Positions 1 through 64,000 of a stretch of DNA of 64,000 nucleotides are shown in pieces (position 1 is the first letter of the stretch; every line of letters starts with the position of its first letter). Position numbers and translations under genes: made by a program. The stretch is taken from the IMG/VR virus record IMGVR_UViG_3300021431_000104; one strand, given 5' to 3'. The notes beneath the pieces were generated by a model. It searched no databases and had not been told where the DNA came from. It saw nothing but the letters and a program-made list of their open reading frames with translations. This DNA is from an uncultured virus (IMG/VR IMGVR_UViG_3300021431_000104). Lineage: Duplodnaviria > Heunggongvirae > Uroviricota > Caudoviricetes.

Positions 1-109
1 TAATTATTTTTGAAAACGTGAAAAAATGTAAATTTTTTTTTTAATTTTGCCCATATATAATTTCCCGCCGATCCACCCCTGCGGAAGTCCGATATCCTAC
101 ATTACCTGT

Positions 110-390
110 ATGGTGGCCCAATGATATAAGGGTATTGGATATTAGAGAGGCCAAGTGTCCTAATTAGCCGCCAATCCTCATGGCCAAAATTATCATCCTA
201 ATATTATCCTTTCATCTTGGGCCAGTTCGCCTAATTAGGTAGAATTATGAAGGCCTAAGTTACGAGGATTAGCCCAGTTCAAATTAAGAGACTAAGGTAA
301 GGCTTGGGGTAAGATTTAGGGTAACTTTGTAGGTTAGGCGGCCTTTAAAGTAAATGGCTAGCTAATGTATATTACTGGTATGGTCACAAT
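110..390. repeat. Non-coding island 1, rich in GGCC palindromes and short motifs
   Basis: GGCC at 115, 149, 182, 220, 252 and 340; no ORF of 60 aa or more; shares GTATTGGAT and CTAAGTTA with 1720-2450. Confidence 0.6.
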
Positions 391-415
391 AAAGCCCAGG
401 TTATTAGCCTGGGCT
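387..415 (-). terminator. Intrinsic terminator after the leftmost early cassette
   Basis: AGCCCAGG-CTAATAA-CCTGGGCT followed by TTATTG on the - strand, just after the stop at 426. Confidence 0.7.
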
Positions 416-425
416 AGAGGGTTAA

Positions 426-773
426 TTATCCCGCATGAAAGATAAGGGTTACCGTCCCGTAGGTTTCGTTGATTATAATATTGAGATCCGGATCTTCCTC
501 GTTTGATAGGATATAGTTTTTAAGGTCAGAGGCAAAGTCTCTTATAAAGTCAGGATCATCTGGGTCAGGATCTGTGATTTCGAAGTGTAAGGTCCATTGA
601 GTAGCATCGTCTATATTGAGGCAACTTACTAGGATTAGCTTTACTCCTGTTGGGATAAGCTCTTTGGAAGGTAAGAGGCAATCTAGGCCAGCTTCGATAG
701 TTTCCTGGTGAATATCGGTGTTAGTGATAACTGGGAATGTAAGATCTCTGAGGTGAATGTTAAATGTTTTCAT
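426..773 (-). CDS. Small acidic early hypothetical protein
   Basis: 115-aa D/E-rich ORF; TATAACAATG leader shared with neighbouring genes. Confidence 0.8.
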   Translation of the reverse strand: MKTFNIHLRDLTFPVITNTDIHQETIEAGLDCLLPSKELIPTGVKLILVSCLNIDDATQWTLHFEITDPDPDDPDFIRDFASDLKNYILSNEEDPDLNIIINETYGTVTLIFHAG

Positions 774-812
774 TGTTATAGGGTTTGTAATTTGATGTAT
801 GATGAATAAGGC

Positions 813-1175
813 TTAGCATGACCAAGCCTTGAGAATATAAAAATCGTAAACAGTTTCTCCCTTGTGAGGATGATTGATTTCGGTGTACCAATGGTTTGGT
901 TCGAGAGGATCTCCGTCGTCCCTAGTAAGAAGGATATTATCGAGGGAATCCTTGATGAGTTTGAGTTGTTTATAGGTGAGAGCCTTGGTTCCCTTGTGAG
1001 TAAAGCAATAGCGGGTATAACCGCAGTCTTTGTCTGGGTATGCAGGGAAGTCTATGATTTCGGTAGGAGTGATAAGTTCCCTGACTGGGGTCATTTCGTT
1101 AGATTCCCAGATAGAATCGAGAGCTTCCATGATAGGAAATTCAGGACCAATTGTTTGAAAGATTTTTGTTTTCAT
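813..1175 (-). CDS. Early hypothetical protein
   Basis: 120-aa ORF; TATAACAATG leader. Confidence 0.8.
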   Translation of the reverse strand: MKTKIFQTIGPEFPIMEALDSIWESNEMTPVRELITPTEIIDFPAYPDKDCGYTRYCFTHKGTKALTYKQLKLIKDSLDNILLTRDDGDPLEPNHWYTEINHPHKGETVYDFYILKAWSC

Positions 1176-1189
1176 TGTTATAGAGTTAT

Positions 1190-1240
1190 TTAAAGTGAGG
1201 GAGTGGTTAGCTCCCTCGTTACCTTGTTTATTAGTTGATT
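1190..1240 (-). repeat. Conserved intergenic stem-loop element, copy 1
   Basis: GAGGGAG-CTAACCA-CTCCCTC with flanks nearly identical to 4668-4717. Confidence 0.8.
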
Positions 1241-1589
1241 AAAATTCGTCGAATGATTTGAGATCGGAGATGATATCGATAGCAGTATGAATATCACCAG
1301 TTGCATCGTCATGAGGAGCAGAAGGATGTTCGCATTGTGCATATCCGATGATCTCCTCGTTAATGGCATTGTTGAGATCTTTTATAAGATCGTAAAGAGC
1401 AAGTCGATTAGGTATTTGGATTTCGATTTGTTCATCGTCATCGTCATATTGATCATCATCGCTGTGATCAATGTAGGTGTATAGAGCTTTGGGATTGTTA
1501 GGAGTGCAATCGCAAGGATCAAAGCAATAAAAGGTTGTAGGATAAGTTCCCTGTTCAGTTGTGAATGATTTGAATTTGTAGTTGTTCAT
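1239..1589 (-). CDS. Strongly acidic early hypothetical protein
   Basis: 116-aa ORF containing DDDDQYDDDDE; first gene after the promoter at 1666-1696. Confidence 0.8.
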   Translation of the reverse strand: MNNYKFKSFTTEQGTYPTTFYCFDPCDCTPNNPKALYTYIDHSDDDQYDDDDEQIEIQIPNRLALYDLIKDLNNAINEEIIGYAQCEHPSAPHDDATGDIHTAIDIISDLKSFDEF

Positions 1590-1665
1590 TGTTGTAAGTG
1601 TTTAAGTTGTTAATGTTGGCAGGTGGGTTGGTCTGCATTATTTATTACCCGATTATTATATAATA

Positions 1666-1696
1666 CAAAGGTACAAAAAATATTTTAAATATCAAA
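1666..1696 (-). promoter_or_regulatory. Bacteroidota sigmaA-type promoter
   Basis: TTTG-N19-TACCTTTG on the - strand, matching the -33/-7 consensus TTTG...TAnnTTTG. Confidence 0.85.
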
Positions 1697-1719
1697 ATTT
1701 TTTATTACTTTTTTATTTA

Positions 1720-2450
1720 ATAGTGAGGCCATCACCAAGGCCTTTATTTAAGGCTTTAGGATCATCCTTTTATCTGCCTTACTTTGGCCAGATAGCTAAT
1801 TATAGCTATACCTGAAGCTAAAAGTGGCCAGATGTCCATTAAAGGTAGTCTTCTAGAGTTTTATTTAAAGTTGGTGCATAGTTTATTGGTTGGTAACTTG
1901 AATATAGGCTAGTATTTTAATTGCCTAATGCCCATGCCTGCACGTAGTCCGCTTAAGGATATTACCTGAATGATTGCCTTTCCTTATATAATATAATAGG
2001 CCTTAAATCCTATGATCCTATGATCCTTGAGGCCTTTTCCCTTTTACTTATTATATATAATATATGCTAATATAAAAGGGGCCACGCAGCCAGGATTAGG
2101 AAATCCTAAAAGGCCATGAGGACTATAAGCTGATAGTAGAGTATGGATGATAGCTAAGTTAGGGTGGGATATAACTAAGTTAGGCCTTACGGAGATTAGG
2201 CTATGTATATACTAAGGCCTTGGGGTTCATAGTAGCCCCTACTGGGATTGGGGATCTAGGATTTTAGGATCTGATCCGAGCACCCCCGGGGATCTTGTGA
2301 TATAGTATTCAGTATTGGATGATAGTATTAGAGTATAGATTATTGGATACGTATACAAAAGGAAAAAGGGAAAGCCTAAAGCCTTATTAGTTATATATGT
2401 TATTATTATATTAGCATATATGATTATATTAAGGCTTTAGGTTAATGTTG
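1720..2450. repeat. Non-coding island 2: GGCC cluster with inverted and direct repeats (possible origin, packaging or injection signal)
   Basis: Ten GGCC in 1727-2219; 16-bp inverted repeat at 2060-2075/2406-2421; CCTAAAGCCTTA/TAAGGCTTTAGG at 2375-2386/2430-2441, the latter also at 1749-1760. Confidence 0.65.
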
Positions 2451-2507
2451 TTTCTTCTTTGTTGTATAAAGAGGTTATGATCTTATGGTAGATATCCTTT
2501 GTAATTG

Positions 2508-2711
2508 TTATTGGTTTTCATTTTTCTTTTGTTTTTGGATAAAGTGGTTGATGTAGTTCATTGCCTTAGCTAGGAAGTAGAGATCGAAATCGCTAGTGAT
2601 ATTTATCTCTGGGTTCTCTACTAAGTCCTTTATCTCTTGGAGATATTCTTTGGCTTGGTTTATTCTTTCAGTTGGTGTCATAGGGTTAGGATGTCTTCTT
2701 TTAAGTTTCAT
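2508..2711 (-). CDS. Hypothetical protein (original start may be 2681)
   Basis: 67-aa ORF, ATGA-coupled to the upstream gene; the first 10 codons derive from a 30-bp duplication. Confidence 0.7.
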   Translation of the reverse strand: MKLKRRHPNPMTPTERINQAKEYLQEIKDLVENPEINITSDFDLYFLAKAMNYINHFIQKQKKNENQ

Positions 2712-2737
2712 AGGGTTGGGATGTCTTCTTTTAAGTT
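2678..2737. repeat. 30-bp tandem duplication at a gene junction
   Basis: TCATAGGGTT(A/G)GGATGTCTTCTTTTAAGTT twice, one mismatch. Confidence 0.9.
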
Positions 2738-3094
2738 ATTTAATAGGTTTTGTAGATCAGGTTCATCGAAGCCTTCATTTAGGAGTTTCTGAAGTGTTTC
2801 AGATATTTCCTGTTGAGCACCTTGTAAGATCCGTTGTTTACGTTCTTCCGCAGGTGATAGGAACATCTTTTCGAAGTTTTCCTTAGAGATAAACTGTTGC
2901 TCCCTCTCGGATAGATCTTGATATTTAGTAATATCCTCCATAGAGTATCCTAGATATTTGATTAGGATATATAATTCTTTTGGGTAGGATTCCGGAGTGA
3001 ACGGTTTGGTATTTTTATCTTTGTAGGATAATGATAGCCAATTGAGTACGTGTTGATTGAGGCAATTTAATATGTAGGATTCTTTGACTTTCAT
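2708..3094 (-). CDS. Hypothetical protein
   Basis: 128-aa ORF within the operon. Confidence 0.75.
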   Translation of the reverse strand: MKVKESYILNCLNQHVLNWLSLSYKDKNTKPFTPESYPKELYILIKYLGYSMEDITKYQDLSEREQQFISKENFEKMFLSPAEERKQRILQGAQQEISETLQKLLNEGFDEPDLQNLLNNLKEDIPTL

Positions 3095-3143
3095 GATGTT
3101 ATAGGTTTGTGATAGTTATAATATTTGTGTAACGGTTTTTTGG

Positions 3144-3404
3144 CTATACTTTAGTACCCTTTTTCGACTGTGTTTTTAAGGAGATATCTTCGTGAAGACC
3201 ATCTTCAGCTGAGATATATAGTTCGATGGAGATATTTCCTTGATCTGGGTTTAGTAGGGCACATTGTACATAGTTTGCCAAATCAAATTGATTGCTGTTC
3301 ATTATTAACTTCAGATCATGAGGATCTAGGTTTTGTGACTTAGCCAGGTCTATGAGATCCTGGAGAGTAATTGGGAATGTTTTGTCGATGTACTTTGCTT
3401 TCAT
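3144..3404 (-). CDS. Hypothetical protein
   Basis: 86-aa ORF within the operon. Confidence 0.7.
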   Translation of the reverse strand: MKAKYIDKTFPITLQDLIDLAKSQNLDPHDLKLIMNSNQFDLANYVQCALLNPDQGNISIELYISAEDGLHEDISLKTQSKKGTKV

Positions 3405-3408
3405 AATG

Positions 3409-3603
3409 TTAAATGTTTTCTAATGTGATGTTATTTCGTTTTGCGTAGCGTAGGGCATTGCCCCTTCTGAAGTACTGAGGAGATATCTGTTGCCAGAAAT
3501 TATTTACTCGTTGGTATATAGCCCAGGGTGTAGTACTGGAGGTTTGTCTTAGGAGTTTGTAGCTTCCAAGTTTACCTTTAGCTTGTAGAGGAAATATGTT
3601 CAT
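3409..3603 (-). CDS. Small basic hypothetical protein
   Basis: 64-aa ORF; QISPQY motif resembles the C-terminus of the adjacent gene. Confidence 0.7.
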   Translation of the reverse strand: MNIFPLQAKGKLGSYKLLRQTSSTTPWAIYQRVNNFWQQISPQYFRRGNALRYAKRNNITLENI

Positions 3604-3644
3604 GGTTCAATAACTGTAAATACATGGTTCAATAACTGTATATA
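3601..3644. repeat. 22-bp tandem duplication at a gene junction
   Basis: CATGGTTCAATAACTGTA(A/T)ATA twice. Confidence 0.9.
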
Positions 3645-4158
3645 ACGTTCGTAAATAACGTGGAATTGGGAGTTGATACCTAATAGCGAAGTTAACAGCA
3701 CTCTTATGGTGAACATACTTGGGAGATATCTGTACAGGATCTTGGCCTTTTATCTGATAAGCAACATAGTAGTAGTTGGGTTTACTAGTAAATTGTGTAT
3801 AAACGATATAGTATTCCAAGATATGGGCTGTGTCTAGAGCACTTATAAGAGTTTGTAGGAATTTCCATTTTTCCATTTCTGTCATGCGTTCTGGACCTCG
3901 GCTTAGTAAACCTGGTCTCATATTACCCGTTCGAATGAAGTCTTCCAAGTATTGCTCTTTAGTAACTTTGCAAACGATGTAGGTAGTAGAAAGCATGAGC
4001 TTATCATCATTACCGAGGTATATAGCATCAACCAAGTAATTTGGAGTTTCCAGGCTTTGGTCAAATTGATGGAAATACTTTTGCTTAGAGCCCTCCTTGT
4101 TTAGGTTAGGGTGGCTCTTAAGCAAAGTCTTTATGAGTTCAAAGAGTTTCTTATTCAT
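3607..4158 (-). CDS. Hypothetical protein
   Basis: 183-aa ORF. Confidence 0.75.
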   Translation of the reverse strand: MNKKLFELIKTLLKSHPNLNKEGSKQKYFHQFDQSLETPNYLVDAIYLGNDDKLMLSTTYIVCKVTKEQYLEDFIRTGNMRPGLLSRGPERMTEMEKWKFLQTLISALDTAHILEYYIVYTQFTSKPNYYYVAYQIKGQDPVQISPKYVHHKSAVNFAIRYQLPIPRYLRTLYTVIEPCIYSY

Positions 4159-4280
4159 AGGTTATTGTATAAGAAGGATAGTGTGAAAAATAAGATAGTA
4201 GCTATGACGAATACTGCAGCTACAAATATGATACTGCCAAGTATAGCCTGTAATATTATTATGTTTTTAAGTCTAAGCAT
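4155..4280 (-). CDS. 41-aa single-pass membrane peptide (not in the ORF track)
   Basis: MLRLKNIIILQAILGSIIFVAAVFVIATILFFTLSFLYNNL; fills the gap and has an ATGA overlap with the 4158 start. Confidence 0.65.
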   Translation of the reverse strand: MLRLKNIIILQAILGSIIFVAAVFVIATILFFTLSFLYNNL

Positions 4281-4293
4281 ATTTGTTTGTTGT

Positions 4294-4653
4294 TTATATG
4301 ATATAGAAATGATAGTGAAAGACTATCTTAGGTAACTTAGTTTCCCAGTATTCCTTGTAAGGGAAGTTCTTGATCTCTAAGATTTGATCATTTTCAAGTA
4401 AGTCCCAAGTTTTCTTGTCCTTGTTTATAATGATAGCGATGTTCTCTGAGCTTTCCCAGACATCGGCTAGAGCTTCGAAAGCAATATAGTCAAAATCGAA
4501 TTCATCGTTGTCAAATTCGTAAGTGGTTAAGTCTATCCCGTTGAGAGCTGCCTGTATTAGGATATGAGATAGGATAGTGGATAACTCTTGACGAGTAGCA
4601 AGATTGTTACTAGTTAATGTAAGTGGAGTAGAGTAATTAACTTTCGTTTTCAT
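4294..4653 (-). CDS. Acidic early hypothetical protein
   Basis: 119-aa ORF; AAACAACAATG leader. Confidence 0.8.
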   Translation of the reverse strand: MKTKVNYSTPLTLTSNNLATRQELSTILSHILIQAALNGIDLTTYEFDNDEFDFDYIAFEALADVWESSENIAIIINKDKKTWDLLENDQILEIKNFPYKEYWETKLPKIVFHYHFYII

Positions 4654-4667
4654 TGTTGTTTAATTGT

Positions 4668-4717
4668 TTAAAGGGAGGGATGGTTAGTCCCTCCGTTACC
4701 TTTGTTATTAGTTGATT
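4668..4717 (-). repeat. Conserved intergenic stem-loop element, copy 2
   Basis: GGAGGGA-CTAACCA-TCCCTCC; compensatory stem changes relative to copy 1. Confidence 0.8.
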
Positions 4718-5058
4718 GCAAGGTTGATTTCCATTGTATTTTCATCGTATGATGCGATGAAAGTATGATATGTGTAATCGTCTTGATCCTCAGCATCCTG
4801 ATTCTCCCATTCATCGAGGGTAAGTATTTGGATAAGGTTTGAGTCTTGCTCCAAGTAAATATAGAAGCCATCTAGGATAGTTCCATCTTCGAGTAATGAG
4901 AGAAGTTCCTCGTCTAGTTCGTCCCACCCGAGAGGTTCATCGTTTAATGTGAGTTGATCGGGTTTAGCTCCTGAGAAAGCCAGAAGGTTTAATACCAAGT
5001 TGGTTAACTGTGAATGGTTTGCAATTGAAACCGGGTAAGATACATTGGTTGTGTTCAT
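4708..5058 (-). CDS. Very acidic early hypothetical protein
   Basis: 116-aa D/E-rich ORF with almost no K/R; first gene after the promoter. Confidence 0.8.
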   Translation of the reverse strand: MNTTNVSYPVSIANHSQLTNLVLNLLAFSGAKPDQLTLNDEPLGWDELDEELLSLLEDGTILDGFYIYLEQDSNLIQILTLDEWENQDAEDQDDYTYHTFIASYDENTMEINLAIN

Positions 5059-5117
5059 TGTTGTTAATGTTTGTTGGTTGGTTAATACTTATTTATACAT
5101 ATATAAAATATGTAATA

Positions 5118-5148
5118 CAAAGATACAAAAAATATTTTAAATATCAAA
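5118..5148 (-). promoter_or_regulatory. Bacteroidota sigmaA-type promoter
   Basis: TTTG-N19-TATCTTTG; near-identical to 1666-1696. Confidence 0.85.
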
Positions 5149-5219
5149 ATTTTTATGTAGAATTTTATTTAAAACTATGGTTATGGACATAGGTAGGTTC
5201 GACTGTTAGAGTGTTAAAG

Positions 5220-5255
5220 TAAAAGTGCCCCCGACTTTCACAAGCAGGAGGCACT
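5220..5255 (-). terminator. Intrinsic terminator with a GTGA tetraloop
   Basis: GTGCCTCCTGCTT-GTGA-AAGTCGGGGGCAC followed by TTTTT. Confidence 0.75.
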
Positions 5256-5316
5256 GAATTACTAAACAGAAACAATTAAACACGTACATTGTCCACTTAC
5301 TAATATTACTGGTATG

Positions 5317-5616
5317 TTATTTTCCAACCATATCAGAGAAAAATAGTGGTTCTGGGGTAGTAAACTTGGCGGGTTTTATAATACCAAGAGGCAAATTACT
5401 TAATAGGCTTAATCTTGATTTCAAGATAGCTTGACGACAAGAGCCTATAGTTTTGATAACCCTATCTGGGTTTTCTTTTGAGACCTCTAAAGCTTCTTCT
5501 AGATAGTCTTTTACTTGGTTTAACTCCTCGATAAATCTTGGTATCTGGGATAAAGCCAACTTGGCTTTCTTTTGGTTTTCAGCATTAAGCTTAGCATCTA
5601 GTTCTGATATTTTCAT
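5317..5616 (-). CDS. Hypothetical coiled-coil protein
   Basis: 99-aa ORF. Confidence 0.7.
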   Translation of the reverse strand: MKISELDAKLNAENQKKAKLALSQIPRFIEELNQVKDYLEEALEVSKENPDRVIKTIGSCRQAILKSRLSLLSNLPLGIIKPAKFTTPEPLFFSDMVGK

Positions 5617-5935
5617 AATGTATGGTATTATTGGTTTCTCTTTTGATTAAAGCTTTTAGTTTGTCCCTTAGTTCATATAGGGGTTTATAAGACTGAGGTT
5701 TAGTTGGGCCGTCCATCCATTTCAAGAATTCGTGTACGGATAAAGCTAGTTTATCTCCATCTGGAGTTACTACTCCAATATATACTTGATTCTCTAGCCA
5801 ATGTATATGGCACTCATAGATATGCCCTTTTACAATGTTATCTACTGAGGTTATTTTGATAGGGGAGACTATGTTAATTCTCCCGCTATTAATATGGTCA
5901 TAAAGGTAATTATAAATCTGATGTCCTATTCGCAT
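5591..5935 (-). CDS. Hypothetical protein
   Basis: 114-aa ORF. Confidence 0.7.
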   Translation of the reverse strand: MRIGHQIYNYLYDHINSGRINIVSPIKITSVDNIVKGHIYECHIHWLENQVYIGVVTPDGDKLALSVHEFLKWMDGPTKPQSYKPLYELRDKLKALIKRETNNTIHYENIRTRC

Positions 5936-5954
5936 ATTACAAGGTGTTTTTAAG

Positions 5955-6269
5955 TTATACTGTAAAGATATTATCGGGATAAGAAGGTTTTGGATCCGAC
6001 TTAGGCCCTGGAACTATAAGTCCCTCTTCTACTAGATGGTTGTATCTTTTCTCTATCCATTGAGAGCATATATTAAGCTCTTCAGGATTTCTGGAGAAGT
6101 AATCTTGGAAGAAAGGTTCTATCCATTCTTTGATGTCATTCTCGAAACCTATAATACCGTTGTATTTCAAGGCTTCTACGAAGAGTGAATAACTATCCAT
6201 AGATACTGCTTCGTACCTGGATATAGCTCCTTTTTCCATAAGATAGTCGATAAGTTCTGATCTGTCCAT
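5955..6269 (-). CDS. Hypothetical protein
   Basis: 104-aa ORF. Confidence 0.75.
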   Translation of the reverse strand: MDRSELIDYLMEKGAISRYEAVSMDSYSLFVEALKYNGIIGFENDIKEWIEPFFQDYFSRNPEELNICSQWIEKRYNHLVEEGLIVPGPKSDPKPSYPDNIFTV

Positions 6270-6298
6270 AGTTTTAACAATTTTTAAGTGATTAATAA

Positions 6299-6646
6299 TT
6301 AAAGTTCTCCGTTGTTATGATAAATAACTGTAATGGTTGAGTCGTTATAGTGGATAGTAAGAGTTTCCAAATCATTGTAGATAGTTATGTGATTATTTTC
6401 CTGGAAAGCCTTACAGATATCCGAGTCAAGAGTTACTGCATGTATAATAGCTCGACCAAGTTGTTCGAGGTCTACTTCATCCGTTTTGAAAGACCAAGTA
6501 TCTACTATGATACAGGATTCATCTGGAAATGATTGTAAATTAGAGCTAATTAGCTCTAATCGTATATCCGAACTAAAGAAGTGCTTTTGGTAAAAGAAAG
6601 CTTTGTTTAGGTCTAAACCTGGAAATTTAATTGAATGATGTGTCAT
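6299..6646 (-). CDS. Acidic early hypothetical protein
   Basis: 115-aa ORF. Confidence 0.75.
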   Translation of the reverse strand: MTHHSIKFPGLDLNKAFFYQKHFFSSDIRLELISSNLQSFPDESCIIVDTWSFKTDEVDLEQLGRAIIHAVTLDSDICKAFQENNHITIYNDLETLTIHYNDSTITVIYHNNGEL

Positions 6647-6681
6647 AACTTAAAGGTGTTTTATAGTGTTAATAATGTTAT

Positions 6682-7086
6682 TTAGCCCATGACTATGTCT
6701 AGAGTAAAGTATTTGCAGATCTCTTTACCGTCTTCGTTTTTGATAATAAATGGCATACTGAATGAAGCCATGTCCAGGTCACCTTCAAGGTTACCGTTAT
6801 CACTGTATTCGTTTAGCATTTGTTCATGTGAATAGAAGCAATCGTCAAAACTGAAAGCATTTTGGTCATCGTTGAAATATATAGAAGCATAAAAGATGTT
6901 GTCTTGGATTCTTTTTTCGATAGCTTCGTGTATTTTATTAAGAGTTTGGAGAAAGTCTGCAGGCTTATTGTCATCGTCTACATCGGTATGAGCCTGAGGA
7001 ATGAAGCCTCTAGATACTGCATAGTTAGTTGCTTGCACCAGCATAAGGGTGATTGTGTTTGATTTGTGAAATTCGTTGTTGTTCAT
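6682..7086 (-). CDS. Acidic early hypothetical protein
   Basis: 134-aa ORF; ACAACAACAATG leader; first gene after the promoter. Confidence 0.8.
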   Translation of the reverse strand: MNNNEFHKSNTITLMLVQATNYAVSRGFIPQAHTDVDDDNKPADFLQTLNKIHEAIEKRIQDNIFYASIYFNDDQNAFSFDDCFYSHEQMLNEYSDNGNLEGDLDMASFSMPFIIKNEDGKEICKYFTLDIVMG

Positions 7087-7136
7087 TGTTGTTGTTTAGT
7101 GGTTTATAATTTTACTACATATAAAAATATATAATG

Positions 7137-7167
7137 CAAAGGTAATAAAATTATTTTAAATAACAAA
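7137..7167 (-). promoter_or_regulatory. Bacteroidota sigmaA-type promoter
   Basis: TTTG-N19-TACCTTTG. Confidence 0.85.
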
Positions 7168-7271
7168 ATATTTTGCATAAAATTTTATGCAAAAGTGGGG
7201 TTTAGGTATGCGTTCTAGTAATCTTATGCTTAGTTTATATAACTAGTTAGAAGAAGTAAAGTAATTTACTA

Positions 7272-7305
7272 GAAAGTGCCTCCTACTTTCACAAGCAAGA
7301 AGCAC
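7272..7305 (-). terminator. Intrinsic terminator with a GTGA tetraloop, related to 5220-5255
   Basis: GGTGCTTCTTGCTT-GTGA-AAGTAGGAGGCACT followed by TTCT. Confidence 0.7.
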
Positions 7306-7386
7306 CAACATCTGTTTGAAAAAAATAAAATTATGAAACCTGAACTTGATGTGTTCATGTTGAGGTAAAAAGATAAATCTATATAG

Positions 7387-7623
7387 TTATTCTAGATCTT
7401 TTGAGTCTTTGAATAACTTGTCCCAACAAGGAGGACATATACCTGAGATGAGTATTTCTCTTTCTTCGGGAGTTAGTGTAGGCATAGCTTTACCTATCTT
7501 CTCTCCCTTTATCCAGGAAAGGAACTCTAATTCCCTTACTTTAACGGTTTGTACCTTTTTACAGTAAGGACAAGTTCTCTTGATAGTTAGTATCTTTGGT
7601 ATTATATTCTTTTTTCCTACCAT
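7387..7623 (-). CDS. Small Zn-finger protein
   Basis: CPYC...CPPC; LTPEEREILISGIC motif. Confidence 0.75.
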   Translation of the reverse strand: MVGKKNIIPKILTIKRTCPYCKKVQTVKVRELEFLSWIKGEKIGKAMPTLTPEEREILISGICPPCWDKLFKDSKDLE

Positions 7624-7649
7624 ACGCTCTCGTAGTCCGCTTATTGATA

Positions 7650-8036
7650 TTACTTGTCTCTTAGTGACTGCAGGACAATAGCCCTTTTATCTTCTGGTAA
7701 AGAAGCTAATATGTTGTTGATATCAGCCTTGGCTTTGTTGGTATCTGCATCCTCAAGAAAGGCAATAAATTTGTCCTTGTCAAGTTCAATGGGTCTTAGG
7801 AAGGAGATCTTAGAATTAGCTAATTTCATCTGAGCTAAGTACTTCTGTAACAAAGTTTGGCTTGCTCCAGTATAAATGTCTTCAAATTTCCATGAATCGT
7901 CCCTTAAAAGGTCTGGATTAACGTCAACCCTGATATCCCTGTTGAAGGCTATTTCTGGGTTTTCTATTCTAAGTAAGCATTCTACCTTCTGATTTTTAGG
8001 TGAAGTGATTTCTACGGTAGTTGTGTTTGTGTTCAT
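7650..8036 (-). CDS. Early hypothetical protein
   Basis: 128-aa ORF after the promoter. Confidence 0.8.
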   Translation of the reverse strand: MNTNTTTVEITSPKNQKVECLLRIENPEIAFNRDIRVDVNPDLLRDDSWKFEDIYTGASQTLLQKYLAQMKLANSKISFLRPIELDKDKFIAFLEDADTNKAKADINNILASLPEDKRAIVLQSLRDK

Positions 8037-8085
8037 TGTTGTTTTGGTTTTGGTTTAACTTAATATCTTTAATTTTTATACTTTA

Positions 8086-8116
8086 CAAAGGTAATAAAAT
8101 TATTTTAAATAACAAA
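8086..8116 (-). promoter_or_regulatory. Bacteroidota sigmaA-type promoter
   Basis: TTTG-N19-TACCTTTG, identical to 7137-7167. Confidence 0.85.
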
Positions 8117-8129
8117 ATATTTTTACGAA

Positions 8130-9029
8130 TTATTGCAAAAAATGTTCGGCTATTGAAGTAGGCTCTATGGAGTTGTCTACTTCTTCATAAGTATCGAATT
8201 CAGGATCCTCTTCATAAGGGTCTATATTCATTTCTATCTCCCTACGCATTTCATGTCTTTCTTTAGAAGAAACAGCAATAGCTCCTTTATAGTCGTCTGT
8301 AATTTCATTTAATTCCTGCTGATTAATGTTAAAGCTAGAACCATCACTTTCTGTATCCTCATTGGCTACAACTTTAGGAAGCTGCTTTAAATCATAAGCC
8401 TGCTCCAGATATTTAGCTTGTTCAGTTTTATCATCTAAGAAGTTATTATTCTGAGAAATAATCTCCATAGCCTCTTCTCTACTAACAAATTCAGTTTGTT
8501 GTTGTACCTGATTATTGTTTTGCTGTAGGAAGATATTAGTAGTACTGCCTCCAGTAAAGGTACGAATTACCTGTTGTAAAGAGTTAGAGGTATCTAACCT
8601 TAACTTAAGGGCCTTATTGAGTTCAGAAGATATAAAAGGCGTATAATGGCCTCCTTGGGAAACTTTCAATATCTCCACTTGCTGATTTACTTCCATTCTG
8701 TCCTCTAATGCCCAAGCTAACTGTTGACCAAGTAAACCATTTACAAGATCCTGCTGGATCTCTGGTTGCCATATTTTAGAGGAAAGTACATGATCTCTCA
8801 TGTATAGCTGTATATACTCTATGGTTATACCCAAAGTCTTTGCAAGAGTATTGGTGTCCATAGGTATACTACCAAATTTACCATTACTAAGGATCCAGTT
8901 GTGTATAATATAATTGTACAAGGCCTCTTTTGAAGCCTCGGTTAATTCTTTTTGATACTGTATGGCTAAAGCTGTAGTTCCCATAGGTCTAGGAAACCTA
9001 TTGCTTACTTTTATTTCTTCTTTTTCCAT
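8130..9029 (-). CDS. HTH-containing protein, possibly a terminase small subunit
   Basis: HTH-like DTNTLAKTLGITIEYI, helical middle, TTNIFLQQNN strand and acidic tail; the function is a guess from architecture. Confidence 0.4.
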   Translation of the reverse strand: MEKEEIKVSNRFPRPMGTTALAIQYQKELTEASKEALYNYIIHNWILSNGKFGSIPMDTNTLAKTLGITIEYIQLYMRDHVLSSKIWQPEIQQDLVNGLLGQQLAWALEDRMEVNQQVEILKVSQGGHYTPFISSELNKALKLRLDTSNSLQQVIRTFTGGSTTNIFLQQNNNQVQQQTEFVSREEAMEIISQNNNFLDDKTEQAKYLEQAYDLKQLPKVVANEDTESDGSSFNINQQELNEITDDYKGAIAVSSKERHEMRREIEMNIDPYEEDPEFDTYEEVDNSIEPTSIAEHFLQ

Positions 9030-9312
9030 TTCTTATATCCTTTTCTGGCTGATATTCTAGTAAGACAAGCTTCTTTAATACATATAGATTAAGTTCTAAA
9101 GAATAAGATACTGAATACCAAAGATCTTTTGGAGTATGTATCAAGGTAAGGGTTTGGCCCGAATACTGATCTTGGGTATAGTAATATTTTCCTTTCTTAA
9201 AAGGGAAATCCATATAAAGCCTATAAAAAGGCTTTATATGGAAAAGGTTACCATGAAGGTCAAGGATTTGGCTTTCCTTTTTTCGATGGTTTATTTTTTG
9301 TATTGTCTTCAT
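8998..9312 (-). CDS. Hypothetical basic protein
   Basis: 104-aa ORF overlapping its neighbours. Confidence 0.6.
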   Translation of the reverse strand: MKTIQKINHRKKESQILDLHGNLFHIKPFYRLYMDFPFKKGKYYYTQDQYSGQTLTLIHTPKDLWYSVSYSLELNLYVLKKLVLLEYQPEKDIRNGKRRNKSKQ

Positions 9313-9715
9313 CGGATTTTAATCTCTGGGATGATAAGGGCAAAAGGGAAGCCCATCTCTCTTGGGCAGTTTTCCTTTTAAAATCAATTTGATCCTGGAT
9401 ATGCTTAAACAAGGCTTTCCTGGTTTCTATTACGTAAGAAGCATAGAATACTCCCCATAAACCATTAGAAAGAGGCTTTTTACCGGATTCAACCAGAATA
9501 TCTGAAATCTGTTTGAAAACCTTTTGAGCATTCGTTACTTCCTTTTTAAAGGCACGATATTTAATATATCCAGTTTTACGATCTATACTATCAGAATTTC
9601 TCAGAGTTTCTTGAAAATCCTGTCCGAATCTCTGTATGAATTTACTCCGGTTAAAGTTATAACCCTTTTGATCCATTCGAAACATGTGTACATATTCTAC
9701 TGCTGAAAGTTCCAT
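9260..9715 (-). CDS. Hypothetical protein
   Basis: 151-aa ORF. Confidence 0.75.
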   Translation of the reverse strand: MELSAVEYVHMFRMDQKGYNFNRSKFIQRFGQDFQETLRNSDSIDRKTGYIKYRAFKKEVTNAQKVFKQISDILVESGKKPLSNGLWGVFYASYVIETRKALFKHIQDQIDFKRKTAQERWASLLPLSSQRLKSDEDNTKNKPSKKGKPNP

Positions 9716-10113
9716 TCTTGTTTAAAGTTTAAAGTTAAGTTACTTGGTAGGACTTGAAAAAGGTAGCCATGAAGGTCATCTTCATAGTAAGATTCCCATA
9801 AACAGCCATTTAGTTTAAAAGGTTCTAGACTACTAGCTCCCTTAGGTATACCTGTAATATACATGTGATGTAAGGTTTTATTCCAGGGTTTTAAACACTG
9901 GAAATACTGAGCAGGATCTGATTCTGAGCCTTTTTCAAAGAATCCCATAAGGTAATAGTCAGGCCAAGCTACACTATCCTTAGCTTTATCTAGGATAACG
10001 CAAGGATAAGCTATTTCACCTATCTTTACAGTAGGCTCTATAAACTTAGCCTCTTTTACTATAGGCATGTGACATTTACCTATATACGTATTATATACTA
10101 CTTGCTTATACAT
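9697..10113 (-). CDS. Hypothetical protein
   Basis: 138-aa ORF. Confidence 0.75.
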   Translation of the reverse strand: MYKQVVYNTYIGKCHMPIVKEAKFIEPTVKIGEIAYPCVILDKAKDSVAWPDYYLMGFFEKGSESDPAQYFQCLKPWNKTLHHMYITGIPKGASSLEPFKLNGCLWESYYEDDLHGYLFQVLPSNLTLNFKQEWNFQQ

Positions 10114-10403
10114 TCGTAAACGATTATATGAGTTACACCTTTAGATTCTATTACTTTACTATTACTCAGATTCATCTGTAAACCTTTGATAGTATCTCTG
10201 GAAAGTTTATCCATACGACCTTCCTTTCTTTCCTCTTCATAGAGACCATCCAGGTTTATGGTTCGTTTAACGGACGAGATGGTTCCAGAGAATATTATCT
10301 TAATGTCTTCAGACTCTTTGAGGTTATTAGAGAGTTGCTTGTAGGCATACTTACCCTTTACGTACTCTACCTTTACGCTTCTTAGGTTTTTCTTTGTGAA
10401 CAT
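10098..10403 (-). CDS. Hypothetical protein
   Basis: 101-aa ORF. Confidence 0.7.
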   Translation of the reverse strand: MFTKKNLRSVKVEYVKGKYAYKQLSNNLKESEDIKIIFSGTISSVKRTINLDGLYEEERKEGRMDKLSRDTIKGLQMNLSNSKVIESKGVTHIIVYECISK

Positions 10404-10665
10404 AAATTCTTACATTTTCTAGTTGGTCCTTTACTGTAGCTTGAACAAAGATGGATATAGGTAAGAAGAAGAAGTCCCTTATATTGTGATTGTCAATATA
10501 GAAGTCATACAACTTGTTGAACTTCTTCCTCGTTTTAAAGGTAATATCCTTAGATACTAAGTAACTCTTGATACAACGTTTGTGTAATTCAATAAGCTCC
10601 TTAAGATCTCTTCTAAGCTCTTTTTCAGTAAAAATGTGATATTTGACCGTAGGTTTCTTAACCAT
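10351..10665 (-). CDS. Hypothetical basic protein
   Basis: 104-aa ORF. Confidence 0.7.
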   Translation of the reverse strand: MVKKPTVKYHIFTEKELRRDLKELIELHKRCIKSYLVSKDITFKTRKKFNKLYDFYIDNHNIRDFFFLPISIFVQATVKDQLENVRIYVHKEKPKKRKGRVRKG

Positions 10666-10702
10666 AATTAGCCATAGTCGAAAGAGTTAAGAATGACTAT
10701 CC

Positions 10703-11197
10703 TTAGATAGCCATTCCTGGTTTAAGTACTTTAGCAGCATAGCTATCGAAAGCCTTCTTAGCAGACTTATATTCCTTGGAGGTTTGATCCTGGATGAATC
10801 GGTTCATTTCCCTTTCGAGTTTACGGTACTGATTGCGAACATCCTGTCTCCAAGCCTTTTTGAGGTCGTTAATAGAACGATTTGCCCTATCTGGGTATTT
10901 CTCCCTGAGTTCATCCTCTGAAGGGTAGTAGTATTTTACATCCCTTTCGGAAACGACTTGCTCCTTGATAGAGTTCTTCTGCTTTTTAGCAACTTCCTTG
11001 ACTACCTTGTCTTTGTTTTTCTTAGACTTAGAAGCAGGCAATTCTACGGTCTTAGCCTTAGCCTTTTTAGATTTAAGTTTCTTTTCCTTTTTGGAAGAAT
11101 CTTGGTTAGTAACTTCTGTTGTCTTAGCAACAGTTTCTGGGTTTTCTACCTGAGCAATGATCTGCTCCTTCTTGGTGTTGTTCTTCGTCTTTTTCAT
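10703..11197 (-). CDS. Lys-rich protein with a KYxYP motif (putative nucleic-acid binding)
   Basis: K-rich disordered N-terminal half; KYYYP...KKAWRQDVR. Confidence 0.75.
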   Translation of the reverse strand: MKKTKNNTKKEQIIAQVENPETVAKTTEVTNQDSSKKEKKLKSKKAKAKTVELPASKSKKNKDKVVKEVAKKQKNSIKEQVVSERDVKYYYPSEDELREKYPDRANRSINDLKKAWRQDVRNQYRKLEREMNRFIQDQTSKEYKSAKKAFDSYAAKVLKPGMAI

Positions 11198-11298
11198 AAC
11201 GAGTTTAATTTAATGGGTTTTGAAGCCCGTGACTAAAGTTAATGTTAAGGTTCTTTGGGTAGGGCTTCCCTTGTTTTCCCTTTTATTTTTATACAATG

Positions 11299-11330
11299 CA
11301 AAATTACATATAATATTTTAAATATGCAAA
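11299..11330 (-). promoter_or_regulatory. Bacteroidota sigmaA-type promoter (class 2)
   Basis: TTTG-N20-TAATTTTG. Confidence 0.85.
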
Positions 11331-11366
11331 TTTTTTGCAAAATATTTTTAATAAAACTTAGGTTAG

Positions 11367-11795
11367 CTATTGGAATACCTCTGGAGGATATTGGATTTCA
11401 TCCTCTGGGTCTGCAAGGTAATCATCCCAATGATCTTCTACGTAATCTATGTCCATTACTACCTTATGAGATGGTATAGTTACTGTTAAGGGATCATCAT
11501 CATGGCTCCAGTCTCCAGAAGTTATCCATCGTGATACCTCATAGGTTTCTGTAGTAGGTATAACCCTTATACGTTTTATAACTTTTCGTGTACGTTGACC
11601 GCTATCTATATTACTGGTATATTTAGGTTTAGTTATCTCCGTTGTAGGCTTTCTTATATATTTAGGTTTATTATCATCATAAGTTAATACATAATGACAA
11701 CAACCTGCATATATAAAAAATAGAAGTCCGCAGGCAAACCATACGGACTTACTAGAGTTATTATTAAGTTTTGTACTCATATTTCTTAATATCAA
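11367..11795 (-). CDS. Membrane-anchored hypothetical protein
   Basis: N-terminal hydrophobic segment VWFACGLLFFIYAG. Confidence 0.7.
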   Translation of the reverse strand: MILRNMSTKLNNNSSKSVWFACGLLFFIYAGCCHYVLTYDDNKPKYIRKPTTEITKPKYTSNIDSGQRTRKVIKRIRVIPTTETYEVSRWITSGDWSHDDDPLTVTIPSHKVVMDIDYVEDHWDDYLADPEDEIQYPPEVFQ

Positions 11796-12051
11796 AGTTA
11801 CCCTTTACTAGATTAGCATTAACCCATCTACCTTTGGAGTCAGCTTGGTCAAGCTCCTTGTAAAGTATTCCTGCACCAATATATCGATAGCATGTACAGT
11901 TTTTGAATATGATAAGGATATCCGTAGATGATCCTTCGGTCATCTTAGCATAAGCCTCGATATTAGAAGAAGTACAAGAAGTGAACTTTACTCTAAAGCA
12001 ATCTTCAAATAGCTTTATGATTTTCTCTTTGTTTAGATTTCCTTTATTCAT
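11764..12051 (-). CDS. KTSC-domain protein
   Basis: SSNI...ILIIFKN..YRY.G...Y.EL..ADSKGRWVN matches the KTSC signature. Confidence 0.8.
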   Translation of the reverse strand: MNKGNLNKEKIIKLFEDCFRVKFTSCTSSNIEAYAKMTEGSSTDILIIFKNCTCYRYIGAGILYKELDQADSKGRWVNANLVKGNFDIKKYEYKT

Positions 12052-12052
12052 C

Positions 12053-12424
12053 TTATATTAAGTTAAGTATAGCCTGATATTCAGGATGGAATTTATTCTG
12101 AGCCCTAATAATTAAAGCCCAAGCTCCAAGTACTCCTTCCTGGTTTATCTCTAACCATTCAGCTTCCATTCTCCATAGGATATAAGAGCAAAGGGAAGTT
12201 TGATACTCAGTGAGCATATTTAAGAGTTCTGGAGCCTGCTTTATATCTTCGTATATACAGATAAGTTTCTCGATAGCCTCTGTGATTTCATCCTCTTTAG
12301 CTTCTACCAATTTCATAAGGTAATCCTTAGAGATAATGTTTGGGTTATCTTTGAGCTTGTTAAGAGCTTCTATCTGAATATCAGCTATCATTGATATTAC
12401 TTTGGTTGTGTTAGGTTCTATCAT
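12053..12424 (-). CDS. Hypothetical helical protein (start revised to MIEPN)
   Basis: The listed start at 12478 lies inside the promoter; the ATG at 12424 follows an A-rich leader. Confidence 0.75.
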   Translation of the reverse strand: MIEPNTTKVISMIADIQIEALNKLKDNPNIISKDYLMKLVEAKEDEITEAIEKLICIYEDIKQAPELLNMLTEYQTSLCSYILWRMEAEWLEINQEGVLGAWALIIRAQNKFHPEYQAILNLI

Positions 12425-12447
12425 ATTTTTATATTTTTTATATAGTG

Positions 12448-12479
12448 CAAAATTACAAATAAAAAATGAAATATGCAAA
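12448..12479 (-). promoter_or_regulatory. Bacteroidota sigmaA-type promoter (class 2)
   Basis: TTTG-N20-TAATTTTG. Confidence 0.85.
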
Positions 12480-12520
12480 TTTTTATTAATCTATTTGCAT
12501 ATTTCATTAGTTCAAGGTAG

Positions 12521-13408
12521 TTATTTACGTTGTAGAGCTTCCTGTATCTTATCTTTGATAGAGTCTGGGAATTGGCAATCTGGTGCCCATCTTAAGAAGA
12601 ACTTAGAAGGCTTTTTCTCGGGATTAAGCAACAGTTGTCTTTGTTCGAAAGAGAACTTGAGCCTCTCCTCTTGCGTCATAAAGTAGGGCAACTTGGTAAA
12701 CTCTACTGAAGAGAATGATAGTGTTCTCTTGCTCTCTTTTATCTTAAAGGGTTTTTTCCTTTCCTTATATAGATAAGGTACTACCTTCTTAGAAGGACCA
12801 TCCATGATAGAGAATCCGAAGATTATCATAGGATCAAATTTATCCGTTTTTGGATCTTTGCCCTTACGTATGCAACGGACCATCCAGGATAGTGAGTGAA
12901 GGTATTGACCATTGTGATGAGGTTCTCCCGTATCTTTGGTATTAAATTCAAAGTCAGGGAAGTAATACTTAAAATCTTCGGTTAGTATGAATACAAATCC
13001 AAGATCTCTAAGGTATTTTATAACCTCTGCTTGGTTTTTACCTTCTGAAGCCATTTTCTCTACTTCTGCCAAAATATCCTCTCGAGGAGATTCTATTACA
13101 GAAGGACCTGTAGAGCTTGGTCTACCTCTTCCAGGAGTTTGAGGCTTTATTGGTAAATCACCCTTTAGTTTATCGATATACTCCTTGAAAGAGTCTATAT
13201 CTTCTTTATGTACTAAGGTTACTTCAAACCTTACTGGGCCATCATGTTTTAGTTTAGGTCCTGCATAATATTCAGCAGTACTATCTACTAATCGGTCATT
13301 TACCACTGCCCCGTCCTTATCTAAGAGAGTTATTCTCATCTTAGGTTTAAATACTTTAGCTTCAGCTTTAGGAGCCTTTGGTTGCTTCTTTTCTTTTTTA
13401 TCTTTCAT
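12521..13408 (-). CDS. Hypothetical protein with an AT-hook-like PGRGRP motif
   Basis: 295-aa ORF. Confidence 0.75.
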   Translation of the reverse strand: MKDKKEKKQPKAPKAEAKVFKPKMRITLLDKDGAVVNDRLVDSTAEYYAGPKLKHDGPVRFEVTLVHKEDIDSFKEYIDKLKGDLPIKPQTPGRGRPSSTGPSVIESPREDILAEVEKMASEGKNQAEVIKYLRDLGFVFILTEDFKYYFPDFEFNTKDTGEPHHNGQYLHSLSWMVRCIRKGKDPKTDKFDPMIIFGFSIMDGPSKKVVPYLYKERKKPFKIKESKRTLSFSSVEFTKLPYFMTQEERLKFSFEQRQLLLNPEKKPSKFFLRWAPDCQFPDSIKDKIQEALQRK

Positions 13409-13431
13409 ATACTTTATGGATGTTTATGAAC

Positions 13432-13465
13432 AAAAAATCCGGGGTCAAACCGATTTGACCCCGGA
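13432..13465 (-). terminator. Intrinsic terminator
   Basis: TCCGGGGTCAAA-TCGG-TTTGACCCCGGA followed by TTTTTT. Confidence 0.85.
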
Positions 13466-13578
13466 GGCTTACCCAAATAAAAATTTGGAACTTGGTGAAT
13501 AAGAGTAACTTAATACTGCAGGAATTTGGCCTATGTAGGGGGAAAACGAATAACCCCTATTTTGCTGCTGTATATAAG

Positions 13579-14124
13579 TTAATCCTCCTCTTTCTTCACC
13601 TTCTTGGCCTTTTTGGAGGTTTTGGTATTTACATCCTTTTTGGCCTTTTTCTTATCTTTAGCAACCGGAGCTTCTTCTTTAGTAGACTTCTTCTTAGATG
13701 AGGTAGTACCTGCAGCCTTCTTCCTTTGCTCTACTCGGTACTTTTTCTTCTCATCCTTAGTCATCTCTCGCATTTTACCGGTTTTTTCATCCTTAACCTG
13801 AGGATAATCGTACTTAGTAACTACCCTACCTTGCTTTTTCTCGGTTTTAGGAGCTTCTGCCTCCTTAACCTTTTTAGCCTTTTTGGATTTCTTACTTTCT
13901 TTAGCCATTTTTAGTAATTTTATGTTGTTTGACTTATCAAGAGCAGGATAATTGAGCATTACCTTATCTCTTTCCTTGTTTAATTTATAAACTAAGTCTT
14001 TTAGCTTAGGATCTTCTTTAATCCTTTTAGTGTCCGAAGGATCTATATTATGCTCCTTGAGATAGGATATTAAAGCTCTCTTAGCAGCATATAACTTCGG
14101 AACCTTTTCTTTTGAATTTCCCAT
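13579..14124 (-). CDS. Lys-rich histone-H1-like protein with a KYxYP motif
   Basis: KYDYP...KKKYRVEQR and K/A-rich tails; possible internal start at 13908. Confidence 0.75.
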   Translation of the reverse strand: MGNSKEKVPKLYAAKRALISYLKEHNIDPSDTKRIKEDPKLKDLVYKLNKERDKVMLNYPALDKSNNIKLLKMAKESKKSKKAKKVKEAEAPKTEKKQGRVVTKYDYPQVKDEKTGKMREMTKDEKKKYRVEQRKKAAGTTSSKKKSTKEEAPVAKDKKKAKKDVNTKTSKKAKKVKKEED

Positions 14125-14145
14125 TTCGAAAGTATATAGTTTTAC

Positions 14146-14523
14146 CTAATTTAATTTCGTAGGTACTCTTTGAATTTCTAGAATGCCCTTAAAAGTAATG
14201 GCTTTAAGATTACAGTACAGCTTCAGTACACTTAATATCTCGTGATCACTTAAGTTGAGTAATATTGCTTCTCCAACTTTAAGATGACTTTCTTTGTCGT
14301 AATACTCGTATTTAATATTACATATACACCCATGTATTAAATCACGAAACTGGGTTTTTAGTGAAAAAAGTTTTCTGTATAGGTATTTCTTGGTGTGGGT
14401 TAGTTTTTGAACTTCACCTTTCTTGTTCTGGTTTTTAGCTAACTCTATCTGAGAATTTAAAAGTAAAAACTCCTGAAAAAGCTTTTCTATATCAGCTATT
14501 ATGAGGTTTATCCTTGACTCCAT
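14146..14523 (-). CDS. Hypothetical protein
   Basis: 125-aa ORF. Confidence 0.7.
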   Translation of the reverse strand: MESRINLIIADIEKLFQEFLLLNSQIELAKNQNKKGEVQKLTHTKKYLYRKLFSLKTQFRDLIHGCICNIKYEYYDKESHLKVGEAILLNLSDHEILSVLKLYCNLKAITFKGILEIQRVPTKLN

Positions 14524-14720
14524 TTGGGCTTTTTTATAGGTTCAGAATCTAAAGCTTGAGTTAACTCATCTAGATATAAAGTTATTTCCTGTATGCAAGA
14601 AATAAGAAATTCTCTCTCTCCCTCGTTTATATTGGGATCTTCTAGAGCATTATTATAATCTTCATTAAGATTTATGAGTGCAACAATAGTAAGATTTCTT
14701 CTAATATCAGCTTGGTCCAT
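14508..14720 (-). CDS. Small acidic hypothetical protein
   Basis: 70-aa ORF. Confidence 0.7.
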   Translation of the reverse strand: MDQADIRRNLTIVALINLNEDYNNALEDPNINEGEREFLISCIQEITLYLDELTQALDSEPIKKPKWSQG

Positions 14721-14731
14721 AGTAATATGCT

Positions 14732-14760
14732 AAAAAATAGCCCGGTAAATTACCGGGCTA
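14732..14760 (-). terminator. Intrinsic terminator
   Basis: TAGCCCGGTAA-T-TTACCGGGCTA followed by TTTTTT. Confidence 0.8.
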
Positions 14761-14810
14761 CAGAATGAACAACTACCATTATTATAAACTGAAGAATAAG
14801 GGTTGAGAGT

Positions 14811-15191
14811 TTAATCTTCCTTAGAAGACTTAGCCTTCTTCTTTGCCTTCTGCTCCTCAGTCTTATACTTTGCAGCAACGATGGTACCGTGACCCTTCTT
14901 TGCCTTTACAGTGATATCTCCAGGAACGAGAGTTACATTTGAACTCAGTACGTTGCCCTCGGCATCATAAGCAACAGAAGTAACTAGTACTCCAGTATGC
15001 TTACCGTTAGCCTTAAGAGGATAACCGAAGTTCTTTACACAGCCCCCGTTCTCTGTTGGGATGATGTCAATCTGCTTACTGTTAGGTCTCTGCTCTGCAG
15101 GACGATTCTTAAGAGCTTCCATACGAGCCTTTCTCTTTGCAGCCTTCTCATCAGCAGCAGCTGCAGCCTTCTTGTTTGATTTTGTTGCCAT
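14811..15191 (-). CDS. Basic K/A-rich hypothetical protein
   Basis: 126-aa ORF. Confidence 0.8.
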   Translation of the reverse strand: MATKSNKKAAAAADEKAAKRKARMEALKNRPAEQRPNSKQIDIIPTENGGCVKNFGYPLKANGKHTGVLVTSVAYDAEGNVLSSNVTLVPGDITVKAKKGHGTIVAAKYKTEEQKAKKKAKSSKED

Positions 15192-15248
15192 AGTGATTTG
15201 TGTAATTAAATTTGTTTTTGATATAAAGTGTTATTAAAAGTGATTCCT

Positions 15249-15285
15249 AAAAGGAGGGAGAGCAGGAAATGGTCCTGCCCACCCT
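15249..15285 (-). terminator. Probable intrinsic terminator
   Basis: AGGG...GCAGG-loop-CCTGC...CCCT hairpin followed by CCTTTT. Confidence 0.55.
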
Positions 15286-15313
15286 GAGTAAGAATGCCTA
15301 TGAGAAAAGTTCC

Positions 15314-15907
15314 TTACTTTTTCTTGCCTTTCTTAGCAGCCTTCTTTGGAAGCTTGATACCAAGTTCCTTTGCTATTGCAGCACGGAGCTTTTCGATATC
15401 ATCCTCGTCGTAGTCATCAGGAGAAGTTTCGAGTTCCTTGTCATCGCAGAGGTCCTCGAGCTCTTCGAAGTCCATTTCAGAGAGAGACTCAGGAGTTACT
15501 TCGTCCTCATCCTCATCTTCGTCCTCATCCTCATCTTCGTCCTCATCCTCATCTTCGTCTTCGTCCTCATCTTCGTCCTCGTCCTCATCTTCGTCTTCGT
15601 CCTCATCTTCGTCCTCATCTTCGTCTTCGTCCTCATCTTCGTCTTCGTCGTCGTCCTCATCTTCGTCGTCGTCATCCTCGTCGTCGTCATCCTCGTCGTC
15701 GTCATCCTCGTCGTCGTCATCCTCGTCGTCATCCTCGTCGTCGTCAGAATCTCCGCCGAAGATATCGGTAACCTGCTCAGATGAGATAGCTACTGTAGTG
15801 ATGAGTGCAAAACTACCATCCTCGTACTTAACCAGGATAGAACCGTTACCAAGATCAAAACGAGCAACTTCCTTGAGCTCTGCCTTTTTTGTTGTTTTCT
15901 TTGCCAT
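15314..15907 (-). CDS. Poly-Asp/Glu protein with a C-terminal helix-extension-helix-like domain
   Basis: About 80 consecutive D/E residues; LSEMDFEELEDLC...LRAAI; basic termini; ACAACAATG leader. Confidence 0.85.
   Translation of the reverse strand: MAKKTTKKAELKEVARFDLGNGSILVKYEDGSFALITTVAISSEQVTDIFGGDSDDDEDDDEDDDDEDDDDEDDDDEDDDDEDEDDDEDEDEDEDEDEDEDEDEDEDEDEDEDEDEDEDEDEDEDEDEDEDEDEDEVTPESLSEMDFEELEDLCDDKELETSPDDYDEDDIEKLRAAIAKELGIKLPKKAAKKGKKK
15500..15745. repeat. Coding tandem repeat (GAN codons in 12-, 15- and 18-bp units)
   Basis: TCGTCCTCATCT and TCGTCGTCATCC arrays on the + strand. Confidence 0.95.
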
Positions 15908-15945
15908 TGTTGTAAAGTTTTAAAGTGTTATTAATAATAATAATA

Positions 15946-16143
15946 TTATAGGGATATAATCCTTTGCTTATCTTCGTTTTCAGAATTGAATAGTATTACC
16001 TCTTCTAGAAGTTGATTCATCTCTTCTTTAGAATGAATGGTTTTTAATTCTTCTTCTTTGCCACCATTATCACTTTTAGTAATAACCCTTACTTCTTTAG
16101 GCCACGGGTTATTATTACTATGTAGGTTAATTGTATGATTCAT
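15946..16143 (-). CDS. Hypothetical protein
   Basis: 65-aa ORF. Confidence 0.6.
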   Translation of the reverse strand: MNHTINLHSNNNPWPKEVRVITKSDNGGKEEELKTIHSKEEMNQLLEEVILFNSENEDKQRIISL

Positions 16144-16672
16144 ACCTTAATATTTTAGTATAACCCTCTAATATATAAGGTACCCAATCACGATATATAT
16201 TGGGTAGAGAGGGTCTTTTTTTCGCGGATATTATATTTGAAGTAAACCTTTGGGGATGTATCCACCTATTCCCATTTATAGGTCTATTACTTGAAACATA
16301 CGCATATAGTTTACGAGTTTTCAAGTTCTTAATAAAACCTCTAAATTCAAACTCTTTTTCAAGCTTATCATCAGTTAAATAGATGGATTCGTAAGGTAGG
16401 TTTGATAATATCTCATCCCATACTTTCTCCCATCTCTTAGCTTTTCTAAAGTATTTCCTTGAAAAAGGTTTTTTATGATCTCCGTGGAAATACAGTGATA
16501 GAGCATAAACCCATATCTTCGGGGTATAGGCAGATTTATATTTATCAAATATCTCCCGTCCTATACTTCCGTGAAGTCGGTTTAAGCGACGGTATCTCCT
16601 GTAAGAGAGCATCATTAACCTCTTTTCTCTGGAGTTTGAGATGCTTTCTAGATATGCCCGATCTACTACCAT
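16127..16672 (-). CDS. Basic aromatic-rich hypothetical protein (start uncertain)
   Basis: 181-aa ORF overlapping the upstream gene. Confidence 0.65.
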   Translation of the reverse strand: MVVDRAYLESISNSREKRLMMLSYRRYRRLNRLHGSIGREIFDKYKSAYTPKIWVYALSLYFHGDHKKPFSRKYFRKAKRWEKVWDEILSNLPYESIYLTDDKLEKEFEFRGFIKNLKTRKLYAYVSSNRPINGNRWIHPQRFTSNIISAKKRPSLPNIYRDWVPYILEGYTKILRYESYN

Positions 16673-17171
16673 AAAATTGTTCTTTATACCATTTATTAAA
16701 CTTAGTTATACCTTGTTTTCTTTTTCTTTGTAAGAGTACTGCGAAATACCTTCTTCTATGTTTATCATAGATAAACTCTGGAGGATATATGTATTTTTTT
16801 AATGAGCCATAGTATACGTGACTCCTATCATATTTATCTCTAGACTTTATATACCTTTCGATGCGTATACCCTTTTCACCAAAGTTTATTTGATAGGGAT
16901 ATTTTTGTTGTTTGAAAACCTTCATACCCTGTGACCTTAGTTCTTTACCGGAAACAAAGTGTACGTATTTCAAAGCATCTACTCCATATAGAGTTACTAA
17001 AACGTGCTTAGCATGAACTCTTGAGTAAAAAGGTATTTGACAGTATTTTTTCTTATAGAAGGACTTTTCAGTTCTAGAGTTAAAAAACCTGTAACTGTGG
17101 GGAGTATTATAAGACCAAGCGTATACTGCCTTAGAATACACCTTATCTTTATCTCTCTTAAGTTTAACCAT
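16545..17171 (-). CDS. Very basic protein with a KYxYP motif
   Basis: 208 aa, K/R/Y-rich; KYIYP...RRRY. Confidence 0.7.
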   Translation of the reverse strand: MVKLKRDKDKVYSKAVYAWSYNTPHSYRFFNSRTEKSFYKKKYCQIPFYSRVHAKHVLVTLYGVDALKYVHFVSGKELRSQGMKVFKQQKYPYQINFGEKGIRIERYIKSRDKYDRSHVYYGSLKKYIYPPEFIYDKHRRRYFAVLLQRKRKQGITKFNKWYKEQFYGSRSGISRKHLKLQRKEVNDALLQEIPSLKPTSRKYRTGDI

Positions 17172-17734
17172 TACTTAGTTCCCCTTTTTGCTTTTCTAAA
17201 CCATAGTGAGATAGATTTGGGATTAGCATCTGGGAATTTCTTAAGAACCCTACGTGTTACTCTTTCTAAATCATAGCCTTTAGAAGCTAATTCAAAGGTA
17301 TAGGATTTTTTAGTTCCTACTACAAAACCTCGTTCATCCTTTTGTCTTTTCTTCTTTTCTTTAGGTTTTTTAACCCCTTTTATTCTTCTGGATCTTCGTG
17401 TACCATCCTCTTGTTCATCTCCGAGAAACCCAAGCCTAAGCATAGAACTTCTTAGAGGGTCATCCTTAGAATAACCTGCTTCTGAAAGTTGGTGGTCCAT
17501 CCAGTCATCATATTTATCTATTAAGGATGGATCTGGGTGATTATCGGTACGGTTAATAAAATTTAATAAAGCACCGATACTGTTACCAGTAGCATCTGGG
17601 AAAGGCATACCCAAGATGATTGCTTGCCTTTTAATGTCTCTGTAAGTCATAGAACCACCTCCAGATCTCATAGACCCTAAGAGTTGGTATTTGCTTCTAG
17701 ACTTCTTAAGACTTGTTGTTGCTTTCTTTGTCAT
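17171..17734 (-). CDS. Basic putative DNA-binding protein
   Basis: 187 aa; HTH-like C-terminus KFPDANPKSISLWFRKA. Confidence 0.7.
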   Translation of the reverse strand: MTKKATTSLKKSRSKYQLLGSMRSGGGSMTYRDIKRQAIILGMPFPDATGNSIGALLNFINRTDNHPDPSLIDKYDDWMDHQLSEAGYSKDDPLRSSMLRLGFLGDEQEDGTRRSRRIKGVKKPKEKKKRQKDERGFVVGTKKSYTFELASKGYDLERVTRRVLKKFPDANPKSISLWFRKAKRGTK

Positions 17735-17777
17735 AGTGGTAGTTGTTGTTGATTATATCTTTATTTTTTATACAATG

Positions 17778-17809
17778 CAAAATTACATATAATATTTTAA
17801 ATATGCAAA
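17778..17809 (-). promoter_or_regulatory. Bacteroidota sigmaA-type promoter (class 2)
   Basis: TTTG-N20-TAATTTTG, identical to 11299-11330. Confidence 0.85.
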
Positions 17810-17822
17810 TTTTTTATTACTT

Positions 17823-18824
17823 TTATTCTATCTTTTTATAAAAATCCTCGGCTTTAGCTCTGGATTCACCTAAGTTGGTAGAGGATTTCTTTCTCTTTTT
17901 CTTAGGTATTTTAGTTTGATTATAGGCCATGTCAAGATGTTTGATAGAACACTCTAAGTTATTTACTCCATTATAGTTTACAGCTTTGTGAATTATATCT
18001 CTGTACTCAGGCCAAAATTTCTGAGACAGTTTTATACTAGAGGTCCTATCTAAGTATTGAGTAACTAAGAACCCATAAGTATCAGCATCTTCACGATTAT
18101 CAAATATATACAGGTAAAACTTAGTAAGTTCTTTTACTACACTTTCTTCTGGCCTAATTTTAAGAAGGTAATAACCATCGGTATATAAACTTTTAGAAAC
18201 AAGAGCTACCCAATAAGCTTTTTTAGAAGGTTTAACTTTATAAAACCAACGCTCTCGTATTCTTTCTAATACAAAATCAGGATTACGATTAAGTAAGTAC
18301 TTTAAAATGATCTTTTCTCGTTTATTCTCTCTCCTCTTAAAAGCACTGGGCTGTTGTAAAATCCTCGGTAATATACGATGATTATTCCACCTATCGAATT
18401 CGAAGATTAATCTTCTAGTACTTATATCCCAAGTATCTTCAGATTCCTGTAAAAGCTCCATATTTCTCATAATACTTCGCTGGTTAACACAAGGTACAGT
18501 ATTAGCAGAATCTCCTGAAAACTGTATAGCCTCTTTATAAGACATTCTCTTTTCTATACAAGCTTCTATAAAATCTTTAAACTGAGGCTCACAAGGACTA
18601 TCTGGTCTAAAGATACTACCATAGAGTTCAAAGAAATCCGTAAATAACTTAAAGAACTTCTGTGACCTCTCACGTATTTCGATATACTTGTAATGGGTTA
18701 TACCCAATACATTTCCAGCTTCCCATGAGGATTTACCTTCTGAGATTTGTAAAAATAGGGATTGTTGCTCAATGGGCTTTAGACAATTCCAAGCTTGAGA
18801 TTGAGCTGAATTCATGTTACTCAT
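17823..18824 (-). CDS. Putative transcription factor with an N-terminal sigma-region-4-like HTH
   Basis: AWNCLKPIEQQSLFLQISEGKSSWEAGNVLGIT matches the region-4 pattern L..L...E....L....G.S..EA...LGI. Confidence 0.6.
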   Translation of the reverse strand: MSNMNSAQSQAWNCLKPIEQQSLFLQISEGKSSWEAGNVLGITHYKYIEIRERSQKFFKLFTDFFELYGSIFRPDSPCEPQFKDFIEACIEKRMSYKEAIQFSGDSANTVPCVNQRSIMRNMELLQESEDTWDISTRRLIFEFDRWNNHRILPRILQQPSAFKRRENKREKIILKYLLNRNPDFVLERIRERWFYKVKPSKKAYWVALVSKSLYTDGYYLLKIRPEESVVKELTKFYLYIFDNREDADTYGFLVTQYLDRTSSIKLSQKFWPEYRDIIHKAVNYNGVNNLECSIKHLDMAYNQTKIPKKKRKKSSTNLGESRAKAEDFYKKIE

Positions 18825-18830
18825 AATAAG

Positions 18831-19577
18831 TTATTTTTGATTGTTTAACTTAGGAGCTTTAAGATGCCTTTTATTAGGTATTCTAGTAATCTGTTCATTA
18901 GTTAACCTATTTAAATCTCCCTTTTGTTGTTCTGAGAGTAATTTTCTTGGGTCAAAGTCTTCATATACACTGTAAATGACTAGATCCATAGGTAACCAAC
19001 TCATTATCCTATAAGTTTGAGGATAGGTTAATAACTTTACCCTTTGATTATCCCAGTCTATTTCTTTTATTATGGCATCTACACCTATATAGGGATAATG
19101 TCTCAAAGTTATAAAGTCATTTATATGTATAGCTGTAATATCCTCAAACTTCAATCTAGAATTTTCTTTGGATATGCTTATGAAATGTTTTACTTCTTTC
19201 TTAGTAACTCTAGCTATTTGCGAAAAATCATCGAATACATCAATATTGGCTGTACGAGGTTTTTTACCTCTACCTCTGTGCAAAGGTTCTGTATTCCTTA
19301 ACCAAGCCCGAATACCTGGTATGGCTCTTCTCATTTTTGCCATATATTGACGATTAAAAACCCTATCAGTAGGTACTCTCATAAAACCGTAGTTAAATAG
19401 GATAGGTACCTCGGTATCTACATACCTACCTCTACTGGATTGATGGTCGATAAATTTGATAGTAGGTATTATAGCTTTTACATGTTTATACCCATTATCC
19501 TTTAAGTCTTGGTTTATAGTCTTATAATACTTCTCTTCCAAGTAAAATACACAATATGAATAATGAGTAGTAGCCAT
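18831..19577 (-). CDS. NusG/RfaH/UpxY-family transcription elongation factor
   Basis: NGN-like AIIPT...PILFNYGFM...IPGIRAW and KOW-like DFITLRHYPYIGVDAIIKEID...RVKL. Confidence 0.8.
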   Translation of the reverse strand: MATTHYSYCVFYLEEKYYKTINQDLKDNGYKHVKAIIPTIKFIDHQSSRGRYVDTEVPILFNYGFMRVPTDRVFNRQYMAKMRRAIPGIRAWLRNTEPLHRGRGKKPRTANIDVFDDFSQIARVTKKEVKHFISISKENSRLKFEDITAIHINDFITLRHYPYIGVDAIIKEIDWDNQRVKLLTYPQTYRIMSWLPMDLVIYSVYEDFDPRKLLSEQQKGDLNRLTNEQITRIPNKRHLKAPKLNNQK

Positions 19578-20144
19578 CTATTGGTAATATTCTTTTTGGG
19601 TTTTACGTAATAGCTTATGTAAAGCTTTATAGGATATTTTTTCTTTTATCTCTGATGCCATAAAGACATATAATGAAGGAGTGGGTATGGATAGTTTAAG
19701 TAGATCTGGGTTATTGATAATCATTAACTTGGATATCAAAGCATCAGATTTTTGCAATTTGAGTATAGAACTAGCTATAAAAGGATCTACTACAAAAAAG
19801 AATTCACCTTTTGGCATAGAGTTGTACCTCATACATAATATGGGTAGTTTCTTAGTTCTCTTAGCATCTCTTGAAGCTTGGTCCCAGAAAGATAATATCT
19901 TACAACGTTTATTACCAAGAAGTATATGTTCAAAACGTATATCCTGGTAATTCTTACACTCTATAGAGATACAACATCTTCTCTTATGATGATCATCATT
20001 ACATATTAAATCAGATCCTAAGTCTCGGTTATTATGAAATGATCCAGATTGAGGGCTTCTACCGAAATCATAAGAAGTCCATTCGGTAAAATATTTAGCT
20101 ACTACCCTCTCAAATCTGGAGCCTTTTGCTTTACTATTCGCCAT
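19578..20144 (-). CDS. Holliday junction resolvase (Hjc-like PD-(D/E)XK)
   Basis: NSKAKGSRFER, SG, SDLI and IECK motifs. Confidence 0.85.
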   Translation of the reverse strand: MANSKAKGSRFERVVAKYFTEWTSYDFGRSPQSGSFHNNRDLGSDLICNDDHHKRRCCISIECKNYQDIRFEHILLGNKRCKILSFWDQASRDAKRTKKLPILCMRYNSMPKGEFFFVVDPFIASSILKLQKSDALISKLMIINNPDLLKLSIPTPSLYVFMASEIKEKISYKALHKLLRKTQKEYYQ

Positions 20145-20166
20145 ATTGTTATCATTTAGGGTTTAC

Positions 20167-21882
20167 TTAGGTAAATAGTATTTTCGACAGACCATCTTGT
20201 TTTACAACTTGCATAATCCTGGCTTTATGTAGAGGTAATGAAGAGTGATGGGAAATTAAGAAGAGACTTTTGTTTTCAAAGACTTTACTTATTAGGTTTA
20301 TGGCAGTCTCCAACACATCATCCGAAATTCCTTCGAATACTTCATCTAAAAAAGCTAAGTTTACTCCTCTAGCAGCAGTAAGTGTTTCATTCATTGCTAA
20401 AGCCATAGCAAGATTAACTAAAGAACGTTCTCCACCACTAAGTTCATCGTATTCTATAATTACGCCATTGTTTTCAATAAGTGTAACAAAGTCTTTTCTA
20501 GCTGATTCGAGATCTACTTCAAAGGATACTCTAAATCCTAAAATATCCGAATAATTAGCTAAAGTATCATTAAGTATAGATAAAGAAGAATCGAATAGGT
20601 ATGACTTTATACCATTATTACCTAATGGGTCTGAAATAAGCCAGTTATAGTTATTTAATTTGTTATTTACGGATTTCTGAAACTTCTTACATTGACTTAC
20701 CTTCTTATGATACTTATCATAACGATCTTTATACTTTGGAGATAATATCTTAGGCTTTTCTGACTCTAAATCCTTTATTTGTTTATCAATTGTACACATA
20801 TTGTCCGCTATACTAGCACACAACTGATCTAGATGATCATATTTTGATTTAATTTCCCTTAGGTTATATTTCCTTTGAGTAAGTTCCTCCTTCTCTTCTT
20901 GATACTTAGATATATCCTTGAAAGCCTTACGTAATTTTTTAAGTTTATCATATGCCTTTTCGTATTCTTTTTGTTTCAATAAACTCAAAATCTTAGAAAC
21001 TAAAGTCTCTAAGTTAAGCTGGGTACCTCTTTTAGCTTCACTAAGTAATTGGTTTAACTCTTTTAGCCTATTATCGGTCTTATTTATCTTGGTGTCTAAG
21101 GAAATAGCCACATTTTCTTTTTTACCCTTTTGAGTTTCCTGTAACTTCTTAGTTAACTCTAACCTTTTAGCTTTTAATTTCTGTTTACGCTTTTTAAAAT
21201 TCTCTTTCCAGTTCTTTTCATTATCTCTTAACTCTAAGTAAGTATTCTTAGCTTCTTCTGCATTAGTAGAGTATCTGTCTATCTTTTCTTCAATATCGTT
21301 AACTTCTATATTTAACTCTTTACGCTCATCATTGGCTAAATCTTTAGCTACATTCAAAAAGCTCAGGTCAAATATCTCCTCAAATAATTTTTTCTTATCC
21401 GTATTTGATTCCTGGATCAACCTTTTTAAACCCTGACCAAACATGATAGAATTTATGAACAATGGGTGAGTTAATCCTATCGTTTTCTCTATCTCTTTTT
21501 GTACCAATACTTTACCCTTTATATCTATAGGATAACCATCTTGATATAACAGTAGCTGATTGTTACCCTTTGAACTATCCTCTAGTAAACCTTTGTATTC
21601 TTGACACCTTATTATCTTAAAAACACCTTTAGAAGTCTGGTAGTTTATAGATACACATACACCCTTATAATTTTTAGGTTGATACTTAGACCAAGTTTTT
21701 ACATTAGATACTCCCTTTAAGTCTTTACCATAAAGTACCCAAGTAATAGCTGAAAAAATAGTAGATTTTCCACTACCTGTCGGACTGTTTATCCAAGTAA
21801 TACCTGGAGTATTTAACTGTAATTGAGTAGGTTCACAAATACTTCTAAAACCCTCTATGTTTATGGATAAAAATGTTAACAT
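20167..21882 (-). CDS. sbcC: SbcC/Rad50/gp46-like ATPase
   Basis: EGFRS, Walker A PTGSGKST, coiled coil, LSGGE signature, FLDE, ISH. Confidence 0.9.
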   Translation of the reverse strand: MLTFLSINIEGFRSICEPTQLQLNTPGITWINSPTGSGKSTIFSAITWVLYGKDLKGVSNVKTWSKYQPKNYKGVCVSINYQTSKGVFKIIRCQEYKGLLEDSSKGNNQLLLYQDGYPIDIKGKVLVQKEIEKTIGLTHPLFINSIMFGQGLKRLIQESNTDKKKLFEEIFDLSFLNVAKDLANDERKELNIEVNDIEEKIDRYSTNAEEAKNTYLELRDNEKNWKENFKKRKQKLKAKRLELTKKLQETQKGKKENVAISLDTKINKTDNRLKELNQLLSEAKRGTQLNLETLVSKILSLLKQKEYEKAYDKLKKLRKAFKDISKYQEEKEELTQRKYNLREIKSKYDHLDQLCASIADNMCTIDKQIKDLESEKPKILSPKYKDRYDKYHKKVSQCKKFQKSVNNKLNNYNWLISDPLGNNGIKSYLFDSSLSILNDTLANYSDILGFRVSFEVDLESARKDFVTLIENNGVIIEYDELSGGERSLVNLAMALAMNETLTAARGVNLAFLDEVFEGISDDVLETAINLISKVFENKSLFLISHHSSLPLHKARIMQVVKQDGLSKILFT

Positions 21883-23207
21883 AGTTTTTCACTTTTAGTT
21901 AATATATGTGTTAATAGGTTTAAACGGGTTTTATCTTTATCCCCCTGCTGTCTCATATATCTTCGAGCTAGTTGTTTTTTAGTAAGTTGCTTTGTAATTT
22001 TATGTTTAGTTTCTACAGATTTACTAGATAGCTTGGGTATTACTGTATAATAATTGCCATCTTCTTTAATTTCGGATTCATCATATACATCGATGAATTT
22101 AGGGTAATCGGTTAATTCTTTAAACTTCATGGATAGATCAGAGTATAAGATCCAATACCCCAACTTACTACCATTATCAGTCCTACGTTGCTGATAGGGG
22201 CAACCTATCATATACATCTTCTTACCTAATCTCTGAGGTTTATGTATATGACCACATAAAACTAAATCAAACTTATTAAGTATATTTAAGTTTAAATTTT
22301 CTACAGAATCTATAACCCTACCATCGTTATCTGAAGCTCCTGGGTAATCAGTATGTAACATCAATATATGTTTAGACCTTGACTTACCTATGTTTACGTT
22401 TATTTTCTTTAAGTATTCACTTAAACCAATATTATGGTCTATATAAGGTACACCGTGTATATAAAATTTACCTATATGTAACCTATCAAAATCTATACAC
22501 TTTAAAAACTTAAAAGTATTTGCAAACCTTGATACCCAACTAGAAGGTTTTTCATTTATCCTATTTATGTGATTACAACAGTGATTACCACTTATTGAAT
22601 ACAAGGTCCAATCCTTTTGGTCCAGTAGATTAAATTCATATTGTACTCTATCAAAAAGTTCAGCAGATATAGACTCTGGTCTATGAAAAAGATCTCCGCA
22701 ATGTAATACAGGTATATTAAGATCTACAGACATATCTGATATGTAGTCTAGTATCTTGAAAGCCGAATCTAACCTACTAGGCCATTTACCCCAATCATTG
22801 ATATGTAAATCTGATATTACTATGAACTTAGGTCTTTTTTTACAACCCAGTCTATCTTCTTTCATAGCCTGGTTGGTATTTTCTTGAGCAGTATACCAAC
22901 ATAAGTTTAACACATTATTATTAGCCCTATTATTATCTAAATGACCTACTATAGGCTTAAATAATGGATTTGGTATATAGGCTTCGGCTACTAATCTATG
23001 TATATAAGCCCTACGTATCTTATTTTGAGACCTTATTTTTAATACAACCTGTTTATATCCATTTGATCTAGTATAGGCTTTTAAGGGATTATATTTATTA
23101 CCAAGAGTATGTTTGCCTTTTATCCACCTACTATAAACCACTCCTTCCCTGGATATATGATACCCAGGGAAGTCTCTTATATTATCAATCATTTCTCTTT
23201 TGGCCAT
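21876..23207 (-). CDS. sbcD: SbcD/Mre11-like nuclease with an N-terminally fused NUMOD4-HNH domain
   Basis: SDLH, GDLFH, GNH and GHIH metallophosphoesterase motifs, preceded by GYHISREG...HRLVAEAYIPNP...HLDNNRANNNVLNL.W...EN. Confidence 0.85.
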   Translation of the reverse strand: MAKREMIDNIRDFPGYHISREGVVYSRWIKGKHTLGNKYNPLKAYTRSNGYKQVVLKIRSQNKIRRAYIHRLVAEAYIPNPLFKPIVGHLDNNRANNNVLNLCWYTAQENTNQAMKEDRLGCKKRPKFIVISDLHINDWGKWPSRLDSAFKILDYISDMSVDLNIPVLHCGDLFHRPESISAELFDRVQYEFNLLDQKDWTLYSISGNHCCNHINRINEKPSSWVSRFANTFKFLKCIDFDRLHIGKFYIHGVPYIDHNIGLSEYLKKINVNIGKSRSKHILMLHTDYPGASDNDGRVIDSVENLNLNILNKFDLVLCGHIHKPQRLGKKMYMIGCPYQQRRTDNGSKLGYWILYSDLSMKFKELTDYPKFIDVYDESEIKEDGNYYTVIPKLSSKSVETKHKITKQLTKKQLARRYMRQQGDKDKTRLNLLTHILTKSEKLC

Positions 23208-23911
23208 ACTATATCTACCTTTAGTTCTTCAGCTATTATCCTCTCCCTAGTTAACAACTCGGGTTCATCTATAATCATAACCTCTACTTTACCATATAGT
23301 GAAGTTAGGTAACCTACCTTATAACCTCCATAATCAAGATACTTTGGAGGTCTTATTAAACCTTGTGATATTCTCTCTATAGTACAATTAAAGTGTACTC
23401 CCCAATTATCAAGGATCATCAACATTATGGAAGAGATTTCTGCCTGAAAGTACTTATTTAATATGCGTTTATTATTATCCTCCATTACCCAGTTTTTTAC
23501 CATATAAGGAGTAAAGTTGAGTACTATGAGTTGATCACAAGTTTGACATAAACACATCTTACACAAATCTAAGAAGTGTTCTAACTCACATTGTGGTATA
23601 GTATCAGCTTGCTTATATAAAAAATAAGCTGCAGAATCAAGAAAACTTCTATCAGATACATAACTATCTTCTGAAAACTTCTTTTTTCTTAGATTTAGTA
23701 TCTGGAAATCTTGCCTATATAGCTCAGACTTATCATGAGCTAACATATCTTTATGAAGCTCTTCTTTTGTACTGGGTAATAGGTCAGAAACACTACCAGA
23801 TATAAATGGCCATTCTGGTTGATCTCCTTTACCTATAGAGCTAACATACTTAGCTAAAGTAGTTTTACCTATCCCGGAAGGACCTGCGAATTGAATACGA
23901 TTTTTTATCAT
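23189..23911 (-). CDS. P-loop nucleotide (dNMP) kinase
   Basis: GPSGIGKTT and SDRSFLD motifs. Confidence 0.75.
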   Translation of the reverse strand: MIKNRIQFAGPSGIGKTTLAKYVSSIGKGDQPEWPFISGSVSDLLPSTKEELHKDMLAHDKSELYRQDFQILNLRKKKFSEDSYVSDRSFLDSAAYFLYKQADTIPQCELEHFLDLCKMCLCQTCDQLIVLNFTPYMVKNWVMEDNNKRILNKYFQAEISSIMLMILDNWGVHFNCTIERISQGLIRPPKYLDYGGYKVGYLTSLYGKVEVMIIDEPELLTRERIIAEELKVDIVWPKEK

Positions 23912-24795
23912 TTGTTTAAGTTTTTAAATGGTTTGATAAAGATATCAGTTAGGAAAGAGTTAAAGGAGTATTCTATACATACCTCCCTGAATTTAGTGTA
24001 GTTTATCTTACTTATTGTATATAATTTTAGTACACCCTCATGATTTAACTTATGGGTATTAACAAACCACTTCAAGTCTATAAGCTGTTTATTACGTCCA
24101 TAAATTTCTTTCATTTTTTGATCTTCATTTAGCTCTAGATATTTATCTATTGTCCCCCACTTATCAAGAAATTTACGAGCTTTAACAGGACCAATACCAG
24201 GAACACCAGGTATATCATCTGAATTATCTCCAACAAGGCAAAGATAATCCACCGTTTCTTCTGGGTCATACCCAAACAATTCCTTACAATTAGTTTGTCT
24301 AACATACTCTTCTTTTCTTGGATTAAATATCTTAACTCTATCATTAGTAAGTAATTGATTAAAATCCTTATCTGAAGATACTATAGTTACTAACCATTCT
24401 GGGCTTATTACTTTAAAATATAGGTATGCTAAGAAATCATCACCCTCATAAACTGTAGTTTTATGTTTATCAAATACATATTTAATTCTTAGATACCTAA
24501 GGATCTTAAAGATAACCTGTTTTTGTTTAATAAGAGATTCTCTATCATAGGAGATATTTACTCGATGACCTTTATAATTTGGTAGTAACTTATCTCTTAA
24601 AGGAGAATGACCATTATCAAAAGTAATATATACATCATCAGGGTTAAACCTATCTATGTACATATGTAAAGATTTGAAAAATCCAAAGATAGCTCCACTG
24701 GGTTTACCATCAGTACTCTTTAATTTTTCGAATTTATGGAATGACTGGTGAAGGATGTTTTCACCATCGACTAATAATACCCTCTTTCTAGCCAT
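23908..24795 (-). CDS. 5'-3' exonuclease / flap endonuclease
   Basis: LLVDG, YKGHR, EGDD, SSDKDF, GDNSDDIPGVPGIG. Confidence 0.92.
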   Translation of the reverse strand: MARKRVLLVDGENILHQSFHKFEKLKSTDGKPSGAIFGFFKSLHMYIDRFNPDDVYITFDNGHSPLRDKLLPNYKGHRVNISYDRESLIKQKQVIFKILRYLRIKYVFDKHKTTVYEGDDFLAYLYFKVISPEWLVTIVSSDKDFNQLLTNDRVKIFNPRKEEYVRQTNCKELFGYDPEETVDYLCLVGDNSDDIPGVPGIGPVKARKFLDKWGTIDKYLELNEDQKMKEIYGRNKQLIDLKWFVNTHKLNHEGVLKLYTISKINYTKFREVCIEYSFNSFLTDIFIKPFKNLNK

Positions 24796-25231
24796 AGTAT
24801 TTATCTTTTAGTTTAATTATCCATTCTTTCACTTGTTCATAGTTCTCCTCTACTAGTCCAACTAATATGATGGATATATACTCTTCATACTCAAACTGTC
24901 TACGGAAATCCTCTACTAAATCGAGTAAGTACTTCTTCCTACTAATTCTACCCATAAAGCTTATTACCTTCTTGGGTTTATTAGTATTACCTACTCCTAC
25001 TTTTAATTCTTTAGACATTTGAGCTATATGTATGGCTTTATTCAAATCTTCTTCACCATTCTTATAGAGAAACCTTGAAACATATTTTAAGATCTCTCCT
25101 TGAAACCAGTTAAAATTAAAAGCGGTGAACACCATTACTGGCTCTATTTTAAACCTTTCATAGTGTTCACCACCTACTTGACATTCTTTAGTTTTCGTCT
25201 TCATCGTCTTCAGCATCACTAAATGATTCAT
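24788..25231 (-). CDS. DUF3310 / T7 gp1.7-like protein (likely start 25204)
   Basis: QVGGEHY...GEILKYVSR...KNGEEDLNKA. Confidence 0.8.
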   Translation of the reverse strand: MNHLVMLKTMKTKTKECQVGGEHYERFKIEPVMVFTAFNFNWFQGEILKYVSRFLYKNGEEDLNKAIHIAQMSKELKVGVGNTNKPKKVISFMGRISRKKYLLDLVEDFRRQFEYEEYISIILVGLVEENYEQVKEWIIKLKDKYYG

Positions 25232-26336
25232 ATTCTACACCCTCCACAGGGAAAAGGTTGCCAGATATTGATTCAAGCTTTTTTCTTGTAGTGGCGATAG
25301 TGTTAATTCTAGCTTTTTTAAGTAGCTTTCGTCGTAGATCATCGTCAGATTCGATAAGCTCTCTGAACTTTTCTTCTCCTCTAGCAATTTTCTCTCCTTT
25401 GTACTTAATAACTCCACCATTTGCCTTTTCGATAACCTCTTCCTCTGCAAACACCTCATCAAGGTAGAAATATCTATCGAACCCAATATCATGTAATTTA
25501 GGGTTAAAGTAAACTGGACATTTAGAAATAGTAGGCTTAGGCGGAGCGACTTTGTTTTTGAGCACTCGTAACGTAACCAATTTACCAGCCTTTCGTTCTC
25601 TTCCTTTAGACTTAACAGTAATATTTCTACCAGCGAAGAAGGCAACTCTAATTGATGCCCAGAACTTAAGAGCTGCTCCTCCAGTTGTTGTGGTATTATC
25701 TTTGCCAAATCCAACGTTAAGGGCAGTACGGACTTGATTGATATAGATTTGAGTAACTCCGAGTTTGTAGAATAGTTCATTGCGTATACGAAAATATTTA
25801 TATAAAGCCTTAGCTCTTCCTCCCATCTCAGCCTTACCCTCGACCATTTTAGCATCTATGTTATCAGAACAATCCATAGCTGCTATAGAATCAACGACTA
25901 ATAGTATAGGCTCATTATGAGTTAATTGTGAACGTATGTATATAGCTAGATCAGCTACTACGTCTGATACATATTCTATACGAGTATCATTAACTACAGT
26001 AACTCTATCAGGATCTACTCCATTAGCTTCAGCCCAAGAATTCATCCAAGACTGTTCAGCATCTACCCATATAACATGACCTCCAAGTTGTTGACAAGTA
26101 TATGCAAAGTTATAAGCTATAAGGGATTTACCAGAACTCTCTTCGCCAGCTACCTCTGCAATCTTACCGAAAGGTATACCTCCACCCCATTGGTGATTTA
26201 ATGCAAAAAAAGTAGAAGGTAACCATAGGTTATGTTCCTCTACCTGAGAAGCCTTCATTTTTATGATTGAGCCATATTTTTTATTGAGTTCATTTAATGT
26301 AGGAACTTTCAAACCCACTTTTGTTTTCTTAGCCAT
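25188..26336 (-). CDS. recA: RecA/UvsX recombinase
   Basis: GEESSGKS, VDAE, VVDSIAA, INQVR, TTGGAALKF, KNKVAPP. Confidence 0.95.
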   Translation of the reverse strand: MAKKTKVGLKVPTLNELNKKYGSIIKMKASQVEEHNLWLPSTFFALNHQWGGGIPFGKIAEVAGEESSGKSLIAYNFAYTCQQLGGHVIWVDAEQSWMNSWAEANGVDPDRVTVVNDTRIEYVSDVVADLAIYIRSQLTHNEPILLVVDSIAAMDCSDNIDAKMVEGKAEMGGRAKALYKYFRIRNELFYKLGVTQIYINQVRTALNVGFGKDNTTTTGGAALKFWASIRVAFFAGRNITVKSKGRERKAGKLVTLRVLKNKVAPPKPTISKCPVYFNPKLHDIGFDRYFYLDEVFAEEEVIEKANGGVIKYKGEKIARGEEKFRELIESDDDLRRKLLKKARINTIATTRKKLESISGNLFPVEGVEYESFSDAEDDEDEN

Positions 26337-26354
26337 AATGTTGTTAATTTAGTT

Positions 26355-26387
26355 AAAAAGGGAGATAAGTTATAAACCTACCTCCCT
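26355..26387 (-). terminator. Probable intrinsic terminator
   Basis: GGGAG...CTCCC hairpin followed by TTTTT. Confidence 0.6.
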
Positions 26388-26437
26388 CCAAAAATGACAG
26401 CATTGAAATTGTGATGGACATTATACCCAGTCCTGGG

Positions 26438-27232
26438 TTAGATATCAGACTTATACTTCTTTTTCTTCTTATCTTTCTTGTCTTTAGCCTTCTTCTTAGA
26501 CTTTTTCTTTGGCTCATCCTCTTCATCCTCAGAAGAATGGTCCTCATTAAGGAATTTCTCTAACTTGAGCTCAAGTTCGTCATAAGATTCTATCTGATCT
26601 CTTACAATCTTCTCAAGATCTATAGTACCTGCATACTTCTTATCCAACTTAGTTGGTTTACAAGGACGTACCGTATAGGAAGTATCCATTTTACCTGAGC
26701 CAGATCTTACGATCTTAATATCATAACCAGTACGAGGATCTGTCATATCTCCTGCTTCATCCTCATCAAGGTAAAGATCAATTATATCATTATATACTGA
26801 GCCAGCTATAAGTATACCCTTATCAGCTCCATCATGGTCTACCTTAGTACCCTTATCATCCTGATAAATAATACCTCCTACTACATACTTCCTACGAGGT
26901 ATAAGCAGTTTAGCCAAAGCTTTATCATCCTCATCATGAGACTGTTTAAGCTCCTGATATTTCTCCATAAATGGGCATGGCTCATCAAAAGTTGCTGGTG
27001 AGATAATACCTCCTATACCTTGTATATAGAACTGTATTACTTCTATACCCAACTCCTGATCATCTCCAGGAGATTTCAGACGGATTCGTGTACTACCCTC
27101 TTTAGGGAAAATCAAACCGTTATTATTACCTTTGCTCTCAAGCTTCTTTTTTCTCTCAAGCATCTTTTCCTTAGTGGTCATACCACTACTTGAAAGCTTC
27201 TTCTTTTTCTTGTCTTTGTTAAGTGTACCCAT
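26438..27232 (-). CDS. Single-stranded DNA-binding protein (gp32-like)
   Basis: CP motif, DPRTGYDIKIVRSGSGKMDTSY and acidic C-terminal segment; adjacent to recA. Confidence 0.75.
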   Translation of the reverse strand: MGTLNKDKKKKKLSSSGMTTKEKMLERKKKLESKGNNNGLIFPKEGSTRIRLKSPGDDQELGIEVIQFYIQGIGGIISPATFDEPCPFMEKYQELKQSHDEDDKALAKLLIPRRKYVVGGIIYQDDKGTKVDHDGADKGILIAGSVYNDIIDLYLDEDEAGDMTDPRTGYDIKIVRSGSGKMDTSYTVRPCKPTKLDKKYAGTIDLEKIVRDQIESYDELELKLEKFLNEDHSSEDEEDEPKKKSKKKAKDKKDKKKKKYKSDI

Positions 27233-27237
27233 ATTAT

Positions 27238-27459
27238 TTAAATATTATGTGATTTATTATACTCCATATTCCACTTATGGTGTTTAAGCCTAGCCTTTAA
27301 AGTAGATAACCTCTTACTGCCTGGATGTCTATCCCATGACTTTTTAGCAAACTTAACCAAGTTATTATACTCAACAGAAGTACTCTGGTTTTTATGATTT
27401 TGTTTAGGATCCTTATAATCTCCATACGGAGAAGTTTTAACCCAAATGATTTTTGGCAT
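27238..27459 (-). CDS. Hypothetical basic protein
   Basis: 73-aa ORF. Confidence 0.6.
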   Translation of the reverse strand: MPKIIWVKTSPYGDYKDPKQNHKNQSTSVEYNNLVKFAKKSWDRHPGSKRLSTLKARLKHHKWNMEYNKSHNI

Positions 27460-27461
27460 AT

Positions 27462-27860
27462 TTAGATATTTTTATTTTGTTGAACATAAATGATCTCATT
27501 GAAAGCCAATACCGTGAATTCCCATTTATCTTCGGATAATTCTATACCAGCTTCTTTAACCTCCTCCCAAAGATCTACTTCCTTGCCAGCATATAAACCG
27601 TAAGTAACTATCATACCAGGATCCTTTAATAATGGCTTATAGGTATTATACTCCTCAGTAATAGGTCCTGCAAAAATTACAGCACCCTCACGAGGCATAC
27701 CTTCTTTAGTATTACCCGGTACAATAATTGAACCTACCTTTGTATCTTGATCTTTTGGACTTAATATTAGAACTCTATTTTCAGTTGGGGTTCCAGTATT
27801 ACTTAAATAATTAGCTAGCTTGCAAGCTAACTCAGTTGAGATGTGATTTAATTTGAACAT
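27462..27860 (-). CDS. groES: Co-chaperonin GroES/Cpn10
   Basis: NRVLI...TKVGSIIVP...EGAVIFAGP...YAGKEV...EII. Confidence 0.85.
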   Translation of the reverse strand: MFKLNHISTELACKLANYLSNTGTPTENRVLILSPKDQDTKVGSIIVPGNTKEGMPREGAVIFAGPITEEYNTYKPLLKDPGMIVTYGLYAGKEVDLWEEVKEAGIELSEDKWEFTVLAFNEIIYVQQNKNI

Positions 27861-27888
27861 GTGTTACTAATTTTAATTGATTATATTC

Positions 27889-28311
27889 TTATAGTTGTTT
27901 ACGGAGATTTGCATTAAGTGTTCTAAGTATATTCTCTCTATTCTGATAGACATTACATAAAGAGGTATATTCAGCAGCTTTAGAAGCAGCTTTTAAGTAT
28001 CTATCACAAACAGACCTATACTTTTTGGAGGATAATACCTTGTTAGATACATAATCATTATTCCACCTTTCGTTAGAATCTTTAAAGTATACCCATTGAG
28101 TAGCATAGGTATCTTCCTTTTCTCTTGCTAGAGCATCTCTTTCTTTAATATACTTATCTCTAATAGAACAGAGTATATAATAACTAGAAGGTGACTCTCT
28201 GAGCTGAGAATTTAATAGATTTTCATTTATACTTAACTCTTTTTGAAGGTTTATTTCGATGGTTTTACCTTGAAACTTGACCTTTAGTTTTTTTATACTT
28301 ACATCTTTCAT
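27889..28311 (-). CDS. Helical protein, possibly a UvsY-like recombination mediator
   Basis: 140-aa coiled coil ending ANLRKQL; lies near recA and SSB. Confidence 0.5.
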   Translation of the reverse strand: MKDVSIKKLKVKFQGKTIEINLQKELSINENLLNSQLRESPSSYYILCSIRDKYIKERDALAREKEDTYATQWVYFKDSNERWNNDYVSNKVLSSKKYRSVCDRYLKAASKAAEYTSLCNVYQNRENILRTLNANLRKQL

Positions 28312-28508
28312 ATGTGTTCTGTGGTTAAATTAGTACTTGGATTACCTTTATGTTTAATAAGTATACCACAACTGGGACATTCTACAACTATCTCATTAAG
28401 TGATTTAACAAAAAGTAGGTCTGATGCTTGATATTCAAACTCGGTATCACAGCAACTACACATAGCCCTGTATTTCTTAATATTTCCCTGCCTTAAAATC
28501 TTCTTCAT
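28308..28508 (-). CDS. Zn-ribbon protein
   Basis: CSCC...CPSC. Confidence 0.7.
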   Translation of the reverse strand: MKKILRQGNIKKYRAMCSCCDTEFEYQASDLLFVKSLNEIVVECPSCGILIKHKGNPSTNLTTEHI

Positions 28509-30771
28509 ACTTCTTTATCTCTTTAGAGTATATCTGATTATACTGACTTGTATCTATATCTTTGAACTTTTTATGTAGTTCAAGGTAAGCATCTACCTCA
28601 AAATCTGGCTCTAACATTTTCCTATAATCATACCCAGGTATAAAGGGTAATTCTTCAGCCATAGACCTTCCAACAGTAAAGTCCATGGAGAGATCTACGT
28701 CATTTATCTGGAAGCCAAAGTATTTTTTAGTACTCGGGTTACGTAGTATTTCCCAAAAAGCAGATATGGTCCATGTGTTAATATATTCTGGTTTAGTATT
28801 TAGATAAATAGCATCATGTACAGTAGCTACTTCATCCATTTTAGGAAATTTACCTTGTCTCATCGCCCAGTAAATAAGTACTGAACCAAAAGCAGTTAAA
28901 CAACTGGCAGCTGATTGACAAGGGAAATTTAAACCAAGTCTGATAGCATAAGCTTGTTCATCTGGATTTCCGTATATCTGAGGTAATCTACGTTTAGCTC
29001 CGAAGAGTGAAACTAAATACCCATGTTTTTTAAGGAATCGTTCTTGTTTATTCTTAAACTTTTGAAGAGCAGGATGTTCTTCGAAGTATTCATCCATCTG
29101 TATTTTAGCTTCCTCTTTAGTTACCACTATACCAGCTTTTGGATCTGATAGTTTAACAGCTAGTAATCCTGGACCTATACCATATATAAGTCCAAAAGCT
29201 AACTGTTTAGCTTGTTTTCGTCTTATTTTCCAAAGTTTATGGTCTGGGTGGTTTTCATCATCCAACATTACCTTAGCTTCTTGATAAGGTATGTTGTATT
29301 TTTTACAGGCAATAGCTAAGTGTGGATCTTCTCCATTAGCAAAAGCTTTAAGATAAGTCTGATCTCCAGCTAGGTGAGCCATTACTCTTAATTCAGCCTG
29401 AGAATAGTCGAATACCAAATAGAGTTTACCCTTTGGAGCTACTAATTGCTTTTTAATATTTGGATCTACAGTAGTTTTTGGGATCTGTTGCATATTTGGA
29501 TCCTGAGAACTAAATCTCTGGGAAGTAGTACCATGTATTAAGTATCTACCATGTAATCTACTATCATCTTGAATTTTCTCACTCCAACCTTCTATAAAGG
29601 TAGTATACATTTTTTGAAGACCCCTTAAATCTAAGAGGTTATCCAAAAATATAGCTTTTGGATTTGTTGGTTTCTTTACAGTTAACCTTAATTGTTGTAA
29701 AGTTTCTTCTGCTGTAGAGGGATTACCAGTTTCTGTAAAAGTTTCACAATTAAAACCAAAACCTTCTACACTGTAGATGAGTAAAGGTAAATCTTTTGGA
29801 GAGCCTAAGTTTACAGGATTAGTTAACTCCCTTTCAGTTTTATTACTGTAAATACCCAACCTTACGTTAGCTATTTTTTGTTCTCGAGTAGCTATCTTCT
29901 TTTCTATACTAACTTTATTATCAGCCTCTTCATATTGATCATTTAACTCATCTATTTCTCTTTGTATCTTTTGGATATACTTTTCAGTTCTTTGCTCTAC
30001 TAAATACTTATGAAAACGTTTTACTTTTGGCAGATTTAGAATAGTATCTAGAGCTTTTTCAATCTTTTGCTTATATTCTATGAGTAACTTTTCATTAAAT
30101 GCTCTGTCAATATATAAACCATTAGTTTCCACTGATTGTAAAACCCTTGAACAACACATCGTAAAATTACGATAATAAGAGTATAGGTTTAAATCTATAA
30201 GCTTTTTCTCAAAGAATATACCGAGTCTAAAAGTATAGTCTGTATCTTGACCACCATATTGACAAAGTTCCTCTAAGGGTTTCTTATCCCAAGGTATCTT
30301 ATCAAAACCTCGAGAAGATTCATAATTACCATACTCTGGTAGATACCTTCTAACCATACTCTTAAGATCATTGGGTCTTTCTTCATTAAGTATGTACTTA
30401 GCTAACATAGCATCTATAAGAGTACCTCTGTAGTATATATGATATAATTGGAATATCTGTAAATCAAACTTAGCATTCCAAGCTAACTTAATTACAGAAA
30501 CGTTCTCGATGAGTTCATGACCTATCTTAGATATTGCCCATTTAGAAGAATAACTAATACCATACTCTTCCCTTTGGAAGTGATCTAAAACAATATTACA
30601 AGCAAAACCTGCTTGAAAGGTGATAGATACTATGGTGGGCTTAAAATCTTTGGTATATATAGGTTTACCATTAGTCTCAAAGTCGAAACTACAGTAACCC
30701 AGGGATATACAGGATTTAATTAGTTGCCTAACTTCAGCTTTAGTGGTTAATATTTTGGTTTTTGTTCTCAT
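28477..30771 (-). CDS. polA: Family A DNA polymerase with 3'-5' exonuclease
   Basis: DFET, NAKFD and YGGQD exonuclease motifs; PNMQQIP, DYSQAELR, AKQLAFGLIYG, VHDA. Confidence 0.95.
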   Translation of the reverse strand: MRTKTKILTTKAEVRQLIKSCISLGYCSFDFETNGKPIYTKDFKPTIVSITFQAGFACNIVLDHFQREEYGISYSSKWAISKIGHELIENVSVIKLAWNAKFDLQIFQLYHIYYRGTLIDAMLAKYILNEERPNDLKSMVRRYLPEYGNYESSRGFDKIPWDKKPLEELCQYGGQDTDYTFRLGIFFEKKLIDLNLYSYYRNFTMCCSRVLQSVETNGLYIDRAFNEKLLIEYKQKIEKALDTILNLPKVKRFHKYLVEQRTEKYIQKIQREIDELNDQYEEADNKVSIEKKIATREQKIANVRLGIYSNKTERELTNPVNLGSPKDLPLLIYSVEGFGFNCETFTETGNPSTAEETLQQLRLTVKKPTNPKAIFLDNLLDLRGLQKMYTTFIEGWSEKIQDDSRLHGRYLIHGTTSQRFSSQDPNMQQIPKTTVDPNIKKQLVAPKGKLYLVFDYSQAELRVMAHLAGDQTYLKAFANGEDPHLAIACKKYNIPYQEAKVMLDDENHPDHKLWKIRRKQAKQLAFGLIYGIGPGLLAVKLSDPKAGIVVTKEEAKIQMDEYFEEHPALQKFKNKQERFLKKHGYLVSLFGAKRRLPQIYGNPDEQAYAIRLGLNFPCQSAASCLTAFGSVLIYWAMRQGKFPKMDEVATVHDAIYLNTKPEYINTWTISAFWEILRNPSTKKYFGFQINDVDLSMDFTVGRSMAEELPFIPGYDYRKMLEPDFEVDAYLELHKKFKDIDTSQYNQIYSKEIKKYEEDFKAGKY

Positions 30772-30791
30772 GAAGTGTAAATTTACATTAA

Positions 30792-30829
30792 ATATAGGAA
30801 CTTACTGTTTTATAAGCAAGTTCCTATAT
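30792..30829 (-). promoter_or_regulatory. Hairpin upstream of the polymerase gene (terminator or attenuator)
   Basis: 12-bp inverted repeat ATATAGGAACTT...AAGTTCCTATAT. Confidence 0.55.
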
Positions 30830-30852
30830 AAGTATAGAATTTCCCTAAAAAC

Positions 30853-31650
30853 TTAATTACTTGTGTTAGTATCAGAAGCTAGATCATCTATAGAGGTTTT
30901 AAGCTTCCACCAATCCCTCTGATAAGAATGTAAACTTCCTATTTGATGATACAAATAACCGTGTTCAACTCCTACTTTATCTGCTACATACTCCATAAGA
31001 CTCCAAGCTAGATATACATCATCTCCGAAGTGCTCACAAAAATCGGATGAACGCTGATTATAAATAAGGTGACATACCTTTTCTCCCTTAGAGTTTGGAC
31101 GTATAAGGAATTGATAATACATAGAACAGGGTATACGAGCTCTACCATCAAGTCTACCACTATCTATTTCCGAATCAAAGATACTTAATACAGCTTTACG
31201 AGTATCTGGATCATATTTTAATAACCTAATGATATCTTCTAAGTAAGTTTGACATGAGAGATCTTTACCATCATTAAACTTATTAGAAAAAACAGGGTCG
31301 TTTATTCGTTCAGCATAGGTATAGTCAAACTTATTATGCTTATTCAAAAACTCTTCCCACATGGGCTTGTTTAATTTCCAAGCCTCTCCAGGATTTATCT
31401 GTTTACCTGAAACTCTTTCCTTAAATTCAGCATCAGCCCATTCTTTAGTGTTTGTATAAACGAATAACCACTCTAAATCTGTAAGTGAAGTTAAGCAATA
31501 ACTCTCAGCTATAAGCTCTTTGGTTATAAAATCGGGATTACCCTCGATATTTTTATTTTGATAGGTTTTGGGCTTATTTTCAATTCCCATCTCCCATAGA
31601 TTTCTGCCAGTTTCTGACATCAATTCGTAAGCGTTACAATAGATTCTCAT
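30853..31650 (-). CDS. Thymidylate-synthase-fold enzyme of dCMP-specific type (dCMP hydroxymethylase/methylase-like)
   Basis: DPDTRKA, PC, QRSSDFCEHFGDD (Asp at the Asn177-equivalent position), GSLHSY. Confidence 0.85.
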   Translation of the reverse strand: MRIYCNAYELMSETGRNLWEMGIENKPKTYQNKNIEGNPDFITKELIAESYCLTSLTDLEWLFVYTNTKEWADAEFKERVSGKQINPGEAWKLNKPMWEEFLNKHNKFDYTYAERINDPVFSNKFNDGKDLSCQTYLEDIIRLLKYDPDTRKAVLSIFDSEIDSGRLDGRARIPCSMYYQFLIRPNSKGEKVCHLIYNQRSSDFCEHFGDDVYLAWSLMEYVADKVGVEHGYLYHQIGSLHSYQRDWWKLKTSIDDLASDTNTSN

Positions 31651-31654
31651 ACCT

Positions 31655-32566
31655 TTACTGTTTATTTTGTTTCTTTAAATATTGAGTTTTAAACTTTTTC
31701 CTCTGGCTATAAGAAATACACTCTTCTGGATAAGGTATGCCCTCATCATACTCTAAGAGCATATCTTTAGCATACAGAGGTTTATATTCATATAGATCTG
31801 GTCTTATAACTTTGAATGAGCGGAAAAATACTTTAAAACTTGAGAACTGTTTCTCATCTCCAGTCTTATATTTCTTAAATACTTCCTTTACGTGTTTAGT
31901 CCAAGGGTTTTTATGACCTTTTAATACCTTTTTTAGGGGTTTGTAAGCATCATACATCATAAGTGTCTCAACATTACCATACATCTGAGTACAGAATAAG
32001 TTAAGTTGAACAGTTTGATCTGGACCATACACGTATTCAGCCATTCTTTGAACTAAAAGGAAGTCAAAAATCAACCTTTTAGTAATCTCTGAAGCTCTAA
32101 GGATCATAGTTAATACAGGTACATCCTCTTGGAAGCGTTTAGAGAAGGTAACTGCTAGTAAACATTGCTTACCATTATCATGGCGATTGTTAAATACATA
32201 ACTATGATTGTAATTTTGATTATACCTAGCTTTAAGATCTCTCAATCGGCTACGCATAAGATCAAGTTTATTAAAATCAATGTAGTTATTTAACAATGAA
32301 GTCCACTTGGTAGCAGTATAGTTAAATACTCGACCATAATTAAATTCTGGGTCTACATAAGCCTTACGTATCTTAATAAATACATTGTATACTGTAGCTA
32401 AACCAGAATTAGCTAACCCACCTTTCTCAAAAAGTAGGGGATCTATGGTCAAAAACATCTCATTGAGCTTTTCCCAAGCCTCTTGGGAAGTTGAAAATTC
32501 GAGGGAATGTACTCCCTCTTCTAAATTAAACTGTATACCCTCTAAGGGTCTGTTCCATCCGCTCAC
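31655..32566 (-). CDS. Divergent second thymidylate-synthase-fold protein
   Basis: TSQEAWEKL, KQCLL, LRASEITKRLIFD; GTG start coupled to the upstream TAG. Confidence 0.7.
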   Translation of the reverse strand: MSGWNRPLEGIQFNLEEGVHSLEFSTSQEAWEKLNEMFLTIDPLLFEKGGLANSGLATVYNVFIKIRKAYVDPEFNYGRVFNYTATKWTSLLNNYIDFNKLDLMRSRLRDLKARYNQNYNHSYVFNNRHDNGKQCLLAVTFSKRFQEDVPVLTMILRASEITKRLIFDFLLVQRMAEYVYGPDQTVQLNLFCTQMYGNVETLMMYDAYKPLKKVLKGHKNPWTKHVKEVFKKYKTGDEKQFSSFKVFFRSFKVIRPDLYEYKPLYAKDMLLEYDEGIPYPEECISYSQRKKFKTQYLKKQNKQ

Positions 32567-33477
32567 TAGTAATTACTTTTAATTCTGAACTGATTAACTA
32601 AATGCTTTTTATACCTTAACTGAAGTAGAGAGTTTGGGTTGAATCCAATAAAATGGAAATAACCCATTAATTCGAGAAAAGCTATAACCACCTCTTCCTG
32701 GAACCTTTGTTCATCGGTAATTTCTCCAGTTTGTTTCCAAGGCTTGTTTTTAAGGAAGTTACGTGCTACTGAAAGGTGATAAGTTAATTCCCAGCACATC
32801 TTAGCCTCACCATCATGGGTAGACCAGGATATCCTACGGAAAGCAGGAATATATGAAGCTACTTTGTCGTAATCCTTGATATTAAAGTTATCAAATAATG
32901 TAGGATTAAAGATATCCCAAGCCCAAGCACAAACATGAATAAGATTAATATCGAACCTACTCTGTAGTATACCAAAACCTACTTTCATAATGAACTGAGT
33001 AGATATACCATCTTCATCTGTATTTGGATCCACTAGTACATGTAACCTCTTACTAAGGATATAAGACTTTATATCATCTACTCCAATATTACTGTACAAG
33101 AGTAAATTTATAAAGAAAGCTATAGCATCTGCTTGCTCCTCATTCGAATTCTGTAGGTGATTTAAGAGTTGCTGATAATTTTCTTTAGTCCACTTAGGAG
33201 AATTAAAATTATAACCTAAACTGTCCATCATTTGAAGTACTAGTGTAGTAGATTCATAACCTTCACCTAATTCCTCTATAACCCTGGCTGACATGTCTTT
33301 AAGAATAGCTTGGGCTTTACGAGTATTAACATTTAAAGGCCACTCTGGAAGACCTTCTATGGGTAAATACTCCTTTAACAGTGAACTTTGGAGCTCAAAC
33401 ATTTTCTCGAGCTCCTTACCTTGTTCACATATACATTTTTCATTTACGAAATTTCTACAATCCATGTTATTGAACAT
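32566..33477 (-). CDS. All-alpha NTP pyrophosphatase, T4 gp56 dCTPase/dUTPase-like, internally duplicated
   Basis: MFELQ, EELGE, EEQADAIAFF, KPWKQ, EEVV, YKKHLVNQFRIKSNY. Confidence 0.75.
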   Translation of the reverse strand: MFNNMDCRNFVNEKCICEQGKELEKMFELQSSLLKEYLPIEGLPEWPLNVNTRKAQAILKDMSARVIEELGEGYESTTLVLQMMDSLGYNFNSPKWTKENYQQLLNHLQNSNEEQADAIAFFINLLLYSNIGVDDIKSYILSKRLHVLVDPNTDEDGISTQFIMKVGFGILQSRFDINLIHVCAWAWDIFNPTLFDNFNIKDYDKVASYIPAFRRISWSTHDGEAKMCWELTYHLSVARNFLKNKPWKQTGEITDEQRFQEEVVIAFLELMGYFHFIGFNPNSLLQLRYKKHLVNQFRIKSNY

Positions 33478-34033
33478 TATCCGTTGAACCTTGCCAATTA
33501 CTACCTCTTTCTGACCAATCAGAAGCTAGATATTCAAACTCATCACCAGTTATCTTTTTAGGCTCTGTAAGAAGTACTGGTACATGAATAAACTGAAGGA
33601 TAGCTTTATTAAAGTCTATCTCTTGTGATTGGTGTGTAGTGTTTATTATACTCAGATGTATTTCACCTGTATAAGTTGAATCTACTATCTCTGCTCCATA
33701 GATTAAACCCTTTTTAGTAGAAATACCAGACTTATTGGCAGCCATAAGCATAGATTCTGCTGGTTTTATTAAAGCTCTTACTCCAGAAGGTATTAAAACT
33801 CTAGAACCGGCTCCCAAGGTAATTCCAGTTACTACCTTTACAGGAACATCTCCAGACCTATCTTCATCATAATCAAAGATAACACCCATCTGAGGATTTA
33901 TCTTTTCCATCTCCTGTAAATCAAGATCCTTAGGTATAAAAAAATCTATACCTGCTTCTCTTTTAGAAGCTCTACGAGGTTCTCTTACATCTCTACATAA
34001 ACAATACTGAATACTTATTTCCCTACTTTCCAT
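33467..34033 (-). CDS. dut: Trimeric dUTPase
   Basis: AGIDF, IPSG, KSG, IVDSTYTGEI, Q, RGSNWQGST. Confidence 0.9.
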   Translation of the reverse strand: MESREISIQYCLCRDVREPRRASKREAGIDFFIPKDLDLQEMEKINPQMGVIFDYDEDRSGDVPVKVVTGITLGAGSRVLIPSGVRALIKPAESMLMAANKSGISTKKGLIYGAEIVDSTYTGEIHLSIINTTHQSQEIDFNKAILQFIHVPVLLTEPKKITGDEFEYLASDWSERGSNWQGSTDNVQ

Positions 34034-34035
34034 AT

Positions 34036-34416
34036 TTATAGGCTTTTATAAATTAAACGAATATCTTTCTTTGGTACCTCAAATTTTATTGAGGCTTTTT
34101 CTACTATTTCCTTACGAGTTTTACCTTTACGTTTCAAACCACGAATGTATTTCTTTATACCCTTTACATCCTCTAAGGTCTCTAAATCCTTGTAATGATT
34201 TTTATCCTCTAATTCTTTACGAGTAATGTTCAGCATCTGAGACATCTTTATACAACAGAGTTCTGAATCACCACAAATCTTACATTCTTTAGTACTTAAG
34301 TCATAACCTTTACCAAAACAAGGATCTCCATTACTACCCAACTGAGTTACATCTATCGGCAATAATGGATTTTGTTTACTTAGTACTGGTAAATCTTTCT
34401 TTTTCTTACTTGACAT
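34036..34416 (-). CDS. Cys-containing hypothetical protein
   Basis: CFG...CKIC....CC; basic helical C-terminus. Confidence 0.75.
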   Translation of the reverse strand: MSSKKKKDLPVLSKQNPLLPIDVTQLGSNGDPCFGKGYDLSTKECKICGDSELCCIKMSQMLNITRKELEDKNHYKDLETLEDVKGIKKYIRGLKRKGKTRKEIVEKASIKFEVPKKDIRLIYKSL

Positions 34417-34481
34417 ATGTTATTGAGTTTATCTAAGTTACTTATTTATAAATAGTTAGTAAGATATTATAGGTTTTGAAG

Positions 34482-35141
34482 CTAACTTTCTATCATTACC
34501 TCTTCACTACAAGCCTTTGATTTGGAGGTACTTTGTCTTTGAGAGAATCCACCACTTTGAGAAAATCTCGAACAATGTTCCCATTCGTCTTGAAAAGCTA
34601 TTGATACACTTTCTCCGTTCTTACCTTTGTAAGAGTCATCCTCAATTCTATCAATGATGAATGCAGGCATCTCTCCATTACGATTGAAAATCCTTTGTCC
34701 AACACTGAATTTTGGTACAAGTTTAGGTTCATTACATATGAACTTTTCCTCAAGGGAGTTCAACCAATTAAGACGTTCATTCTTTCCTTCTTTACTGATA
34801 TAGGTCATCTGGTCAACATCTCTCTGCAAAGTGAAAGCCATGATTCTATCATTCTCAGTCCACAGGGTTTTTGGTTTACCTATATTTTCAACCCAAGCAA
34901 GCATTTCTTCTTTAGAAAAACCGTTATCAAAATCTTGAGAAGGTTGAGTACAAATCCAACCATAAATTACTTTCCTTATCCTCTCACTCTTATCCTCTTT
35001 TAGTTCTGGGAAGATAATTTCTAAATCATCTGCATATAACTGATTACCTCTTTGTTTATAGCCTTTATAAAATCCTTTTGCTATTTCTAAAGCCTTGTTA
35101 TAGCGTTCGGCTTTTTCTTCTATTGATAATTCTTTTGCCAT
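34482..35141 (-). CDS. Hypothetical protein (inserted block)
   Basis: IEEKAERY...IFPELKEDKSERIRK style typical of gut Bacteroidota phage accessory ORFs. Confidence 0.7.
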   Translation of the reverse strand: MAKELSIEEKAERYNKALEIAKGFYKGYKQRGNQLYADDLEIIFPELKEDKSERIRKVIYGWICTQPSQDFDNGFSKEEMLAWVENIGKPKTLWTENDRIMAFTLQRDVDQMTYISKEGKNERLNWLNSLEEKFICNEPKLVPKFSVGQRIFNRNGEMPAFIIDRIEDDSYKGKNGESVSIAFQDEWEHCSRFSQSGGFSQRQSTSKSKACSEEVMIES

Positions 35142-35143
35142 AG

Positions 35144-35506
35144 TTATAATAAGTTTTGTTCGTGGAGTTTAATAATCATTTCTACGCAAGCATCAACTGG
35201 ATTATTAAATACCTTTGTAGACCTTTCATGATCACGAGATTCTACGTAATAAAAACCCTGATAATTTTTTACTACTACATATCCAATTGGTAAAACATTA
35301 ATCAATGCAGCAAGACTCCAACAAGTTATATCGCCTATATCCAATTTGTTTTCTTCGTCAATTATTGTCGGAGTATTATCATAACTCCATTCTTTTGTTT
35401 TGATGTCCATGCCATAGCAGTAATACATATCTGCACTTTCAATTGGCAGTATCTTTGCTAACTTCTTTGACTGCTCCAGCGATGTGAAACTCTTAATTAT
35501 TACCAT
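35144..35506 (-). CDS. Hypothetical protein (inserted block)
   Basis: TSLEQSKKL...SADM.Y...CWSLAAL...P...VDACVEMI. Confidence 0.75.
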   Translation of the reverse strand: MVIIKSFTSLEQSKKLAKILPIESADMYYCYGMDIKTKEWSYDNTPTIIDEENKLDIGDITCWSLAALINVLPIGYVVVKNYQGFYYVESRDHERSTKVFNNPVDACVEMIIKLHEQNLL

Positions 35507-35511
35507 AGTTA

Positions 35512-35787
35512 TTAATATGATTTACTTTCAAAGTATTTGTTTATATACTCTTTAATCTCCTCCTCAGTGAATAAAGCTTCGTCTTTAATTCTATGTTGTA
35601 TATTAAACTTAGCATCTGTAGTTGTTGCTAAATATACAATTTTATTGTTCTGCCTTGAACTATCTAAAGAAAATCTCTCAACACTGATTTCAATCCTGTT
35701 AATGACTAAATTATGAATTTCTCCATCAACAAACCCAAATGCTGAGTCTCCAATGTCAAATTTTGTTTTAACGTTAATTGTTGCCAT
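35512..35787 (-). CDS. Hypothetical protein (inserted block)
   Basis: 91 aa; TKFDIGD motif. Confidence 0.75.
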   Translation of the reverse strand: MATINVKTKFDIGDSAFGFVDGEIHNLVINRIEISVERFSLDSSRQNNKIVYLATTTDAKFNIQHRIKDEALFTEEEIKEYINKYFESKSY

Positions 35788-35789
35788 AG

Positions 35790-35840
35790 TTATTTCTCTT
35801 TAAGTTTTTTGATAAGGGCATCTGCTTGTTCTACTTCCAT
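35790..35840 (-). pseudogene. 16-codon gene remnant MEVEQADALIKKLKEK
   Basis: Resembles the ADALI..LK C-terminal motif of a common small phage protein family; lies at the edge of the inserted block. Confidence 0.45.
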
Positions 35841-35842
35841 CC

Positions 35843-36763
35843 TTAATTCTTTTTAAATCTTTCCACAATATCAAAATCAATCCAACAAGGTCTGTGATCT
35901 GATAAACCTTTTGGACCATATCCACAACCATTAACTACTACCTTAGTTAAAGAATATGTAGGATTTATTACAAAGATCCTATCCAGACTATGCTTTGGGA
36001 AAGGTTGAAGGACTTCTGATACATTAGGGACTCCTGATACATTAGTATGTTCACTTAGAGGTTTGATAAGATACTCATTTATAGTTTCTTCATCCATCTC
36101 TGAAGAAGAGCAATTAGTGTCTCCCATTATAATCATAGGATGAGCTGGTGAAGAGAGGTCTAGTTTATAATCTATATAAGTTACTAATTGAGTAAACTGC
36201 TTTCTTCTAGTTTCTGAATCCTCAATATCATCTCTTTTTTCTGAAGCATCTGCATGAAGAACATATACGGTTAGATAACCATAATCTATATGATGTAATT
36301 CATATCTCCTGAAGCCCTTTCTAGTAAGCTTATCATTACAATGAGAGAAATATCCATAAGAGTCCTTCCATTCTACGATATCCTCTTTTACAATCACCCA
36401 AATTCCAGCAATGAAGAGATTTAGTCCATCAGATTTATACCTAAACCACTTTACCATAGAGAATATCTTTGAGAAATCTATAGCACCCATGAATGTACCA
36501 GTTGAAAAACCTTTGAGGTAAGAGATAAGCTGATAATGATAATTAAAATCCTCCTGAACTCCTACAATATCAAACTTAGAATCAGAAAGATACTTACTGA
36601 TATCATAAGTTTTTTCTGACCTATTCTCATTATCATTGAGTGATACAAGAGTAGTACCCTTAATTAACTTGTATACCCATACACAAGGTTTGAAGATCCA
36701 AGGGAGATCATTTAAATCCAAGGTCTCTGGGAGACCATCTACGTTGTAAGTTACTAATTTCAT
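35843..36763 (-). CDS. EEP-family phosphoesterase (sphingomyelinase-like)
   Basis: TYNVDGLP, VQEDF, SDGL, KGF, HAD, GDTN, LDRIF, SDH. Confidence 0.8.
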   Translation of the reverse strand: MKLVTYNVDGLPETLDLNDLPWIFKPCVWVYKLIKGTTLVSLNDNENRSEKTYDISKYLSDSKFDIVGVQEDFNYHYQLISYLKGFSTGTFMGAIDFSKIFSMVKWFRYKSDGLNLFIAGIWVIVKEDIVEWKDSYGYFSHCNDKLTRKGFRRYELHHIDYGYLTVYVLHADASEKRDDIEDSETRRKQFTQLVTYIDYKLDLSSPAHPMIIMGDTNCSSSEMDEETINEYLIKPLSEHTNVSGVPNVSEVLQPFPKHSLDRIFVINPTYSLTKVVVNGCGYGPKGLSDHRPCWIDFDIVERFKKN

Positions 36764-36888
36764 TTGATTTTGTTTTAAGTTAATATTATAATATATGCCT
36801 GTATGCCTATATACCTAGAAGTTAATACTTATTATCCTACGGAAATAAGCATTACTTATTAGTTAATCTTAGTCAAAGGTAGATAAGG

Positions 36889-38334
36889 TTAAGAAATACT
36901 TATTACCTTATAACCTTGTTTCTTATAAGACCTAACCCTTGCTCTACTATGCTTACCTAAGTAATAACCAGGATATTGTAAATCATCTAAATAAGCCTTT
37001 GATTTCGATTTATGTAATCTAACTAATCGTCCTAAGAACTGTATGGTTTTTTCCTCTGCTTTAAATCCCGAACAGTTTATCATCACCTTAAGTAGTGGGA
37101 AGTTTTTACCTCTAGCTATAATGGTAGTTGATACCAATATATCGATGTTACCTTCCCTAAATTGTTTCATAATATTATTTCTTTGCTTAGTGGGAGTATC
37201 CACATGAGCGTAGGCAATATTATAGGTAGTTCCTAGTGCTTTCTTTAATTTTTTATATAATTCTTCACAGTGTTTAATATATTTGCATACTAGAAGCATC
37301 GGAATTCTACCATATTTAAGGTTAAACTTAACCCTATCTACCGCCATTTTATAAGCCATAGGATTATTAGTTATGGTATCATCATATTCATCCTTATAAT
37401 TTAAGGATTCGGATTCCCAATTACCATAGTAGGGTTTATTAGAGATGGCCTTAACCACAACAGGAGTAGCATAGCCTTTTTTAGTACTATCAGATAGTTT
37501 GAACTCGGCTAATTTAGGTCCAAAAAAAGCTTCTAGATTCCAGTTTTTAAGCTGATCCTTCTTAAATTTACTAAGATAAATCGTACCTGATAAACCTATA
37601 CGAACTCGAGTATTCCATAAGTGAGTTAAAACATTTTGATAAGACTTACTACCTCCAAGGTCAGCTTCATCCACCAAAACCATATCTATTTTCGTTAACT
37701 CATTCTGAAACTTTCGAATATTCCTTGAAAGAGTTTGGACCATACCTATATTGAAATTAGTCCATTGTGGCATCTTGGAAGTACCCTGTATAAAGGTAAT
37801 ATCCTCATCGGGTAGGTAATCCTTAAATTCAGTTCTAGCCTGATTAAGCCAATCGGAGTCATTAGTTATAAGTAAAGTACGTAACTTTCTCTTGTAGGTT
37901 AGATATAGAGCTGTCATAATAAGGGTTTTTCCAGTTCCTACTGCATAATCTAATACACCTATTTGAAAAGGGTTATTACATACTTTATTAAAAACTACAG
38001 CTTCTACAGCTTTTACCTGTTCTGGTCTTAATTTGAAATTTTGGGTTTTATTTATTACCTTAGTTACTTTTGGTAAAGGCTTACGTTCATCTATAACCTT
38101 TACTTTTAAACCATAGGATTTACATAAATCTACTACTCTTGGTAACATACCTATCTTAAATAAACCCCGTTGGTTTATAAAATGAACGATGCCATCCCAT
38201 CTACCTTTTGCCTGTCTCTTAAGGTAAAAGGCGTTAGGATGACGTACCGAAAGATCATTGTAAAGTTTTAACCCATATTTCTGTGGGATATCTATCTCAC
38301 AGGTATTACAGTTTTGAATTATGATTGTTGCCAT
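36889..38334 (-). CDS. SF2 helicase (UvsW-like)
   Basis: LRPEQ, GTGKT, DEAD, SGT, QFLGRLVR. Confidence 0.9.
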   Translation of the reverse strand: MATIIIQNCNTCEIDIPQKYGLKLYNDLSVRHPNAFYLKRQAKGRWDGIVHFINQRGLFKIGMLPRVVDLCKSYGLKVKVIDERKPLPKVTKVINKTQNFKLRPEQVKAVEAVVFNKVCNNPFQIGVLDYAVGTGKTLIMTALYLTYKRKLRTLLITNDSDWLNQARTEFKDYLPDEDITFIQGTSKMPQWTNFNIGMVQTLSRNIRKFQNELTKIDMVLVDEADLGGSKSYQNVLTHLWNTRVRIGLSGTIYLSKFKKDQLKNWNLEAFFGPKLAEFKLSDSTKKGYATPVVVKAISNKPYYGNWESESLNYKDEYDDTITNNPMAYKMAVDRVKFNLKYGRIPMLLVCKYIKHCEELYKKLKKALGTTYNIAYAHVDTPTKQRNNIMKQFREGNIDILVSTTIIARGKNFPLLKVMINCSGFKAEEKTIQFLGRLVRLHKSKSKAYLDDLQYPGYYLGKHSRARVRSYKKQGYKVISIS

Positions 38335-38336
38335 AT

Positions 38337-39152
38337 CTATCCATTTTTAATTTCATTCCACAAATCCAAATCCTCCTCAGGAGGTAGTTCCTCTTTATGC
38401 TTTATCTTATATAAATACTTATTATACCTCTCCAAAGCTTTATCTGAAAGTAAGTCTTTGATAGCAGGTATACCATTTACAAAAGCTAAGGCATAGAACT
38501 GAGCATCTATCCACTGTTGTACTTTTTTAATGTCCTGTAGTTTTTCTCCCAATCTCTTGAAAATAACTAATCTACTTGGGTCTTTCTTATTATCATATAT
38601 ACCGGTTACCTTAGCTATTTTCTGTACGTAATATTCAAAACCTTGGTCTGTTAACCAAGGGTTTCTATCTTCTTGAAGTTCCATTTCATCACCATACTGA
38701 GCAAATATGTTTTCTGACATTGAAACTAATCTCTGTAGAAGATTACGATTATTACCTTCCATACGGGATATACCTATTTCGATATACTTAATATACCCCT
38801 CTCGAGTTTCTAAATTAAACTCTCTACAGAAGTCATTACAGATATTAGCTAGATTTTTACAAGTATCCCAATCTCTACCGGAGGATTCATTTATTTTCTT
38901 TACACCACGATGTTTTAATTTTATACGTTCTGCATATAAAATATTGGCAAACAAAGAAGCATCTCCTATATCTGCTAGTATAACTTTAGTTACTTGCTTT
39001 TGTAGTTTATTGTTTGAAACTGTTATACTTCTAGTATTTACTGCCCTACGCTTTGCCAATTGAAAGAATTGGTTTATAGGAACAGAAATATCCAACTCTT
39101 TGCATATTTCGGCAAAGTTGGATTTAGTTATGTGAATACTGGGTTCTCTCAT
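38337..39152 (-). CDS. Replication-region hypothetical protein (start revised to MREP)
   Basis: ATGA overlap at 39149-39152 with the upstream small ORF. Confidence 0.7.
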   Translation of the reverse strand: MREPSIHITKSNFAEICKELDISVPINQFFQLAKRRAVNTRSITVSNNKLQKQVTKVILADIGDASLFANILYAERIKLKHRGVKKINESSGRDWDTCKNLANICNDFCREFNLETREGYIKYIEIGISRMEGNNRNLLQRLVSMSENIFAQYGDEMELQEDRNPWLTDQGFEYYVQKIAKVTGIYDNKKDPSRLVIFKRLGEKLQDIKKVQQWIDAQFYALAFVNGIPAIKDLLSDKALERYNKYLYKIKHKEELPPEEDLDLWNEIKNG

Positions 39153-39310
39153 TTCCGTCCTCCACTTAAGGATAATAATATTACAAATACTCCAACCCAA
39201 GACCACCATACAACATCATGATCTTGGTTATATCTTCCGTATCTATATAACTTTTCAGCTATGACTAAACCTATCAAATAAGCTATCAAATAATAAATAA
39301 GTACCATCAT
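39149..39310 (-). CDS. 53-aa membrane protein with two hydrophobic segments (not in the ORF track)
   Basis: MMVLIYYLIAYLIGLVIAEKLYRYGRYNQDHDVVWWSWVGVFVILLSLSGGRK; ATGA-coupled at both ends. Confidence 0.7.
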   Translation of the reverse strand: MMVLIYYLIAYLIGLVIAEKLYRYGRYNQDHDVVWWSWVGVFVILLSLSGGRK

Positions 39311-40257
39311 AATTCGTTTTTAAGTTTAATTAAATTTCGATAGTCTTGGTATCTAGTCCTCCAAATGAGTTTCATTACTTTTCTTCTACCTAAATCATTG
39401 CAATCATTTCCAGTAGGTAAGTATACTACCTTTACCTTTTTAAAATTTACTAACTTAAGAGCTAAATCTATAGCTTGACTTTTAGCATCTGGGTCCAGTA
39501 GTATTATAAATCTCTTAACTTGACTTTTAATAAGGGTGTTTATTTGAGCTCTACTAATTGCCTTACCCATCGTAGCTATTGCTCTTTCCCCCATAGTAAG
39601 AGCATTAAATACTCCTTCGCAGATATATATTTGATTATATAACTCTAGAGCATCCTGGTTAAAGATGAGAAATTCTTTCCCTAAACCTGTAACTGATTTA
39701 GGAGGATTGTTATACCTTGGACCATTACCAACAACTAACCTGGCATTGAAATAAATAAGTCTTCCGTTAGAGTAGAAAGGAAGTATAACATAACCAAAAT
39801 AATCTCCCTTTGTACAATATCCAATACCTTGCTTGGATAATTCCTCAATATTAAAACCTCTATGCTTTAAGTAGTTCCTCGTGATTTTAGCAAGATAACT
39901 AGTTCCTTGCGTAATGAGTTTAAAACCCTCAGGTAATTCAACTGGCTTTGCCTCAGGTAATTCAACTCTTTCTTCTTTGAATTCGAGTTCTGTAAATTGT
40001 CCATTCTTTAATAAGTTTAAAAGTTCAGCATAAGTATCTAAACCCTCTATATCCATAATCATTTGAGCAGGAGAGGGGTGTTCATTACATCTAAAACAAT
40101 TGGTCCTGTAGGTAGTTAGATTTATACCCATCTTTTGTTCTCTGCCACAGTAGGGACATATAGGAACTCTAAGCCAACCATTTCTATAAGGGTAAGCTCC
40201 TAGCCTCTTTATAAAATAGGTATAAAGCCGATTTTTAAATTCTTGGGTTATTTTCAT
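39307..40257 (-). CDS. DNA primase (Zn finger plus TOPRIM)
   Basis: CPYC...CFRC, YLKHRG, ICEG, LDPDA, DCND. Confidence 0.9.
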   Translation of the reverse strand: MKITQEFKNRLYTYFIKRLGAYPYRNGWLRVPICPYCGREQKMGINLTTYRTNCFRCNEHPSPAQMIMDIEGLDTYAELLNLLKNGQFTELEFKEERVELPEAKPVELPEGFKLITQGTSYLAKITRNYLKHRGFNIEELSKQGIGYCTKGDYFGYVILPFYSNGRLIYFNARLVVGNGPRYNNPPKSVTGLGKEFLIFNQDALELYNQIYICEGVFNALTMGERAIATMGKAISRAQINTLIKSQVKRFIILLDPDAKSQAIDLALKLVNFKKVKVVYLPTGNDCNDLGRRKVMKLIWRTRYQDYRNLIKLKNEL

Positions 40258-40258
40258 T

Positions 40259-40480
40259 TTAAATATCTCCCAAACGTTTTAAACCTCTACGTACTACTCT
40301 AGCCAACTTTTTAAGGTCATCATAAGTACAGGTTAAACAGTAAGTATTTCTATGATCTATTAAACCTAACCTTATATCTACGCCCTCTACATTAGCCTGA
40401 TGATAAGGACTACCATCGGATAGAATTATCTTTACCTTACCTTTTTTAAGACCTATATAATTATAATGTCGTATCTTCAT
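40259..40480 (-). CDS. Hypothetical protein
   Basis: 73-aa ORF between helicase and primase. Confidence 0.65.
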   Translation of the reverse strand: MKIRHYNYIGLKKGKVKIILSDGSPYHQANVEGVDIRLGLIDHRNTYCLTCTYDDLKKLARVVRRGLKRLGDI

Positions 40481-40481
40481 T

Positions 40482-41900
40482 TTATATATCTCCAGTTAGT
40501 TGTTGTTTATTAGTTTCGGCTGCTTGCTTTTTAATTTCGTTTTCTATAGTCTGTGAATATAGCTCATCGTACTTTTTCCTTTGCTCTTTAGTAAACTCTA
40601 CAGCCCTTTGTCTCTCTATATCTACCTTGTATAAAGCTCTACCTGAAGGTTTACCATCACGCATAACGCAAAGCTCTAATCTCTGAATACCCTCTTTTTC
40701 CTCTTGGTCTGTACAATTAAGACCGAAAATAGCTACAGAGTTTCTTACTATATCTACACATTTAGCAATATCATTTTCCTCGTATCGGGTCTTACGATGC
40801 TTATAAGCTTGTCTAGTTACATGATTAGCAGTCCATATTATATCTAACTTTAATTCTTCGGCTAAGTTCTGAGCATCTATATAAGCATTACCTATACGTT
40901 CGAAATCATCTTTATCTCCATTAACACTAGCCATCTTAGCAAGGTAATCAATAATAACTACCTTGATATCAATCCCCTGAGCTTTGAGTTTAAGGATTCT
41001 ATCTCTGATGTAGTTGCAGTCTGTAACCATAGCAGGTATGCGCTCAACAACAAGCTCCACCCCGAAGCGACTAAGCTTTCGCATATGTCGTTGTTCCAGT
41101 TTATCAAATTCTCCTGAGTAAACCTCTTTCTTGGTTTTATTAAGTGAGGACTGTATAAACCTATCCATGATTTGTTCCTGTCCATTCTCTGTGTCAATGT
41201 AGAGAACTGATTTTCGCATTTTGAGGTAACCGATTGCGAGGTTAACAAGGAAGAAAGTTTTTCTGGCTTTTGGTTTATCGAGTAAAACTGCGACCGAACC
41301 TCTTGCAAAACCTCCTGCATTTGTGAGTTCATTAATCTGTCTTGATGGAGTGGGTACAACATCTGGCTCTGCTTGGCGTTTGAATTGTCTTTCTGCAACG
41401 TCTTTGATAAGGAAACTCGGTTCATCTTCCTTTTTAGGCTTAGACTTTTGTAGGATCTTATCGATCTTTTTCGAGTAGTTTTCATATTGTTCGAAATTAT
41501 CTAGGTCAAAAGAGTCATTCAGATTCTTCATTTCTACCCAAGTAGAAAACTGCCATATCTTTTCTTGGATATAATCCGAATCCTTTAGAGGCTCATTATA
41601 TAATGTCTTTATTAATTTATTAATATTAGGTATATCATCCTTAGTTACTAAATCAATGTAATTCTTACCTTCTAGCAATTCTTTAATTACTTGCTTAAGA
41701 ACATTTTCCGAGGGTATTCTTTTTTTCTTCTTATAATAACTAAATAAGCCTTCGGCAATTAACGAATGTTCTATTAACACAAAATAATTAGGCTTTAGCC
41801 TTTTCATGGCAAGCCCACCCTCTGGGTCTCTAATTAAATACTTGAGTACTTCCTGTTGGAAATCACAAGAAAAGGAAAACTGTATCTTTTGCTTCTTCAT
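40482..41900 (-). CDS. Replicative DnaB/gp41-like helicase
   Basis: GGF.RG, variant Walker A DKPKARKT, YIDTEN, IIDYL, TANH, RDG; adjacent to the primase. Confidence 0.85.
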   Translation of the reverse strand: MKKQKIQFSFSCDFQQEVLKYLIRDPEGGLAMKRLKPNYFVLIEHSLIAEGLFSYYKKKKRIPSENVLKQVIKELLEGKNYIDLVTKDDIPNINKLIKTLYNEPLKDSDYIQEKIWQFSTWVEMKNLNDSFDLDNFEQYENYSKKIDKILQKSKPKKEDEPSFLIKDVAERQFKRQAEPDVVPTPSRQINELTNAGGFARGSVAVLLDKPKARKTFFLVNLAIGYLKMRKSVLYIDTENGQEQIMDRFIQSSLNKTKKEVYSGEFDKLEQRHMRKLSRFGVELVVERIPAMVTDCNYIRDRILKLKAQGIDIKVVIIDYLAKMASVNGDKDDFERIGNAYIDAQNLAEELKLDIIWTANHVTRQAYKHRKTRYEENDIAKCVDIVRNSVAIFGLNCTDQEEKEGIQRLELCVMRDGKPSGRALYKVDIERQRAVEFTKEQRKKYDELYSQTIENEIKKQAAETNKQQLTGDI

Positions 41901-42033
41901 GTGTTGTTATGAGTTAATATAATATACTTAATTATAGATCATTAGTGTGTAGAGATAGAGGTGTAACAGAAGCTAGAACATCTACTATTCCTGACTACCC
42001 ACCTAAGAAAATTATATATTTTATTATAAAAAA

Positions 42034-42065
42034 TTTGCGTATTTAAAATAAAATATGTAATTTTG
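42034..42065 (+). promoter_or_regulatory. Bacteroidota sigmaA-type promoter (class 2) for the sigma-like gene
   Basis: TTTG-N20-TAATTTTG on the + strand, 28 nt before the ATG at 42094. Confidence 0.85.
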
Positions 42066-42093
42066 CACTATATAAAGTAATAACATATAGCTT

Positions 42094-42774
42094 ATGAAAC
42101 TCGACAAAACTATAGGTCCTGAACTACACAGGATTAAGCCTCTTAAAAACTATGATCATAAGGTTTTTACTAAACTTTATAAGATCTGTAAACCCGTGAT
42201 TAAGAACTTAGTAAATCAAATTGACTATCGTAGGTATAATGTTTCTAAAGATGTTATACTATCCTATTTTTGGGATAAGATGTTATTTTTGTTTAATCGT
42301 TACTATGAAGAAAGTAAGGGGGATATTGAATTTTTAAAAGCTCATATATTGAGGGGCTTATCTACTTATAAGTTTCACTTACTACAGGAGGCTTATTCTG
42401 AAAGAGCTGAGTTTTTTCAAAACTTAACTTCATTAGATGTATTATATGATAATAATAAAGAGGATATAAACTTACTGGATGAGGATAGTAATTATAAAGA
42501 AGAGATGCTTAAGAAGTTATATGATTATATGAAAAAACACTTATCCTTGGATGCTATACTCATATTTGAATGTTTAATGACACCCACTGCTTTTTTATTA
42601 GAAAAAACGGATAATGGTAGGATAAGAACTACCAATAGGATGTTAGTAGAGTTCTTTAATCTACCAAAAACTAAAACCTCAATACAGTATATCTCAGAAC
42701 TAAGACATGACGTAGAGTACTGGGAACAAAGAGCTATAAAAGAACTATCACACAAAAAGGGGTCTAAAGATTAA
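42094..42774 (+). CDS. Putative phage sigma factor; the only + strand gene
   Basis: Region-2-like FTKLYKICKPVIKNLV...D...F..LFNRY...FLKAH; region-4-like C-terminus; has its own promoter and terminator. Confidence 0.6.
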   Translation: MKLDKTIGPELHRIKPLKNYDHKVFTKLYKICKPVIKNLVNQIDYRRYNVSKDVILSYFWDKMLFLFNRYYEESKGDIEFLKAHILRGLSTYKFHLLQEAYSERAEFFQNLTSLDVLYDNNKEDINLLDEDSNYKEEMLKKLYDYMKKHLSLDAILIFECLMTPTAFLLEKTDNGRIRTTNRMLVEFFNLPKTKTSIQYISELRHDVEYWEQRAIKELSHKKGSKD

Positions 42775-42789
42775 CCTCTAGACCCCAAT
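42754..42789. terminator. Terminator between convergent genes
   Basis: GGGGTCTA...TAGACCCC with a T-run on the - strand. Confidence 0.75.
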
Positions 42790-42823
42790 CACAACAACAT
42801 AAAACTACATAAAAAACAAAGAT

Positions 42824-44176
42824 TTAATCTATAGTTTTAATAATGAAGGTTACAACAGTATAGGCAGGTCTTATGTCTAATGGTTTACTACCTCCAACCG
42901 TTGATGTATGATAAGCTCGAGATTCTCCCTGATTACCAGAACTACCAGCAGTACCTGTTACAGTTTCAGATGAACTACCTGCAGCTCCTACATAAGCTTT
43001 AGGGAAACCTGTTTCTACACTAGCAAATTTACCATCACTGTTAGCATCAGCCGTATATACGTGGTTATGTTTCGGTATATTATCTATCTCTAGAGTGAGA
43101 CTATTGTTTCCTCCACTTATACCAGGCTGATTATACTCAGTATCCTGAAGACTTAAACCCATTGGGAACCTACCCATTAAATTAGGTTTAAGTATATTAG
43201 GATTATGTACTGAAGATGTACCATCGCATATCTCCCATCCATACGGTATAGTAGAAGTAGAACCATACCACATAACTATGGTACCAACCGGTAAGGCTAC
43301 TGATACTACCTCTTCTTCTTCATTAGATTTACTAATGAGTTTTCTCAAATACTCTTCAAAAGTAAGGCTACCAATACCGTCAAATACCTTATACAAATGC
43401 CTAAGCAGGTCTTTGTAAAAATTGTATTCTGACCAAGTATAGGTTAGATCATTAGGAAATTTACCATCATAAGGTAAGATGATAAACTTTTGAAGATTAC
43501 CCGTAGAAGACATAGTGTCATTACCAGTACCATAAATACCTACTAAAGTACAGTCAGATATATTATCTAGACCAGTAGCACTTAAAGCCGTACTTAATAG
43601 GTAATTATATGATAACTGTGAATCCTCATGAGGAGATTTATTTATATCCAATCCCTCTATTTCTCTTGAAGATAATTGGGTAGGATAGTTAAAATCTATA
43701 GATTTTTTGTATAGCCTAAAGAATGATACATTAGACTGATTCCAGTAAGCTTCATATATGATAGGCATACTGATGTTTACATCCTCGGAGTAGTTATGTC
43801 TAGCCAAAACTATCAACTCTGGGTAAGTACTTTGGGTATTTTCTATAGGAACCTCTATAGTATTACCACTGTTAACTTCTACATAACCATCCTTGGTAAC
43901 TATACCAAAGTTTCCTGTACCATTGAGAGTATTTATTAAAACCCTCCTTGAAGACATCCTATCATTTACGAGCTTCTCAAAATGATCTCTAAAATCCTTA
44001 AGCTCTGTATCTCCACTATCAGGTAAGGGAGATAGAGTTATAACTGGACTACTCTCGGATATAGAAAAACCAGCATAACCAAATATAGGACCGGGACCCT
44101 GTTGTAAAGCTATAGCTTCAGTTAAATCCTTAGATTTTAATTGGCTCTGAAAGCCAAAGTAAGTTTTTATTGCCAT
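42824..44176 (-). CDS. Tail fibre/baseplate protein with a tail-collar domain
   Basis: PVGTIVMWYG...PYGWEICDG...PNLMGRF, HNH, RPAYTVVTFIIK. Confidence 0.8.
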   Translation of the reverse strand: MAIKTYFGFQSQLKSKDLTEAIALQQGPGPIFGYAGFSISESSPVITLSPLPDSGDTELKDFRDHFEKLVNDRMSSRRVLINTLNGTGNFGIVTKDGYVEVNSGNTIEVPIENTQSTYPELIVLARHNYSEDVNISMPIIYEAYWNQSNVSFFRLYKKSIDFNYPTQLSSREIEGLDINKSPHEDSQLSYNYLLSTALSATGLDNISDCTLVGIYGTGNDTMSSTGNLQKFIILPYDGKFPNDLTYTWSEYNFYKDLLRHLYKVFDGIGSLTFEEYLRKLISKSNEEEEVVSVALPVGTIVMWYGSTSTIPYGWEICDGTSSVHNPNILKPNLMGRFPMGLSLQDTEYNQPGISGGNNSLTLEIDNIPKHNHVYTADANSDGKFASVETGFPKAYVGAAGSSSETVTGTAGSSGNQGESRAYHTSTVGGSKPLDIRPAYTVVTFIIKTID

Positions 44177-44191
44177 GGTTGTTTTTATTTA

Positions 44192-44680
44192 TTACTTATT
44201 TTCATATTGATTACTAATATCTTCTATGGCAGACGCAAATTGCTTAAAGCGTAGTGTAAGAATAAATGCAATTAGTTTCCAGATAGAATATTTAGATTTT
44301 ATGTTATGTAATTCTAGAATATGCCCATAGATGCTATCTATTTCGAAGCCATAACATATAAGCATAGCAGTTATAGCCGTAATATTAGGATCTACTCCAT
44401 ACGGTTCAGCTATAGCTTTACCCAGTGTAACTCCTACGAATAGGTAACATATATAATCTACGAGCTTATTAAAGGTACGTCTACCTGCTCTAGATTTACG
44501 TACAACCTCTCCTCGATATCGAGAAGCACTTACTCCAAACCATAAATCGGCTAATATCAATATGATAGCTAAGGATATCATCCATCTCATACCATATAGT
44601 AGTTCTGACCACTCTGATAGAAAACCGATTAACATAGTTTTTATAGCTATGTTGGTATTATCTAAATTTAAATTATTCAT
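44192..44680 (-). CDS. Holin
   Basis: Multiple hydrophobic segments; ADLWFGV...SRAGRRTFNKLVDY...EIDSI. Confidence 0.8.
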   Translation of the reverse strand: MNNLNLDNTNIAIKTMLIGFLSEWSELLYGMRWMISLAIILILADLWFGVSASRYRGEVVRKSRAGRRTFNKLVDYICYLFVGVTLGKAIAEPYGVDPNITAITAMLICYGFEIDSIYGHILELHNIKSKYSIWKLIAFILTLRFKQFASAIEDISNQYENK

Positions 44681-47600
44681 CTTGTAATTCTATTGACCAA
44701 ACTGTATCTTGAGAAACTGTTACTACCTGTATACTCTTATCTTGAACCTCTTGACTTTCCCACACTAGATGATCAGGATAGATACCGTCTTCACTTAAAA
44801 CTCTAAAGCTAGCCGAGGTATTTAAATCTACCCAATGACCCTCTTCGAACTTAAATAGGTTAAAGATATAAGTTCCTATTCTATAAGCATAAAAGTTATA
44901 TGGTAAAGAGTGTTGAGATTCTAGTATAGTACCATCTGGTAGTGTTACATTGACTGCTAAGGTTTCATTAGTATACTTAGCACTGCTTATAACCTCTACA
45001 GTAGTACCCACAGCACTACCTTGAAGTATAGCCATCATAGGATTTACTACTAATAAATACTTAATCTCTTCCTTTACTTCAAGGTAAGCATAGTTAATAT
45101 TCTTAGTATCAACCTCCAACTGATTGACCAGGAATAGGTATTTACCTGGCTCTTGAGGACCATATATAGTTTCACCCAGTTGATAAACTGTTCCAGTGAA
45201 CAGCCATCTGCCTTTATAATTGGCAATACCGGTATCTCCTTTACTATAATCCCACTTACGAGTTACTTCATCAAACTCTCCAGGGAATCCCCAATCTTTA
45301 GGTATAGCTTCTTTTAACCAATGCTTATTACTACTAATTGGAGGTAGTACCTCTGGATAATTATGTTTATTATCCTTGTTTAGGTCTAGATCCCAATCAG
45401 AGCCGTCAGCTACTAACTTGTACATATATACTCTAGTATAACCTATGCTGTTGTTAGTAAGTTTCAACTTAAAGTTAGGTATCTCTATAGCAGGATCATA
45501 CCTTACCAAACGTACAGAGTTTAAGTAAGCATCATTGGTTTTGTACCAACCCCACGTTCTCTTACCAGTAATAGGCTCTATATTGAAGTTCTGTCCTGAA
45601 GGAGAAGTCCAAGCTTTACTGATAACCTCTACATCGAAGTATAAGTTACCATCAAACTTTTGAGGTACTACATAAGCATCCAATACCTGATAAGAAGGAG
45701 TACCTGGCCAAGCTTGATCTTTAGCATGTAGTTCTACACAGTACAAACCAGGTGGGTAATTATAATTGGTTAGATAAGTACCATCCCAAGTTAAATCTAT
45801 ATGACCTGATACTTTGTAGTTGGGTAATAGATTTCCTAAATCATCCAACTCATCCCTTTCAGTAACGTGGGTTCCTGTAAATGAACCTATAAGTTGACCA
45901 ATATTGGGTGTACTACCCTTATACAATAAGACTTCAAAATCGAAAGCTTCTGGATCCACCGTTAGAATATCCGAAGCTTCCAATATGGATTTATTAAGAG
46001 TAATATTAAAGTCAAAACCCCAATGAACTATACTACCTTCTTTAGGTGTGTTACTTATAAGGGTACGTAACATGTAATTCTCATCATCCGTCTTATTCCC
46101 ATCGTGTACTTCCAGAAAGTACTTAGCATTGTACTTATTAGATACTACATTGATATCCCTATAGTTACTAGTAGCCTCCTTATACTTGGTATTTATACCA
46201 TAAAACCTATAATGTCCAGGATCTCCTAAGGTGATGGTTTCACCATTATTCCAGAATTGAGATACTGGGTTAGAAATCTCCTTTATGATTACTTCATCAT
46301 CATATAAACCTAAATATTCGAGATATAGGGGATCACTACCGAATATATTATGAGGACATAGGGTTTCTAGACTTTGAACCGTTAAAACCCTTACACTTAC
46401 TCCTGGTACAGGGGTAAGCTCATACTTCTGAGAAGTAGGATTGAAGAATATTCCAGTGTTTTCTAAAATATCTCCCCAACTAAATTCACTCTCTCGGTTA
46501 ACTATACTTCTCTCGGGTGTAGTACCCTCGGTTACGTCGTAAATAACCTCGTCCTCGGCATATATCCTACCTGTAACAGGGTAAAGGGTAACTTCCCGTG
46601 TAAGCTTTTCCCGTGAAAAAGCTCCAGGAGGATGTATGTGGGTAAACTTTATGTACTGACTCTCTGGATGTAGGGGTTTACTTAAAAAGCACAGATAAAA
46701 GGTTAACTTACTCTGCCTAGATTCGGGTTCAAAAGCATCTACCATACCCAAGTCCTTTGACTCAAAGTTAAAATAGGGCTTATTTAAATAATTACCTACC
46801 TTATCTGAGGGTTTGGCTCCCCCATGATCTTCTATAAGAGTTTCCCATAACATACCACTAAGGCTTTCTACGTAGAAAGGTATGGTACTTATATTCTTTA
46901 AAAAAGAACTATTACTAGAAACACTAAGCCTAATATCACAGAATGGGTTCTCATTATCTATGTGGTTATTGTTTAGACCCTCTACTAAAGTTACATCTAA
47001 TACTTCCTTTAATCTAGTTACCTCAATGCTTATTTTATACTCAGGTCTATCCAACATGATAAATTCATAGGTACCTGGATTAAAGATATGTTGAACATAC
47101 GTATGAGTACCAGCATAACTAGAATAATCTACTTCATTACCATCTTTATCTGGTATTTTAGTACCATCCTCTATAAAGGTAAGGTATTCTCCGGTAGTTA
47201 GATTTACTACCTGTTGAGGAGTAAACTGATCATCACGAGGATCTGCATTATTAGTAAGAGTTCGTACCGTTGCAGACTGTATGATAATAGGTATATAAGT
47301 CTGAGTATTACTTAGCTCTCTCTCTACCGCGTTATTATAGTGATTAAATAGGGTATAACTGTAATATTTTTTCCAACCTCTACTACCTTTGTTTATTATA
47401 AAGGGTCTAGTGAAATGGGTTAGATTAAAATCCTCAGGACATATAGTACTAACCCTGGCATGAGGAGCTATAGGTATACCAGTACCAGGATTAATAGTAA
47501 ATACTTTACCATCTTCATACTCTATTTCTGAAAGAGTGGCTGGTCCAAAAGTGATCTTAAAACGTTTAGGTTGATCTTCAATAAAAGCCGGTCTATGGTT

Positions 47601-48650
47601 AAATGGGTATTCATCTACTATCTTAACCATTATCCTTAACGGTGCCCAACTAAAACTAACTACGTTCGGACCACTAGTATATTTAACCTGATACCATCCT
47701 GGGTATTTAGTAGAAGGAACAAACATGGGATTCATTGAGCCAATGTTAGCCCTGTCTACATATAGTTCTACAGATCTATTAACCTTATTTTCAAAACCAT
47801 TTACAACCTTACCCTTTGAAAGTACGTTATCCCATATCAGATGGGGTCTACTACCCATTGGTAAGAAAAGGTTTATAAGGTTAAACATTCTATCCTGTAA
47901 TCTCAGGAAATCACTAGAACTACTATCATAGGTGTGTTCACTTCTTAGTCTGAAATTAACATTGAGGATTACACTATTATTTTCTCGATTGTCTATAGTT
48001 CCTTCATCCAGATTCAACCATTCTGAATCTAACTTGGTCGGCTCAAGTTTACTTTCGAAGATTGATTCAGGGAGACCACCAAAATTATCATTGGTACCAC
48101 TAAAATTATCATCTATACCACTAAAGTCGTAATCTTCTTCTAAACCACTTGCAGGGTAAGTACTACCGTTACTTATAGTAACCTCAAACCCATATAACCT
48201 AAGTAAGATCTGAAAAAACTTTTTAGTTCCTCTTATAGAGAACAAAGCTACAGAATATTTTACTAAAGCTCTTATTTGGTCAAGGGTTAGACTATACTCT
48301 GCACTATCCGAATCTTTACGATATACCCATAATTTACTCAGGGCTTCAATAGTAGTATCATCACTGAATCCATTAAAGTACTGCTTCCATTTATTAGGGT
48401 CTATAGCTTTAGGATTAGCATAAGGCATAGATCCTAAAAATTCCCAGAGATAGCCTAAATATATTTCAGGGGTATGATCAATATCCAGTATATCATCTAG
48501 AGTATCTATATCCTTAACTATCTGATCATCAAAATATTCACCAAAAATGTCCAAATACCTTTCTAATAAACCCTTACCGTTTACCTTATAGGTATCTTGC
48601 TCTTTAAAATAGTAAGGTAATATGTCTATAAGAGATCTTAAGTTTATCAT
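44673..48650 (-). CDS. Large baseplate wedge/tail protein (P2 gpI-like N-terminus)
   Basis: LPYYFKEQD...LERYL...P.IYLGYL...RGTKK; follows the baseplate J gene. Confidence 0.75.
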   Translation of the reverse strand: MINLRSLIDILPYYFKEQDTYKVNGKGLLERYLDIFGEYFDDQIVKDIDTLDDILDIDHTPEIYLGYLWEFLGSMPYANPKAIDPNKWKQYFNGFSDDTTIEALSKLWVYRKDSDSAEYSLTLDQIRALVKYSVALFSIRGTKKFFQILLRLYGFEVTISNGSTYPASGLEEDYDFSGIDDNFSGTNDNFGGLPESIFESKLEPTKLDSEWLNLDEGTIDNRENNSVILNVNFRLRSEHTYDSSSSDFLRLQDRMFNLINLFLPMGSRPHLIWDNVLSKGKVVNGFENKVNRSVELYVDRANIGSMNPMFVPSTKYPGWYQVKYTSGPNVVSFSWAPLRIMVKIVDEYPFNHRPAFIEDQPKRFKITFGPATLSEIEYEDGKVFTINPGTGIPIAPHARVSTICPEDFNLTHFTRPFIINKGSRGWKKYYSYTLFNHYNNAVERELSNTQTYIPIIIQSATVRTLTNNADPRDDQFTPQQVVNLTTGEYLTFIEDGTKIPDKDGNEVDYSSYAGTHTYVQHIFNPGTYEFIMLDRPEYKISIEVTRLKEVLDVTLVEGLNNNHIDNENPFCDIRLSVSSNSSFLKNISTIPFYVESLSGMLWETLIEDHGGAKPSDKVGNYLNKPYFNFESKDLGMVDAFEPESRQSKLTFYLCFLSKPLHPESQYIKFTHIHPPGAFSREKLTREVTLYPVTGRIYAEDEVIYDVTEGTTPERSIVNRESEFSWGDILENTGIFFNPTSQKYELTPVPGVSVRVLTVQSLETLCPHNIFGSDPLYLEYLGLYDDEVIIKEISNPVSQFWNNGETITLGDPGHYRFYGINTKYKEATSNYRDINVVSNKYNAKYFLEVHDGNKTDDENYMLRTLISNTPKEGSIVHWGFDFNITLNKSILEASDILTVDPEAFDFEVLLYKGSTPNIGQLIGSFTGTHVTERDELDDLGNLLPNYKVSGHIDLTWDGTYLTNYNYPPGLYCVELHAKDQAWPGTPSYQVLDAYVVPQKFDGNLYFDVEVISKAWTSPSGQNFNIEPITGKRTWGWYKTNDAYLNSVRLVRYDPAIEIPNFKLKLTNNSIGYTRVYMYKLVADGSDWDLDLNKDNKHNYPEVLPPISSNKHWLKEAIPKDWGFPGEFDEVTRKWDYSKGDTGIANYKGRWLFTGTVYQLGETIYGPQEPGKYLFLVNQLEVDTKNINYAYLEVKEEIKYLLVVNPMMAILQGSAVGTTVEVISSAKYTNETLAVNVTLPDGTILESQHSLPYNFYAYRIGTYIFNLFKFEEGHWVDLNTSASFRVLSEDGIYPDHLVWESQEVQDKSIQVVTVSQDTVWSIELQDE

Positions 48651-50389
48651 ATTGTTTCTACTATATTGAGGGTTAAATCGGTATCTCTTGCAAAAATAGG
48701 TACTGTATATCCTGTATCTACATAATCATTATTTATTTGTGATATAATGATTTTGAAGATATTACCTACTCTGGCTATATCTGAACTAGCCTGTGAAGGA
48801 GATAGGAAAGTACAGTTAAAGTAAACCTTATGTACGGAATCTTCAATAGTTACGGGAGAAGATGTACTTAAATCAGAAACCTGATACAAGCCATCACTAG
48901 AGATAAGATCCAGTAGTGAGTTTGCTTTAAAGGTTAATATGTAAGTTACTGAAGATTCTGCAGAGATAAGCTCAAATGATTGAGGAGTAAAACCTATACC
49001 GAAGTTGACTGGTATAGCATAGGGTCTTACATAGAACTTATTTATCCTAAGGTAGTCTATACTGGGTAAACCATCGATAAGAGCATATAGGTCAGATATT
49101 CTTATGGTACCTCCAATATTAGATGCTTGAGCATTGTAAGTAGTATATAAAGCTGTACGTACATGAGTAAGTATATCTGTAGCTTTATAGTTAGGTTTAC
49201 CAGTAATATCTATGTCTAATACTATATCTGAGGTACCGAGAGAGTATACCTTTAGTATAATACCCAGAGGTAAGTAAGGATTTAATTTATTCCATACTCT
49301 CTGTTTTAAAGCTTCAGAAGCCTGTAAATCGCCCAATACGTTAGAATTACTGGGATAGATGTACAAAGCTACTTTTCTACCATACAGCTGTTCTACTTTA
49401 GCCTTACCAACTCCAGGTACTAATAAAGCTAGATCCTCATAATCTCTTTTAGTTACGGCTACTCCCTGAGTTCTTACCTGAAGAGGTATACGTTCTCTCA
49501 TGGATTCTATATTCTCATAATCAGAACCACCTGTAGCTGGATAGGGGTTAGTAGTAACCATACCATCCACAAGGTTAACGGTTATAGTTCCAGCTTCTAC
49601 ATTACCAACAGCACCCTTAGTTAAATAACAAGTAGCTGCACTTATAACACCTTGAGAAGGCATAGTAGAACCAAAGGTACCATCTCCGAAGATAATGACC
49701 AGATTATTTAGATTATCTACTTCTACTCTAAAGTGTTTATCGTTAGGCCTAGAATAAGCAAAGGTATCTACTAATGTATAGTGTTCACTATTTATGGTTA
49801 AGTCCATAGTACCATGCTCATAAAACTCTCCTGAAGGTATCTCTCCCGGATTAAAGATTATCCTATCTGTATCAGTTGGTAAGCTTAAACCCTGAAGACT
49901 GTCTATGTTGTAGAGCCTATGCTGTATAACAGGTACTCGAACCTGACTAGTATATGGTGGTATGAATACATTAGTACTTACCATCCAAGTCGTACCATCT
50001 TGTTCAAAAGTATAACCAACTGGAATATTATGAGAAGTACTGGAACCACTGCTATCCTTATCTCCCCGAGTTAAAACTAAGTCTACAGTAGCTGCTATTG
50101 CTGCTTTTGGATAATAGCCCACTAAACTACCCAAAGCTTGTACAGAAGTATACCTTCTGGCAGTAGAAAGGAAAAACTCTCTAATCTTAGTATCTATGTA
50201 GTAGTGTAATACTTCAGCTATAGCTGCAAACATAGAGATTATTAATACCAAGATATTACCTTCTGATACATCGGTAATTAACTGATTACCATCTTTATCA
50301 GTGATAGATTTAAGTCCCTCTACCAGCCTTTGTTTAATCTGATGAAAAGATCTATGATATGGATTTAACCATGGATTTGTTATATTCAT
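48647..50389 (-). CDS. Baseplate wedge protein (gpJ/T4 gp6-like)
   Basis: FLSTARR...LVGY, FGDG.FG, GGSDYE, AVTKRDYE. Confidence 0.9.
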   Translation of the reverse strand: MNITNPWLNPYHRSFHQIKQRLVEGLKSITDKDGNQLITDVSEGNILVLIISMFAAIAEVLHYYIDTKIREFFLSTARRYTSVQALGSLVGYYPKAAIAATVDLVLTRGDKDSSGSSTSHNIPVGYTFEQDGTTWMVSTNVFIPPYTSQVRVPVIQHRLYNIDSLQGLSLPTDTDRIIFNPGEIPSGEFYEHGTMDLTINSEHYTLVDTFAYSRPNDKHFRVEVDNLNNLVIIFGDGTFGSTMPSQGVISAATCYLTKGAVGNVEAGTITVNLVDGMVTTNPYPATGGSDYENIESMRERIPLQVRTQGVAVTKRDYEDLALLVPGVGKAKVEQLYGRKVALYIYPSNSNVLGDLQASEALKQRVWNKLNPYLPLGIILKVYSLGTSDIVLDIDITGKPNYKATDILTHVRTALYTTYNAQASNIGGTIRISDLYALIDGLPSIDYLRINKFYVRPYAIPVNFGIGFTPQSFELISAESSVTYILTFKANSLLDLISSDGLYQVSDLSTSSPVTIEDSVHKVYFNCTFLSPSQASSDIARVGNIFKIIISQINNDYVDTGYTVPIFARDTDLTLNIVETI

Positions 50390-50401
50390 GTTGTATGAGT
50401 T

Positions 50402-50800
50402 TTAAAGTTCATAGGTAGCTCCAACTACATCCCCAAAATTAGTATCTTTTAGGTTATAGTGTATAAAGATTGATAATTTGCTGTTTTGTCGGACAAGCTC
50501 GGTTTTAGTAATACTAATCCTACTCTCCCACTTTAATAAAGCCTGTCTAACAAACTGATTAACTAAGAAGGCTTGAGCCTGAGTGTTGGGTTCTTCTATA
50601 CATTCCCAAAGCCTTGTTCCAAAATCCTCTTGCCTAAGCCTATAACCCAGTTCATACTGTATAATTGAATTTAGGTTATGTAAAATAAGTTCTGGAGTTC
50701 CTTTTACTGGATATACTCCTGTCTCCCCTCTAGCATTTTTAGTAATACTAAATGGAAATAATACTCCAGAACCGATGGTTTTTTCTAGAATGTTTGCCAT
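50402..50800 (-). CDS. Baseplate gp25/gpW-like sheath initiator
   Basis: G.R....DFGTRL...EP...WESRI. Confidence 0.9.
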   Translation of the reverse strand: MANILEKTIGSGVLFPFSITKNARGETGVYPVKGTPELILHNLNSIIQYELGYRLRQEDFGTRLWECIEEPNTQAQAFLVNQFVRQALLKWESRISITKTELVRQNSKLSIFIHYNLKDTNFGDVVGATYEL

Positions 50801-51519
50801 TAGTGTAAAAATGTTTTATCTTCATATTCTTCTTTATTAAAAGAACTAAATGGGCTTGTGGCTTGTTGAGGAGTAGTAGAAGAGGATGAACCAGGAGAAG
50901 AGGATATATGAGTGTGATTATTAAAGTTTGTTCTAAACTCCTCTAACTCACTCTGTAACTTATTAAGCTTATCTGTAAGATCATCTATGTTTATTAAACC
51001 GCCCTTTTCACCATCATGTCCAAATATACCTTCTTTAGCATCTAAGATAATACTGCCTTTTTTAGTAGTAAGCTGGATATTACCCTCCTCGCTTACTACT
51101 AAAACATCTCCATATACAGATACTGTAAGATGTCCTTCATCCTCATCTAAAAACACCTTATTACCCTTAGGAGTAACAAAACCAAGTACATTATTCTTAG
51201 ATAACTCTTCAGGACACTCACTTAAGCCCCATCCGCAATATTCCCAGAGAGGCTTAGAGGGATTACCATTCTCAAATGATACCCATACTAAATCCTTAAC
51301 TTTTGGAGTTAGATATTTTATACCACTATCCATGGAACCCTGTTGATTCATGGGTAAAGCCCAGTCTATAATACCTCCGTGTATATCTGGTACAGCTACT
51401 TTAAGACGATTCATAGAATAAGGATCATCATCATCTACTACTATACCTTTATACCTTGAGTAGTATCTGCCAAAAGCTTCTATACCCTGATTTACGATAA
51501 TTCCTGTAATATCTGACAT
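50800..51519 (-). CDS. Baseplate spike (gpV/gp5 OB-fold)
   Basis: GIVVD..DP....RLKV.VP, WA.P, VWVSFENGNP..P, HTH tip. Confidence 0.9.
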   Translation of the reverse strand: MSDITGIIVNQGIEAFGRYYSRYKGIVVDDDDPYSMNRLKVAVPDIHGGIIDWALPMNQQGSMDSGIKYLTPKVKDLVWVSFENGNPSKPLWEYCGWGLSECPEELSKNNVLGFVTPKGNKVFLDEDEGHLTVSVYGDVLVVSEEGNIQLTTKKGSIILDAKEGIFGHDGEKGGLINIDDLTDKLNKLQSELEEFRTNFNNHTHISSSPGSSSSTTPQQATSPFSSFNKEEYEDKTFLH

Positions 51520-51522
51520 AGC

Positions 51523-53406
51523 TTAATTGTTTTTACTGTATCTCTTAAAATTATCTGCCTTCTTTCTTAGCAAATCATATACCTTACTTGAGTATACCCT
51601 TTTGAAGTTATTAAAGTTCTTATCATGAGGTGGTAGAGTAGAAGTATACCAAACTTTAGATACCTTACTGCCGTCCATCTGAACATGTTTATGATATACA
51701 CCTTGTTTTTGAGCTCCGGGCTTATTAGCTGCTCTAAGGTATAGATTGTAAGATACTTCTATAGCAGCATTAGTCTGATCATTTATATTGTTCTTAGTGT
51801 TAAAGTATTCTACCTCATCCTGAGTAATAAGGCTGTAATCTATATATACATTACCTTGACTTACGGGTTGTTCTTCACCACCTCCTTGAGCCCTCATAGT
51901 AGGTTTAGAAGTACCAAGCCCAACTTTTACACTATCAGTTTGAGAAGCCGCTTTATAGTTAGCAGGAGATAGTGTTAAAGAACAAGTATAACCATCAGAT
52001 GATAGCCTATGTATAACTCTCTTAACATGATAATCTCCAGATCTAAAACCTATGTTATCTATGTGAAGTATAGAAGCAGTAGTTAATTGTGGTCTACCTA
52101 CTACCCTCATTTCTACTTCCAATCTTTTTTCGGTAATTTTACGGGTATTATTACCCATAGCATTATTGAGGAGGTAGTTTAAGTATTGCTTCTGGGGACT
52201 ATCTAAGTACCTACTATAGTAATCGCTTACAAACTGAACAGCAGACATTTGGTAAACAGTCCTCTTTTTATAAGCTACCTGTACCTGAATGTTAGTATAT
52301 TGAGGAGAAGCTGTGGGATAAGTTTGGTAGGTGTAGGTAGGTTTACGTACTACTACAAACTGTTTCCTAAATTTTTTTCTAAGATACTGCTCTAAAGAAA
52401 AAGCAAAGTCTCCACCTTTAAGGCTACCAACTGAACCATTATTAAATACATAGCTAGCACCTATGGGCTTACCCTTACTATTGTAAGCAGGTATAAAAGT
52501 ATTATTTCCTACTAAGTCTTTTAAAGATTTACTTTCGGTTAGAGTCATGTAAGTACCTAAATCGATATTTACTTTATCCTGACCAAACCAAGTTTTTAAA
52601 ACTCCCTGGATCTTATTTTTATCATTTCCGGCAGCTTTAAGCTCCTCCTTAAATGATTGTTCTCCCGGACTCCCATGAGCCAAGTTTTTGCTTTGGAAAA
52701 GACTTTGGACCATATTAACAAGAGTTTTATCACCTCCTTTAATAAAGTTTTCATAACTACTTTTTACAAAACTTTTTCCTTTATTATCCATATCAGCCTG
52801 TATTTCCTGGGGAGATACTTCTGGAAATCTGTAGTGGGTTTCATAATAACCCCTCTCACTGTCAATATCGGGATTAAAATAATCGGGAGAAGAAGAAGCC
52901 TGCAACTGAGGACCCTCTTGGGCTTTGGCCTGCTCAGCAAGGTCTGCTTCTGTACCTACAGACATACCAGTTGAGGTAGATTTTATGTTTTTACTATAGG
53001 CATCAAAAGACATCGTAGAACCTCTTGGAGCATTCCTGGTCCTATAACTGGTTTTAAAATTTATAGACAGTACTTCTCCATTCTCTTGGGCATACACATA
53101 ATTGTATGAACTTGGTATAGAGTAAGGTTTATTATGTATATATAATACTTCACCTCTACAATCTATATACCAAGGCCCTTTCTCTAATCTCTCTAGAGCC
53201 TTCTGTAGTTGGACTATTGGATTATTACCTATAAAGATAGATTCAGAAGTTAAAGCATCTCTAACTCGTTGGTCCATCTCTACGGGAGTACCCGTAAAGG
53301 TATTAGCAAAAATAACAGTACCCTTTCCTATGGGGTGATCTGAGGTAGTAGTCTGGATTTGTTGAAAAACCTGATGATCTACTAATTGGGATATTTTATC
53401 ATTCAT
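51523..53406 (-). CDS. Baseplate hub, C-terminal part (gpD/gp27-like)
   Basis: VGRPQL...I...G..SGDYHVKRVIH...GYTC.L. Confidence 0.7.
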   Translation of the reverse strand: MNDKISQLVDHQVFQQIQTTTSDHPIGKGTVIFANTFTGTPVEMDQRVRDALTSESIFIGNNPIVQLQKALERLEKGPWYIDCRGEVLYIHNKPYSIPSSYNYVYAQENGEVLSINFKTSYRTRNAPRGSTMSFDAYSKNIKSTSTGMSVGTEADLAEQAKAQEGPQLQASSSPDYFNPDIDSERGYYETHYRFPEVSPQEIQADMDNKGKSFVKSSYENFIKGGDKTLVNMVQSLFQSKNLAHGSPGEQSFKEELKAAGNDKNKIQGVLKTWFGQDKVNIDLGTYMTLTESKSLKDLVGNNTFIPAYNSKGKPIGASYVFNNGSVGSLKGGDFAFSLEQYLRKKFRKQFVVVRKPTYTYQTYPTASPQYTNIQVQVAYKKRTVYQMSAVQFVSDYYSRYLDSPQKQYLNYLLNNAMGNNTRKITEKRLEVEMRVVGRPQLTTASILHIDNIGFRSGDYHVKRVIHRLSSDGYTCSLTLSPANYKAASQTDSVKVGLGTSKPTMRAQGGGEEQPVSQGNVYIDYSLITQDEVEYFNTKNNINDQTNAAIEVSYNLYLRAANKPGAQKQGVYHKHVQMDGSKVSKVWYTSTLPPHDKNFNNFKRVYSSKVYDLLRKKADNFKRYSKNN

Positions 53407-53906
53407 ACAAAAGCTTCTATTATTACGGGCATATCTAAGTCGCAGCCGTTCTCTAGATACTTGTCTAGAGTTTTATTATCATCTCCATTGGGTTTTACTG
53501 GTAAACTTAATAATAAGTCGGCTTTGACATCTAAACAAACTAATGAACTATGTACGCCTTGATCATCGAAGGTTACATTATAATCTCGAACTTTCAAAGA
53601 TACAGCTTCACTCGATACAGAAGATCCATCTGGATAAATATATCCCCACTGAACAAATATGATCATACCTTCAGGGAAGGATTTTTCATCTACTACATCT
53701 GGGTCTCCGCAGTCAAAAGTAACGGTACACTCATTGAGCTTTTCTTCATCATATTTATATTCGAATTGACTTATATACGCTCCAAGAGGCACTCCAGTAA
53801 TTGGATGTAATACCGGAGTGCCTACTTCACTAAAGATAGCTAAGTAAGGAGTAGCTGTACCCTGATTTAAGATACTTGGGTTAGATTTAGTTTTAATTTC
53901 CGCCAT
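53403..53906 (-). CDS. Baseplate hub, N-terminal part (gpD-like)
   Basis: ISQFEY...C.VTF...VQWGY pattern. Confidence 0.65.
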   Translation of the reverse strand: MAEIKTKSNPSILNQGTATPYLAIFSEVGTPVLHPITGVPLGAYISQFEYKYDEEKLNECTVTFDCGDPDVVDEKSFPEGMIIFVQWGYIYPDGSSVSSEAVSLKVRDYNVTFDDQGVHSSLVCLDVKADLLLSLPVKPNGDDNKTLDKYLENGCDLDMPVIIEAFV

Positions 53907-54174
53907 ACTGAGGTATTCTTAGTAACTGTCCTGGATAAAACTGTTTTATATCTAGAGGATTCTGAATATCGTTAGCTATAGCAATAATATACCATAAGCC
54001 AGAATCATCGTAGTAAGTATGAGCAATACCCTGTAGAGTATCTCCTTCCTTTACGGTATAGTTTAAATCCTCATCGGTAATAGTTACGCTCTCTCTAATA
54101 GGTTCTAGGCTTATAGAACCATCGCCATAGTCAACAACTACGGAGGAATCATAGGGACTTTTTACGCTTGCCAT
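53893..54174 (-). CDS. LysM-domain baseplate protein (gpX-like)
   Basis: YTVKEGDTLQGIA..YY....W..IA.AN.I.NP...PGQ.LRIP. Confidence 0.9.
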   Translation of the reverse strand: MASVKSPYDSSVVVDYGDGSISLEPIRESVTITDEDLNYTVKEGDTLQGIAHTYYDDSGLWYIIAIANDIQNPLDIKQFYPGQLLRIPQYGGN

Positions 54175-55316
54175 AGTGAAGATTGATTATCTTTTGGATT
54201 AGCAATAGTTTTCTTATTACCCGTACCTATACCTTTAATACCTGTCAGTTTATTTGGGTCATAGATACTAGAGTAGGTAGGGTTAGTACCGCTTACTCGA
54301 GAAAATATTAATTCTTGAGTAGCTGCCATTGGGTATAACTTACCATCTTGCCAAGTAGAATCAGTAGATCTACGGTCGATATAACCATCCCTAAACTGCT
54401 TAAGTACATAGGTAGCTGAAGTAAGGATGAAGTAGGCATTATCGAATATACCAGAACCTCCCCAGTCTATCTGTAGTACTGGTGGGCCTGCAGCATAACC
54501 ATTGGATTTAGACCAAGCTTCCAGTAACCTACATTTTTGGATTACTTCCCAAGGCCTAACTGGATCATTACAGAACCAAGATACTTGAAGCTGTAATTTG
54601 TCTTCAGCTCCCGTAAAGTGATACATGGGTACATTCCTACCGAAAGACTTGATAGCAGCCCAAGAAGTTTCTCCTTGAAATTCTACTTCTGGTGGCCTGT
54701 TCTGTAAAATGATATACTGGTAATTTTCTCCGTTACCGTTTAGGTTAAAGATGATTACTTCATTCCTACGGTGATTCCTGATAGAATCGTGTAAGGTGGT
54801 TTTTTCTGTAGCTGTCCTGAATACCTTGAAAGTCTTAGTACTTGGAGTATCTATGGGTAGAGTTTCAAAATGTTCTCCATCTACTTCTCCTGATGGTCTA
54901 GTTAAACCATTTCGTACTTTATACCTCCATAGTATATTATTTCTCCGATTCATTTCCGGGATAGAATAACCACCTCCTTGCTTTAGATCTGGGTAGGGTA
55001 GTTTATTAGGGATAAAAGTACTTCCATTACTATCCCTTGGTAAACCTATAGTTCTACCAGTAGCCGGTCCACCAAGCCTATCGAGGAGTATCTTAGCCCT
55101 CCATAGTTTATTGATATCTCCATTAGTTAAACCAGAGGTTTTTTCTACAAAACCTTGGGATAAATCGGAAAATATCCCACTGAGGGTAGTACCTGCATAG
55201 TTAAGGGGATTTTTTAAATTCTGTATATTACCGAACCTAGATTTACCTTGCCTTTCATAAAGCTTTTCTCTAAGTTCGTGAGTATTGGATTTTAAAGTAG
55301 CCATAGTTATCTCCAT
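54162..55316 (-). CDS. Tail tube initiator-like protein
   Basis: Follows the tape measure gene; GRNVP...FTG, PPVL..WG, F.D...P..A motifs. Confidence 0.65.
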   Translation of the reverse strand: MEITMATLKSNTHELREKLYERQGKSRFGNIQNLKNPLNYAGTTLSGIFSDLSQGFVEKTSGLTNGDINKLWRAKILLDRLGGPATGRTIGLPRDSNGSTFIPNKLPYPDLKQGGGYSIPEMNRRNNILWRYKVRNGLTRPSGEVDGEHFETLPIDTPSTKTFKVFRTATEKTTLHDSIRNHRRNEVIIFNLNGNGENYQYIILQNRPPEVEFQGETSWAAIKSFGRNVPMYHFTGAEDKLQLQVSWFCNDPVRPWEVIQKCRLLEAWSKSNGYAAGPPVLQIDWGGSGIFDNAYFILTSATYVLKQFRDGYIDRRSTDSTWQDGKLYPMAATQELIFSRVSGTNPTYSSIYDPNKLTGIKGIGTGNKKTIANPKDNQSSLWQA

Positions 55317-57341
55317 TTAAGGGAACATTGTATAAGGATTATTTGGATCTCCCATGAAGTTGATGATAGCACTGTTCCCTCCCATACCATCAACATTAAC
55401 ATTCACCTCTGGTAACTTAGCTTGTCCCATTCCAGTAATAATACCAGATCTAGTAGCTTCAGCTATTACTTCTCTGAGTAGATCCTGTTGATGTTGATTA
55501 GTAACTTCGGGGTTGAATTGTTCTTTTATAGCCTCTATCTCTTCATCCTTTTTATTAACAAGGAGTCTAACACCATCCAAGATCATTGGTAAGGCCATGG
55601 TTATTACAATTCCCCAAGGTCCTCCCATGAAACCTAAGATCCTAGAACCTAAAGTACGAGCAACCTGTTGACCTCCTGCAGCTCCAGCAGCCCTTGCTCC
55701 CGCTGCAGTCATACCAGATCCCATAAGCATACCACTCATAGTATTCAAGCCATTGTTAATACCCATACCTCTTACTCCAGCAGACGGGTTAGTAACACGA
55801 GCTCTACCTTGTTGACTAAATACGGTACCCCATGGTGTTCCTATACCACCTTTAGGTATCATACCTTGCATAGCCAGGTATTCACTCATAAGTACTATAA
55901 GAGTCCTGAGATGAGCTTCCATGATAACATATTGTCCATTAGCAGCAGCAGGTCCACTAGATAACCTATTTCCCATAGAAGCTAATTGACTAGCAGAAGT
56001 AGTAGCTATTCGGAAACCGCCGTATAAGGCAGTAGCAGCTCTAACAGCTAACTGTATAGTAGTACCTATAGCCACACCTCTTAAGATTACACCTCCCATA
56101 GTACTTCCGGCTAGAGTATTCATAACCGAGAGTATAGCGTTAGTAATCTTCAGGACATTAGTAAAGAGAGGTTCTAGTTGTTTACCAGTAGTTGTTACTA
56201 GGTTATCGATATCAGCCCTAAACATAGAAATCTGACCTTCAGCTGACTCCAACCAACGCTGATAAGCATCTCCCAGTTTATTGGTAGCAGAAGCTGACTC
56301 CATCTTTTGAAGCAACTCTTCATATTTAGAAGCTCCACCTGCAGCATCCTCTATCATCTGAGTCATGGCTGCTATCTCACGAGTACCACGAACTCCAAAT
56401 ACATTATAGAAGAAACTGTTTTTCTGGAAAGTGTTTAGACCTTTAGTAACCTCGAAAATCTTACGGTATATTTCACCGAGTGAAATAAGGTGACCTTCGG
56501 AATCCATGAGGGATTTAGCATCTATACCCACAGCTTTAAGCATATCAGAACCCTTTTGTTTCTGACCCGAAGCTGATAATTGGATATAACGCATCATATT
56601 AGCGAGAGCTGTACCTGCTGCACTACCTTGTATACCATAGTTACCCATAGCACCAATACTAGCAGCAGTTTCTTTAAGACCATATCCAGCTCTTCGCATC
56701 TCAGAACCAGAATAAGTAATAGCTTGTGCGAGGTCCTGAAGGTTGGTATTAGATCCAGTAACTACAGCATAGAGTTCGTTAGCCACATTAAAGGCTTCTT
56801 GCTGATTCTCCAAGTTCCTACCAAACATCATGGATATGTTAGTGAACAGGTCAGCTACTCCACCTTTACCACCAGCTTGCATATTGAATACACCAGCCAA
56901 CATACCTACTGGTTCTAGCATCTGTTGTATGGCTTTGTTAGTATTACCTGCCATAGCCATAAACCTAGAAGCAGAGGATAGGTCCTTATTGGTAAGTGGT
57001 GTAAGTAGGTTTACTTCCTCTACTCTCTTTAGAAGAGCTTCCTGATCTCTTAAACTACCATTGGTCATCTCAGTTGCCCAAAATACATCATTTTGAACAT
57101 CTGCGAAATATCTGTAGGAATCTATTAAACCGCCCATAGAGGCTAAAGCCATACCGGCTGCACCACGGGACCATAACATTTCTGTAAGTCCCCTTGGTGC
57201 CATTGAAGAAGAGTATATCTCTTCCATCATACCCCGGTAAGCTTTAGCTATACTATTGGCTTGGTTGGTAAATTGGTCTTGGAGGACCATGGCTATACCT
57301 ACAGAAACCATGGCCTGACTAGAACTCATACCGCCTATCAT
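55317..57341 (-). CDS. Tape measure protein
   Basis: TP901-type GIQGSAAGTAL, DSEGHL, FGVRG; A/G/M-rich helical sequence. Confidence 0.9.
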   Translation of the reverse strand: MIGGMSSSQAMVSVGIAMVLQDQFTNQANSIAKAYRGMMEEIYSSSMAPRGLTEMLWSRGAAGMALASMGGLIDSYRYFADVQNDVFWATEMTNGSLRDQEALLKRVEEVNLLTPLTNKDLSSASRFMAMAGNTNKAIQQMLEPVGMLAGVFNMQAGGKGGVADLFTNISMMFGRNLENQQEAFNVANELYAVVTGSNTNLQDLAQAITYSGSEMRRAGYGLKETAASIGAMGNYGIQGSAAGTALANMMRYIQLSASGQKQKGSDMLKAVGIDAKSLMDSEGHLISLGEIYRKIFEVTKGLNTFQKNSFFYNVFGVRGTREIAAMTQMIEDAAGGASKYEELLQKMESASATNKLGDAYQRWLESAEGQISMFRADIDNLVTTTGKQLEPLFTNVLKITNAILSVMNTLAGSTMGGVILRGVAIGTTIQLAVRAATALYGGFRIATTSASQLASMGNRLSSGPAAANGQYVIMEAHLRTLIVLMSEYLAMQGMIPKGGIGTPWGTVFSQQGRARVTNPSAGVRGMGINNGLNTMSGMLMGSGMTAAGARAAGAAGGQQVARTLGSRILGFMGGPWGIVITMALPMILDGVRLLVNKKDEEIEAIKEQFNPEVTNQHQQDLLREVIAEATRSGIITGMGQAKLPEVNVNVDGMGGNSAIINFMGDPNNPYTMFP

Positions 57342-57520
57342 TTCTTCTTAGTTTTACGCATTTCTTTCATTTTCTTATGGTAGTCCTCTGCTATTTCATA
57401 GAATATCTTCCTGGACCTACACGGAAGTTTGAGATAGGTAAGATAATCCAGGTTTATCTCAGCCCTTGTAATGAATACATACTTGGATTCATTACTTATA
57501 CCTCCGTCAGGTAGAAAAAA
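57338..57520 (-). CDS. -1 frameshift extension of the tail assembly chaperone (gpGT-like)
   Basis: Slippery T TTT TTC at 57520-57514; the -1 frame is open (LPDGGISNESKYVF...KTKKK) to a TGA overlapping the tape measure ATG. Confidence 0.8.
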   Translation of the reverse strand, partial: FFLPDGGISNESKYVFITRAEINLDYLTYLKLPCRSRKIFYEIAEDYHKKMKEMRKTKKK

Positions 57521-58299
57521 GCAGGTACTGCCAATATGGATATCTCCATAAATTGGTGAGTTATAGGGTCTTCTATAGTGGTATTACCCGTAAAGGTAGG
57601 ATCCTTTGACAGAATCTCTTTTCTCATCTCGGCCATATCCTTAATTGAGAAAAGTTTGAAGTTTTGTACCTTCTCCCAATTACCTTCTACCTTAAGCCTA
57701 AGATTACGAGCAATGAGGTCCTTATTACGTGACACATTCTCTATACCCAACTTCATGAGATATTGTTCACTAGCTGCAGTAGCTATATCCCACATAATTT
57801 CCTTACCAGAGCTCAAGGTAAAGGTTAGGTCTTTCAGTTTAGCCTTCCCTGGATGATCTGCATCTGGCTCGGTAGTATAATAAGGTACAGCATCGGGTTT
57901 AGCCAAGATCTCTTCCTCATTTGGCTCCTTACCATAATCTTCCATGATATAATCGGTAAGAAGCTGAGTATAGGTAAACTCTGAAGGCTCCTTTGAATTA
58001 TGTCTTGGCCATTTATAGGTAAACTCCAACTCATCTCCTATAGAGAAGATTCTAGAGTTTATCAAAATTACTGCTCTATCCAGTAATGGTAAATTTAATA
58101 CATCTTCCACTAGAAGTTTGCCAGAAGCAGTAAAATCGGTGTGAATTACTATGCCCGCAATAAATTCATTGAGGTTCATGTAGTTTTTAATACTTGCAGG
58201 ATTAGAAAGTATCTCCTCATCCTCACCGTTTTGTTCACGAATTTCACAAGTATACCCTGAAGGTAAAGTGAAAGTCATTGTTCTTAATTTGATGTCCAT
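57496..58299 (-). CDS. Tail assembly chaperone
   Basis: Lies between tube and tape measure genes; duplicated FTLPSG/FTLSSG; ends with AFF at the slippery site. Confidence 0.8.
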   Translation of the reverse strand: MDIKLRTMTFTLPSGYTCEIREQNGEDEEILSNPASIKNYMNLNEFIAGIVIHTDFTASGKLLVEDVLNLPLLDRAVILINSRIFSIGDELEFTYKWPRHNSKEPSEFTYTQLLTDYIMEDYGKEPNEEEILAKPDAVPYYTTEPDADHPGKAKLKDLTFTLSSGKEIMWDIATAASEQYLMKLGIENVSRNKDLIARNLRLKVEGNWEKVQNFKLFSIKDMAEMRKEILSKDPTFTGNTTIEDPITHQFMEISILAVPAFFYLTEV

Positions 58300-58343
58300 G
58301 TTGTTTTATGTAATTTAAGTTAAACGTTGTGTGATTAAAAATC

Positions 58344-58384
58344 AAAAAAGGGCCAGAACTAGGATCACTCCCAGAACTAGCCCT
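58344..58384 (-). terminator. Intrinsic terminator after the tube gene
   Basis: AGGGCTAGTTCTGGGA-GTGA-TCCTAGTTCTGGCCCT followed by TTTTT. Confidence 0.75.
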
Positions 58385-58407
58385 CCACCTAAACCAGAGT
58401 GTGTCTG

Positions 58408-58875
58408 TTAGATCTTATCGCAAGTACCTACTGAAAACTCGATATGCTCGATAGAATTTTCAGATGCAGTACGGTCAAATTCAATACCCTCTATCTTCTT
58501 AGGCCATACTTCATCACATAGCCAAGAATTAAGTATTGATTTACCATCTTCAGCCAGTTCATTTACAGTTAAAGTTTCCCAGTACTCTGAAGGAACTAGA
58601 CCTCCACCAGCAAGATGATCCTGGCAAGCCATAAGCCAATCATGAGCCCAGGTATCTGAACCTGAAGTTGTGAGAAGCTTTTCTACTATGAGATCTCCGA
58701 TCTTTACACGACCTGCAGTCTTAACATCCCTATTTACATCGCCATGAGTAACCTCCTCGATTTCAATATCAGGAGTATTTACTTTCTGACAGAGGTAACT
58801 GTTAACGGGATGTTTTGCAAAAGTGATAGAGAATAGGAAAGTCTTTCTTGGGTTTTTTACTTTTGCTTGTGCCAT
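58408..58875 (-). CDS. Tail tube protein (gp19-like)
   Basis: NPRKTFLF, KTAGRVK.GD, W...VWP; follows the sheath gene. Confidence 0.88.
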   Translation of the reverse strand: MAQAKVKNPRKTFLFSITFAKHPVNSYLCQKVNTPDIEIEEVTHGDVNRDVKTAGRVKIGDLIVEKLLTTSGSDTWAHDWLMACQDHLAGGGLVPSEYWETLTVNELAEDGKSILNSWLCDEVWPKKIEGIEFDRTASENSIEHIEFSVGTCDKI

Positions 58876-58894
58876 AGTTATTTAAATATATTAG

Positions 58895-60757
58895 TTATAC
58901 AGAAGTGATAGCAGAGGATACGGTATTAGAAGCCTGCTCATATACCAAGTTAACCTGGATATCCTGCATAGTAGCTACATCCTTAACCTTGATGTTAAGT
59001 TTGTACTTACCGTTACGAGCATCAGCTTCATTGTTAACCTTAAGTTCATCCCATGAGGTAGCATCCTGGTCACCTTCCCAAGTGTACTCGGTAATAGCAT
59101 CATCTGTTACCAAACCATCCATGATGGACTTAGATTCCAGATAAATACGCTTCCAAGAAGTCCACATGTTAGGCTCCTCAATGTAGGATTCAAGGATAGG
59201 TCTAATCTGCTTCTTAATATACAAAGCCAAACGAATAGCATGTATATAACGGAAGCTATCCTGACGGACCTGAGAAGTGAAAGAATGCCAAAGTACTGTA
59301 GCCAAACCAGACATCCTGGTAGACTTAAGTACTATCATGTTCAGACAATTCTCAGCCAACTCATTGAGTTCATCATACCTAGAAGGAGTACCATAGTTAG
59401 CTACTACTGGACCATTACCATCTGGTATTACACCACGATTCAATCCAGCAAAGGATCTGTATGGTCCATAAGTAGAAGCACAGGTATCTGCCAAACCAAT
59501 TACAGTACCAAGTACTGGAGAGTTCACCAGATTACCATTATCGCTGTAATACTTTATACCTCCTGAGAAATAGCAAACCCACTTAGACTTACCTATAACT
59601 CCCTGATAGGTTTTTGTTAGAGATATGAGATTCTCCTTAGTAGTATTCTCCGTAACTGGGATTTCTACAAAGTATTGGAACTCCTCATACTCATTAGCCA
59701 TATTAGCGATGTACTTGTGAACTTGAAGAGCATCAGCTTGTGACAAATGCTGATTTAAATTAGAACAAGCTACTGCATATACATCCTGTACATCTCTGAG
59801 AGCATCAGCAGCTTCCTGCCATTCCTGAGCTGTAGGTGTTGAGCCCTGATTACCGCTTATAACATAAGCAGTCATAGGATTACCAGTACCTACAGTAACT
59901 TCAGTACCTACAGTTAGGATGTTAGAAGTAGAGGCCTCCTTCTGATTAAAGGTAATGGTAACTGGTACACCCTCAGCATCAGCATTCATATAGAGACCAT
60001 CCAGATTCTCCTTGAAGAAGTTTATCATTGGGTCTCCCCCCTTAGTAAAGGTACTAGGTACACCCTTAGATATCAGAGTAGGAGAATCAGACTTCCAGTA
60101 GATATCCCAATACTTACTTGACTGTATGAACTGGTTAAGAGCCGCAGTATCAAATATAAGATGACTAACTCCTGTAGTAGGATTAGTATCAAGGTTTACT
60201 GTGAACATAAGAGCTTTCTCATAAACCTTGTCATCTTTAGTAATGATATAAACATTACCTCGCTCATCAGATTGGATATTAACGAAGATATTCTTACCAC
60301 TGAGCTCTACTGGGTAACCTTTGGCCTTGAAAGCAAACTGTATGACTTTTTCGGAATTACTCGTAGAGTCATCATCATCATTACTCTCATGATCCTCGTT
60401 ACTATTCCAGTAATCTGTAGCTCCTCCAGCAATAGCCATATTAAAGATGGTATCTGGAGCAGTAGCTTGTGGTGTAGTACCAACAAAACCATTACTAGCT
60501 CCTGAACCTACTACTCGGATGATACGGAGTTTTGAACCTCCCTTGAGTGCCTTCTCTATATTAGAGGGGCTACCGTCAGGAACAATTTCAGACCCATAGA
60601 TACTACGGAACTTAGTAACGGAGTTAATCAGGGTTTCACCAAGTCCAACTGGTCCACTAGTAGTACGAGCCATAATACATGAAACTCCATTTAGGGGTTT
60701 CGTAGCTTCAAGGTTATTGTTAATAAGATTGAAGCTCACTTTGGGTGAATTTGGCAT
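58895..60757 (-). CDS. Contractile tail sheath protein
   Basis: MPNSPKV, SGPVG, AGLNRG, FRYIHAIRL, EPN motifs. Confidence 0.92.
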   Translation of the reverse strand: MPNSPKVSFNLINNNLEATKPLNGVSCIMARTTSGPVGLGETLINSVTKFRSIYGSEIVPDGSPSNIEKALKGGSKLRIIRVVGSGASNGFVGTTPQATAPDTIFNMAIAGGATDYWNSNEDHESNDDDDSTSNSEKVIQFAFKAKGYPVELSGKNIFVNIQSDERGNVYIITKDDKVYEKALMFTVNLDTNPTTGVSHLIFDTAALNQFIQSSKYWDIYWKSDSPTLISKGVPSTFTKGGDPMINFFKENLDGLYMNADAEGVPVTITFNQKEASTSNILTVGTEVTVGTGNPMTAYVISGNQGSTPTAQEWQEAADALRDVQDVYAVACSNLNQHLSQADALQVHKYIANMANEYEEFQYFVEIPVTENTTKENLISLTKTYQGVIGKSKWVCYFSGGIKYYSDNGNLVNSPVLGTVIGLADTCASTYGPYRSFAGLNRGVIPDGNGPVVANYGTPSRYDELNELAENCLNMIVLKSTRMSGLATVLWHSFTSQVRQDSFRYIHAIRLALYIKKQIRPILESYIEEPNMWTSWKRIYLESKSIMDGLVTDDAITEYTWEGDQDATSWDELKVNNEADARNGKYKLNIKVKDVATMQDIQVNLVYEQASNTVSSAITSV

Positions 60758-60828
60758 AATCTATAAAAAGTTTAAAGTTTGGATAATAAAAGCCTTTATG
60801 TTATAAACATAGAGTATTGTTAATAAAC

Positions 60829-61542
60829 TTAAGTTACATGTACCTGTACGGGTTCTTTTGTTTCATCACCATTACTGTCTGTAAAGTTTATTAGAGCCAG
60901 AATATCCTTAATAGGAGAATAGGTAACATCTGGAGACACTAACTCATCTATGTAACTGTCAATTACCGTATAAGAATAAACTTTTTCTAATAAACCATGC
61001 TCTTGGTCATTGTGATCATAGTAATTAGAAACCTCTATATATAGGTTACCGGTCTTACTGAGACCTTTATGCTCTAGATATTCTTGTAAGCTGCTTTCTA
61101 TAAAGGGTTTAATATAACCTCTTACTGGTAAAGCAGTATACATAATACTATGTAGAAGCCTCAAGTCCTCAGATTTACTAGCTACTAAGTGAATATCAAA
61201 CTGTACGTTCTTAGTTTCGAATGGGTAAATGTACTGACGATATTCGTTATTTTCTAGCTCATCTCCAACCATAAAAGCTTCAGTACCTATGTTACCAGGA
61301 TAGTAGGAATTTAGATCTACGGTAATCCTGGGTACAATTTTAGGACCTCTTACCTGATTATTACCTACACCAAAGATATAGATAAACTTCTTTAGAGATT
61401 CCATATCCTTTTGATACCTCTGAGTATTTTCTTGAGATACGGGTAAATATAGATCAGGATCTAAGGTTAGCTTTAGTTGTAAAGCTACCTGCATCAGAGA
61501 AGCCCATATTGATCTTTCTATTATTTCTTGTGTAGTTATCAT
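60829..61542 (-). CDS. Probable tail terminator/neck protein
   Basis: Immediately upstream of the sheath gene; PRITVD motif. Confidence 0.55.
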   Translation of the reverse strand: MITTQEIIERSIWASLMQVALQLKLTLDPDLYLPVSQENTQRYQKDMESLKKFIYIFGVGNNQVRGPKIVPRITVDLNSYYPGNIGTEAFMVGDELENNEYRQYIYPFETKNVQFDIHLVASKSEDLRLLHSIMYTALPVRGYIKPFIESSLQEYLEHKGLSKTGNLYIEVSNYYDHNDQEHGLLEKVYSYTVIDSYIDELVSPDVTYSPIKDILALINFTDSNGDETKEPVQVHVT

Positions 61543-61544
61543 AC

Positions 61545-63524
61545 CTATATACGGGTTATTAATGGTCGATTTATCACTAACTGATGTAGCTTCGAATCTA
61601 CAGAACTTTCATCTACTTCTCCTGGAGAGAAGTACAATCTGCCTATAGCATCCTCTGAATTTTCGAATGGGTTTTCGTTCTCTAGATAAAAATCTGTAAA
61701 TAGTACAGGTAAAAACATAACTTGAGAGATCTCATGTAATTGGTTAGCTAGAGATTCAGTTTGATTAGCTCCTAGCCAATATCTACCCATAAGAGTAGCT
61801 ATACTATTTTTAGTAGCTTCTACATCTCCAGTGTGATCTATGGTATCTGTAGAAGGTATATATTCCCAATAGTGTTTAGAATATATTCCTCTATTAACTA
61901 CATCTTCTGAAGTAACCGCTCCATCTCCGTTATTATAGTATTCTACCTCGTTTACCTCATTAGCTAAACCTTGTCCTGATATCTGACCAAGACTGCCCAG
62001 AGTTTTTATACATAGAGGCATTAATTTAAACATCCAATGTTTACCATTAATCACTCCCCATGGGTAGTGATAGGTATTAGTATGAGAGGGGTTCCTCCAA
62101 CCCAGCCTTCCACTTGTTGGAGGGGTTCCAGTATGCCACATAAAGGTTAACTGTATGGGGTCAAGTAGGGTATTGCCTAATAAGTTACTAGTACTCTTAC
62201 TAAGCCAAGACCCTGCAATATACCTATTATCTTCATCATCTCCATAGGGTTTAATATAGGAAGTTTCCATAACTGAGGGCATTTCTTTGTATATGCCGAA
62301 TATAACGGGTTTACCAATATATTCATAGTATATTATAAAACCATCGGATTTAGTTGGCAAAGAGCTTACTATACCATCCCTTTGCCATAGTTTAGCTGGA
62401 GCTCCTCTACCGGCATCTATAGAAGATCGGATCTTAAACTCTGGAGTATATATACAGTAGTGGCCATAAATGTCATCTTCAGTTTCTGGTAGAGTATGTT
62501 CATATAATTCTGTAGTAGTTATATCTCCTATGTTATAACGACCTAAACCTTCACTACCTACATTACTAAAAGCAGTTAGTGGTACAGAGATTGAACTAAG
62601 GTGATAATTAATGAAGCCCTCCTGTTGAGATATCTTTAAATAAAGTGGTTCAGCTCCGTGTATACCAGAACCTTTACCATCACTTATCTCATTAAAGGTT
62701 ATAGTACCAGACCTACCACTAGTTAGATTATTAGGCTGAACTTTAGCCCATAGTATATAACTAAAGGAAGCATCTACTACATTGGGATTTAAGTAAACGT
62801 TATTATCCCAATAATTTATAAACTCCTCCCAAGTGTCAAAATCAAAATAATTTCCATGAGTATGTTCTAAATCAGAGTATGTCCATATATGGTAATTTAA
62901 CTTTGGTTCTGTTACCCAATCGGGTACTGCAGAAACGTCTGGTCTACAAGGTATTCTACTCTTATTACTTTCTGGAGTATCATCATCTGTTGGTACAACT
63001 CCGTCATATTCGATGTTCTTATAGTACATCTTAAACCATATAAGGTCAATTAGAGTTGTAGAGTTAATCTCTCTACCATAATGTTCTTTAGAAAAATCTC
63101 CAACAGTCTCCTCTAATCCTGCCAAAGTACTGTAGGGTTTACTAATAACCTCTCTTATATAAGTGTTACCACTAATGGTTTCAGTTTTACCACAACTAAA
63201 CCTTACATAAGCCGTATCCTGGACTTTTTTGGTTTCTTCTGAAACCCTAGTATCACCTATACTATATAGTGGAGCTATATAACTCCATGTATAAGAGCTA
63301 GGATCAGGGTCTTCACCTTCTTTACCTTTGTGGGTTAAGGATACGTTATAGATCTTAGTTAATAGATGTATAGAAGCTGAACCCTTAATAGGAGTATTAC
63401 TGTTATTCTTACTAGTAGGAAATACATTGATAGTTTGATTACCTTGTAGGTTATCTAATCTATCTCCTACCACTTCCTGACCGTCTATGACGGCTTTTAG
63501 TTTAAAATGAGATTCTTCTGCCAT
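61545..63524 (-). CDS. Structural/adhesin-like protein with BACON-like segments
   Basis: PDWV...VQPNNLTSGRSGTITF...LKISQ. Confidence 0.55.
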   Translation of the reverse strand: MAEESHFKLKAVIDGQEVVGDRLDNLQGNQTINVFPTSKNNSNTPIKGSASIHLLTKIYNVSLTHKGKEGEDPDPSSYTWSYIAPLYSIGDTRVSEETKKVQDTAYVRFSCGKTETISGNTYIREVISKPYSTLAGLEETVGDFSKEHYGREINSTTLIDLIWFKMYYKNIEYDGVVPTDDDTPESNKSRIPCRPDVSAVPDWVTEPKLNYHIWTYSDLEHTHGNYFDFDTWEEFINYWDNNVYLNPNVVDASFSYILWAKVQPNNLTSGRSGTITFNEISDGKGSGIHGAEPLYLKISQQEGFINYHLSSISVPLTAFSNVGSEGLGRYNIGDITTTELYEHTLPETEDDIYGHYCIYTPEFKIRSSIDAGRGAPAKLWQRDGIVSSLPTKSDGFIIYYEYIGKPVIFGIYKEMPSVMETSYIKPYGDDEDNRYIAGSWLSKSTSNLLGNTLLDPIQLTFMWHTGTPPTSGRLGWRNPSHTNTYHYPWGVINGKHWMFKLMPLCIKTLGSLGQISGQGLANEVNEVEYYNNGDGAVTSEDVVNRGIYSKHYWEYIPSTDTIDHTGDVEATKNSIATLMGRYWLGANQTESLANQLHEISQVMFLPVLFTDFYLENENPFENSEDAIGRLYFSPGEVDESSVDSKLHQLVINRPLITRI

Positions 63525-63525
63525 A

Positions 63526-63999
63526 TCATTGGTATTTTTTTAGTTCTCGTCTAAGATTCGTTATTAGGTATTTCTTAAGCCTTTCTGTACCACCAACAGC
63601 ATTAAAAGAAGGTCTAAACAGGGGTCTAGGTGGAATGGTATTATGAAAAAGATTACTATCTCCTCCATCAGCTCCATCTCCATACTCCAATAATCTTGCT
63701 AGTTGTATTAGAGTAAGTTTAGACTTACGGGACCTTCCATACTTGTTTACTGGGTCTACCGCTTTCTCATTAGGGTTAGGTCCTACATAGTATCTACCTT
63801 GATAGTTTCTTAATTTTATACTATGTAGCATCTGACCTGATAGTTGCCAAAAGCCCTTTACATCGTATTTCTTAAGGTAGTCCTTAGAATGAGGTTTCCA
63901 GGATACTCCTCGGGGAGGTGTATTATACATAATACAACTCCTTATGTATTTTGCTAGCATTTTACCAAAATTAGTGCAAGCTTTATTATAAGCATTCAT
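63526..63999 (-). CDS. Head-tail/neck protein (probably 5'-truncated by the window edge)
   Basis: SGQMLHSI, LARLLEYG, IPPRPLFRPSF. Confidence 0.75.
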   Translation of the reverse strand: MNAYNKACTNFGKMLAKYIRSCIMYNTPPRGVSWKPHSKDYLKKYDVKGFWQLSGQMLHSIKLRNYQGRYYVGPNPNEKAVDPVNKYGRSRKSKLTLIQLARLLEYGDGADGGDSNLFHNTIPPRPLFRPSFNAVGGTERLKKYLITNLRRELKKYQ

Positions 64000-64000
64000 T

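Follow-up and report, generated by a model that had tools for sequence, protein, structure and literature searches.

Why would a phage that already encodes a complete thymidylate synthase (TS) homologue keep a second, strongly diverged protein of the same fold next to it? The reactions of the TS fold, a classic among enzyme scaffolds, underlie most phage pyrimidine hypermodifications, and those known for it on pyrimidine mononucleotides are methylation, hydroxymethylation and, since 2025-26, flavin-dependent hydroxylation. The question was raised by a 64,000-nucleotide stretch of DNA from an uncultured virus of the Caudoviricetes (IMG/VR record IMGVR_UViG_3300021431_000104; hereafter the window), in which an earlier note, made from the sequence alone, had described such a pair. 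It proposed that the divergent protein (hereafter X) and its neighbour (TS*) form an asymmetric heterodimer or act sequentially, possibly on polymeric DNA.

X is encoded by a single ORF with a GTG start that fills its interval exactly (Table 1). The start codon shares 1 nt with the stop codon of the gene before it (TAGTG), and 4 nt separate the stop codon of X from the ATG of TS*. The earlier description of X as highly divergent was well founded: BLASTP found no similarity between X and TS*, a phmmer search with X against the PDB found nothing, Pfam gave no match for X, and none of 76 family members matched PF00303 at E ≤ 0.1. X corresponds to PHROG 34294, the function of which is not known. 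As X is invisible to Pfam, surveys that search modification cassettes by domain would miss it. The members of the family are 211 to 360 aa long and share 15-25% overall identity.

Table 1. Genes of the cassette in the window and the parts of X
Feature	Position	Strand	Evidence
X, divergent TS-fold protein, 303 aa	31655..32566	minus	ORF, AF2 model, conservation
Parts of X: conserved Cys135, Arg157/Glu160, Asp168, Tyr95, Lys87, Tyr205, Arg249; C-terminal helical subdomain; basic tail			
TS*, Asp (cytosine)-type complete TS homologue, 265 aa	30853..31650	minus	Pfam PF00303 1.4e-13
All-alpha MazG / dimeric-dUTPase-like nucleoside triphosphate pyrophosphohydrolase, 303 aa	32566..33477	minus	PHROG 12184 2.2e-16, PHROG 173, weak Pfam dUTPase_2
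Trimeric dUTPase / dCTP-deaminase-like protein, 188 aa	33467..34033	minus	Pfam dUTPase 2.3e-8, PHROG 135
Family A DNA polymerase, 764 aa, downstream end of the cassette	28477..30771	minus	PHROG 17 2.6e-99
DUF3310-type nucleotide kinase, 147 aa	24788..25231	minus	PHROG 236 'nucleotide kinase' 3.8e-14, Pfam DUF3310 4.5e-8
P-loop kinase-like protein, 240 aa, weakly like thymidylate kinase	23189..23911	minus	PHROG 761 1.4e-6, Pfam AAA_28 5.3e-6

The TS fold claimed for X was confirmed by structure prediction. An AF2 model built from 76 homologues had a pLDDT of 93.2 and a pTM of 0.90, and the top Foldseek matches to it in the PDB were all TS-fold proteins (MilA, AfhB and T4 dCMP hydroxymethylase, E about 1e-4). 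When the model was compared by VIA-align, the best match and closest solved structure was AfhB, the dCMP hydroxylase of phage HY126 (PDB 9iqu, Z 13.8, rmsd 3.8, 179 residues aligned; 9iqc, Z 13.4), followed by MilA (Z 12.4), and a search that did not depend on Foldseek retrieved 7 of 48,161 PDB representative chains at Z ≥ 5, all seven with the TS fold (next best Z 4.5). X resembles ThyA (PF00303) in the sheet and helices of the core, with about 170 residues aligned at Z about 10, and has equivalents of Cys146 and Arg166 and a putative one of Tyr209. The AF2 model of TS* (pLDDT 91) matched over its full length, with Z scores of 21.9 (AfhB), 21.7 (MilA) and about 20 (E. coli TS).

The two models differ in the segment between the second and third core strands, which forms the folate-binding small domain of TS. 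In X it spans some 50 residues (69-118), in TS* some 100 (54-153), as read from the DSSP strings of the two AF2 models and not from a superposition. Relative to TS*, X also has an added C-terminal helical subdomain according to the secondary structure of the models. The long basic C-terminal extension ascribed to X was recovered as a helix (286-302) in the model; many relatives, with lengths down to 211-253 aa, lack this tail.

We observed that the residues of covalent catalysis are strictly conserved in X. Cys135 (GKQC), Arg157 (RASE) and Asp168, which lies 11 residues after the Arg, were invariant in all 76 homologues, and together with Tyr95 they were invariant in 88 of 88 sequences when 12 cultured-phage members were included. 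Cys135 and Arg157 stand at the positions of E. coli C146 and R166, which are features of the whole superfamily, and Asp168 at the position homologous to N177, the N177D feature of the cytosine class; the earlier reading of these three residues was therefore correct. In an hhalign comparison of the two families they fell on the corresponding residues of TS* (C135-C175, R157-R200, E160-D203 and D168-D211), in a local match of 17% probability (E 0.0015). The roles that we suggest below for individual residues of X rest on this local profile alignment and on matched secondary structure, and not on superposed coordinates. Position 87 was K or R in all 88 sequences, and most members, among them 11 of the 12 from cultured phages, had a basic residue at position 249. 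Position 160, equivalent to the pterin-contacting D169 of RSxD, was Glu, a conservative exchange, in 82 of 88 sequences and Tyr in 5 Muddy-type members, and Trp88 was not universal in the family, which implies that the cofactor-side chemistry may differ between branches or be absent.

The preservation of the catalytic residues in 88 of 88 sequences, despite the very low overall identity, bears on whether X is an enzyme at all. X could be a non-catalytic nucleotide-binding protein that serves as a sensor, as a scaffold of a dNTP-synthesis complex or as an inhibitor of host ThyA through mixed dimers, and its strongly remodelled fold, the loss of several canonical TS residues and the failure to identify a cofactor site would agree with such a role. 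However, invariant Cys, Arg, Asp and Tyr at 15-25% identity are hard to explain without catalysis, since a purely structural subunit has no use for an invariant Cys nucleophile. Moreover, in one clade each TS* is accompanied by two tandem X paralogues, and C, R, E/D, D, Y and R249 are kept in both (62 unique 'up' and 50 unique 'down' sequences), which points to active enzymes and not to dead partner subunits. We therefore regard a non-catalytic X as improbable.

The earlier note had also stated that X lacks two motifs that its neighbour retains. TS* indeed keeps both of them, together with the remainder of its catalytic set (R151/K152, R172-x-P-C175, R200-S-S-D203, D211 and H241-x-Y243), and R151 was found in 118 of 119 unique sequences, the remaining one having a gap at this position. 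X has neither a conserved RR/RK motif nor a conserved counterpart of the trans Arg pair (R126'/R127') and cis Arg21, equivalence being judged by sequence and not by coordinates. This part of the statement stands, with the qualification that K112-x-R114 lies roughly at the place of the RR motif; K112 and K/R114 are conserved only in the single-copy clade to which X of the window belongs, these two positions are occupied by E and N in the 'up' paralogue and vary in the 'down' one. Half of the statement on the HxY motif was borne out: Met203 stands in place of the His, but Tyr205 pairs with Tyr243 of TS* in the alignment and is kept in 158 of 168 unique X sequences. Without a conserved RR pair, a homodimer of X would have an unusual phosphate site.

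The survey of gene neighbourhoods that the earlier note had suggested showed that family X ranges much more widely than gut phages and is strictly coupled to TS*. At 50% identity the family falls into 133 clusters; it occurs on hundreds of viral contigs and in no fewer than 116 deposited phage genomes. The related-locus searches were run with narrower X alignments. In all 161 informative metagenomic loci X lay just upstream of one Asp-type TS subfamily, that of TS*, and on its strand, and the same arrangement was present in all 12 deposited phage genomes inspected, e.g., Mycobacterium phage Muddy, Gordonia GTE2, Pseudomonas PMBT14 and Clostridium CPD4. In a collection of 50,697 phage records the tallies of X and TS* were both 116, as a comparison of totals and not of record lists. 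The carriers of the pair include Muddy, some 68 Gordonia phages, Pseudomonas PMBT14, Serratia Serbin and Clostridium CPD4-like phages, and hhalign tied two groups to the gut-phage family, the Serbin type with 98.5% (E 2.4e-15) and the Muddy type with 98.0% (E 1.9e-13). The IMG/VR search returned no relatives of one distant member (P0239). A search of MAG contigs gave only three of phage size and pointed to no host. A functional partnership between X and the neighbouring TS homologue, as had been proposed, is thus strongly supported by the linkage in loci and genomes and by the equal tallies; the suggestion of polymeric DNA as the substrate, treated below, did not share in this support.

This partnership could take more than one form. 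X and TS* may build an asymmetric heterodimer through the usual sheet-to-sheet interface of TS, as one two-subunit enzyme in which TS* lends Arg151/Lys152 to the phosphate site of X or X tunes TS*. TS-fold enzymes are obligate dimers with active sites shared between subunits, the two genes co-occur and adjoin perfectly, and X lacks a conserved RR pair whereas TS* has R151 almost without exception. In addition, the genes overlap at stop and start or are separated by tiny spacers in the window and in six phages (Strzyga, GTE2, Zuko, PMBT14, ctfzr933 and Serbin), which suggests translational coupling. On the other hand, TS* with its own full catalytic set would need a trans Arg that is not conserved in X, 61 of the 161 loci have more than 100 nt between the two genes, at most 902 nt and in some cases with other genes inserted, and the clade with two X genes per TS* fits X:X' dimers equally well. 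The lack of fused forms weighs lightly in the same direction: no X-TS fusion was found among 1,570 longer candidates. We also know of no TS-fold heterodimer, and we find this arrangement rather doubtful. A Pfam search of nine longer family X members for fused domains gave no credible hit.

The genes around the pair indicate a module for nucleotide metabolism ahead of replication. Read in order, it consists of a dNMP kinase, a MazG-like NTP pyrophosphohydrolase, X, TS*, in many cases an enzyme of the dCMP-deaminase family, and a family A DNA polymerase, the last of which followed TS* in every cassette inspected. The MazG-like gene was upstream of X in all six representative loci and in 11 of 12 cultured-phage cassettes, and in ctfzr933 it was found further upstream; by analogy, its product may be a dCTPase that feeds dCMP to the module. 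The dUTPase-like homologues at related loci also gave weak matches to the DCD family, and the DUF3310-type kinase is, by its sequence, a candidate dNMP kinase for the modified nucleotide. No sign of modified virion DNA was seen within the 64-kb window, and a search for nanopore runs in which modified C might show up as miscalls returned none.

This composition also speaks to the idea of polymeric DNA. X could modify cytosines in DNA after replication, with its basic C-terminal tail (the helix 286-302) binding DNA, and this tail is what the proposal draws on. Yet the tail is missing in many members, and the module, with its NTP pyrophosphohydrolase, kinases and deaminase, is of the mononucleotide type. 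At the same time X retains the putative sugar-contacting Tyr and phosphate-clamping Arg, and to our knowledge no TS-fold enzyme acts on polymers. Thus, we consider an action of X on polymeric nucleic acid very improbable.

A further explanation is that X performs ordinary chemistry, as a redundant or alternative folate-dependent C5 one-carbon transferase of the dCMP methyltransferase or hydroxymethylase kind. A TS fold with the Cys, the Arg and the cytosine-type Asp would suit such an enzyme, and the depositors of Yersinia phage P744 and Manatee Spring phage ctfzr933 labelled the X homologues of these phages 'pyrimidine hmase synthase'. However, the segment that corresponds to the folate-binding small domain appears to be roughly halved in X, PF00303 is matched by none of the 76 members, and the Z score to TS is about 10 for X in comparison to about 20 for TS*. 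Both genes are strictly kept in every genome, which speaks against redundancy, and ordinary chemistry of this kind therefore appears unlikely to us.

The best reading of these data is that X is catalytically active, as a second C5-pyrimidine enzyme dependent on TS*. In the reaction that we envisage, Arg157 would clamp the 5'-phosphate of a deoxycytidylate, Asp168 would read the N3/N4 face of the cytosine, Tyr205 would touch the 3'-OH of the sugar and Cys135 would add to C6, while Tyr95, the putative counterpart of TS Tyr94, may serve the C5 position. The shortened small-domain segment (~50 vs ~100 residues) together with the family's own C-terminal subdomain containing Arg249 suggests that X does not use methylene-tetrahydrofolate in the canonical manner; it would either act on the product of TS* or employ another co-substrate. 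The end product would be a C5-modified dC nucleotide that is phosphorylated by the kinases and incorporated by the phage polymerase. Judging from the sequences and the model, the chances are about even that X is an active but heavily remodelled enzyme of the TS / dCMP hydroxymethylase fold, fixed in a pre-replicative cytosine-nucleotide module of phages.

Two published sources provide the frame for this reading: Asp at the N177 position in TS homologues denotes action on dCMP, and the TS fold supports methylation, hydroxymethylation and flavin-dependent hydroxylation (PMC13326640; 10.1101/2024.12.05.627091). It is conceivable, though we would not expect it, that X and TS* jointly make an undescribed cytosine derivative, either as the first known TS-fold heterodimer or with a folate-independent (e.g., flavin-using) X that re-works the C5 substituent installed by TS*. 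A point against our main reading comes from a preprint on 5mC deaminases: five of seven deaminase-associated TS homologues, which may or may not belong to the TS* subfamily, made 5mdCMP without an X-like partner, and the other two were inactive alone (10.1101/2024.12.05.627091). Two other assignments were rejected. X is not a dTMP synthase, given the Asp at the N177 position and the coexistence of a true ThyA or ThyX with X in locus L133 and in ctfzr933; in L133 the true ThyA (1e-78) lies beside two X genes and TS*. Neither is it a 5-hydroxy-dCMP synthase, for which D169N is the diagnostic substitution (PMC13326640): X lacks this substitution, and the position is occupied by Glu160, or by Tyr in the Muddy-type branch.

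Comparison with characterized systems places X near several of them. AfhB acts on dCMP and, like X, is a small TS-fold enzyme with Asp at the N177 position; RB69 gp48 and DLP3 gp80, two flavin-dependent 5-hydroxy-dCMP synthases, are grouped with it. The AfhB chains were the only TS-like sequence hints obtained with a wide X-family profile, at E about 1, the aligned parts being the N-terminal helix and the R...D segment. X differs from AfhB in the lack of D169N, in an identity of about 9% and in an extra C-terminal subdomain of roughly 90 residues. T4 gp42 deoxycytidylate hydroxymethylase (1b5d, 6a9a) and the CMP hydroxymethylase MilA (5jnh) share with X the TS fold, the Cys nucleophile and the cytosine-type Asp, and their type of pathway resembles that of X in that a dCTPase and a dNMP kinase precede the polymerase (PMC13326640). 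According to the same text, hydroxymethylases carry an acidic residue at the L143 position. In X this residue is absent and Gly132 is found instead, three residues before the Cys in a G-K-x-C motif that is invariant in the closer family. Unlike T4 gp42 and MilA, X shows no sequence-level match, has an apparently shortened small-domain segment and is always accompanied by a second, complete TS homologue. With regard to ThyA, X departs from it by the Asp in place of Asn177, the lack of an RR pair and of a His207 equivalent, the apparently shortened folate-binding region and the absence of a Pfam match.

The 5-methyl-dC module of the Xp12 / PaMx74 type is similar in composition, with an NTP pyrophosphohydrolase, an Asp-type ThyA, a dCMP-deaminase-family enzyme and a polymerase, and the gene order in cultured X-carrying phages is the same. 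The co-localised domains reported from MetaGPA are PRA-PH, TS, deaminase and PolA (10.1101/2024.12.05.627091). In PaMx74, however, a canonical-looking ThyA bearing N177D lies right beside the pyrophosphohydrolase, and X is missing: when the first 50 kb of the PaMx74 record were searched as 447 ORF fragments, none of three X profiles matched at E ≤ 1. Xanthomonas phages were absent from the X tallies and from the named genera of the TS* tally, which covered all but 6 organisms. The X-type modules carry a distinct TS subfamily (TS*), unlike the Xp12 / PaMx74 type.

Family X keeps the covalent-catalysis core of the TS fold, appears to have shed much of its folate-binding part and was never found without the TS* subfamily. 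X-carrying phages probably perform pyrimidine chemistry that has not yet been described. If X is active, it would represent a new reaction or a new quaternary arrangement for the TS fold, and an unrecognised modification of DNA or of the nucleotide pool would be predicted in cultured phages, one of which is used therapeutically. If X and TS* make an undescribed derivative, a non-canonical cytosine would have gone unnoticed in the DNA or nucleotide pools of well-used cultured carriers. In the available parts of the literature on AfhB, C. perfringens phages, Muddy and PMBT14/Serbin-type phages we found no study of X, and a term search of the accessible text of the Yersinia P744 paper found no mention of the X-module genes or of DNA modification. 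The literature searched yielded no biochemistry of any family X member.

Sequence searches with X, the divergent protein under study, returned no match to its neighbour TS by BLASTP and none in the PDB by phmmer; Pfam assigned no family to X, PF00303 was detected in 0 of 76 relatives, and the sole family match was PHROG 34294, whose function is unknown. A word-indexed search retrieved 362 homologous proteins, and an exhaustive search found 133 among 50%-identity representatives, 59 of them at E ≤1e-30. The AlphaFold2 model of X, built on an alignment of 76 homologues, had a pLDDT of 93.2 and a pTM of 0.90. Its top Foldseek matches in the PDB were all TS-fold proteins (the CMP hydroxymethylase MilA, the phage HY126 dCMP hydroxylase AfhB and T4 dCMP hydroxymethylase, E ~1e-4), and VIA-align scored it at Z 13.8 against AfhB (rmsd 3.8, 179 aligned), 12.4 against MilA and around 10 against canonical TS. 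Moreover, in a Foldseek-independent search only 7 of 48,161 representative chains reached Z ≥5, all with the TS fold, the eighth scoring 4.5. Since the structure matches were all TS-fold, the resemblance is not due to chance, and the fold proposed for X in the earlier note is borne out by each of the three comparisons.

The neighbour TS retains the RR/RK and HxY motifs, as had been claimed: R151 was present in 118 of 119 unique sequences (the remaining one being gapped), and K152, H241 and Y243 were kept, as were C175, R200, D203 and D211. The protein is a complete TS: over residues 1-257, its AlphaFold2 model (pLDDT 91) scored Z 21.9 against AfhB, 21.7 against MilA and around 20 against the E. 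coli enzyme. Arg172, invariant in the subfamily, lies three residues ahead of the catalytic Cys (R-x-P-C). Published rules link a hydrophobic residue at this position to methylation and an acidic one to hydroxymethylation; Arg is neither, so they give no product prediction for the neighbour TS. When the DSSP strings of both models were compared, the stretch from the second long strand to the strand before the catalytic loop spanned about 50 residues in X (69-118) and about 100 in the neighbour TS (54-153). In TS, the segment between those strands holds the folate-binding small domain. Beyond the last core strand X continues for about 100 residues, which are helical and include a near-invariant Arg249, whereas the neighbour TS has about 20. 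The folate site thus appears to have been lost in the modelled X.

The residues ascribed to X in the earlier note, Cys135 (GKQC), Arg157 (RASE) and Asp168 (Arg + 11), were invariant in the 76-sequence alignment, together with K87, W88, L91 and Y95. The profile-profile comparison of X with the neighbour TS family gave a local match only (probability 17%, E 0.0015), with its register as expected (C135-C175, R157-R200, E160-D203, D168-D211 and Y205-Y243); the R-x-x-[D/E]-x7-D spacing is common to X, the neighbour TS and the canonical-looking ThyA of phage PaMx74. The reported lack of RR/RK in X holds as worded, K112-x-R114 lying near the expected place but being kept only in its own clade. The lack of HxY applies to the His, replaced by Met203, but not to the Tyr, which is kept. 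The basic C-terminal extension is present (helix 286-302) and is missing in many relatives of 211-260 aa.

Deposited genomes were searched first with distant X members and next with the neighbour TS, which led to cultured phages. In 12 of 12 records inspected, X was the hypothetical gene directly upstream of an annotated thymidylate synthase (Clostridium CPD4, Brevundimonas Strzyga, Serratia Serbin, Mycobacterium Muddy gp47, Gordonia GTE2 orf39, Streptomyces Zuko gp75, Microbacterium Huwbert gp65, Curtobacterium Shrew gp74, Pseudomonas PMBT14, Yersinia P744, Manatee Spring phage ctfzr933 and Desulfofustis MD02). The cassette ran dNMP kinase, MazG/dUTPase_2-type NTP pyrophosphohydrolase, X, TS, often a dCMP-deaminase-family gene, and DNA polymerase I. 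When four complete records were translated in six frames and searched with the wide X profile, each gave a single match, exactly at the gene upstream of TS (CPD4 1e-35, Serbin 6.6e-13, Muddy 1.1e-5, Strzyga 7e-5). With hhalign, the Serbin-type (6 sequences) and Muddy-type (5 sequences) proteins matched this profile at 98.5% (E 2.4e-15, 225 columns) and 98.0% probability (E 1.9e-13, 228 columns), but the neighbour TS profile at only 0.7% and 10%. The X family extends far beyond gut phages. In Huwbert, adjacent gp67 and gp68 lie downstream of X, followed by a dCMP deaminase; ctfzr933 also has ThyX. The depositors' labels on two X homologues (Table) indicate that annotation pipelines had already noticed the TS-like nature of X, not its function.

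The association with the neighbour TS was consistent. Among 162 non-independent sources from two related phage groups (161 loci and the window), X and neighbour TS genes numbered (1,1) in 85, (2,1) in 74, (1,2) in 2 and (2,0) in 1, the contig of the last ending inside the second X gene. X was upstream on the same strand in 161/161 informative cases, with gaps of ≤0 in 72, 1-20 nt in 9, 21-100 nt in 19, 101-500 nt in 49 and >500 nt in 12; ORFs were called from the earliest possible start, which overstates overlaps. A search among longer proteins gave no fusion of X with the TS. All six representative loci had the order trimeric dUTPase-like, dUTPase_2/MazG-like, X (one or two copies), neighbour TS, PolA. 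In addition, a search of a 50,697-record collection with the Strzyga TS (E ≤1e-8) detected the subfamily in 116 records (Gordonia 68, Clostridium 10, Mycobacterium 9, Serratia 6, Pseudomonas 5, Streptomyces 4, Brevundimonas, Caudoviricetes, Microbacterium and Phage 2 each, six more). Three X queries found 85 + 18 + 13 = 116 records with identical counts per named genus plus six singletons, strongly suggesting co-occurrence across the collection on a comparison of tallies rather than of record lists.

Further features accompany some loci. In L133 a ThyA sits between two X paralogues, which makes a run of four consecutive TS-fold genes. L144 and L145 have, immediately before X, an ORF that may encode another divergent TS-fold protein. 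In L081, a related gut phage with two X genes and a neighbour TS, the IspD- and LicD-type genes just downstream of the latter suggest transfer of a CDP-activated phospho-alcohol, with DNA or a host surface polymer as candidate targets.

Coordinates of X, its neighbour TS and other features
Source	Feature	Position	Strand	Details
Window	X	31655-32566	minus	single exact ORF, 303 aa, GTG start
Window	Neighbour TS	30853-31650	minus	265 aa, Asp (cytosine)-type TS homologue
Window	PF03372-like ORF	35843-36763	minus	306 aa; endonuclease/exonuclease/phosphatase match weak (3e-4, under curated cut-off); no PHROG
Window	SbcD-like nuclease subunit	21876-23207	minus	PHROG 100 on residues 111-390; PHROG 59 and 959 on residues 3-186
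Window	GroES-like co-chaperonin family ORF	27462-27860	minus	132 aa; Pfam Cpn10, 6.2e-7
L133	ThyA	3668-4639		full-length, canonical; PF00303 1e-78
L081 (MT121964.1)	IspD-type cytidylyltransferase; LicD-family phosphotransferase	9125-10745		1.4e-26; 8e-39
L144, L145	ORF upstream of X	~6014-6982		weak match to neighbour TS profile (E ~6e-4), not X profile
L171 (Microbacterium phage Huwbert)	gp67, gp68	4400-6045		both annotated thymidylate synthase
L174 (vB_YenM_P744)	X homologue	3001-3834		'pyrimidine hmase synthase'
L175 (ctfzr933)	X homologue	2909-3679		'pyrimidine hmase synthase'

In a joint alignment of 88 X sequences, Y95, C135, R157 and D168 were invariant and position 87 was always K or R, while the Muddy-type branch had Tyr in place of E160 and W88 was not kept in all. 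The four invariant residues persist at 15-25% identity across phages of Actinobacteria, Proteobacteria and Clostridia and gut phages; we take their TS equivalents to be the nucleophile, the Arg that clamps the phosphate, the residue that reads the base and a tyrosine. Duplicated X genes (62 unique 'up' and 50 unique 'down' sequences) retain K87, W88, Y95, C135, R157, E/D160, R164, D168, R174 and R249 in both copies. Such conservation argues that X is active, probably as an enzyme on a cytosine mononucleotide; the suggested action on polymeric DNA found no support. The pairing of X with a single TS subfamily is exclusive, which argues for mutual dependence of the two proteins, whether as a heterodimer or in consecutive steps.

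Our literature search found no study of X, and the excerpt of PMC8670742 contained nothing bearing on it. Excerpts of PMC13326640 describe TS-fold flavin-dependent 5-hydroxy-dCMP synthases and residues at the N177, L143 and D169 positions that predict the substrate and product of TS homologues; X, with Asp, Gly and Glu/Tyr there, falls in none of the classes these excerpts describe. A 5mC-deaminase preprint (10.1101/2024.12.05.627091) reports that, in modified contigs, deaminase-associated Asp-type TS homologues lie together with PRA-PH, deaminase and PolA domains and that 5/7 of these homologues made 5mdCMP when expressed with T4 gp1 alone; it cites PaMx74 as replacing C with 5mC. In PaMx74 the pyrophosphohydrolase directly abuts a canonical-type Asp ThyA and X is absent: three X profiles run against the first 50 kb of the record (447 ORF fragments) gave no match at E ≤1.

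In the window, the start codon of X shares one base with the stop of the upstream gene (TAGTG), and its stop lies 4 nt ahead of the ATG of the neighbour TS. The phage encodes a contractile tail (tail sheath, tube, baseplate and tape measure proteins) and a replication module of primase, DnaB-like helicase, UvsX-like recombinase, SSB and family A polymerase; its nearest relatives are uncultured phage contigs of ~85-88 kb. The nucleotide cassette is directly preceded by the PF03372-like ORF, the SbcD-like subunit has an apparent N-terminal HNH endonuclease domain, and the Cpn10-like ORF is placed between the polymerase and SSB genes.
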